NCBI GenBank assembly: GCA_937890765.1
Contig: CALADQ010000007.1
Coordinates: 125,880-157,879, forward strand
Source: an uncultured Candidatus Neoarthromitus sp.
GTDB taxonomy: Bacteria; Bacillota; Clostridia; Clostridiales; Clostridiaceae
DNA: 32,000 nucleotides
Reading direction: 5' to 3'
Under the pieces are notes generated by a model. It had not been told where the DNA came from. It ran no database searches and saw nothing but the letters and a program-made list of their open reading frames with translations. Shown one piece after another: positions 1 to 32,000 of the stretch. The position numbers and the translations under genes are program-made. Position 1 is the stretch's first letter. Each line of letters begins with the position of its first letter.

Positions 1-429
1 AATGGAGCTTATCAAGTTAATTCTTTAGCTAATACTCAGGGCACTCTTGCAGTTGTTGCTGGTTTCTCTCCAGTTTTAAAAGAACAAATAAAGGCCATAA
101 ATAACATTGGAAATTATTTAAGTGAAATTGATATAACAGATTCTCTTCTTGAGAAATATAAAACAATAACTATTTCGTCTTTAGCAAATACTTGTGATGA
201 AATTGATAGAGCTAAAACAGAAATTAGAAATTATTTAGTTGGAATGAGCAAACAAGATTTTAAAAATATGATTGATGAAATTAAAAAAACAAGTTTGCAA
301 GACATAAGAAGCATAGGAAATGTAATTTGTGATATTGGCTTTAATAAAATTGGAGTTTTTGGAAATACAAATATAATAGAAGAGAATCACAAAAAATTTA
401 GCAACGTTTTTACGTTGTCATCAAAATAA
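1..429 (+). CDS. 3' end of an insulinase/M16C (PreP-like) family metallopeptidase gene; the 5' part lies outside the window
   Basis: Frame 1 is open from base 1 to TAA at 427-429; the ORF track only starts at the internal Met at 244. The tail 'NGAYQV...GFSPVLKEQI...YKTITISSL...MSKQDFKNMIDEIKKTSLQDIRSIGNVI...IGVFGNTNIIEENHKKF' follows the C-terminal pattern of clostridial PreP-like peptidases (GGAYG...SYRDPNL...IIG...R.EIL.T...DI...ICV.GN...I.EN..LF). This pattern is recalled from memory. Confidence 0.5.
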   Translation, partial: NGAYQVNSLANTQGTLAVVAGFSPVLKEQIKAINNIGNYLSEIDITDSLLEKYKTITISSLANTCDEIDRAKTEIRNYLVGMSKQDFKNMIDEIKKTSLQDIRSIGNVICDIGFNKIGVFGNTNIIEENHKKFSNVFTLSSK

Positions 430-437
430 ATTTATGT

Positions 438-468
438 AAGCACGTTTTTATATCGTGCTTTTTTGTTT
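438..468 (+). terminator. Rho-independent terminator after the peptidase gene
   Basis: Stem AAGCACG (438-444) / CGTGCTT (454-460), 9-nt loop, followed by TTTTGTTTG. Confidence 0.7.
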
Positions 469-543
469 GTATCTTTGATTAGTAACAACTAATTTAAAAT
501 TTCATATATTTAATTATGTACTTAAATTTTAGAGAGGACGTAG

Positions 544-1542
544 ATGGTTCAATATTTTAATGAGTTAAAGAATTTAGTGGAAGACAATTACGATATAACA
601 GTTCTTAATATAATGAAATTTAAAAATGTCTATAAAATTATTGGAGTAGAGGGAGATTTTTGTTTAAAACAATTTAAATATGATTTTTATAGATTGAAAC
701 ACGTTCTTGAAATATTTAATTATTTAATTGAAGAAAGTTTTGAAAATATTTTGGAGATTATACCAACTTTGTCTGGAAGAAAATATGTTCAATTAAATAA
801 TATTTATTTTTACATGACTGAATGGATTGAAAGTAGAGAATTAAATTACAGTAATTTTTATGATGTTATGAGAGCATCTCAGAATATAGCGAAGCTTCAC
901 AATTATAGTGAAGGATTTTCACCTAATTTTAAAATGAAAGCTGATGTGCGTTGGGGAAAATGGATTGAAATTTTTGATAAAAAGATTAGTGATATTTATA
1001 ATTTTAAAAAATTTATACAGGAGAAAGAACGAAATTCCATATTCGATAAAATATTTCTTGAAAATTTAGATGAAAATATTTTTATGGCCAACGAGTCCAT
1101 AGAAAATTTGAAAAAATATGATTACGAAAAAATTGTGGGAGCTCACGAAAAAAAAGGTTATATATGTCATCATGATTTGGCAAATCACAATATTTTGATT
1201 GACTCTTGTAACAAAATTTATTTTATAGATTTTGATTATGTGATTTTGGATTCTTTTCTTCATGATTTAGGTAGTTTTATTGCGAGGGTTTTGAAATATG
1301 GAAGATGGACCACAGATAAATTTAAAATGATAATCAATTCCTATAAAGATGTTAAAAGCATTTCAAAAAATGAAATCTCATTGGCACTTTCCTTTATACT
1401 TTTTCCAAATGATTTTTGGCAACTTGGTATTCAATATTATTGTGAAGATATTAATTGGAGCGAAGAAAAATTTTTAAAAAGATTGACGAGATTTGAAAAT
1501 GATAAAAAGAACAAGCGTGAATTTATATTAAGCATGATTTAA
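544..1542 (+). CDS. CotS-family (bacterial spore kinase / aminoglycoside-phosphotransferase fold) protein kinase, catalytic motifs intact
   Basis: RBS GAGAGGA lies before ATG 544. N-lobe 'VYKIIGVEGDFCLKQFKY' carries the ATP-binding Lys. Catalytic loop is 'ICHHDLANHNILID', metal-binding motif 'IYFIDFDYVILD', and the C-terminal part has 'FILFPNDFWQLG'. The overall layout is typical of CotS/CotI/YtaA. Confidence 0.8.
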   Translation: MVQYFNELKNLVEDNYDITVLNIMKFKNVYKIIGVEGDFCLKQFKYDFYRLKHVLEIFNYLIEESFENILEIIPTLSGRKYVQLNNIYFYMTEWIESRELNYSNFYDVMRASQNIAKLHNYSEGFSPNFKMKADVRWGKWIEIFDKKISDIYNFKKFIQEKERNSIFDKIFLENLDENIFMANESIENLKKYDYEKIVGAHEKKGYICHHDLANHNILIDSCNKIYFIDFDYVILDSFLHDLGSFIARVLKYGRWTTDKFKMIINSYKDVKSISKNEISLALSFILFPNDFWQLGIQYYCEDINWSEEKFLKRLTRFENDKKNKREFILSMI

Positions 1543-1566
1543 AATTAATTTTTGTTAGAGGTAAAA

Positions 1567-2301
1567 ATGAGTTTTAAAAGTTATGTTATGTCGAAGGGAA
1601 TTTATGAAATTGGTGAAAGTAATTGCACATGTTCGTTTAATAAACAATTTAATTATGAATTTGTTTGTGAACATATCAATTTAATTTTTGATATTCATGA
1701 GCGTTTGAAGGGATGCTCAATTCCAAAACAAAATTTGTTAAACAAAATGGTTGAAGATTTTAAAGTTTCTGAAAAAATTTTAAAGGAAGATTTATCTAAG
1801 TATCAATACAATTTTAAAAATGAATTTGAAGAAAATGTTTTAAAGTTTGGTGAAAATGTTTTAATAAGAATACAAAAAATATTGGATGTGATTCACAAAA
1901 ATAATTATGAGAATTTGGTTTTAAGGAGCATTAAACTTAGAGAATTTTGCGTTTACAATACGCATTTAAATGATATTTTTTCAAATCAAAATCACAAAAT
2001 ATTTATTAAAAGTATTGAGGATATTTGTGAAAATATGGTTGAGTATGATTACGTAAAATTTTTTACGAGATTGAAGAGAGGAAATTGCGATTTAGATTTT
2101 TTGAAATGTTGTGCTTACGTTTGTGGAAAAGAAAAATTAGGTATGGATAGTTACAATTTTATTTTGGCTTGCATTAGTTTTCCCTACGAATTTGTAAGAG
2201 TTATCTCAAAATATAGAGATTTAGGGGGACATTTGAACAATTATTTTAAAGAAATTAATTTTGAAAATGTTTTGAAAAAAGATGGACAGAGTTTTGTTTA
2301 A
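1567..2301 (+). CDS. Truncated CotS-like paralogue (C-lobe only) with degenerate catalytic motifs; putative pseudokinase
   Basis: Start moved to ATG 1567 (RBS AGAGG at 1557-1561) instead of TTG 1552. There is no N-lobe. The segments in catalytic positions read 'FCVYNTHLNDIFSN' and 'IFIKSIEDICEN'. The 'CISFPYEFV' motif is conserved. The gene starts 24 nt after the preceding gene. Confidence 0.55.
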   Translation: MSFKSYVMSKGIYEIGESNCTCSFNKQFNYEFVCEHINLIFDIHERLKGCSIPKQNLLNKMVEDFKVSEKILKEDLSKYQYNFKNEFEENVLKFGENVLIRIQKILDVIHKNNYENLVLRSIKLREFCVYNTHLNDIFSNQNHKIFIKSIEDICENMVEYDYVKFFTRLKRGNCDLDFLKCCAYVCGKEKLGMDSYNFILACISFPYEFVRVISKYRDLGGHLNNYFKEINFENVLKKDGQSFV

Positions 2302-2311
2302 AGAGGTAGTT

Positions 2312-3355
2312 ATGTTTAAAAATTCTATTTATGATAACGCACTAAACTGTGAAAATTATAATTTAACATACGATTTTTTGAATGGCGTTTTGGGAATTGA
2401 TGTTGTGGAGTGCTATCCAACGAAATATGGTTTTCATATTTTGGACGACAATGAAAAATCTTATATGCTTTGTGAAATTAATTCTAATGAAATTCACAAA
2501 TACAATTATTTATTTGATATTTTGAATTTGTTTGAAAAAAAATGTGGAAATGTTTTGGGCATGCACACTCATGATTCAAAAAATATATTTTATGACAAAT
2601 TAAACAATGAAAATTATGTTGTATTTAAATGTGGAAATTACATTAAGTATAGTGATTTTGATTTTTGCAAAATTGAAAATAGTTTAAAAAATTTTTATAG
2701 CTTGTCCGAATCATGTTTAAATGATTTTAAAAATTTTAATTTGATAGAAGACATTGAGCTTTTAAGAGTTGGTCAAGATTTTAAATTAATAGGTCCAAGA
2801 CTTGAACGAATTAAAATATTAAATAAAATTGTGGAATTCTCTGACGACAACGATATGAAAAAATTTTTGAATCATCATTGCAAAATTTTGTTTAATTATC
2901 TTTTGAATGTTAGAGAATTTTTTTTAAGTCCTCTGTACAAAAAATATTGTGAAAATCATAAAAACATAAGATTTATAAATGGATGGCTTTCGAATAGAAC
3001 TTTTGCGATAGAGAATGACAAAATAAATTTGTGCAATTTTTACAACTCGTCGATTAATTTGTTTGTAAAAGATTTATCGTCCTTAATTGATAAACTTATT
3101 CCTTATTTCGGAAATGAAATTTTGTTTAAATTTATTTTAAATATTATCGAAAATTTTGAAGGCGATAAGCGAGAACATTTAAAAGTTCTGAAAAATTATA
3201 TTAAGTTTAATAATTCTTTGGAAAAATTTTTTGGAGAGAGCTTTTTAAAATTTAATTGCGAAAAATTTCAATATTTTTCAGAATCCAAGTTGATTGAATT
3301 AAATAATCTAAACAAAAAACTAAATGATTTGTTAAATCTGATATCCTCCTTTTGA
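2312..3355 (+). CDS. Full-length CotS-like paralogue with substituted catalytic residues; putative pseudokinase
   Basis: Start moved to ATG 2312 (RBS AAGAGG at 2301-2306, directly after the upstream stop at 2299-2301). 'KSYMLCEINS' sits at the Lys position, 'FINGWLSNRTFAIE' at the HxDxxxxN position and 'INLCNFYNSSIN' at the DFD position. Alignment is by eye. Confidence 0.5.
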   Translation: MFKNSIYDNALNCENYNLTYDFLNGVLGIDVVECYPTKYGFHILDDNEKSYMLCEINSNEIHKYNYLFDILNLFEKKCGNVLGMHTHDSKNIFYDKLNNENYVVFKCGNYIKYSDFDFCKIENSLKNFYSLSESCLNDFKNFNLIEDIELLRVGQDFKLIGPRLERIKILNKIVEFSDDNDMKKFLNHHCKILFNYLLNVREFFLSPLYKKYCENHKNIRFINGWLSNRTFAIENDKINLCNFYNSSINLFVKDLSSLIDKLIPYFGNEILFKFILNIIENFEGDKREHLKVLKNYIKFNNSLEKFFGESFLKFNCEKFQYFSESKLIELNNLNKKLNDLLNLISSF

Positions 3356-3378
3356 TTTTTGGAGGATTTATTTTTTTG
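3343..3378 (+). terminator. Rho-independent terminator closing the CotS-like operon
   Basis: Stem ATCCTCC (3343-3349) / GGAGGAT (3361-3367), then TTATTTTTTTG. It overlaps the stop codon. Confidence 0.7.
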
Positions 3379-3460
3379 AAAATCACAAAATTCTTTAATC
3401 GCATTGTTTGTATAAAATATAAAAACTACTTAAATAATAACTTTAGAGGTGGTTTATTCG

Positions 3461-4276
3461 ATGGATACATATTCACATTTAAATATAACTGACGTTCTAG
3501 AAATAATTAGAAAAGTTAATCCTGTAAAAATTTTAGATGCCAATGTAGGATTTGGACGTTGGGGAATACTTTGTCGTGAACTTCTCGAAAGAGATAATAA
3601 TGGAAAAATTAAAAGACCAGATCTTTGGAATTTAAAAATAGATGGCGTGGAAAATATAGAAAACAATCAATTACATAATTATCATGATGTTTTTTATGAT
3701 AATATTTATAGACAAAGTTTGCAGGGATTTTTACAAAATCATCTTTCGCTTTATGACATAACAATTTTTTCAGAAGTATTAGAAAAATTTCCGCAAAATG
3801 TTGGACTAGAGATGATAAAAAATGCAATGGAGATTTCAAGATTTATTTTAATTTATGTTAAGCTTGGTGAACATAATGATTCTCAAAATGATAGAGCGAC
3901 AATTTGGAATGAAAATAATTTTTCAAATTACATCGTTGTAAACAAAATAATTTTAAATGATAAATTTGGAAACAATTATGGAATATTTCTTTTAGAATGC
4001 GATACAACTAAAAGAATTTACAATAAAAATGTTGTTATATATGGTTTGGATGATTATTTCGATTTGTCAGTAAAACCATTTGTTAATGAAAGCAGAATAA
4101 TTTGTTTTATGGAAGAAAATGTTTTTAGACAGGGGCTTTTCTTTATGAACAAAATGATATATACAATAAAGGGCGTTAGAAAAATTAAGGAAGATTTTTT
4201 GATTATCATAGCTAGCGTTTTTTACAGAGATATAAAAAGGAAATTGGAAGCAGCAAGCTTATATAATTTCATTTAA
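3461..4276 (+). CDS. Class I SAM-dependent methyltransferase-like protein with a C-terminal roughly 90-aa Rossmann-like extension
   Basis: ATG 3461 is preceded by AGAGGTGG; the ORF-track GTG 3449 lies inside that RBS. Motif I-like 'KILDANVGFGRWG', acidic post-I 'KIDGVE' and motif II-like 'YDITIFSEVLEKF' are present. The C-terminus 'VVIYGLDDYF...IICFMEEN...FLIIIAS' resembles small nucleotide-binding domains. Confidence 0.55.
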   Translation: MDTYSHLNITDVLEIIRKVNPVKILDANVGFGRWGILCRELLERDNNGKIKRPDLWNLKIDGVENIENNQLHNYHDVFYDNIYRQSLQGFLQNHLSLYDITIFSEVLEKFPQNVGLEMIKNAMEISRFILIYVKLGEHNDSQNDRATIWNENNFSNYIVVNKIILNDKFGNNYGIFLLECDTTKRIYNKNVVIYGLDDYFDLSVKPFVNESRIICFMEENVFRQGLFFMNKMIYTIKGVRKIKEDFLIIIASVFYRDIKRKLEAASLYNFI

Positions 4277-4312
4277 AAAAGACTTTAAAATTTTAAAGTC
4301 TTTTTGTTTTTT
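4276..4312. terminator. Bidirectional terminator shared by convergent genes (perfect 15+15 nt palindrome)
   Basis: 4276-4290 AAAAAGACTTTAAAA pairs perfectly with 4291-4305 TTTTAAAGTCTTTTT. A T-run follows on the + strand, and the arm itself ends in a U-run on the - strand. Confidence 0.75.
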
Positions 4313-4337
4313 GTATTTTTATATGACTTTATTGAAA

Positions 4338-4568
4338 TTATGAAAATGAGTTTCCTAAATAATTTATACAACAATCCAAATTTTGAAATAAAGGCTCTAT
4401 TGTGCTTTTGAACTCCCCAATTTGATAATTGACAGGCTGATTAAATAAAATTTGCTCAGTCTTAATATTAAACACTAAAAGATTTGTAGAATTAATATCG
4501 TAGTTAATTGATATGTTTTCATTATTTGATTTAACGTAATTAAGTAATTCATCTAGTGATTCGAACAT
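4338..4568 (-). CDS. Small (76 aa) hypothetical protein
   Basis: GGAGG RBS 9 nt upstream of the ATG (reverse complement of 4569-4582 contains GGAGGTATAAGAAA then ATG). A terminator lies downstream. No recognisable motif. Confidence 0.5.
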   Translation of the reverse strand: MFESLDELLNYVKSNNENISINYDINSTNLLVFNIKTEQILFNQPVNYQIGEFKSTIEPLFQNLDCCINYLGNSFS

Positions 4569-4626
4569 TTTCTTATACCTCCACTAAATTTCTTATTTAT
4601 ATTAATTGCAGTTAATTATAAAATTA

Positions 4627-4656
4627 TTCAATATTTTTATTGTTGTATGTTAAAAT
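4627..4656 (+). promoter_or_regulatory. Candidate sigma-A promoter for recJ (extended -10)
   Basis: TGtTAAAAT at 4648-4656 is an extended -10. A weak -35 TTCAAT at 4627-4632 gives an 18-nt spacer. It overlaps the ORF-track ATG at 4647, which argues against that start. Confidence 0.35.
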
Positions 4657-4673
4657 ATTTGCGAGGTAGTTTT

Positions 4674-6440
4674 ATGAGTGAATGGATACTTAGAAATAAA
4701 AAATCTTTTATACAAAATTATAATGATTTGGATATATCTCCAAAATTTTTGAAATTGCTCATTAATAGAGGTTTTAAAAATTTTGAAGATATATACGACT
4801 ATATAAATTTAAATGAAAAATTTTTGAATGATGCAACCGAATTAAAAGGCTTCGACGAATTTATGAAAATAATTTTTTATTTGAAAGATAGTGGTAGGAA
4901 AATTAGAATCGTTGGTGATTACGATGTGGATGGAATTATAAGTGTGTACATATTAAATAAAACTTTTAAAGATGTCGGCCTTAACGTAGATTTTGTTATA
5001 CCACACAGGATTAAAGATGGATATGGAATAAACAAAGAAATTGTAATTCAAGCAAAAAATGATGGAATAGATACTTTGATAACTTGTGATAATGGAATTT
5101 CTGCTTTTGAAGTTGTGGAATTTGCAAAAAGTCAAGGATTAAAAATTATAATTACGGACCATCACGATATTCAAACTAAGATTGATGAAAATGGAGAAAA
5201 AATTTTCGTAATTCCAAATGCCGATTCGGTTGTTAATCCAAAACAAGAAGATTGTAATTATAAATTCAAAAAACTTTGTGGTGCTGGAGTTTGTTTTAAA
5301 ATTTGTTCGGAAGTTTATAAAGCATTTGGATTTGGTGATGAGGGAATGAAACTTTTAGAATTTGTGGCGATTGCTACGATTTGTGATGTTGTTGATTTGG
5401 AAAAAGAAAATCGCTTCATTGTCAAATACGGAATGGATTTAATAAATGATTCAACAAATATTGGTATAAATGCCATAATCGATGCGAACTCGTTGACTAA
5501 GGGAAAAATATTTTCGTACGAAATAGGATTTTTAATAGGGCCATGTTTAAATGCGTTGGGAAGGCTTGAAAGTGCAAAAAAAGGAATTGAACTTTTGCTT
5601 TGTGATGATTTTGAAAAAGCTAAAAAGATGGCTGTTGAAATTAAAAATTTAAATGATAAACGAAAAGATTTAACGCTCGAGGGATTTGTGCAGTGTGTTA
5701 ACATAATTGAAGAAAATTTTTACTTCAATGACAAAATAATTTTAGTTTACAATGAAAACATACATGAAAGCGTTGCAGGGATTATTGCTGGGCGAATAAA
5801 GGAAAAATATTATAAGCCAACTATAGTTTTAACTAACAGTGGTGAAATTTGTAAAGGCTCAGCTCGTTCTATTGAAGGAATAAATATATTTGATGTTTTG
5901 ACGAGAAGTAAAAGTTTATTAATTTCGTTTGGTGGTCATGAGATGGCGGCAGGGTTGTCCATCGCAAAGAATAATATTGAAAAATTGAGAATGAAAATTA
6001 ATTCTTTTGATATAGATGAAAAAATATTTTCAAATAAAATTTATGTTGATTTGTTTCTCCCAATTCAAGATGTTGATTATAAATTTGTTACTGATTTATT
6101 TTTGCTCGAGCCTTTTGGGAAATCAAATCCAAAAATTATTTTGGGCGACAAAAATTTAAAATTATATTCAATAAACAGAATATGGAAAAAACAAAATTAT
6201 ATTTCACTAAAAATTATTTCGAGCAACGGAAAAATTTTTGATTTTGTTTATTTTGGAGATGCAAATGAATTTGATAAATCATTTTCAGAAAAGTATGGAG
6301 AAAATAATTTGAAATTAATTTATTCGGGGAAGGCAAATCTAAATTCAAAATTTTTTATTGATATTTTATATGAGGTAAAAATTGAAACTTATAATTTTAA
6401 CGAAATGATTAAATATTTTTTGTACAAATATAGATTTTAA
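4674..6440 (+). CDS. recJ: Single-stranded-DNA-specific exonuclease RecJ
   Basis: ATG 4674 has RBS GAGGT at 4663-4667. DHH-family motifs are 'VGDYDVDGIIS', 'ITCDNG' and 'ITDHHD'. The DHHA1 motif is 'FGGHEMAAG'. Size (588 aa) is typical. Confidence 0.9.
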   Translation: MSEWILRNKKSFIQNYNDLDISPKFLKLLINRGFKNFEDIYDYINLNEKFLNDATELKGFDEFMKIIFYLKDSGRKIRIVGDYDVDGIISVYILNKTFKDVGLNVDFVIPHRIKDGYGINKEIVIQAKNDGIDTLITCDNGISAFEVVEFAKSQGLKIIITDHHDIQTKIDENGEKIFVIPNADSVVNPKQEDCNYKFKKLCGAGVCFKICSEVYKAFGFGDEGMKLLEFVAIATICDVVDLEKENRFIVKYGMDLINDSTNIGINAIIDANSLTKGKIFSYEIGFLIGPCLNALGRLESAKKGIELLLCDDFEKAKKMAVEIKNLNDKRKDLTLEGFVQCVNIIEENFYFNDKIILVYNENIHESVAGIIAGRIKEKYYKPTIVLTNSGEICKGSARSIEGINIFDVLTRSKSLLISFGGHEMAAGLSIAKNNIEKLRMKINSFDIDEKIFSNKIYVDLFLPIQDVDYKFVTDLFLLEPFGKSNPKIILGDKNLKLYSINRIWKKQNYISLKIISSNGKIFDFVYFGDANEFDKSFSEKYGENNLKLIYSGKANLNSKFFIDILYEVKIETYNFNEMIKYFLYKYRF

Positions 6441-6453
6441 AAGGTGATGACGT

Positions 6454-8121
6454 ATGCAAATATATGACATTGAAGGACATGACAGTATCATAAATTCTTT
6501 TAATGATATTGTTATAGTTTCGGATTTAAACAACAACATTAAATCTTATAATAAACGAGCATATAAATTTTTTTCATTTGATGAAAATTTTTTAAAGGGA
6601 AAGAATGTTTTAGATTTTATAAAATCTTTTGAAGTTGATGTCCATGATAAATTTGTTGAGGGAAAAGAATTTGATTTTAATGAAATAATGACTCGTGGAA
6701 ATTTGAAAAATGATACAAAGACAATTGTTCTTAAAAAAACTTTGAGAAGGTCAGAATTATTTTTTAAATTTGGAATGTACGAACACAAAAATCAAAATGA
6801 TGAGGTCATTGGGAATATAGTTATTCTTACGGACATTACAGAAATATATAAAGCTTACAAAGATTTGTACAAAAACAACGAGTTAATAAAACAGTATGTT
6901 ATTGAAATGAAAGGAATATTGGATATACGCCAAAGAACAAATCAAAAAAAAGATAACCACGTAATTCACGTTAATAATATAATAAATAATTTGCATGAAG
7001 GAATAATTGTTGTTGATAATTATTTCAACGATATTTTTTGCAATGAAGCTTATAAAAATATTTTAGATTTTACGCCAATGGAATTTATATCTCTGAAATT
7101 TTTGGACAATTATAAAGTTGAATGTATAAGCGACCCCAAAATGCACATTAGGGATTTTTTGAAAAATTTAAAATACAAAAGCAACAAGAAAAGCGAACAA
7201 TTTTTATTTAAAAATATTTTAAATGGTGTGGAAAAATATTTTCAAATAACATTAAACTCTATGGAATCAAACAATGAATCTCACATTAGATATCACAATG
7301 TAATTACTTTTTCAGATATAACTGATATGAAGCAACAAGAAATTTTGAAAGATGATTTTTTTAACATGGTTTCTCATGAACTTAGAACTCCGATAACTTT
7401 AATAAAATCTTCACTTCAAGCTCTTGAAAATATTTGTAAAGATGAGCTAACTGAAAATATGAAAAAATATTTAAATATGATGAATAAAAATAGTTCAAGA
7501 CTGTTAAAACTTATTAATAATATACTAGATTTATCCAAAGCAGAATCTGGATACATGTCACCAGTTATAGCTTGTTTTGATATAGTAGTTATAACAGAAG
7601 ATATTGTAACTTCAATCAATATTCACGCAAATCATAAAAAAAATATACAAGTTATCTTTGAACCAAATGTTGAAGAAGCTTATGTATATTTTGATAAGGA
7701 CATGTACGAAAAAATATTGTTGAATTTGTTATCAAATGCCATAAAATTTACTCCAAATAATAAATTTGTTTATGTTGATTTGGTAATTTCAGAAAATAGT
7801 TTTACTTTAAAAGTTAGAGATCAAGGAGTTGGAATACCACAAGATAAATTAAATGATATATTCGACAAATTCATACAAGTTACTTCTATTTTGAGCAGGG
7901 GGGCAGAAGGGAGCGGAATAGGTTTGTCTTTGGTCAAAAAATTTGTTGATATATTGAATGGTGAAATAACAATTTATAGTAAAATTGGTGTAGGAAGTGA
8001 ATTTAAGTTAACTTTTAACAATATGAAAATAGGAAAAGAATTAGACAATGCGGAAGATATATTTATAAATGATGATATAGATGGAAGAGTAGAACTTTAT
8101 TTTTCTGATATATATTCCTAA
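6454..8121 (+). CDS. Soluble sensor histidine kinase with two PAS-like domains (orphan, no adjacent response regulator)
   Basis: RBS AAGGTGA lies 13 nt after the recJ stop. H-box 'MVSHELRTPIT', N-box 'LLNLLSNAIKFTP', G1 'VRDQGVGIP', F 'IFDKFIQV' and G2 'GSGIGLSLVKKF' are present. There are two PAS-like N-terminal segments and no hydrophobic TM segment. Confidence 0.9.
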   Translation: MQIYDIEGHDSIINSFNDIVIVSDLNNNIKSYNKRAYKFFSFDENFLKGKNVLDFIKSFEVDVHDKFVEGKEFDFNEIMTRGNLKNDTKTIVLKKTLRRSELFFKFGMYEHKNQNDEVIGNIVILTDITEIYKAYKDLYKNNELIKQYVIEMKGILDIRQRTNQKKDNHVIHVNNIINNLHEGIIVVDNYFNDIFCNEAYKNILDFTPMEFISLKFLDNYKVECISDPKMHIRDFLKNLKYKSNKKSEQFLFKNILNGVEKYFQITLNSMESNNESHIRYHNVITFSDITDMKQQEILKDDFFNMVSHELRTPITLIKSSLQALENICKDELTENMKKYLNMMNKNSSRLLKLINNILDLSKAESGYMSPVIACFDIVVITEDIVTSINIHANHKKNIQVIFEPNVEEAYVYFDKDMYEKILLNLLSNAIKFTPNNKFVYVDLVISENSFTLKVRDQGVGIPQDKLNDIFDKFIQVTSILSRGAEGSGIGLSLVKKFVDILNGEITIYSKIGVGSEFKLTFNNMKIGKELDNAEDIFINDDIDGRVELYFSDIYS

Positions 8122-8169
8122 GGTATTTTAGTGTATTTTTAATGTTAATTTTTAAGAGGTTAATTTACA

Positions 8170-9237
8170 ATGAAAAAAAAGATTGTTTTAACAGGTGGGG
8201 GAACGGCAGGACATGTTATTCCTAATATTGCAATCATCCCGAAGTTGCGAAGCAAGGGATATGAAATAGTTTATATAGGAAGTAAAAATGGAATAGAGAG
8301 TAAGCTTATAGAAAATGAAAATATAAAGTATTATGGAATAAGTACAGGAAAACTTAGAAGATACTTCGATTTAAATAATTTTAAGGATCCATTTAAAGTA
8401 ATAAAGGGAATTTTTGAAGCATCTAGTATTTTGAAGAAAGAAAAACCAGATATTGTGTTTTCGAAAGGTGGTTTTGTTTCAATTCCTGTTATACTTGCAG
8501 CTTTTAAAAATAAAATTCCTGTTGTATCCCATGAATCAGATATTACACCAGGACTTGCGAACAAAATTTCTATTCCTTTTACAAAAAAAGTATGTATAAC
8601 TTTTCCTGAAACTAAAAATTTTATAAATGAGAGTAAGGTTGAGTTTACAGGAACTCCGATACGAGAAGATTTATTTTTAGGAAATGAAAATAAAGGAATA
8701 AAGATATGTGGTTTTAATAATGATAAGCCTAATGTTTTGGTAATGGGAGGAAGTCAAGGTTCAGTTTTTATAAATAATTTAATTAGGAGAAATTTGAATT
8801 ACTTATTAGATAAGTTTAATATAATCCATATTTGTGGAAAAAATAATGTAGATAAGTTTTTAAATAATGTAGGTGGATATGTTCAATATGAATATGTTAA
8901 CGATGAACAAGCTCATCTATTTAAGATAAGCAGTATTGTTATCTCCAGAGCAGGTTCAAATAGTATACACGAGTTATTGGCATTAAAAAAACCCAATATT
9001 TTAATACCTTTGTCTCGTAATGCAAGTAGAGGAGATCAGATTTTAAATGCTAAATCTTTTAAGGACAGAGGATTTAGTGAGGTCTTAGAAGAAGAGGAAT
9101 TAACAAGTTTTGAAATATTAATGTTAAAGTTGGAAAATGTTTATTCTAATAGGGAAAAGTATATAAAAAATATGGAAATAGAGTCTATTAATTCAATTGA
9201 TAAAATTGTTAATATATTAGATAAATATTTAAAGTGA
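8170..9237 (+). CDS. murG: Undecaprenyldiphospho-muramoylpentapeptide beta-N-acetylglucosaminyltransferase MurG
   Basis: '[16 protein letters not shown]', 'TGKLRRYF', '[15 protein letters not shown]', '[12 protein letters not shown]' and 'GGSQGS' closely match streptococcal/clostridial MurG. Confidence 0.93.
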
Positions 9238-9240
9238 AAA

Positions 9241-9277
9241 AAGGAGAATTCATTTTTTAGTTGAATTCTCCTTTTAT
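9241..9277. terminator. Bidirectional terminator between convergent murG and the 9274-9855 gene
   Basis: AAGGAGAATTCA (9241-9252) / TGAATTCTCCTT (9262-9273), 9-nt loop. It is flanked by an A-run upstream and T-rich sequence downstream. Confidence 0.7.
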
Positions 9278-9855
9278 ATTGAGAAATTTTTATATAATCC
9301 ACCACTTAATATATTCAATAATTTTTCGGATAAAATAATTATCCATTTTCCATTTTTTTTGTTTAAAAATACATCTAAATTTGCGTAGGTTTTATATTTT
9401 TTTGATTTAAGAGATTTAAGAAAATCTTCATGACTTATGTTTTCAGAATTTTTAAAATAATTTATGATGTGTCTTGATAAATCATAATAACTAAAATTTA
9501 TATTTAATTTTGATTTATTAAATATAGTTTTTGATGATATAATTTCAAAAGATATTGAGTTAATTAATTCTTGAAATGTATCTAATATTTCGATTTCAGT
9601 TTGGGTTTTTGCACTTAATTTTTGTTTATGTATTATTTCCTTAATATTTGCAATTTTGTATTCATTATTTAGATTATCAAATGTTTGTGATTCTCCAATT
9701 TTATATGCGTCCATAAAATTTTCAAATTCATTTTTGCTTGCTGTGCTTTTAGTATATAAAAAATAAATTGTGATTGAAGATATAGACAAAACAATTGTTA
9801 TTAGACTCAATATGAAAAGTTGTTTAAATAATAAAGTTTTACGAGTATATTTCAT
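9274..9855 (-). CDS. N-terminally membrane-anchored hypothetical protein (193 aa)
   Basis: RBS AAGGAA lies upstream. One N-terminal hydrophobic helix 'LFILSLITIVLSISSITIYFLY' is followed by a roughly 150-aa soluble domain. No family recognised. Confidence 0.6.
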   Translation of the reverse strand: MKYTRKTLLFKQLFILSLITIVLSISSITIYFLYTKSTASKNEFENFMDAYKIGESQTFDNLNNEYKIANIKEIIHKQKLSAKTQTEIEILDTFQELINSISFEIISSKTIFNKSKLNINFSYYDLSRHIINYFKNSENISHEDFLKSLKSKKYKTYANLDVFLNKKNGKWIIILSEKLLNILSGGLYKNFSI

Positions 9856-9937
9856 TATTTACCATTCCTTTAAGTAGAGAATTAATTAATATTTTAGATT
9901 TGTATATGATACGTAATCTTTGAAAAGGTGATTATTT

Positions 9938-11047
9938 ATGAAAAAAGCTAATGATAATTCAGAAAATCTTACTGATAGAAAAATTATTAATTCGCGTTTA
10001 TCTCAAATAAAATTTATGACTAGATTGAATTCCCCAGATCTAGAGTATACAATGTATAATCTCAATAATCTAATAAGCTTACTAGAGAAAGATTTATTTT
10101 ACGATCACAAATTATCAAAGCAATATTTAGATGATCTTAATAATAAAGCATATGTTATCGACGAAAAAATTAAGAAGGATTGTTTAAATTCAAATATAAA
10201 CTTTGAAAGTGATTTTAAAGAACTTGCACATAATCTTAGAAAAATTATTTTCAATGGCAATTACAAAAAGGCAATTGAAATAGGAAATAAAATTGGAGAA
10301 TTATATCAAAAAAAGGATTTAATTTGGTTTTTAATTGCACTTGCTTATGATTTAAATGGTGACAAAGAAGAAAGTGTGTTTTATTATAAACGCTCAATAC
10401 TTTTGAATGATTCGGAAGTAAAGTACTATTATTATTTGGCAAATGTTTATATAGATTTGGGTGATTTGGAAAATGCAAATAAGTTTATGTCGTATGCTTT
10501 AAGAATCGATTCTGAAAGCAAATATATATTAGAATCTTACGCCTATATACTATTGAATAACAACAAGTACGATAATGCAATTAATATATTTAAAGAATTG
10601 TTAGATAAAAGTGATAATGTTAACATGGTGAACAGAGCAATATCTATAATATATTTTTTAAAAGGGGTTAATTACTCTTATAAATCAAGCGATGGATATT
10701 TGTATAATATTGATAAAAATGATATATTCAACATGATTGCTTGTATAGAAAAAGCTATGCAATATGATTCTAGCGATATGTATTTCAAAAATAATATTTC
10801 TAAAGCTAAAAATTCTTTGAAAATATGTTTTGATCTTAAAAGAATTTGGCTTTTGATTATAGCTAGTATGTTTTACATTTTGAATGTACCTTTTATAAAA
10901 ATTGGAGTCATATTAATTATGTTTTTAATATTCGTTTCAAGTTTTAAGATGGTTTATGTTTTGGAAAAATTTAAAATAACCAATGACGGAACTAAGATAG
11001 ACTATTTTTGCAATAGAATAAACAAGTTTTTTTGTTTTAAAAAATAG
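9938..11047 (+). CDS. TPR-repeat protein with C-terminal transmembrane segments
   Basis: RBS AAGGTGA. TPR-like repeats include 'ALAYDLNGDKEESVFYYKRSILLN', 'YYLANVYIDLGDLENANKFMSYALRID' and 'YAYILLNNNKYDNAINIFKELL'. The C-terminus has the hydrophobic stretch 'IWLLIIASMFYILNVPFIKIGVILIMFLIFV'. Confidence 0.7.
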   Translation: MKKANDNSENLTDRKIINSRLSQIKFMTRLNSPDLEYTMYNLNNLISLLEKDLFYDHKLSKQYLDDLNNKAYVIDEKIKKDCLNSNINFESDFKELAHNLRKIIFNGNYKKAIEIGNKIGELYQKKDLIWFLIALAYDLNGDKEESVFYYKRSILLNDSEVKYYYYLANVYIDLGDLENANKFMSYALRIDSESKYILESYAYILLNNNKYDNAINIFKELLDKSDNVNMVNRAISIIYFLKGVNYSYKSSDGYLYNIDKNDIFNMIACIEKAMQYDSSDMYFKNNISKAKNSLKICFDLKRIWLLIIASMFYILNVPFIKIGVILIMFLIFVSSFKMVYVLEKFKITNDGTKIDYFCNRINKFFCFKK

Positions 11048-11081
11048 ACATTGTGAATTTTAATTTGTGAGGTGTAAAGCA

Positions 11082-11573
11082 TTGACGACTTTATATGAGC
11101 ATGTAGTTCTTGGCGACAAAATTTCAATGGTTAGTGCTAATTTTAATATACCTTTTTTATCTGGCGATGGTAACATTTGTTTATACGAAAATGGCGTAAG
11201 TTTAGTTGACGAATTTGGAAATGAAAAATATATAATTGAGTTGAATGATTTAAATATTAATTACGAAGAATTTATAAATGTTAGAAATTTGAAACGCTAT
11301 GATAATTTAAAATTGAAAATTACAATTGTTCGTAGAAGATTTTTCAAAAATAGGACCAAGCGAATTAAAGGAAATTATTACGGAAAATTAATTATAGAAA
11401 TTGCAGAAATAGGAAGTGTGGAATTATTTGATAATCAATTTTTTAAATACAAAAAGTTTTATGAAAAGATAATTTCTTTAAAAGATGGAAACAGCCCGTT
11501 AAAAATACATAAAAGCAACGAAAGAAATTCTATATTTAAATTTTTAAAATCTAAGTTTACGTTTAAAAATTAA
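11082..11573 (+). CDS. Hypothetical cytoplasmic protein
   Basis: The ORF is open from GTG 11067. TTG 11082 sits 7 nt after GAGGTG (11069-11074), so it is preferred. No recognisable motif. The start is uncertain. Confidence 0.45.
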   Translation: MTTLYEHVVLGDKISMVSANFNIPFLSGDGNICLYENGVSLVDEFGNEKYIIELNDLNINYEEFINVRNLKRYDNLKLKITIVRRRFFKNRTKRIKGNYYGKLIIEIAEIGSVELFDNQFFKYKKFYEKIISLKDGNSPLKIHKSNERNSIFKFLKSKFTFKN

Positions 11574-11585
11574 AATTTTACTTAT

Positions 11586-11627
11586 CTTTTGGCAAGTGTT
11601 ATAAACATTTGCCAAAAGTTTTTTTTT
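11586..11627 (+). terminator. Strong Rho-independent terminator
   Basis: 15-bp stem, 11586-11600 pairing with 11604-11618, with core CTTTTGGCAA / TTGCCAAAAG. 3-nt loop, then a T9 run at 11619-11627. Confidence 0.85.
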
Positions 11628-11674
11628 GTAAAAATGAATATTATCAATAAAATTTTAAAAAATATTATTGAGTT

Positions 11675-12061
11675 TTAATGATTAATTGACAATGAATAAG
11701 TTCCTATTCCATTGTCGTATGTAAAGTCAACAAAATATTTCGTTTCGCCATTTGGATTAAGCTCAATCGTGTCCTTCGATGGGCCTTTTGTTGACAAATA
11801 TTCGTTTTTATTTTCATCGACTAGCTTTATGTACGTAGTTCCATTTCTTAATTTTAAGTCGTATGAAAATTTCGTAGGTTTCGAAATTGTAAATTCATAA
11901 CTTTCTGTTCCAGAGAATTTTGAAAAATTTGACGAAATCGGAGTGTCTATTGTTAATTCTCCTAGTATTACTCTTGACTTTTTTGGAGTGTTTGAACACG
12001 ATACAAGAGTTATTGCCAAAACTATTGCAAGAGTATTTAGTATTAGGAATTTAATTTTCAT
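11675..12061 (-). CDS. Small lipoprotein (128 aa), divergent from the giant-protein operon
   Basis: RBS AAGGAGAG. The signal peptide has lipobox 'LAITLVSC'. The mature part is beta-rich, e.g. 'TKYFVDFTYDNGIGTYSLSINH'. Confidence 0.75.
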   Translation of the reverse strand: MKIKFLILNTLAIVLAITLVSCSNTPKKSRVILGELTIDTPISSNFSKFSGTESYEFTISKPTKFSYDLKLRNGTTYIKLVDENKNEYLSTKGPSKDTIELNPNGETKYFVDFTYDNGIGTYSLSINH

Positions 12062-12135
12062 TAGAGAGCTCTCCTTTTATAAATTTTTTATAAGTATTCC
12101 AATATTTTATATAAAGTTTCATAAAATATCAAATT

Positions 12136-12164
12136 TTAACAGTTATTTTAAAAATGCCTATTAA
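12136..12164 (+). promoter_or_regulatory. Best sigma-A-like promoter match upstream of the giant-protein operon
   Basis: TTAACA (12136-12141), 17-nt spacer, TATTAA (12159-12164). The predicted TSS at about 12171 would start the mRNA at the GGAGG of the RBS, giving a very short leader. This call is therefore doubtful. Confidence 0.3.
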
Positions 12165-12182
12165 AGATTAGGAGGAAGTGTT

Positions 12183-15100
12183 TTGACAAAAAAGATTTTT
12201 AGATTTTTAAATTTTATATTTTTGCTGATGTTTGTTTGTAATTACATAATTCTTAATAATTCATTCGCTCAACCTAAAAATCTTAAAAGTTCAGAAGAAT
12301 TAACTTTAGATTTTGATGTCAGTAACGTCGATCTTAAGTCAGCAACTTTTAGTTGGTCTTATCCAGAAGATATGAAATTTTCTATGGGAGATTATATAAA
12401 TTTAATTGTTATTGATGAGGATGTTGGGGATAATGGGCAGGTTCCTATATTTTCTGTTGCACACAACATGGATAATATAAATTTAAAATCTATAACAAAA
12501 TTTGAAACGAAATCACTAGCAGCTTCTACAAATTATAAAGCTAAAATTGAATTGGTAAAATCAAACGGTGATGTTTATTTAGGTGAATATTCTTTTTCAA
12601 CAGTTGAATTTACAATTTCTGATATGGCTTTTCAAGGAGTTGTTGATAACAAGGCTAACAAAAAAAATATTAGGATTACTTGGAATGTAAGTCATAAGAA
12701 TTTTGAATTGGATGATGGCGATAAAATTCAAATTTTTATGAAAAAATTTAGCGATAATGATTTTTTTAAAACTCCTATTTATGAAACTAAAGACAAATTA
12801 ACACGAGCTGACATTGAAGTTCCAAATTTCGAAGAGGATTACGAATTTAAAATAGTTTATGTTATGGGTGAAAAGAAAGTTGAAAGTGAAATTTTTGGTT
12901 TGAATGTTTCGGCTGACGGAATTGACTTTAAAGTTAAAGACATAACTTCAAGTTCCGCTAAGCTCGATTGGTATTTTCAAAATGCTGAAGTTTTAAACGC
13001 CACTAGCCAAATTGAAATTTTTGCAAAAGAAAGTTCCACAGCGGAGTATGTCAATAAACCAATTTTGAGTTTAAAGGGAAGAGAAGATTTAATTGATGGT
13101 GGAGAATATTTTCTTGACGATTTGAAGCCAAACACAAAATACAATGTGAAAGTTAAATATATTGTTGAATATATAAACCAGTTTGATAAAAATTTTCCTG
13201 TAACTAAGGAAGATGAATATGAATTTACCACTGGAAAGTTTGCTGTAAAAGATTTGAAAATCACACCATCATCAAATAATAGATGTGTTTTAAGTTGGGA
13301 TTATGATGGAGATGCCGTTACGTTTTCTGAAGATGATAATGCAAAAATTTTTATTAAAGAGAGTTCGGTTGGAAGTTTTTCACAAGAAACTTTAACAATA
13401 TCGGAAAGTCTTTTGCAAACTAAAAAAGCAGATTTAGTTTTCCCAAAATTCAATACAAAATATGATGTGAAAATTGTTTTCAACGTTGGAGAAAAATATA
13501 TAGATAATTACATAAGTTACGTTGTGGAAGTTCCCGAAATAGATTTTAAAATTAAGGAAATAAAAAATAATAGTTTAAAAATTATTGCGACCGTAAATGA
13601 GAAAACTATTTTTGAAGATGGTGATAAAATTCAAATTTTTGCAAAGAAGCAAAGCGAAACAAATTTTCAATTTAATCCGATTAAAGAAATTGTGAAAAAT
13701 CCAAATGAACAACTTCCAATTGGAAGCAATCGCGAAATAGAAATAAATATACCAGATGTTCAAGCGAACTTACGCGAAGAACCTCAAGATAAAAAATACG
13801 ATTTTAAAATCAACGTAATAAAGAATCAAAATATTTTTCAAGAAAAAATTTACAGCGTTGAATTTAAAAATGATTCTCTACAAATTGTAAATGTATCTTT
13901 TATTAAAAAGAATGAAAAAGAAATAGATGCAATTGTTGAGTATGCACCTAGTGATTACGAATTCAACAATAAAGTTACCTCATTAAGTTTGTTTAAAAGC
14001 AAGTACGTAGAAGAAAATAATTCTACTTCATCGCCGAACAATACAAAAAAAGAAAATTCACCAAAAGCAGATCAAGAAATTAAATCTGATTTCAAAACGA
14101 ATAACAAATTCACAATAAAGTTTGAAGATTTTTCAAAATATAAACTAAAGTTTACATACACTCTTAAGAAACAAAGTGGAAGTAGTAGTGGTGCAGATAC
14201 TTCTGATGGAGGAACATCATCAGAACATTCAGATGCTCAACAACAAGCTCATCAAAATCAGAATGGGCCTAGTTCAGATTCAACAGATATTGGCGCACAA
14301 GGTCAAGCTGGAAATATTGAAGGCTCAACAAATGTTAATACACAACCACAAACGGGAAGTAATGGAGATGATAGAAATCAAACAAATGATCATCAGCAAT
14401 CAAATGAACCCAATGAACAATTGTCACAACAGGATGGGCAAAACAATCATGAAACAAATGATAGAGAAGAAAGTTTAGAACCAGTTACAAAATCACAAAT
14501 CTTAAAAAAGAGAGAAACGACTTCGTCTTCTTCTTCACCTTCTGAATCTTCATCTACTCCAACTCCAAATGAGACAGAAAAAGTTGAAAGAGAAGTTATT
14601 TACGATAATAAATTTGATATTTTTTCATTTGGATTAGTTGATGTGGTGATGAATGAAATAAAATTAAGTTTTGATTTTAAAAATTATTACACCTTCAAAA
14701 ATAGAGATAAGATTGAAATTTTTGTGAAGAAAGTTGGAGAAGAAGAGTTCAAAGATTTACTTGTAACATTTGAACACAATGGTAGTAGTGTCAATCTTGG
14801 TGATATAGAAAATTTTGATTTGGTTGGTTTGGATCCGGGAAATTCTTACGTGTTTAAAGCAAAATTAAGTTTGGCTTCCAACAAAGATGCTATTATCGAA
14901 AAAGAAGTTGAAGTTTCAACTGTTCCGATTACGTTGGATGATGTTACGGTTGAACATATTTCTGATTTAACAGGTGTTGTTAGATGGAGATTGGGAAATA
15001 ATTTTAAATTTGGACCTGATGACGTTTTAAATATTTTTTATAAAAAAGAAAATGAAAGCAGTTATCCTTCAGAGCCAAATGAAATTATTGAAGAAATTAA

Positions 15101-16769
15101 TTTGACAGACAGCGTGTTCATTTACATGGATAACATAGATAAAAAATACGATGTGAAATTAGTTTTTAAGAGTGGTGAAAAAACTTTAGAGAAAGAATTA
15201 AAATTTAATACTTCAGTTGATAACTTAGATGCAATGATAAATGATATTTATCAAACTTCTGCATATTTAAAATGGAATTATCCAAAAGACTACATGTTGA
15301 CAGATGGAGAAAGCATTTCTGTTTTTGTTAAAGAAAGTAGCCAATCAAGTTATGGAGAAGAGCCAGATTATTTTATGGAACAAAATGAAGAAGAGTCAGA
15401 AATTTTAGATAATTTTAAAAGTGCAAAGTTGTTTGACCTTTTGCCAAATACAAATTACGATGTAAAAGTTTTTTTAGATTTGGGAGACATAGGCACTAAA
15501 GAATTAGAAATAAGTTTTAAGACTGAAGATATTTTAATATCTGATTTGCAATTAACTGAATTTAAACCATACGAATTCAACGTTTTTTGGGAATTAAATT
15601 CAGATACAATTGATTTCAATGAAGAGTATGATTCTCTTGATATATATATGAAGATTCCAGAAGAAACTTGGAATGAAGATAATTTGATTTACAGTTTTTC
15701 AAAAAATTTAAATAACTTTAATAAAGTGAGATTTGTAGTTGATGACGTTACGATTGTTTATGATGTGAAAATTGAATACAATTTGGTGAACAAAAAGATT
15801 TCTAAAACTTTTTCGACAGGACTTTTTTATATTGATTATAACGAACAAGAATATGGAACTGTTGATGTGATAGTAAAATATCCTTCTGCAATTAATTTCA
15901 AAGACGGCGATGAATTAATTGTTTACGTCGCTAAGCCAAAACAATCTAATTATGAGCAAAAGTTTTTATCTAAACAAAGTTCTTCGAACGATTTGAAATC
16001 TTTAAGAGGAATAATTTTAAAAGACCTTAAACAGACCTCATCCATTGCCGCTAGCTTAAAAAGCAAGTCTGTAAAAATTTTCCCGTCAGAAATTATTTAT
16101 GATACTAGAGCCGAAAATTCATCAACCCTTGAAATTGTAAGTGAGCTTAAAGGTGGTTCAATAGATATTGACCTTCCTGTTGATTATGAACTCGATTTGA
16201 AAGCAGAAATAAGAAATAGCATAGGAGGACGTTCCTATTATGAAAAATTAGATGATGGCACTTATGTAATAGTCATAGATAACATAGTTCCCAAGAAAGT
16301 ATATAAAGAAACTAAACTTATTGCACAAGACGTAGATGGAAAAGAAGTTGAATTATTTATAGATGAATTTACATTGGAGCCTGAAAATTTATTGGAAGAT
16401 TTTTTATATAATTCTTATTATTTTGCATTTGATAGATCTCCAGACGAAGGAGGTTACACTTATTGGAAAGGAAAGCTTGAAGAAAATGGAGATATAACTG
16501 GAAGATATTTTTTGGTAAATTTAATGTTTGCAGAAAAAGAATTTGCAGATAGAAATTTAGAAGATGATGCTTTGGTAAAAGTTTTGTACCAAATCGTAGT
16601 TAATAGAACTTACGATTCCAAAGGATTAAGTTATTGGGTTGCAATATACAAACAGTATTTGAACAAATTTAATGGAGATAGATACGAAGCGAAAAAAACA
16701 ATAGTTATGAGAATGGTTAACGAACCAGAATTTCAAAGATTGTGTAAGAAAATGAAAATAAAGTGGTGA
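12183..16769 (+). CDS. Giant secreted multi-module (Fn3-like) surface protein 1 with central disordered linker and C-terminal DUF4214-type domain (1528 aa)
   Basis: AGGAGG (12170-12175) lies 7 nt before TTG 12183. Signal peptide is 'KKIFRFLNFIFLLMFVCNYIILNNSFA/QP'. About 11 roughly 100-aa modules carry 'W.YP', 'GD.I.IF.K' and 'PNT.Y.VKV' / 'YDVKIVF' motifs. The C-terminus is 'FAFDRSPDEGGYTYW...VVNRTYDSKGLSYW'. Confidence 0.85.
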   Translation: MTKKIFRFLNFIFLLMFVCNYIILNNSFAQPKNLKSSEELTLDFDVSNVDLKSATFSWSYPEDMKFSMGDYINLIVIDEDVGDNGQVPIFSVAHNMDNINLKSITKFETKSLAASTNYKAKIELVKSNGDVYLGEYSFSTVEFTISDMAFQGVVDNKANKKNIRITWNVSHKNFELDDGDKIQIFMKKFSDNDFFKTPIYETKDKLTRADIEVPNFEEDYEFKIVYVMGEKKVESEIFGLNVSADGIDFKVKDITSSSAKLDWYFQNAEVLNATSQIEIFAKESSTAEYVNKPILSLKGREDLIDGGEYFLDDLKPNTKYNVKVKYIVEYINQFDKNFPVTKEDEYEFTTGKFAVKDLKITPSSNNRCVLSWDYDGDAVTFSEDDNAKIFIKESSVGSFSQETLTISESLLQTKKADLVFPKFNTKYDVKIVFNVGEKYIDNYISYVVEVPEIDFKIKEIKNNSLKIIATVNEKTIFEDGDKIQIFAKKQSETNFQFNPIKEIVKNPNEQLPIGSNREIEINIPDVQANLREEPQDKKYDFKINVIKNQNIFQEKIYSVEFKNDSLQIVNVSFIKKNEKEIDAIVEYAPSDYEFNNKVTSLSLFKSKYVEENNSTSSPNNTKKENSPKADQEIKSDFKTNNKFTIKFEDFSKYKLKFTYTLKKQSGSSSGADTSDGGTSSEHSDAQQQAHQNQNGPSSDSTDIGAQGQAGNIEGSTNVNTQPQTGSNGDDRNQTNDHQQSNEPNEQLSQQDGQNNHETNDREESLEPVTKSQILKKRETTSSSSSPSESSSTPTPNETEKVEREVIYDNKFDIFSFGLVDVVMNEIKLSFDFKNYYTFKNRDKIEIFVKKVGEEEFKDLLVTFEHNGSSVNLGDIENFDLVGLDPGNSYVFKAKLSLASNKDAIIEKEVEVSTVPITLDDVTVEHISDLTGVVRWRLGNNFKFGPDDVLNIFYKKENESSYPSEPNEIIEEINLTDSVFIYMDNIDKKYDVKLVFKSGEKTLEKELKFNTSVDNLDAMINDIYQTSAYLKWNYPKDYMLTDGESISVFVKESSQSSYGEEPDYFMEQNEEESEILDNFKSAKLFDLLPNTNYDVKVFLDLGDIGTKELEISFKTEDILISDLQLTEFKPYEFNVFWELNSDTIDFNEEYDSLDIYMKIPEETWNEDNLIYSFSKNLNNFNKVRFVVDDVTIVYDVKIEYNLVNKKISKTFSTGLFYIDYNEQEYGTVDVIVKYPSAINFKDGDELIVYVAKPKQSNYEQKFLSKQSSSNDLKSLRGIILKDLKQTSSIAASLKSKSVKIFPSEIIYDTRAENSSTLEIVSELKGGSIDIDLPVDYELDLKAEIRNSIGGRSYYEKLDDGTYVIVIDNIVPKKVYKETKLIAQDVDGKEVELFIDEFTLEPENLLEDFLYNSYYFAFDRSPDEGGYTYWKGKLEENGDITGRYFLVNLMFAEKEFADRNLEDDALVKVLYQIVVNRTYDSKGLSYWVAIYKQYLNKFNGDRYEAKKTIVMRMVNEPEFQRLCKKMKIKW
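12306..14171 (+). repeat. Protein-level tandem array: Fn3-like modules 1-6 of protein 1
   Basis: Six roughly 104-aa units are anchored by 'FSWSYP', 'ITWNVS', 'LDWYFQ', 'LSWDYD', 'KIIATVNE' and 'DAIVEYAP'. Two module flavours alternate. Boundaries are approximate. Confidence 0.6.
14172..14580 (+). other. Low-complexity S/Q/N/T/D/G-rich linker (about 136 aa) with locally raised G+C
   Basis: 'QSGSSSGADTSDGGTSSEHSDAQQQAHQNQNGPSSDSTD...TTSSSSSPSESSSTPTPNETEK'. It contains almost no hydrophobic residues. A second reading frame stays open here (14176-14478) because of the codon bias. Confidence 0.8.
14590..16110 (+). repeat. Protein-level tandem array: Fn3-like modules 7-11 of protein 1
   Basis: Units are anchored by 'KLSFDFKN', 'VRWRLGN', 'LKWNYPK', 'VFWELNS' and 'VIVKYPS', each about 101 aa. 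Boundaries are approximate. Confidence 0.6.
16386..16766 (+). other. DUF4214-type C-terminal domain of protein 1
   Basis: Two copies of the DUF4214 signature (aromatic-x-x-hydrophobic-x-R-x-P/Y-D-x-x-G-x-x-Y/F-W): 'YYFAFDRSPDEGGYTYW' and 'QIVVNRTYDSKGLSYW'. 'FAEKEF' lies between them. Confidence 0.65.
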
Positions 16770-16776
16770 TATAAAT

Positions 16777-19700
16777 ATGTCATTGTTTAATTATAATAAA
16801 CAATTTTTAAAAAGATTTTTAGCCAGATTATTATTGATTTGTTTTTTCATAGACATAGTCCCATTGCCTAAAAATATAAACAAAATTTTGAATAATAAAT
16901 TTGACGCTAAAGCTTTTGCTAGTCAAAGTGAAGCAATTTCTCCAGGATATGTTATAAGATCAGAGGAGGGAGGAATAACATTTGACTTAAGCAACAGACT
17001 TACTGAGAACATGACAGTTGAATCCCTAAGTTTTAAAAATACAGATCCATCAAAGCGTAGTCAAGATAGACCAGAAACAAAATTTAACGGTCAAAATCAT
17101 AAATGGTTTTCAAATGACGCTTTGTTTAACGGAGACATATACGAAATCGAAACTGTTATTTATGATGCTGAATCAAAAAAATCTTTAAAATTTATAAATT
17201 CTTTTAAGTACAATGACACTAATGAAAAATTTAAACCAATTATAAGATTTATAAATTCTAGTGAAAGTGCAGATCGTTTTATTAATAATGATGTTGAAGT
17301 TGATTTTTCGGGTTGTTCTGAAATATTAGGCAAATACAATGATTTTAAAATAGATATTTTAAATTCTGACTATACACCAATAGGAATTGAAACCTTAGAT
17401 ATAAGTTTAACAAATTTAAGAAGTTTTTCATATAAAATATCTTTCGTCAATGTTTCAAAATTGTTTAAATCAAATACAGATTATATAATTAGGGTTAATG
17501 CTGAAGGGAATATGTTTGAATATTTATTTTCAGCTACCATAAAAAAAGATAAGAGCATAAAAAAAATGTTTGACCCATCTGATATTGCTTGTGTTTTTGA
17601 TCCTGTTTTTAGAAAACTTAGATTATATATGGATGATTTTAAATTGTTCAATCATCCGGATCTTCCAATGGAAATAGTTTTACAAGATGCTAATGAACGT
17701 TTAAGACCTTCGATAACTCAAATTATGTATAATGAAGGATTTATTTCTTTAGATGTACCAGATGAATATTTTGGATTAAAGCAACCTTCAAATGTAACAT
17801 TGAGATATATGAATTCATTAGGAGAAGCTTCTGAAATTACTTCTTTTCAAATAAGTTTTCCATACACGGATAATATGGCTACTAATTTTATTTGGTTAGG
17901 TTTAGAGACAAAGGAAATAGAAGTAAAGGATGGATATCAATTTACCGAAGTTAAGCTAACTGATAATTCTGAAGGATATAGAATACCACATTCATGGGAT
18001 AATCTACCTAAGGTTCATTATGTTACGATGTATGATCATACAAAAACAAAGCAAATAGGTGGGGAACTTAGAGTAGAAGTTATTAATTCAAAATATGATT
18101 TTTTAGAAAAAAATCATGAAGTTTCAGGTGCAGATTTTAAAATTAGATATCATGATATGGCTCAAGGTATAAATACATGTTATTTTAAGGTCCAATCTAG
18201 CAGTAATCTCCAAGAGTGGAGAGAAGCTTATTTACCAGTTACTTTTTATGCAGATATAATTCAATTTAGTTTTTTAGAAGTAGATATGGATGAGTTAGTG
18301 GTTTCTAAACAAGGAGCAAATTTATATAATTTTAGATTAACTCCTAAGGGAGTAGAATTTAAATCTGGAGATATTATGTCAGTTATTGATGATGAAGGTA
18401 ACGAGCATAAAGCAAAAACAGTAAATGGAAAAAATTTTTCATTTACTAATGTACCTGTTTTGATGGGTGGTAAATATTTAGTAACTTTAAATAGTGCTAC
18501 TGGGTTAATTTATTTTAATTCTGTAGATTCGTCAATATTGTTTAATCCTTCAATAATAGCTACAAATATAGATAATCAAGAGGCTATCGATATTAAGTTT
18601 GATAATAAACTTTCAGCATTATTAAATTCTACATCTTCTAATAATAATGTGAAAATATTACATGAAAATGGTAATTCAACCGAAAATAATTTTTCGAATA
18701 TAGTGAGTGGTTCAAATAAATTTAAGTTGAATAAAGGACTTGTAAAAGGTGAAAGATATATTTTAGAATTTAATAATGGTTCTCACATATTTAAAACAAC
18801 TTTTGAATATGCTCCGCTCAGGGTTTCTTTAGATAAAGCGACGGGCACAACTGCTAAGTTAGCTTGGGAATATCCAAGTAATTATTTAATTATGGAGGGA
18901 GATATTTTAAATATATACTTTAAAAAAGATGGATATAGTTATCAAGCTGTTCCAGATGCTAAAATTGTTCATGGTTTTCAAGAGATAGATTTTGATAAAG
19001 TAAGAACATATACAATAAAGAATTTGAGTCCAAATATAAATTATACAGCTAAACTTGAACTTATAACCAGTACGGGACTTACATTCTCAAGCGAAGTTGA
19101 ATTTGTAACTAGTGATTTTAAAATTTTAAATGAAACTATTGATGGATTATCAGAAGAAGGTTCAATAAATAAAAAAAATATCGATATAACTTGGGATATA
19201 AATCAAGCTGATATGGAATTTTCTCAGGGGGATAGGATAGATATTTTCCTAAAATTGAAATCTCACGATGTTTTTCCAAGAACTCCAGTTCATGTAATAA
19301 ATGAAGATTTAAATAGAATAAGGAGAGCAAGCATAGAAGTTCCCAATTTTGAAGAATCTTATAGTCTTAAGATTGTATATAACATAGGTGGAACACGACA
19401 TTCAGGTAATGTTTTGAATTTTGATGTTAAAATGAAAGGAACGGAGATCAATGCAAGCGAAATTAAACCTTCAAGTTTCATTATCAATTGGACTTATCCA
19501 GAAGAAATGATTTTTACAGAAGGTCAAGAGTTAAGATTATTTATTAAAAAATCTAATGATCCTAGTTTTCCAAATGATCCTTCTTTTAATGCGATACAAG
19601 GAGGAGAAACGAATTTAAAAAATATCGTTAATTACAAATTTGAGAATCTAAATGAGGACACTATATATCAAGTTAAATTAGAACATAAAATCGATGAAAA

Positions 19701-22700
19701 AACCGTTGCAGGAGTAAAAGAGGAAGTTTTAAGTAGAGATCAAAAAGAAGTTAGAACGGCGAAATTCTTAATTGATGGTTTTAAAGTGATTCCTGTAGAA
19801 GGTAAAAAAATAAAATTAAAGTGGAATGTTTCAGAAAAAGATTTTTCTTATTCAGATCAAGATAAAATAGATGTTTATATAAAAGAACGTTCTCATTCTG
19901 ACTATTCTAATCAAAAGATTAATAGAAAAAAGGATTTTGATCTAAGAGAAGTAGAATTTGATTTGGATAAATATGATACTGAATATGATATAAAGGTTGC
20001 GTACACGCTTTTTGGAAAAGAAGTTTCAGGTTATACAAAGTATGTTTTGAAAATAGGTGAAGTTTTATCTAAAATAGATTCAATAGGAGATAATTCTGTT
20101 ACTATTAGTTGGACTTATCCTAAAAATTATCAATTACATGATGGAGACAGAATAGAAATAAGTTATAAAAAGAAAGATGATAATGAGTGGATAAATGGGA
20201 TTGATAATAATTCTCAAACTCAACAAGAAAATGGAAGTTATAAGCTTGTTATTCCTAATTTAGAAAAAGATCAAAATTATGAATTGAAATTTATTTTTAC
20301 ACCTAATGGTTTAGAGCCTAGAGAAACTTATTATACATTTAAAGCTACTAATAATTTTCAAATTTCTAGATTATATTTCAAGAATATAAATTCAAAATCT
20401 ATAAAATTAAATTGGGATGTTTATCCGAAAAATTATAATTTTGATTCCAAGGATAGAGTTGAGGTACTTTATAAAAAAGTAGAAGATAATTCTGAAAATG
20501 GTGACGAGACTGTTGCTGTGACTAAAAGTGAAAGTTTAAGTAAGTTTAATAATTTTACTGTAGAAGGTTTAGAGCCTGAAAAAGATTATGTTTTTAAAAT
20601 AAAATATACAATTAATAAAACATCAGATAGCAATAGTCCAATCACTGTTGAAGAAACTATAGGAGCTAGAACTGTTTTTGGTAAATTTGATTATTTTACG
20701 CTTGATACAGGAGTGAGTAGCGTTAAGTTTGAGGTTGCTTATCCAGAAAATTATGAAATAAAGGCTAATGATACATTAGATATATTTGTTAGGGATAAAA
20801 AAGAAGCTTCATATCCTTCTAAAGCTAATTTTACAGCAGTTCATGGAGAAAATGTTGAAGGATTTGGAGAAGTAGATTTAAATGAAATAAATGTATTGGA
20901 TATTTTAGGTTTATCACCTAATACTGATTATATTGCTAAGGCAGTGTTTTGGCCTGAAGGTGGAAAAGGTGTTAAAGTAGAGAAAGAAGTTAATTTTAAA
21001 ACTGGTTTAATAAACGGACTTGAAGAAGTTTTTGTTGTTAATTCAAAAGACCATTTAGTTACAGTTGGAATTAAAATGAATCCAGATGAGATAATTTATG
21101 GATCTGATGCTGTGTGTAAGTTGTATGTGAAAAAGAAAACTGATCCAGATTTTCCAAACGAGCCAAGTGGAGAAGCAAATGGAGAAATGTTAAATGAAAC
21201 AAATATAGCGGACGCATACTTTGAAGATTTAAATACCGAATATCACATAAAAGTTATATTAAGTATTGGATCTTCTGTTTACGAAAAAATAATTGATTTT
21301 AATTCAAAAGTTGATGAACTCGCAGTTGAAGTTAAAGAAATAAATCCTATGACTGCACAAATTGAATGGAAATATCCTCAAAATTATACTTTAGTAGATG
21401 GAGAAAAGGTTCAGATATTTACTAAATATAAAGATGAAGAGGCTTATTCTGATACTCCAGATTTAGAATTGGTTCAGTCTGAAGCATTGAGTTTAGCAGA
21501 TATAAATTTAATAGAGTTATCAGCGTTGATACCAGACACTGATTATGATGTTAAGGTTGATTTGAAACTTTTAGAAACAGAGTTGCCTCCGGTCACAAAA
21601 AGTTTTACAACTGAACATTTTTCAATTGAAGATTTGTCAATTAAAAGTATAAGTGAAGATGCGATTTCAATAAGTTGGTCTTTGGACACTGAAGAAATTG
21701 AATTTATGGATAATTACGATAACTTGGGAATTTTTATAAAAGGTGCTGATGATGAAGAATATGATTTTTCAGAACCTATTGTAGAATTTACGGAGGAATT
21801 AAATGAGATAAGGTCAGCTTCGTTTAATGTTGATGGAGATACTTCAAAGCTTGATATTTTAGTTTCATATTTAGTTGAAGATTATGAATCTTTTTCAGAA
21901 TTGAAATTTAGTCCTATTATTTTTGAGGCGAATGTAAAAGGAAGTAATGTTTTAATTTCTTGGGAATACCCTGAAGGTGCAGAATTTACAGACGGCGATA
22001 AATTGGATTTTTATTTGAGAACTTTTGATAATCAAAATTATCCACCAGATCCATTGATAAGGCAAGTTCATGGAGAAGATGTTGATTTAAATGAGTTGAC
22101 TGAAATAGAACTAAGCGATGTTGATCCGGGGTCTTATGTCCTTAAACTTCAATTAACAACTGATAGAGTAAATTATAGTCCAGTTGAAGCAAAGTTTGAT
22201 ATAAATAAAAAAGTTACTTCTTCAGGTGGAAGTTCTCAATCTCAAAATTCTTCTGGAAGTTCTATACCCGTCAAAGTTGTCGATAAAGTTCAAGGAAGAG
22301 GTGTAGTTTTGGATTTGGGTTCTGATTTTGAAATAGATTTTGAAGAAGAAATTGCTATTAAGCCAACAGGTTTAAAAGTTGAAGAAGGAGAAACTGAATC
22401 AGATATTGTGGTTAAGAATTTGGTGCCAGGAAAAGAATATAAATCAATTATTATTGTGGCGACAACGACAGATAACAAAAAGATAAAATTATCTACAAAA
22501 AATGTTAAGATAGAATCAGAAAATCCGCTTCAGGAATTTGTAACTAACATTTATAATTTTGCTTTTGAACGTTTTCCTGATGAAGAGGGGTATAGTTATT
22601 GGTTAGATAAACTTATTGAGAAGAAAGATATAACTGGTAAATATGTTCTTTACAATTTGATGTTTGCAGAAAGAGAATTTTCTGATAGAAATTTGCCAGA

Positions 22701-22908
22701 CGATGAACTCATAAAAGTTTTATATCAAATTGTTGTTAATAGAACTTATGATGAGGAAGGTTTGCAATTCTGGATAAAAGAATATAACGAAACGTTTTTG
22801 CCTAATGCTAATAATGATGCGTTTGAAGCACAAAAAGCAATTGTTACGAGAATGTTATACGAGCAAGAATTTAGAAATTTGTGTGATAAGTTAGGTATAT
22901 TGTGGTAA
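16777..22908 (+). CDS. Giant secreted multi-module (Fn3-like) surface protein 2 with unique N-terminal region and C-terminal DUF4214-type domain (2043 aa)
   Basis: ATG is 7 nt after the stop of gene 1, with GGTGA RBS at 16764-16768. The N-terminus has hydrophobic 'FLARLLLICFFIDIV' and a possible cleavage site 'AKAFA/SQ'. An 11-module array follows, collinear with protein 1. The C-terminus is 'FAFERFPDEEGYSYW...VVNRTYDEEGLQFW'. Confidence 0.85.
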   Translation: MSLFNYNKQFLKRFLARLLLICFFIDIVPLPKNINKILNNKFDAKAFASQSEAISPGYVIRSEEGGITFDLSNRLTENMTVESLSFKNTDPSKRSQDRPETKFNGQNHKWFSNDALFNGDIYEIETVIYDAESKKSLKFINSFKYNDTNEKFKPIIRFINSSESADRFINNDVEVDFSGCSEILGKYNDFKIDILNSDYTPIGIETLDISLTNLRSFSYKISFVNVSKLFKSNTDYIIRVNAEGNMFEYLFSATIKKDKSIKKMFDPSDIACVFDPVFRKLRLYMDDFKLFNHPDLPMEIVLQDANERLRPSITQIMYNEGFISLDVPDEYFGLKQPSNVTLRYMNSLGEASEITSFQISFPYTDNMATNFIWLGLETKEIEVKDGYQFTEVKLTDNSEGYRIPHSWDNLPKVHYVTMYDHTKTKQIGGELRVEVINSKYDFLEKNHEVSGADFKIRYHDMAQGINTCYFKVQSSSNLQEWREAYLPVTFYADIIQFSFLEVDMDELVVSKQGANLYNFRLTPKGVEFKSGDIMSVIDDEGNEHKAKTVNGKNFSFTNVPVLMGGKYLVTLNSATGLIYFNSVDSSILFNPSIIATNIDNQEAIDIKFDNKLSALLNSTSSNNNVKILHENGNSTENNFSNIVSGSNKFKLNKGLVKGERYILEFNNGSHIFKTTFEYAPLRVSLDKATGTTAKLAWEYPSNYLIMEGDILNIYFKKDGYSYQAVPDAKIVHGFQEIDFDKVRTYTIKNLSPNINYTAKLELITSTGLTFSSEVEFVTSDFKILNETIDGLSEEGSINKKNIDITWDINQADMEFSQGDRIDIFLKLKSHDVFPRTPVHVINEDLNRIRRASIEVPNFEESYSLKIVYNIGGTRHSGNVLNFDVKMKGTEINASEIKPSSFIINWTYPEEMIFTEGQELRLFIKKSNDPSFPNDPSFNAIQGGETNLKNIVNYKFENLNEDTIYQVKLEHKIDEKTVAGVKEEVLSRDQKEVRTAKFLIDGFKVIPVEGKKIKLKWNVSEKDFSYSDQDKIDVYIKERSHSDYSNQKINRKKDFDLREVEFDLDKYDTEYDIKVAYTLFGKEVSGYTKYVLKIGEVLSKIDSIGDNSVTISWTYPKNYQLHDGDRIEISYKKKDDNEWINGIDNNSQTQQENGSYKLVIPNLEKDQNYELKFIFTPNGLEPRETYYTFKATNNFQISRLYFKNINSKSIKLNWDVYPKNYNFDSKDRVEVLYKKVEDNSENGDETVAVTKSESLSKFNNFTVEGLEPEKDYVFKIKYTINKTSDSNSPITVEETIGARTVFGKFDYFTLDTGVSSVKFEVAYPENYEIKANDTLDIFVRDKKEASYPSKANFTAVHGENVEGFGEVDLNEINVLDILGLSPNTDYIAKAVFWPEGGKGVKVEKEVNFKTGLINGLEEVFVVNSKDHLVTVGIKMNPDEIIYGSDAVCKLYVKKKTDPDFPNEPSGEANGEMLNETNIADAYFEDLNTEYHIKVILSIGSSVYEKIIDFNSKVDELAVEVKEINPMTAQIEWKYPQNYTLVDGEKVQIFTKYKDEEAYSDTPDLELVQSEALSLADINLIELSALIPDTDYDVKVDLKLLETELPPVTKSFTTEHFSIEDLSIKSISEDAISISWSLDTEEIEFMDNYDNLGIFIKGADDEEYDFSEPIVEFTEELNEIRSASFNVDGDTSKLDILVSYLVEDYESFSELKFSPIIFEANVKGSNVLISWEYPEGAEFTDGDKLDFYLRTFDNQNYPPDPLIRQVHGEDVDLNELTEIELSDVDPGSYVLKLQLTTDRVNYSPVEAKFDINKKVTSSGGSSQSQNSSGSSIPVKVVDKVQGRGVVLDLGSDFEIDFEEEIAIKPTGLKVEEGETESDIVVKNLVPGKEYKSIIIVATTTDNKKIKLSTKNVKIESENPLQEFVTNIYNFAFERFPDEEGYSYWLDKLIEKKDITGKYVLYNLMFAEREFSDRNLPDDELIKVLYQIVVNRTYDEEGLQFWIKEYNETFLPNANNDAFEAQKAIVTRMLYEQEFRNLCDKLGILW
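18823..22200 (+). repeat. Protein-level tandem array: 11 Fn3-like modules of protein 2
   Basis: Units of about 102 aa are anchored by 'LAWEYPS', 'ITWDINQ', 'INWTYPE', 'LKWNVSE', 'ISWTYPK', 'LNWDVYPK', 'FEVAYPE', 'VGIKMNPD', 'IEWKYPQ', 'ISWSLDT' and 'ISWEYPE'. Boundaries are approximate. Confidence 0.6.
22525..22905 (+). other. DUF4214-type C-terminal domain of protein 2
   Basis: 'IYNFAFERFPDEEGYSYW', 'FAEREF' and 'QIVVNRTYDEEGLQFW'. By eye this is the part of the two giant genes that is most similar at nucleotide level. Confidence 0.65.
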
Positions 22909-22922
22909 AAATAAAATTTAAA

Positions 22923-22960
22923 TTTGGTCATTAGTTTTATCTAGTGGCCAAAATTTTTTT
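22923..22960 (+). terminator. Rho-independent terminator of the giant-protein operon
   Basis: 12-bp stem TTTGGTCATTAG (22923-22934) / CTAGTGGCCAAA (22941-22952) with two G-U pairs, 6-nt loop, then A + T7. Confidence 0.8.
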
Positions 22961-22986
22961 AGTTAAATAAATTTTTGTGTTATTAT
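22957..22986 (+). promoter_or_regulatory. Candidate extended -10 promoter for zapA
   Basis: TGtTATTAT at 22978-22986. There is only a weak -35-like T-rich hexamer about 17 nt upstream. Confidence 0.35.
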
Positions 22987-23028
22987 AAATAATGTATGTA
23001 TGACATAGAAACACTTTGGAGGTAGCTT

Positions 23029-23550
23029 ATGAATATTGTAACGATTAATGTAAATGGCATCGAATATAAGTTAAAGGGTGAAGAGTCTGAAGAATATTTA
23101 AGTGATATCGCGAATGAAGTCGATATTAAATTAAGAGATATGATTGGAGCAAACACAAATTTGACATTGCAATCAGCGGCGGTTTTGTTATCTATAAATT
23201 ATTGCGACCAAATACGAAAGCTTAAAGAAGAACAATATGCTTTAGATAATAGCATTGATGTTTGCAATTCCAAAATAAGAAATTTAATTGATGAAAATTC
23301 TAATCTTAAAGACAGGGTTATACATATTGAAAATGAAAATGTGCAATTTAAATCTAAAATTTCAAGTTTAGAGGAAGAAATTCAAGCTTACAACGATTTG
23401 TTGAAATCAGAAAAGCAAGATATGTTTTCTGATAGTAATGAGATGAAAGAACTTGAAAAAGAAATAGAGATTTTGAAAAATACAATACGCAAATTAAATG
23501 ATGATAATTTTAAATTGAAAAAGCAACTTAGGCACAAAAAAGATTTCTAG
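23029..23550 (+). CDS. zapA: Cell division protein ZapA with long C-terminal coiled-coil extension
   Basis: GGAGG RBS. The N-terminal roughly 75 aa, 'VTINVNGIEYKLKGEESEEYLSDIANEVDIKLRDM...LQSAAVLLSINYCDQIRKLKEE', follows the ZapA pattern. The remaining roughly 100 aa are heptad-rich. Confidence 0.75.
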   Translation: MNIVTINVNGIEYKLKGEESEEYLSDIANEVDIKLRDMIGANTNLTLQSAAVLLSINYCDQIRKLKEEQYALDNSIDVCNSKIRNLIDENSNLKDRVIHIENENVQFKSKISSLEEEIQAYNDLLKSEKQDMFSDSNEMKELEKEIEILKNTIRKLNDDNFKLKKQLRHKKDF

Positions 23551-23640
23551 CATTTTGTTTAATTTATTTTTGAAATTTGGAAATGTTTATAATAAAGATG
23601 TGCTTTTTGAAATACAAAAAAATTTTTCGGTAATCACACA

Positions 23641-23677
23641 GGAGTATGTATTCTTAAATCATACTCCATATTTTTTT
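23641..23677 (+). terminator. Rho-independent terminator downstream of zapA
   Basis: GGAGTATG (23641-23648) / CATACTCC (23660-23667), 11-nt loop, then ATA + T7. Confidence 0.65.
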
Positions 23678-23680
23678 CAG

Positions 23681-24583
23681 TTACAAATTTAAATTAGTAA
23701 ATGTTATTAGTATTTGAGTATTCTTTATTTTTTTGTTTACTATTTCCTTAATCCTTATTCTAATCAAATCAAACTCATCAACTGAAAAATTTCCGTCAAC
23801 TCCTAATGTAATATAAATTTCTGTAAATTTCCCAAGCCTTGAAATAAATATATCATGAATATCTAGATATGGAAGTTCAGTAATAAGAGACGCTTTAAGA
23901 TCTTTTTCAGATTTGTGGTTTAGGCGTTTATAAGACAATATATTTATTTGATTTATTAAAAGTTGTAGTGGTTGAATTGCAAAAAATCCTGATAGAAGCA
24001 ACAATAAAATTGCATCTGATATAGGAAGAAGTGGTTTTAAAATTGGAATTGTTTTAAATAACACAAATGCAATTGCCGTTCCCGCACTTATAATTCCATC
24101 GAGATTTGCACCCATTGCCTCAGCTTTCAAAACGTCAGAGCAATTTCCTATTTTTTTGTTGAAAAATTTATAAAGTATGGACAACCCAAAACATAAAATT
24201 GTCATTATTATACCGTTTATAATTATTGCTCCAAGATGTATTTCAGGAACTAATTCAGGTGTGTTTAAAAATTTTAATATGGTATCTATCCCAGAAAAAA
24301 TAGATGCGAGCAAAAGAATTATTATAAGAATTGATCTAAAAAGTACATACAATGTTTCTTTGCTGTACGGCCCCAATGGATATTGTTTAACGCTTGAAGT
24401 CGATAATCCTTTAGAAATTTTTACAGCTACTATCGTCGATATAAATTGTATAAATGAAAATAATCCATCAATTAATACTGCTTTCGAATTAGAAAACATA
24501 AAAACAATAACTCCAGAAATTGACATCGTAAGGTTTAAAATGTTTCCTATCTTAAGTGCTCTTTGCTCAATTAATAAATCCAT
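23681..24583 (-). CDS. Cation diffusion facilitator (CDF) family transporter, divergent
   Basis: 'EQRALKIGNILNL...SNSKAVLIDGLFSF' has a typical CDF N-terminus/TM2 layout. There are six hydrophobic segments. The C-terminal cytoplasmic domain pattern is 'YLDIHDIFISRLGKFTEIYITLGVDGNFSVDEFDLI'. Confidence 0.7.
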   Translation of the reverse strand: MDLLIEQRALKIGNILNLTMSISGVIVFMFSNSKAVLIDGLFSFIQFISTIVAVKISKGLSTSSVKQYPLGPYSKETLYVLFRSILIIILLLASIFSGIDTILKFLNTPELVPEIHLGAIIINGIIMTILCFGLSILYKFFNKKIGNCSDVLKAEAMGANLDGIISAGTAIAFVLFKTIPILKPLLPISDAILLLLLSGFFAIQPLQLLINQINILSYKRLNHKSEKDLKASLITELPYLDIHDIFISRLGKFTEIYITLGVDGNFSVDEFDLIRIRIKEIVNKKIKNTQILITFTNLNL

Positions 24584-24643
24584 TATATCACCTTAATTTT
24601 TTAGAGAAATATTTTACGACGTAATACAATTCTAGCACATAAA

Positions 24644-24670
24644 ATTATAATCTTCAAAAATAAACGTCAA
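24644..24670 (-). promoter_or_regulatory. Candidate sigma-A promoter for the CDF gene
   Basis: On the minus strand: TTGACG (complement of 24665-24670), 15-nt spacer (short), perfect TATAAT (complement of 24644-24649). The leader contains the palindrome TTACGaCGTAA at 24614-24624. Confidence 0.4.
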
Positions 24671-24755
24671 AATTTGTACTTAATCATAAATTTTTGTGAT
24701 AAAATATTTTGAAATTAGGGATTAAAAAAATAATTTTAGGGGGAGAAAATTTTAA

Positions 24756-26105
24756 TTGTTTATTAGAGATAAAGGATTTTATAAAAAAGTTTTGACAATT
24801 GCTATCCCTATAACACTTCAAAGTCTTATAACATTTGCAATTAATATGATGGACACTATTATGGTAGGTAGATTAGGAGAAATTACTTTGTCAGCTTCGT
24901 CTTTGTCGGGACAAGTATTTTTTATAACTACGATTTTGTGTTTTGGAATAGCAGGTGGAGGAGCAGTATTGTCTTCTCAATTTTGGGGGAGAAGGGATAG
25001 CAGATCTATTGCAAAAACTTTGTCGATAGTTCTTAAACTGAACATATTAGTTGGAATTATTTTTGCAATTTTATCTTTTGCAATTCCAGAATATTTGCTT
25101 AGATTTTATATTGACGTTCCAGAAGTTATACAAGCAGGGATTCCTTATTTGAAATTGGTTTCTGTAATGTATCCACTCTTTTGTATAACAACTTCCATTT
25201 CTGTTATTTTTAGAACAATTTCACAAATAAAAATTTCTGTTGTAGCAAACAGCGTAGCTTTTGTTCTAAATGTTTTCTTTAACTGGATTTTCATATTTGG
25301 AAAATTTGGAGCGCCAGCTTTAGGATTAGCCGGTGCGGCAATTGGAACAATTATAGCAAGATTAGTTGAATGTATAATAGTTGTTGTTTATTTATTTTGC
25401 GTTGACAAAAAAATTAAATTTACAATTAAAGATTTATTTGGATTTGATAAAGATATTTTCAAAAAATATTTGAAAACTGGAATAAATGTTTTGATTAGCG
25501 ATACTCTTTTGGTTGCTGGACTTACAAGTTTAACTATGATTTTAGGACGGTTGGGTCCTGAGATGGTTGCCGCAAATAGCATTTGCAATATTGTAATACA
25601 ACTTTCAACAATATCAATGGCAGGAATTGCGAGTTCATGTTTAGTTATAATTGGAAATTCAATTGGCGAAAGAAAGATAGATGTTGCGAGAGAACAATCT
25701 AGAACTTTTCTTTTAATATGTGTTATTGCAGGAATTGTTGCGGCCGTGGTTATAACTTTAACGAAACCTATAGCAATAAATTTTTACAACGTAACTCAAG
25801 AAACAAAAGATATAGCGTATAAACTTATGGATGGAGCGGCCTTTATAATAATGTTTCAAGTTCCTTCAATTGGTTTGACAAAAGGAATTTTAAGAGGTGG
25901 CGGAGATACAAAATTTTTATTGTTAGCAGATATTATATTTTTGTGGGTGTTATCCATACCATTGGGAATTTTGGCAGCGTTTGTTTTTAATTTTCCAGTG
26001 GCATTAATTTATATTTGTTTGAAGTTTGATGAAATAATTAAATTGGTTTGGTGTACGATAAGAATGTTTGGTAATAAGTGGATAAAAGATGTAACAGTAA
26101 CTTAA
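24756..26105 (+). CDS. MATE family efflux transporter
   Basis: GGGGGAG RBS, then TTG start. About 12 hydrophobic segments. The MATE-like N-terminus is 'ILTIAIPITLQSLITFAINMMDTIMVGRLGEITLSA'. Length 449 aa. Confidence 0.85.
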   Translation: MFIRDKGFYKKVLTIAIPITLQSLITFAINMMDTIMVGRLGEITLSASSLSGQVFFITTILCFGIAGGGAVLSSQFWGRRDSRSIAKTLSIVLKLNILVGIIFAILSFAIPEYLLRFYIDVPEVIQAGIPYLKLVSVMYPLFCITTSISVIFRTISQIKISVVANSVAFVLNVFFNWIFIFGKFGAPALGLAGAAIGTIIARLVECIIVVVYLFCVDKKIKFTIKDLFGFDKDIFKKYLKTGINVLISDTLLVAGLTSLTMILGRLGPEMVAANSICNIVIQLSTISMAGIASSCLVIIGNSIGERKIDVAREQSRTFLLICVIAGIVAAVVITLTKPIAINFYNVTQETKDIAYKLMDGAAFIIMFQVPSIGLTKGILRGGGDTKFLLLADIIFLWVLSIPLGILAAFVFNFPVALIYICLKFDEIIKLVWCTIRMFGNKWIKDVTVT

Positions 26106-26169
26106 AAAATTTTTAAAAGGGGGAAGTACTATTAAATTAATATTTAATTTCATTAAAATTGGAATTGTT

Positions 26170-26829
26170 TTGCTGATTTTGTTTTTTTTAAATGGGTTTT
26201 TTGTTTATAAAAATGTTGTTAAAACAATGCCTATAGATCAAAAACTTAAAGAGCTGAGTTCTAAAAACGATTATGTAGAAATACAAAACGTTTCAGATAG
26301 TTTGAAAAATTATTTTGTGAATGTTGAAGATAAAAGATTCTACAAACATAATGGAATTGATTTAATGGGAATAGCAGCATCGTTTATTAGTAATTTGAAG
26401 GAAGGTTATTACAAATACGGAGGTAGCACAATAACTCAACAGCTTGCAAAAAATTTGTATTTCAAAGATGGGCGAAAGACTTTAACGAGAAAAGTTGCAG
26501 AAATGTTTGTGGCATTTGAATTTGAACGTGAGTATTCAAAAGATAAAATTTTGGAAATGTATTTAAACATAATTTATTTTGGAAATGGATATTACGGAAT
26601 TAACGAAGCGAGTCATGGATATTTTGGGATTTCTCCAAAAGATTTAAATGAATATCAATCATCTTTACTTGTTGGAATACCTCAAGCTCCAAGTGTTTAT
26701 AACCTAAATGAAAAAGGAAATTCTTCCATGAAAAATAGGTACATGCAAGTTTTGAAAATTTTAACTAACAATGGAGTCATAACCAAAAACCAAGCTGACC
26801 AATTTAAGAAAATATATTTAGCATCATAA
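26170..26829 (+). CDS. Monofunctional peptidoglycan glycosyltransferase (GT51); the true start is probably upstream at ATT 26131
   Basis: GT51 motifs are 'EDKRFYKHNGID', 'GGSTITQQLAKNLYF', 'RKVAEMFVAFEFEREYSKDKILEMYLN' and 'GIPQAPSVYN'. The listed coordinates are the ORF-track TTG start. See the finding on the ATT start. Confidence 0.85.
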   Translation: MLILFFLNGFFVYKNVVKTMPIDQKLKELSSKNDYVEIQNVSDSLKNYFVNVEDKRFYKHNGIDLMGIAASFISNLKEGYYKYGGSTITQQLAKNLYFKDGRKTLTRKVAEMFVAFEFEREYSKDKILEMYLNIIYFGNGYYGINEASHGYFGISPKDLNEYQSSLLVGIPQAPSVYNLNEKGNSSMKNRYMQVLKILTNNGVITKNQADQFKKIYLAS

Positions 26830-26850
26830 TTTTTATTGTGATGCTTTTTT
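26821..26850 (+). terminator. Rho-independent terminator after the GT51 gene
   Basis: 10-bp stem GCATCATAAT (26821-26830) / ATTGTGATGC (26835-26844) with one G-U pair, 4-nt loop, T6 at 26845-26850. Confidence 0.6.
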
Positions 26851-26851
26851 G

Positions 26852-26860
26852 TGTTAAAAT
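26852..26860 (+). promoter_or_regulatory. Candidate extended -10 promoter for the SBP / NanE-like pair
   Basis: TGtTAAAAT at 26852-26860, immediately after the terminator. This is the same 9-mer as upstream of recJ. It lies inside the spurious N-terminal extension of the ORF-track ORF (26838). Confidence 0.4.
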
Positions 26861-26903
26861 GATAGAAAAAATTCAATTAAAAAATTTTGGAGTTAAAGTA
26901 AAT

Positions 26904-28166
26904 ATGATAAATAAATTTTTGAAAAATTTCGTTACGATGGTATTTGTTCTATTTGTTTTAATGTCCTGTTTGTCTGAAAGTAAAAGCAAAAATTCCAGTG
27001 AAATTTTTGAAGAACAATCTGTTATAAATTTATGGACTTCAAATTTGAAACCACGATTAGATAAATATATGAAATACGTTATCGAAAAATTTAAAAAAGC
27101 AAATCCTATGATTAAAATTAATTGGACGGATTTTTCTACTGAAGAAATGGTTTTGAATTTATATTCATCATGGCAAGAAAATAATTTGCCGGATATAGTT
27201 AGTTTTGATGCAAAAACTTTAATGAATGATATTAATGATGAATTGATTGTGGATTTATATAAATTTGATGACGAATTTTTAAATACGTTTTTCGAAGGAA
27301 TTTTAAAATCTTCTGAAAAAAATAATAGGCTACTTGGTGTTCCATGGTTTACGGATATAAAAGTTTTGTTTATAAACAAATCTATAATGGACATGTCAAA
27401 CATTGATGAAGAAAATTATCCAAAGAACGAAGATGAATTTTTAAATTTGATGAATGTTGTTAAAAATAATTCTGGGAAATTTGGTAGCGTTATTGAACCC
27501 GAGAGCATAAAAAATTTAATTTTCAACGGACTAAATGTTTTTGGAGAAAATGGACAAGTTTATATTCAAACGCCACAAATAATTGAACATTTTAAATCCC
27601 ATAAATCTAAATTTGAAAATATGGTTGTGCCAAATCAGTTTTTAAATTTTGATGATAAGATATTTTTGTATGCAAACAATGAAGTTGCAATGATAAAATC
27701 AAATTTTCAATTTATAAATAGCATAGAAAAAATATCAAAAGAAGTCTATGATAACACGGTCATTTTTCCAATTCCAGTTGGAGAAAATGATTTGCGTTAC
27801 ACCAATACGGTTTATTTGTCCGTAGTTGATAATGGAAAAAATGAAGAGCTAGCTATGAATTTTATAAAATTTATATTAAACGACCAAAATCAATTGGAGC
27901 TTTCAAACACAACAAATGTTTTGCCTGTTGTAAAAGAAACTTTCAAAAATGAAATTTCTAATGACGAAAATTCAAAAATTAACAAAGCAAAAAAAGTTGC
28001 ATTCGATAGTTTGAATAAAGGAAGGGATTTTATATACAACATAGAACACTATAATCAAATATCAAATATAGTTGAAAAATATTCCAGAAGTATTTATTTA
28101 GATGGTTTAGAAGTTGAAAGTGTACTAGGCAATGCACAACAAGAGATAAATAAATTTTATAATTAA
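26904..28166 (+). CDS. ABC-transporter-type extracellular solute-binding lipoprotein (family 1, sugar-type), with no cognate permease or ATPase nearby
   Basis: ATG 26904 has a GGAG RBS at 26889-26892. Lipobox is 'VLFVLMSC'. 'IEKFKKANPMIKINW', 'LPDIVSFD' and 'LGVPWFTDIKVLFINKSIM' are typical of sugar SBPs. Confidence 0.8.
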   Translation: MINKFLKNFVTMVFVLFVLMSCLSESKSKNSSEIFEEQSVINLWTSNLKPRLDKYMKYVIEKFKKANPMIKINWTDFSTEEMVLNLYSSWQENNLPDIVSFDAKTLMNDINDELIVDLYKFDDEFLNTFFEGILKSSEKNNRLLGVPWFTDIKVLFINKSIMDMSNIDEENYPKNEDEFLNLMNVVKNNSGKFGSVIEPESIKNLIFNGLNVFGENGQVYIQTPQIIEHFKSHKSKFENMVVPNQFLNFDDKIFLYANNEVAMIKSNFQFINSIEKISKEVYDNTVIFPIPVGENDLRYTNTVYLSVVDNGKNEELAMNFIKFILNDQNQLELSNTTNVLPVVKETFKNEISNDENSKINKAKKVAFDSLNKGRDFIYNIEHYNQISNIVEKYSRSIYLDGLEVESVLGNAQQEINKFYN

Positions 28167-28177
28167 GAGGTAAGCAT

Positions 28178-28837
28178 ATGATTGTTAATGAACTAGAAAA
28201 ACTTAAAAATTCTGTGATTGTTGATATTGATAATTTTAGAAATGAACATTTGAATGACAAAGAATTTATAAAATATGTTATAGATTTTTCAGAAAGAGGA
28301 GGAGCAAAAGGATTTTTGTCAAAGAGTTTGTCTAACTTAAACATTTTGAAAAAATTTACCTCTCTTCCTATCTTTGCAGAGATTGAAGAAAATTTTAACG
28401 ATATTCTAATTGCTAAGACTTACGATAATTTTAAAAAAATAGTTGACTTAAAACCAAATTTTATAATTATTGATATGTCAATATTTGAAGATAAATTTAA
28501 GGATTTGCAAAAGCTCGTTAAAGAATTAAGATTTAATTTTGATGGTGAATTAGTCGCACGAATTTCTACAAAGGAACAAGCTTTTGAAGCATACAGGTTG
28601 GGAATTGATGCACTTATGGTTGAAATTTTTGGATATTGTTTTGACGAATCAATTGTATTTGAAGTTTGTTCAGATATAAATATTCCTACAATAGCTAGTT
28701 TAAATTCGGTAGATTTTGATCAAGGAAAAAAACTTTTGGAAAATGGCGTGAATATTTTTGTTTTAGGAGAGGACGTTACGAATCCAAACGTCGTTATAAA
28801 ACGTTTCAGAAAAAATAGAAACTATACTTTTGTATAG
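28178..28837 (+). CDS. NanE-like (N-acetylmannosamine-6-phosphate 2-epimerase family) TIM-barrel protein, highly divergent
   Basis: AAGAGG RBS lies 11 nt after the SBP stop. It is collinear by eye with NanE. 'LKNSVIVDID' aligns with 'LKGGLIVSCQA', 'ERGGAKGFLSK' with 'GGAVGIRAN', 'LPIFAEIEENF' with 'LPIIGIIKRDY', and 'IPTIASLNSVD...FVLGEDVTNPNVVIKRF' with 'IPVIAEGRI...VVVGGAITRPQEITKRF'. Confidence 0.45.
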   Translation: MIVNELEKLKNSVIVDIDNFRNEHLNDKEFIKYVIDFSERGGAKGFLSKSLSNLNILKKFTSLPIFAEIEENFNDILIAKTYDNFKKIVDLKPNFIIIDMSIFEDKFKDLQKLVKELRFNFDGELVARISTKEQAFEAYRLGIDALMVEIFGYCFDESIVFEVCSDINIPTIASLNSVDFDQGKKLLENGVNIFVLGEDVTNPNVVIKRFRKNRNYTFV

Positions 28838-28853
28838 TTTCTATTTTTATTTT
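28816..28853. terminator. Bidirectional terminator between the convergent NanE-like and YitT genes
   Basis: TAGAAACTATAC (28816-28827) / GTATAGTTTCTA (28832-28843), 4-nt loop, then TTTTTATTTT. An A-run lies upstream for the opposite strand. Confidence 0.75.
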
Positions 28854-28856
28854 CAT

Positions 28857-29711
28857 TTATAGACGAAGTGAATAGTTTCCCATTATTTGTTCTTGTCGAT
28901 TTACTAAGACAAACGCATCTGGATCTTCTTGCTCAAGGACTCGTTTTAATTTTATAAATTCATATTTTGAAATGACCGTTATAATAATGTATGTGTCTGT
29001 ATCTGTGTATCCTCCTGTTCCTTTCCAATATGTTGCACCGCGTTTCAATTCTTCAACAATTTTCTTGTAAAGAACAGGGTTCTTAGTAAATATAGTTATG
29101 TTTTCATTTATATTTTGAGGATACGATTTATCTACGGCTAAAGAATAAATTGCTGTGAAAATTATTGAATAAATAGCTGTTGGCAAAGTAAATAGTAATG
29201 CACAAACTCCATATACAACAGCATTAAACAATAAAGCAAATTTTCCAACGCTAAACCCTTTAAATTTTTGTGTGAAGTACAATCCTAAAATGTCTATTCC
29301 TCCACCAGTTCCTCCGGATTTTAAAGTTATACCAACGCCAACTCCTGACAAAATACCACCCATTAAACACGCAACAAAATATTCATCGACAATGGGAGTT
29401 ACAGGTATTTTAATTATTGAAAAAAATATTGTTTGAGTTGCGATTCCGAAGAACGTTCCCCAAAACAATGGTTTTCCAAAATGGAAATATGCCAAAAATA
29501 GCAGAGGAATATTTATTATGAAGTTTATTATTCCAGCTATATCAAACTGTGAATTATTCATATTGAGGAGTGTACGAATAATTTGAGAAATTCCAACAGT
29601 TCCTCCATTGTACAAATTAGCAGGTACAAGGAAAAGATTTATACCAGCAGCAAATAGTAAAGAACCTAGCGTAATGAAACAATACTCACTAATTATTTTT
29701 TTGTTTTTCAT
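28857..29711 (-). CDS. YitT family membrane protein (DUF2179 C-terminal domain)
   Basis: 'FITLGSLLFAAGINLFLVPANLYNGGTVGISQI', 'GGTGGGIDILG' and the C-terminal 'RGATYWKGTGGYTDTDTYIIITVISKYEFIKLKRVLEQEDPDAFVLV' match the YitT/DUF2179 pattern. Confidence 0.85.
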   Translation of the reverse strand: MKNKKIISEYCFITLGSLLFAAGINLFLVPANLYNGGTVGISQIIRTLLNMNNSQFDIAGIINFIINIPLLFLAYFHFGKPLFWGTFFGIATQTIFFSIIKIPVTPIVDEYFVACLMGGILSGVGVGITLKSGGTGGGIDILGLYFTQKFKGFSVGKFALLFNAVVYGVCALLFTLPTAIYSIIFTAIYSLAVDKSYPQNINENITIFTKNPVLYKKIVEELKRGATYWKGTGGYTDTDTYIIITVISKYEFIKLKRVLEQEDPDAFVLVNRQEQIMGNYSLRL

Positions 29712-29887
29712 AAAATTCCCCTTACATTCTGAAGAGAATTAAAAACGTTTTACTTCTCTTAGATATTTTTTAAATTGTAAAGTTATATAGTACATACAAT
29801 CAATTAATATTAGAATTTAGTTATTAATATGATATAATTTGTTGTTTTACTGTTAACGTGTTTTTATCAAGCGATTTGTACATTTAA

Positions 29888-29916
29888 AATATAAAATTCA
29901 TAGCAAATTATGTCAA
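29888..29916 (-). promoter_or_regulatory. Near-consensus sigma-A promoter reading toward the YitT gene
   Basis: On the minus strand: TTGACA (complement of 29911-29916), exactly 17 nt, TATATT (complement of 29888-29893). The predicted TSS is near 29881, about 170 nt upstream of the ATG at 29711. Confidence 0.6.
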
Positions 29917-29946
29917 GTAAGATGATTAAATTTTTAAAATAATAAA

Positions 29947-29974
29947 GCCATACTTTCTAATGATGAAGTATGGC
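29947..29974 (-). terminator. Terminator of the rpiR-like / 170-aa operon
   Basis: GCCATACTT (29947-29955) / AAGTATGGC (29966-29974). On the minus strand it is followed by TTTATTATTTT. It lies directly after the stop of the 29977-30489 gene. Confidence 0.55.
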
Positions 29975-29976
29975 AA

Positions 29977-30489
29977 TTAATTTTTTATTGATGATATGAC
30001 AAGAATTTTTAAAACTTTATTTTCAAAAATATATTCTGTTATGTTATCTAAAATTTGTATGATTTCATCAAAATCTAAATCTAAATTCATGTATATATTT
30101 GTGTTTAAAATGTTTTTGGATTTTTTAAAATGATTTTTAGAATTTGAAAAATGATAATTGTTTAGATAAAGTAAATTTATAGAATTTATTAGTTTTAAAT
30201 TGTATTCAACGCTTAAAAAATCAATTAATTTTGGGTAAAGATTAAATAAAGAAGGATTGTAAAACACAAGGTTATTTATTTTTGTACCACAAAATTTTTT
30301 GTACCCTAAATTGTATTCACTTGCTGGAATATTTTTAAAAAATACTTTCACTTCAGAATTTTGGCTGAGTTTTGCAGCAGAAATTATGATATTTTCTATT
30401 TCTTCATTTTTGTAATCACAAGTTGAATTTTGAGGTTTAAGATTTTCATTTTGGATGATTCTTAATTTAGGTTTTTGATTGTTAGGCAT
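29977..30489 (-). CDS. Hypothetical protein (170 aa)
   Basis: GGAGA RBS 9 nt upstream of the ATG. The gene starts 75 nt downstream of the RpiR-like gene on the same strand. No recognisable motif. Confidence 0.55.
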   Translation of the reverse strand: MPNNQKPKLRIIQNENLKPQNSTCDYKNEEIENIIISAAKLSQNSEVKVFFKNIPASEYNLGYKKFCGTKINNLVFYNPSLFNLYPKLIDFLSVEYNLKLINSINLLYLNNYHFSNSKNHFKKSKNILNTNIYMNLDLDFDEIIQILDNITEYIFENKVLKILVISSIKN

Positions 30490-30564
30490 TATAAAATTTC
30501 TCCATATTTAATTGGTGTACAGATATATTTTATTTAAATGTTTGGTTAAGTATGAAAAGGGAAA

Positions 30565-31296
30565 TTATTTTTTGGAATTAGAAATTTCTATAATTTTAGA
30601 AATTAACAAATCTAAGAATACAAAATATAAACAATCTGAAGTGAGATTGAAATTTTTAAAAGTTTTGTTGTTGTCTATGTAAAAAAATATGTGTGAGTTG
30701 TCGTGAACTTCTTTAAAAAGTTTATCTGATATTGTAATTACGATTTTGTTGTTTAAAAATTTTAAAGTATTTTTAATTGATGATTCATCCAAATCTATTG
30801 AAATGTAAATTATTAAATCTACATTTTTATTTTTTGATAAATTTTTTGGAGTTGATGATGTTGAAATTTTAAAATTTAAATTTTTGAATTTTTGTTCTGC
30901 GTATTGAGAAATTATTTTTGAAGAATCAGAATGCAAAATACAAAATGAATTGTATTTTAAAATAAGATTTGCCATTTCGTTAATTTTAATTTCGTCAATC
31001 CTTTCTGTAAAAACAGAAAACACCTCTAATGAATTTTTAAAAATATAATTTGAAGAATCCATAGAACTTTTTGAGAAGTCTTTCAATATTGAAATTAAAT
31101 TTTCAAAATTATCTACATTTATTTTTTTGCAAAACTTATTTATGGAATATTCAGTTACATTTAATTTTAAACTAAGTTCCTTTAAGCTCATTTTCGACGC
31201 AAAAAAAGTGTTTGACGAAATAAATTCAAATATGTAAAGTTCCTTTTCAGATAAAGAACTTTTAAAATCATTGAACATATCTTTAAACAAACTCAA
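30565..31296 (-). CDS. RpiR/MurR-family transcriptional regulator (HTH + degenerate SIS-like domain)
   Basis: The N-terminal HTH_6-type pattern is 'LSEKELYIFEFISSN...ASKMSLKELSLKLNVTEYSINKFCKKI'. The C-terminal half has a SIS-like layout ('FCILHSDSSKII', 'DLIIYISIDLDESS', 'KIVITIS') but lacks the usual G.G.S motif. TTG start at 31296. Confidence 0.6.
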   Translation of the reverse strand: MSLFKDMFNDFKSSLSEKELYIFEFISSNTFFASKMSLKELSLKLNVTEYSINKFCKKINVDNFENLISILKDFSKSSMDSSNYIFKNSLEVFSVFTERIDEIKINEMANLILKYNSFCILHSDSSKIISQYAEQKFKNLNFKISTSSTPKNLSKNKNVDLIIYISIDLDESSIKNTLKFLNNKIVITISDKLFKEVHDNSHIFFYIDNNKTFKNFNLTSDCLYFVFLDLLISKIIEISNSKK

Positions 31297-31358
31297 GTTA
31301 TCACCACATTTTCAAAATTACTATGTAAAAGGATAACATACTGCATAACTAAAGTAAA

Positions 31359-31387
31359 TTTAAAAAATTTTTATGAAAAAATATAAT
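31359..31387 (+). promoter_or_regulatory. Candidate sigma-A promoter for the 31449 gene
   Basis: TTTAAA (31359-31364), 17 nt, TATAAT (31382-31387). Confidence 0.35.
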
Positions 31388-31448
31388 ATATTTACTTAAA
31401 GCTACGATAAATTAAAAAACTAGTTTTAATTTATAGGGAGATTTTGTT

Positions 31449-32000
31449 ATGAATATAAAAAGTATAAAGAACATTACAGGCATGATTAGCAAAAAAAGAT
31501 TTATAAGTGGTCTTTTATTAATTGGTGGAGTTGCTGCTGGAATTCTTGGAGCTAATATGGTAGCTAAAGCTAGCGAAGCAGTTGTTACTAGTAATCAAAA
31601 CAGAACGCGTTCAAATGATTTTTCTGCACAGTTAGCTGAAGTTGTGGTTCCATTAAGTAGCATAGAATCCGAAGATGAGCTTATAAATTTAGTTTTAGAA
31701 AGTGGAACTCAAGTTTTACTCGATGATTCTACAGGTAAAATGTATTTATGTTACGTAAATGAAGATTCTCAAGTTGAAATTGGAGAAATTGATGCAGATT
31801 CATTAAAAGAACTTTTACAACAAGAAATTGACAATATGGATGTTGAGCAAGAAGATTTTGCTTTGTATGGTTCAAGCGATTCATATATACCTAGAGAATA
31901 CTTAAGAGGTGGTTCTTCTCAAGGAAGAAAAAGATTGAAAAGCGAAGAAGGAAGACAAGCTATAGAAAATGCTAGAAAATTTAAACAATCTCAAAGATAA
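31449..32000 (+). CDS. Small secreted hypothetical protein (183 aa) with acidic core and basic C-terminal tail
   Basis: AGGGAG RBS. Signal peptide is 'KKRFISGLLLIGGVAAGILGANMVAKA/SEA'. The stop TAA is at 31998-32000, the window edge. No family recognised. Confidence 0.6.
   Translation: MNIKSIKNITGMISKKRFISGLLLIGGVAAGILGANMVAKASEAVVTSNQNRTRSNDFSAQLAEVVVPLSSIESEDELINLVLESGTQVLLDDSTGKMYLCYVNEDSQVEIGEIDADSLKELLQQEIDNMDVEQEDFALYGSSDSYIPREYLRGGSSQGRKRLKSEEGRQAIENARKFKQSQR

Follow-up and report, generated by a model that had tools for sequence, protein, structure and literature searches.

Two adjacent, collinear FnIII-array proteins with a putative DUF4214 anchor in segmented filamentous bacteria

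Segmented filamentous bacteria (SFB) are gut commensals that train host immunity. They have neither sortase nor SLH domains, and DUF4214 is common to many of their predicted surface proteins (PMC3371716, PMC7474095, PMC12780176); it is regarded as the likely surface-anchoring module of these sortase-less bacteria (PMC12780176, PMC7474095). A group of SFB-specific secreted DUF4214 proteins was catalogued in 2012 ('Cluster.1' and 'Cluster.3'), including one Cluster.3 member with an fn3 domain (Pamp et al. 2012, PMC3371716). SFBNYU_003240, from which a CD8 T-cell epitope is known, also belongs to the group. The Th17 antigen p3340 (SFBNYU_003340) was assigned by Jonsson et al. to the proteins sharing this conserved C-terminal motif, and immuno-EM located it at the cell wall (PMC7474095). 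In Pseudomonas putida, the ligand of the RTX-DUF4214 protein Psh is O-antigen at the cell surface (bioRxiv 10.64898/2026.09.02.748959). Psh is a secreted repetitive protein with a C-terminal helical DUF4214, retained on the cell surface via this surface glycan.

Among the rod-like surface proteins of Gram-positive bacteria are the G5-E repeat proteins SasG/Aap of Staphylococcus, and Bap and Ebh are other giant repeat adhesins. LPXTG and sortase attach them to the wall, and their repeats are near-identical and recently expanded; SasG/Aap alternate two flavours of small beta domain in long chains, which hold a functional region far out from the cell. In the super-repeats of titin, each domain is closer to its positional counterpart than to its neighbour. 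Sap and EA1 of Bacillus anthracis, encoded by adjacent genes, carry SLH domains, and the Cwp proteins of Clostridioides difficile carry CWB2, both of them non-covalent wall-binding modules; the proposed logic in both is one conserved anchor module per surface-protein family, adjacent paralogues included.

The window analysed here, a stretch of 32,000 nucleotides, is from an SFB (Candidatus Arthromitus / Savagella / Dwaynia group) and contains two genes on the forward strand, to which the coordinates below refer. The P1 gene (12,183-16,769) encodes 1528 aa from a TTG start and the P2 gene (16,777-22,908) encodes 2043 aa from an ATG start; both products match fn3 and DUF4214 above the Pfam cut-offs. 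The AGGAGG ribosome-binding site of P1, read directly in the sequence (12,170-12,175), lies 7 nt 5' of the TTG. The block TTTAACAGTTATTTTAAAAAT (12,135-12,155), ~30-45 nt 5' of the P1 start, is near-invariant in an alignment of P1 upstream regions from four SFB lineages and is probably a promoter or operator; a sigma-70 consensus scan is uninformative in this AT-rich DNA, giving 72 sites where 72.8 were expected. The TGA stop of P1 (16,767-16,769) is separated from P2 by 7 nt and is overlapped by the weak P2 ribosome-binding site GGTGA (16,765-16,769), 7 nt 5' of the ATG. In other SFB lineages the gap is ~23 nt with a GGAGG and without a terminator. The unit 5' of the pair is closed by a terminator at 11,586-11,618, and that of the P1-P2 unit (22,923-22,962) has a 12-bp stem with four GC pairs and a 6-nt loop (22,923-22,952), followed by a T-run. 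Since the gap is 7-24 nt in all lineages and a single terminator lies downstream, P1 and P2 are almost certainly co-transcribed as a two-gene unit. A sequence-only reading had described two co-directional genes 7 nt apart followed by one terminator; its ORF coordinates, stop, start and GGTGA site were exact, the terminator was found, and all peptides it quoted are present in the two translations.

Named homologues of P1 and P2 were found only in Candidatus Arthromitus (SFB) and Ca. Dwaynia gallinarum, annotated as 'DUF4214 domain-containing protein'. There are 48 clusters of P1 orthologues (1380-1558 aa) and 18 of P2 orthologues (all 2027-2069 aa). Both paralogues have the same architecture and neighbourhood in rodent (rat, mouse), chicken and MAG lineages of SFB, and their pairing is invariable in the lineages examined; in mouse SFB, the P1 orthologue lies directly upstream of that of P2 (BAK79619.1 / EGX29034.1). 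The gene order HK, MurG, TPR, small lipoprotein gene, P1, P2, ZapA, CDF, MATE, MtgA is identical in rat SFB-Yit, mouse SFB and MAG.106, and the Ca. Dwaynia contig, which begins within P1, keeps this order from P1 onwards. Orthologues of P1 and P2 are 43-61% identical between lineages, whereas the housekeeping-type neighbours are mostly 58-81% identical and the small neighbours hyp193, NanE and RpiR are as divergent as P1 and P2. The divergence of the pair appears surface-protein-like. P1 and P2 are uncharacterised members of the secreted DUF4214 group catalogued in 2012 (PMC3371716), although the sequence-only reading could not assign them to any described family: they come from the same lineage, have a secretion signal at the N-terminus and DUF4214 at the C-terminus, evolve fast and are polymorphic between strains, and are far larger than most other members. 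In the literature we found no experimental localisation or expression data for either protein, nor any account of the pair with its collinear array of 11 + 11 modules, of the head of P2 or of the hinge of P1. Three known T-cell epitopes, SGLIYVTL, QFSGAVPNKTD and IRWFGSSVQKV, the latter two being peptides of SFBNYU_003340, are not present in the P1-P2 locus. To our knowledge, SFB are genetically intractable.

P1 begins with a Sec-type signal peptide, assigned by inspection (aa 1-29, predicted cleavage SFA|Q; 12,183-12,269); the TTG start yields MTKKIFRFLNFIFLLMFVCNYIILNNSFA|QPK, which fits the signal peptides of orthologues such as P0020 (MINRIFRFLNL...). It is followed by FnIII modules m1-m6 (aa 40-661; 12,300-14,165), delimited by a module HMM and matching P2 m1-m6 by position, a hinge of ~150 aa (aa 662-809; 14,166-14,609), modules m7-m11 (aa 810-1295; 14,610-16,067), delimited by the HMM and lineage profiles, a 12th beta-sandwich domain, D12 (aa ~1302-1394; 16,086-16,364), and DUF4214 (aa ~1403-1528; 16,389-16,766). 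The AlphaFold2 (AF2) models of the P1 C-terminal part and the P2 head have pLDDT 85-87. That of the C-terminal part (86.6 for m9-m11) shows three beta domains, a further beta domain and a helical domain in this order, and its inter-domain geometry is unreliable (pTM 0.51). In Foldseek, m9-m11 group with FnIII tandems, and four-domain fibronectin fragments align across all four beta domains, D12 included. The all-helical DUF4214 (~8 helices) scores 47-56 bits with PF13946, for which the cut-off is 23.2, and no other region of P1 is as conserved: its mean identity between lineages is 77%. The low-complexity hinge, rich in S, T, N, Q, D and E, ranges from ~20 to 140 aa between lineages with a mean identity of 23%, and alleles within a lineage differ mainly there, indels included. 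A local GC bump is seen at the hinge.

P2 is composed of an N-terminal signal, a head of ~630 aa, 11 FnIII modules, D12 and DUF4214. Its signal (aa 1-46; 16,777-16,914) has a hydrophobic core at aa 14-30 and a long polar stretch to Ala46 (AKA|F), a residue invariant in 17 P2 orthologues, and may be a cleaved signal peptide or a signal anchor. With ~16 polar residues between the core and the putative cleavage site it is atypical; P2 could therefore remain tethered to the membrane by its N-terminus, in which case its topology would be reversed or looped. The head (aa 50-678; 16,924-18,810) was modelled as ~6 beta-sandwich domains (all-beta, pLDDT 85.3). It has no Pfam match, Foldseek gave only generic multi-Ig, FnIII and macroglobulin-domain strings (TM < 0.2), and, beyond the P2 family itself, a profile search of 1.84 billion representatives returned just a fragment and one weak match; judged by these searches, the head is specific to SFB. 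Modules m1-m11 (aa 679-1795; 18,811-22,161) were assigned by Pfam, module HMM and positional profiles. D12 (aa ~1815-1915; 22,219-22,521), aligned with that of P1, is variable (mean identity 37% between lineages), and DUF4214 (aa ~1918-2043; 22,528-22,905; PF13946, 41 bits) is the most conserved region of P2 (80%). The DUF4214 of both proteins, the 12th beta domain, the ~6 N-terminal domains of P2 and the hinge of P1 were all absent from the sequence-only reading.

An iterated module HMM found exactly 11 modules in each protein and the same number in the rat and mouse SFB orthologues. The modules matched Pfam fn3, and their AF2 models grouped in Foldseek with tandem FnIII structures (fibronectin Fn7-10, contactin, LAR, titin). 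Titin, fibronectin and contactin were the top matches, but the first two are eukaryotic proteins, intracellular or of the matrix, with no sequence kinship to P1 and P2 beyond the fold (10-14% identity). By BLASTP, P1 53-669 aligns with P2 692-1287 and P1 763-1528 with P2 1263-2043, at 28-33% identity. The same-position P2 module was the best pairwise match for 8 of the 11 P1 modules, and none of 100,000 permutations reached the diagonal sum of the position profiles. With profiles from 11 lineages, the non-self group closest to P1 module i was P2 module i in the case of m1-4, m7 and m9-11; for m8 it ranked second, and m5 and m6 were too diverged for placement. The match between P1 and P2 by position is a pattern like that of the titin super-repeats. 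Modules of the same parity scored 26 bits against each other and those of different parity 14 bits (p = 1e-12); there are thus two flavours, one of the odd and one of the even modules, which alternate along the chain.

No recent repeat expansion has taken place, as the locus contains no DNA-level tandem repeats, which, together with the old, position-specific modules, sets P1 and P2 apart from SasG/Aap, Bap and Ebh. The duplication appears ancient since both paralogues are present in the rodent, chicken and MAG lineages of SFB and P1 and P2 are only 28-33% identical to each other, compared to 43-61% between orthologues. On this comparative evidence, both arrays derive from the duplication of an 11-module array that was already differentiated by position, before the SFB lineages split. 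The Fn3-like modules, the secreted-type rods with N-terminal signals, the collinear order, the two flavours and an old duplication without recent expansion had all been proposed from the letters alone and were borne out. The equal module count held for the recognisable FnIII arrays, 11 each, but not for the whole proteins, as P2 has ~6 extra beta domains.

The absence of classical anchors was likewise confirmed: neither protein has an LPXTG tail or any match to SLH, CWB2, LysM, GW or choline-binding domains at E <= 0.1. As stated, however, the lack of a wall anchor does not hold, because both end in DUF4214, the likely anchor in the SFB literature. With p3340 at the cell wall, Psh on its surface glycan and the strong conservation of the domain as further evidence, DUF4214 is the putative anchor of P1 and P2. 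Psh differs in its Gram-negative host, RTX repeats, type I secretion system and O-antigen ligand, whereas P1 and P2 have FnIII repeats, an N-terminal Sec signal and a monoderm host. SLH and CWB2 are unrelated to DUF4214, although the logic of one conserved anchor per family would be shared.

We propose that P1 and P2 are Sec-exported FnIII rods held on the wall by DUF4214, and we consider it probable that they are part of a proteinaceous outer coat of SFB. P1 would be a chain of 12 FnIII-type beta-sandwich domains and P2 one of ~18. An FnIII domain is ~3.5 nm long, so the rods are estimated at ~40 nm and ~60 nm, respectively. DUF4214 would hold each protein non-covalently on a cell-wall glycopolymer with the N-terminus outward. 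The complete differentiated array, comprising the 11 modules, D12 and DUF4214, was duplicated before the known SFB lineages diverged; P2 bears the SFB-only head, which would be an exposed tip, and P1 would be a rod that lacks a head and has a hypervariable, flexible hinge. In P1 and P2, module conservation correlates by position (Spearman 0.70, p = 0.016, n = 11); with the invariable co-occurrence and likely co-transcription of the genes, this is circumstantial support for the possible paired or heteromeric fibril suggested in the sequence-only reading.

Cryo-ET of SFB revealed hair-like structures outside the wall. Their thin, elongated subunits measure 28 ± 4 nm and 34 ± 6 nm in length and ~1.4 nm in width and are spaced at 5 nm; they are described as of 'molecular composition unknown', and the Th17 antigen is excluded as a component (PMC12780176). 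P1 and P2, as thin multi-FnIII rods with a putative SFB anchor that are kept in all SFB lineages examined, are always paired and are position-correlated in module conservation, are possible components, yet the identification is doubtful: the predicted extended lengths exceed those measured, an FnIII domain is ~2-2.5 nm wide, and at least 14-19 other SFB DUF4214 proteins are equally eligible.

The pattern of variability bears on a different role, in which P2 would serve as a host-specific adhesin, alone or among others, using its hypervariable head to bind an epithelial ligand at the tip of the holdfast, and P1 would be a separate spacer or decoy rod without physical association with P2. SFB attachment is host-specific (PMC7474095, PMC12780176). 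The SFB-only head is the fastest-evolving part of P2, particularly aa 151-365 (17,227-17,871), where mean identity between lineages is 23-34% compared to 47-55% for the rest of the head. Compared with the relative P0002, 86% identical overall, this region is 61-63% identical and the rod modules 81-100%, most of them at least 92%. Two head alleles occur among mouse SFB strains nearly identical in the rest of P2, with 140 of 146 differences in aa 140-659 and just 4 in the rod of 1140 aa. That the variation is seen inside a single host species, the mouse, however, argues equally for immune or phage pressure, neither Foldseek nor Pfam detected a lectin or other known binding fold in the head, and nothing confines P1 or P2 to the tip. 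We regard this role as rather unlikely; the data are compatible with both a coat structure and an adhesin function.

In a further reading the pair would be a protective shield, concealing components of the wall from phages, antibodies or antimicrobial peptides as Psh masks phage receptors; the hypervariable exposed regions are compatible with phage or immune pressure. Psh binds surface glycan and blocks 16 phages (bioRxiv 10.64898/2026.09.02.748959), and the hair-like layer keeps antibody from the wall-associated Th17 antigen (PMC12780176). For P1 and P2 this is pure analogy, with DUF4214 as the sole common element, both RTX repeats and a type I secretion system being absent here, and we judge it unlikely, although it is compatible with a coat rather than exclusive of it. 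A fourth reading assigns the pair to the S-layer (8 nm lattice) of the unicellular intracellular-offspring stage, wholly or in part, or to sequential use like Sap and EA1. That S-layer is replaced during outgrowth, and Cruz et al. drew the Sap/EA1 analogy (PMC12780176), to which two adjacent paralogues with a shared anchor domain would correspond. Extended rods of 12-18 domains do not resemble the 8-nm subunits described, which are globular and crescent-shaped (PMC12780176), and the 7-24 nt gap without a terminator favours co-expression over a switch, which makes this reading quite improbable. That P1 and P2 are released proteins or pseudogene-like relics is very improbable: many SFB extracellular proteins look anchorless (Jonsson et al., PMC7474095), but every lineage keeps the ORFs of 1.4-2.1 kaa intact, their length and architecture unchanged in the main, and DUF4214 is strongly conserved.

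Compared to the DUF4214 proteins described so far, the locus adds a whole-array duplication that predates the split of the SFB lineages, a hypervariable P1 hinge, and an apparently SFB-only P2 head with a hypervariable sub-region and two mouse alleles. A fast-evolving, allelic head is what would be expected if the tip is exposed and comes into contact with ligands of the host or its immune system.

We examined the architecture of the two giant forward-strand genes of the window, P1 and P2, both of which lie exactly where the sequence-only reading had placed them. P1 occupies 12183-16769 with a TTG start and encodes 1528 aa, P2 occupies 16777-22908 with an ATG start and encodes 2043 aa, and every peptide string quoted earlier was found in their translations. 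Both proteins match the Pfam fn3 family PF00041 (40.3 bits for P1 and 83.9 bits for P2, against a cut-off of 25). The AF2 model of P1 aa 1005-1528 (pLDDT 86.6) shows a tandem array of seven-stranded beta-sandwiches with the FnIII fold: it comprises modules m9, m10 and m11, a fourth beta-sandwich termed D12 (aa ~1302-1394) and a helical bundle. Foldseek matched the beta part of the model best to FnIII tandems, namely those of fibronectin (Fn7B89 at E = 3.9e-15; four-domain fragments), contactins, LAR and titin. A module HMM, iterated from one starting module and run on P1 and P2 of the window and on their rat and mouse orthologues, identified exactly 11 modules in every array, the number counted before. 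The proposed alternation of two module flavours was borne out when odd and even modules were compared (26 vs 14 bits, p = 1e-12).

The arrays of the two proteins proved to be collinear, as had been claimed. BLASTP aligned P1 53-669 with P2 692-1287 at 28% identity and P1 763-1528 with P2 1263-2043 at 33% identity. In a module-by-module comparison, the best match of 8 of the 11 P1 modules was the P2 module at the same position, and the diagonal sum of position-profile scores from three lineages lay above all 100000 permutations. When 11 lineages were used to build the profiles, m1-4, m7 and m9-11 of P1 each had the P2 module of the same number as their best non-self group; the positional counterpart of m8 ranked second, and m5 and m6 were too diverged to be placed. 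Module conservation also correlates by position between the two proteins (Spearman 0.70, p = 0.016, n = 11). No DNA tandem repeats were found in P1 or P2. The positional matches and the absence of DNA repeats uphold the earlier inference that the array was already old and differentiated by position when all of it was duplicated. Since both paralogues are present in all lineages, the duplication predates the lineage split. P1 and P2 thus constitute a clean natural case in which an entire differentiated FnIII array was duplicated and long kept in register.

The homologues of the pair are confined to a narrow group of bacteria. Full-length homologues of P1 (48 clusters, 1380-1558 aa) and P2 (only 18 clusters, all 2027-2069 aa) came exclusively from segmented filamentous bacteria (SFB), Dwaynia or related MAG proteins. 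Those that are named, from Candidatus Arthromitus sp. SFB-rat-Yit, SFB-mouse (BAK79619.1, EGX29034.1) and chicken Ca. Dwaynia gallinarum, are called only 'DUF4214 domain-containing protein'. The surroundings of the pair recur in rat SFB-Yit (AP012210.1, 487-513 kb), in one mouse SFB contig and in MAG.106, in the order histidine kinase, MurG, TPR protein, small lipoprotein gene on the opposite strand, P1, P2, ZapA, CDF, MATE and MtgA. The Ca. Dwaynia contig begins within P1 and keeps this order from there on. Given the shared neighbourhood and the homologue names, the window, with a GC content of about 26%, is DNA of a segmented filamentous bacterium. Its neighbour genes are up to 81% identical to those of chicken Ca. 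Dwaynia, compared with ~64-71% for rodent SFB; by these identities its lineage is nearer to the avian than to the rodent lineage. A phage or mobile-element origin of the pair was rejected on account of the housekeeping neighbourhood conserved across lineages.

Some features of the locus were noted in passing. The ZapA homologue (23029-23550, 173 aa), which adjoins the P1-P2 unit downstream in all lineages, has a long coiled-coil extension. A rubrerythrin gene stands between ZapA and the CDF transporter in rodent SFB (16840-17424 of locus L001) and is missing in the window (23550-23681). The gene for a solute-binding protein (26838-28166) is shared by the window, Ca. Dwaynia and MAG.106 and has no match in the rat locus. 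At 1552-4276, a weak APH-like kinase ORF is followed by three successive ORFs (249, 357 and 275 aa) without a Pfam match.

The arrangement of the two genes was next considered as a transcription unit. The TGA of P1 (16767-16769) is separated by 7 nt from the ATG of P2, with GGTGA overlapping the stop, and the single terminator claimed after P2 is a 12-bp stem-loop with a T-run at 22923-22952; the junction is as described earlier. Four other lineages have a longer gap of about 23 nt, with GGAGG and no terminator in it. A terminator at 11586-11618 ends the preceding unit. The gene directly upstream (11675-12061) lies on the other strand, which makes P1 and P2 a self-contained two-gene unit. The two genes are likely co-transcribed. 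The upstream gene, divergent from P1, encodes a small protein (128 aa) bearing a lipoprotein signal (MKIKFLILNTLAIVLAITLVS ahead of the C); it has no Pfam match and is kept at the same place in rat SFB, mouse SFB and MAG.106 (51-57% identity). Upstream of P1, the block TTTAACAGTTATTTTAAAAAT (12135-12155) is near-invariant in four SFB lineages while the flanking intergenic DNA has diverged. The block is a possible promoter or operator; it gave no convincing fit to any sigma-factor consensus. The assignment of a sigma-70 promoter was rejected as the scan matches were at chance level.

The start of P1 bears on its predicted export. The public gene call P0019 (1513 aa) begins at an internal ATG (12228), so that its signal peptide lacks the n-region. 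A start at the TTG at 12183, behind the ribosome-binding site AGGAGG read from the sequence at 12170-12175 on the forward strand, restores a signal peptide matching that of the orthologues. By inspection, the N-terminus of P1 is a classical Sec signal conserved in orthologues. That of P2 is hydrophobic; its Ala46 is invariant and lies about 16 residues past the hydrophobic core, beyond an atypically long polar spacer. A 1535-aa P1 variant overlapping P2 in the ENA assembly L007 was discarded as a gene-calling artefact in which the TGA is read through, its DNA being identical to the window.

The C-termini placed both proteins in a known family. DUF4214 (PF13946, cut-off 23.2 bits) was detected at 47.2 bits in P1 and at 41.3 bits in P2, and the isolated domain scores 56.2 bits; in the AF2 model of P1 it is a bundle of about 8 helices. 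No LPXTG motif with a hydrophobic stretch and a charged tail is present, both proteins ending in the DUF4214 helices (...KIKW and ...GILW), and the sole matches to LP.[TSA][GNAS] are internal (LPNTN and LPNAN). SLH, CWB2, LysM, GW and choline-binding domains gave no Pfam match at E <= 0.1 in either protein, and an NCBIfam search of the two returned no matches. The contention that a classical wall anchor is missing is therefore literally true by the Pfam and LPXTG scans, but both proteins carry DUF4214, the presumed anchor of this lineage. Anchoring of P1 as a lipoprotein was also considered and rejected: several orthologues have a Cys in the hydrophobic region, but the lipobox is unconserved (FVC in the window, VNC in mouse). 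Since neither a single-sequence nor a profile search with DUF4214 matched a solved structure, the fold link of this domain to a phycobilisome linker (2KY4) is taken from the literature only (PMC3371716). A protein search with the DUF4214 profile gave only 8 short matches, and a contig scan with narrow derived patterns gave 3 loci, which is no census of DUF4214 architectures.

SFB-specific, putatively secreted proteins with a common C-terminal DUF4214 were described by Pamp et al. in 2012, with 19 proteins in Cluster.1 and one member with an fn3 domain in Cluster.3; the authors noted strain polymorphism and proposed that these proteins are components of surface structures (PMC3371716). SFB are without sortase, and Jonsson et al. 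(2020) postulated that this C-terminal motif anchors at least 14 SFB surface proteins; they also mention hypothetical proteins, extracellular and as long as 2040 aa (PMC7474095). DUF4214 is the likely surface-anchoring domain according to Cruz et al. 2025 (PMC12780176). P1 and P2 belong to this already described group of SFB DUF4214 surface proteins, and the statement that they fit no described family does not hold. A literature search found no paper describing the pair, and what is new here is the register-preserving duplication, the allelic hypervariable head of P2 and the hinge of P1. Known SFB T-cell antigens were excluded: the epitopes SGLIYVTL (SFBNYU_003240) as well as QFSGAVPNKTD and IRWFGSSVQKV (3340) are absent from all P2 orthologues and the rat and mouse loci. 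Peptides of a 'DUF4214 domain-containing protein' from human luminal fluid (PMC6034559) likewise had no match in the P1 and P2 homologues compared.

Conservation is distributed unevenly along the two proteins. Between lineages P1 and P2 are 43-61% identical, compared with 58-81% for most housekeeping-type neighbours; the small neighbour genes hyp193, NanE and RpiR are as diverged as P1 and P2. The most conserved part is DUF4214 (77% in P1, 80% in P2), and the least conserved are aa 151-365 of the P2 head (23-34%), the ~630-aa part before the FnIII array, and the P1 hinge (23%). The hinge is a low-complexity stretch of ~150 aa (aa 662-809) between m6 and m7, with a length of ~20 to 140 aa across lineages, and P1 alleles of the window's lineage differ mainly there. 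Identity to an 86%-identical relative is 81-100% in the rod modules of P2 (at least 92% in most), compared with only 61-63% in head aa 151-365. Mouse SFB has two P2 alleles in which 140 of the 146 differences fall in head aa 140-659 and 4 in the 1140-aa rod, which marks the distal head as the place where replacement between mouse SFB strains is concentrated. Unlike these, the chicken Ca. Dwaynia P2 alleles (the P0004 cluster of homologues, 2026 and 2029 aa) differ mainly inside the rod, where aa 660-1799 hold ~30 of the 32-35 differences, which suggests a different local replacement.

P2 aa 50-690 had no Pfam match. The AF2 model of the head (pLDDT 85.3) shows about six beta-sandwich domains, and Foldseek found likeness to generic multi-domain strings only. 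When the head profile was searched against 1.84 billion representative proteins, the only matches outside the P2 family were a fragment and one weak 248-aa match. The latter protein, P0110, weakly resembles the first two head domains (E = 3.4e-5) and has a signal peptide of its own; it may represent a free-standing relative of the head.

We consider it rather probable that P1 and P2 are rods that would be exported by Sec and retained by DUF4214 on a wall glycopolymer, projecting with the N-terminus outwards. An FnIII domain is ~3.5 nm long. At this length P1 would form a rod of ~40 nm, flexible in the middle, and P2 one of ~60 nm with a variable head. The orientation predicts that the most conserved end is the anchor and the most variable end is distal, and the conservation gradient agrees.

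What such rods would build is a more tentative matter. Three surface structures were seen in the images of Cruz et al. (PMC12780176). The filament has a hair-like layer whose subunits measure 28 +/- 4 nm in length and 1.4 nm in width at a spacing of 5 nm, the adhesive tip bears disordered fibrils of 34 +/- 6 nm, and the unicellular offspring carry an S-layer. P1 and P2 could possibly be DUF4214-anchored building blocks of the hair-like structures, in the filament layer and/or the tip fibrils of the offspring, with the exposed P2 head meeting host epithelium, IgA or phages and adding to host specificity. Shape and anchor make them plausible; however, the rods as predicted are somewhat longer and wider than the imaged structures, and at least a dozen further DUF4214 proteins are rival candidates, so that we hold this assignment lightly. 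About equally speculative is an adhesin role for the P2 head, which partly overlaps with the roles of shield and S-layer component. A shield, by analogy with Psh, the RTX-DUF4214 protein of Pseudomonas putida that stays on the cell via O-antigen binding (2026 preprint, bioRxiv 10.64898/2026.09.02.748959), seems somewhat less likely still. Psh-type proteins combine RTX calcium-binding repeats with type I secretion, whereas P1 and P2 have no RTX (HemolysinCabind) Pfam match and an N-terminal signal instead, with no type I secretion genes among the window neighbours. That the pair supplies the S-layer is improbable, as its extended rod architecture is atypical for S-layer proteins.

SFB are the textbook example of commensals that induce Th17 and IgA responses in the intestine, and their effects depend on host-specific attachment. 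Since they are genetically intractable, candidate lists derived from sequence drive experiments. The present analysis singles out a universally conserved pair with the right gross shape, thin rods of tens of nm, and the putative anchor of the lineage. The pair supplies specific, testable candidates for SFB surface biology, namely the mouse orthologue of P2 (BAK79619.1 / EGX29034.1) and the partner encoded upstream of it.
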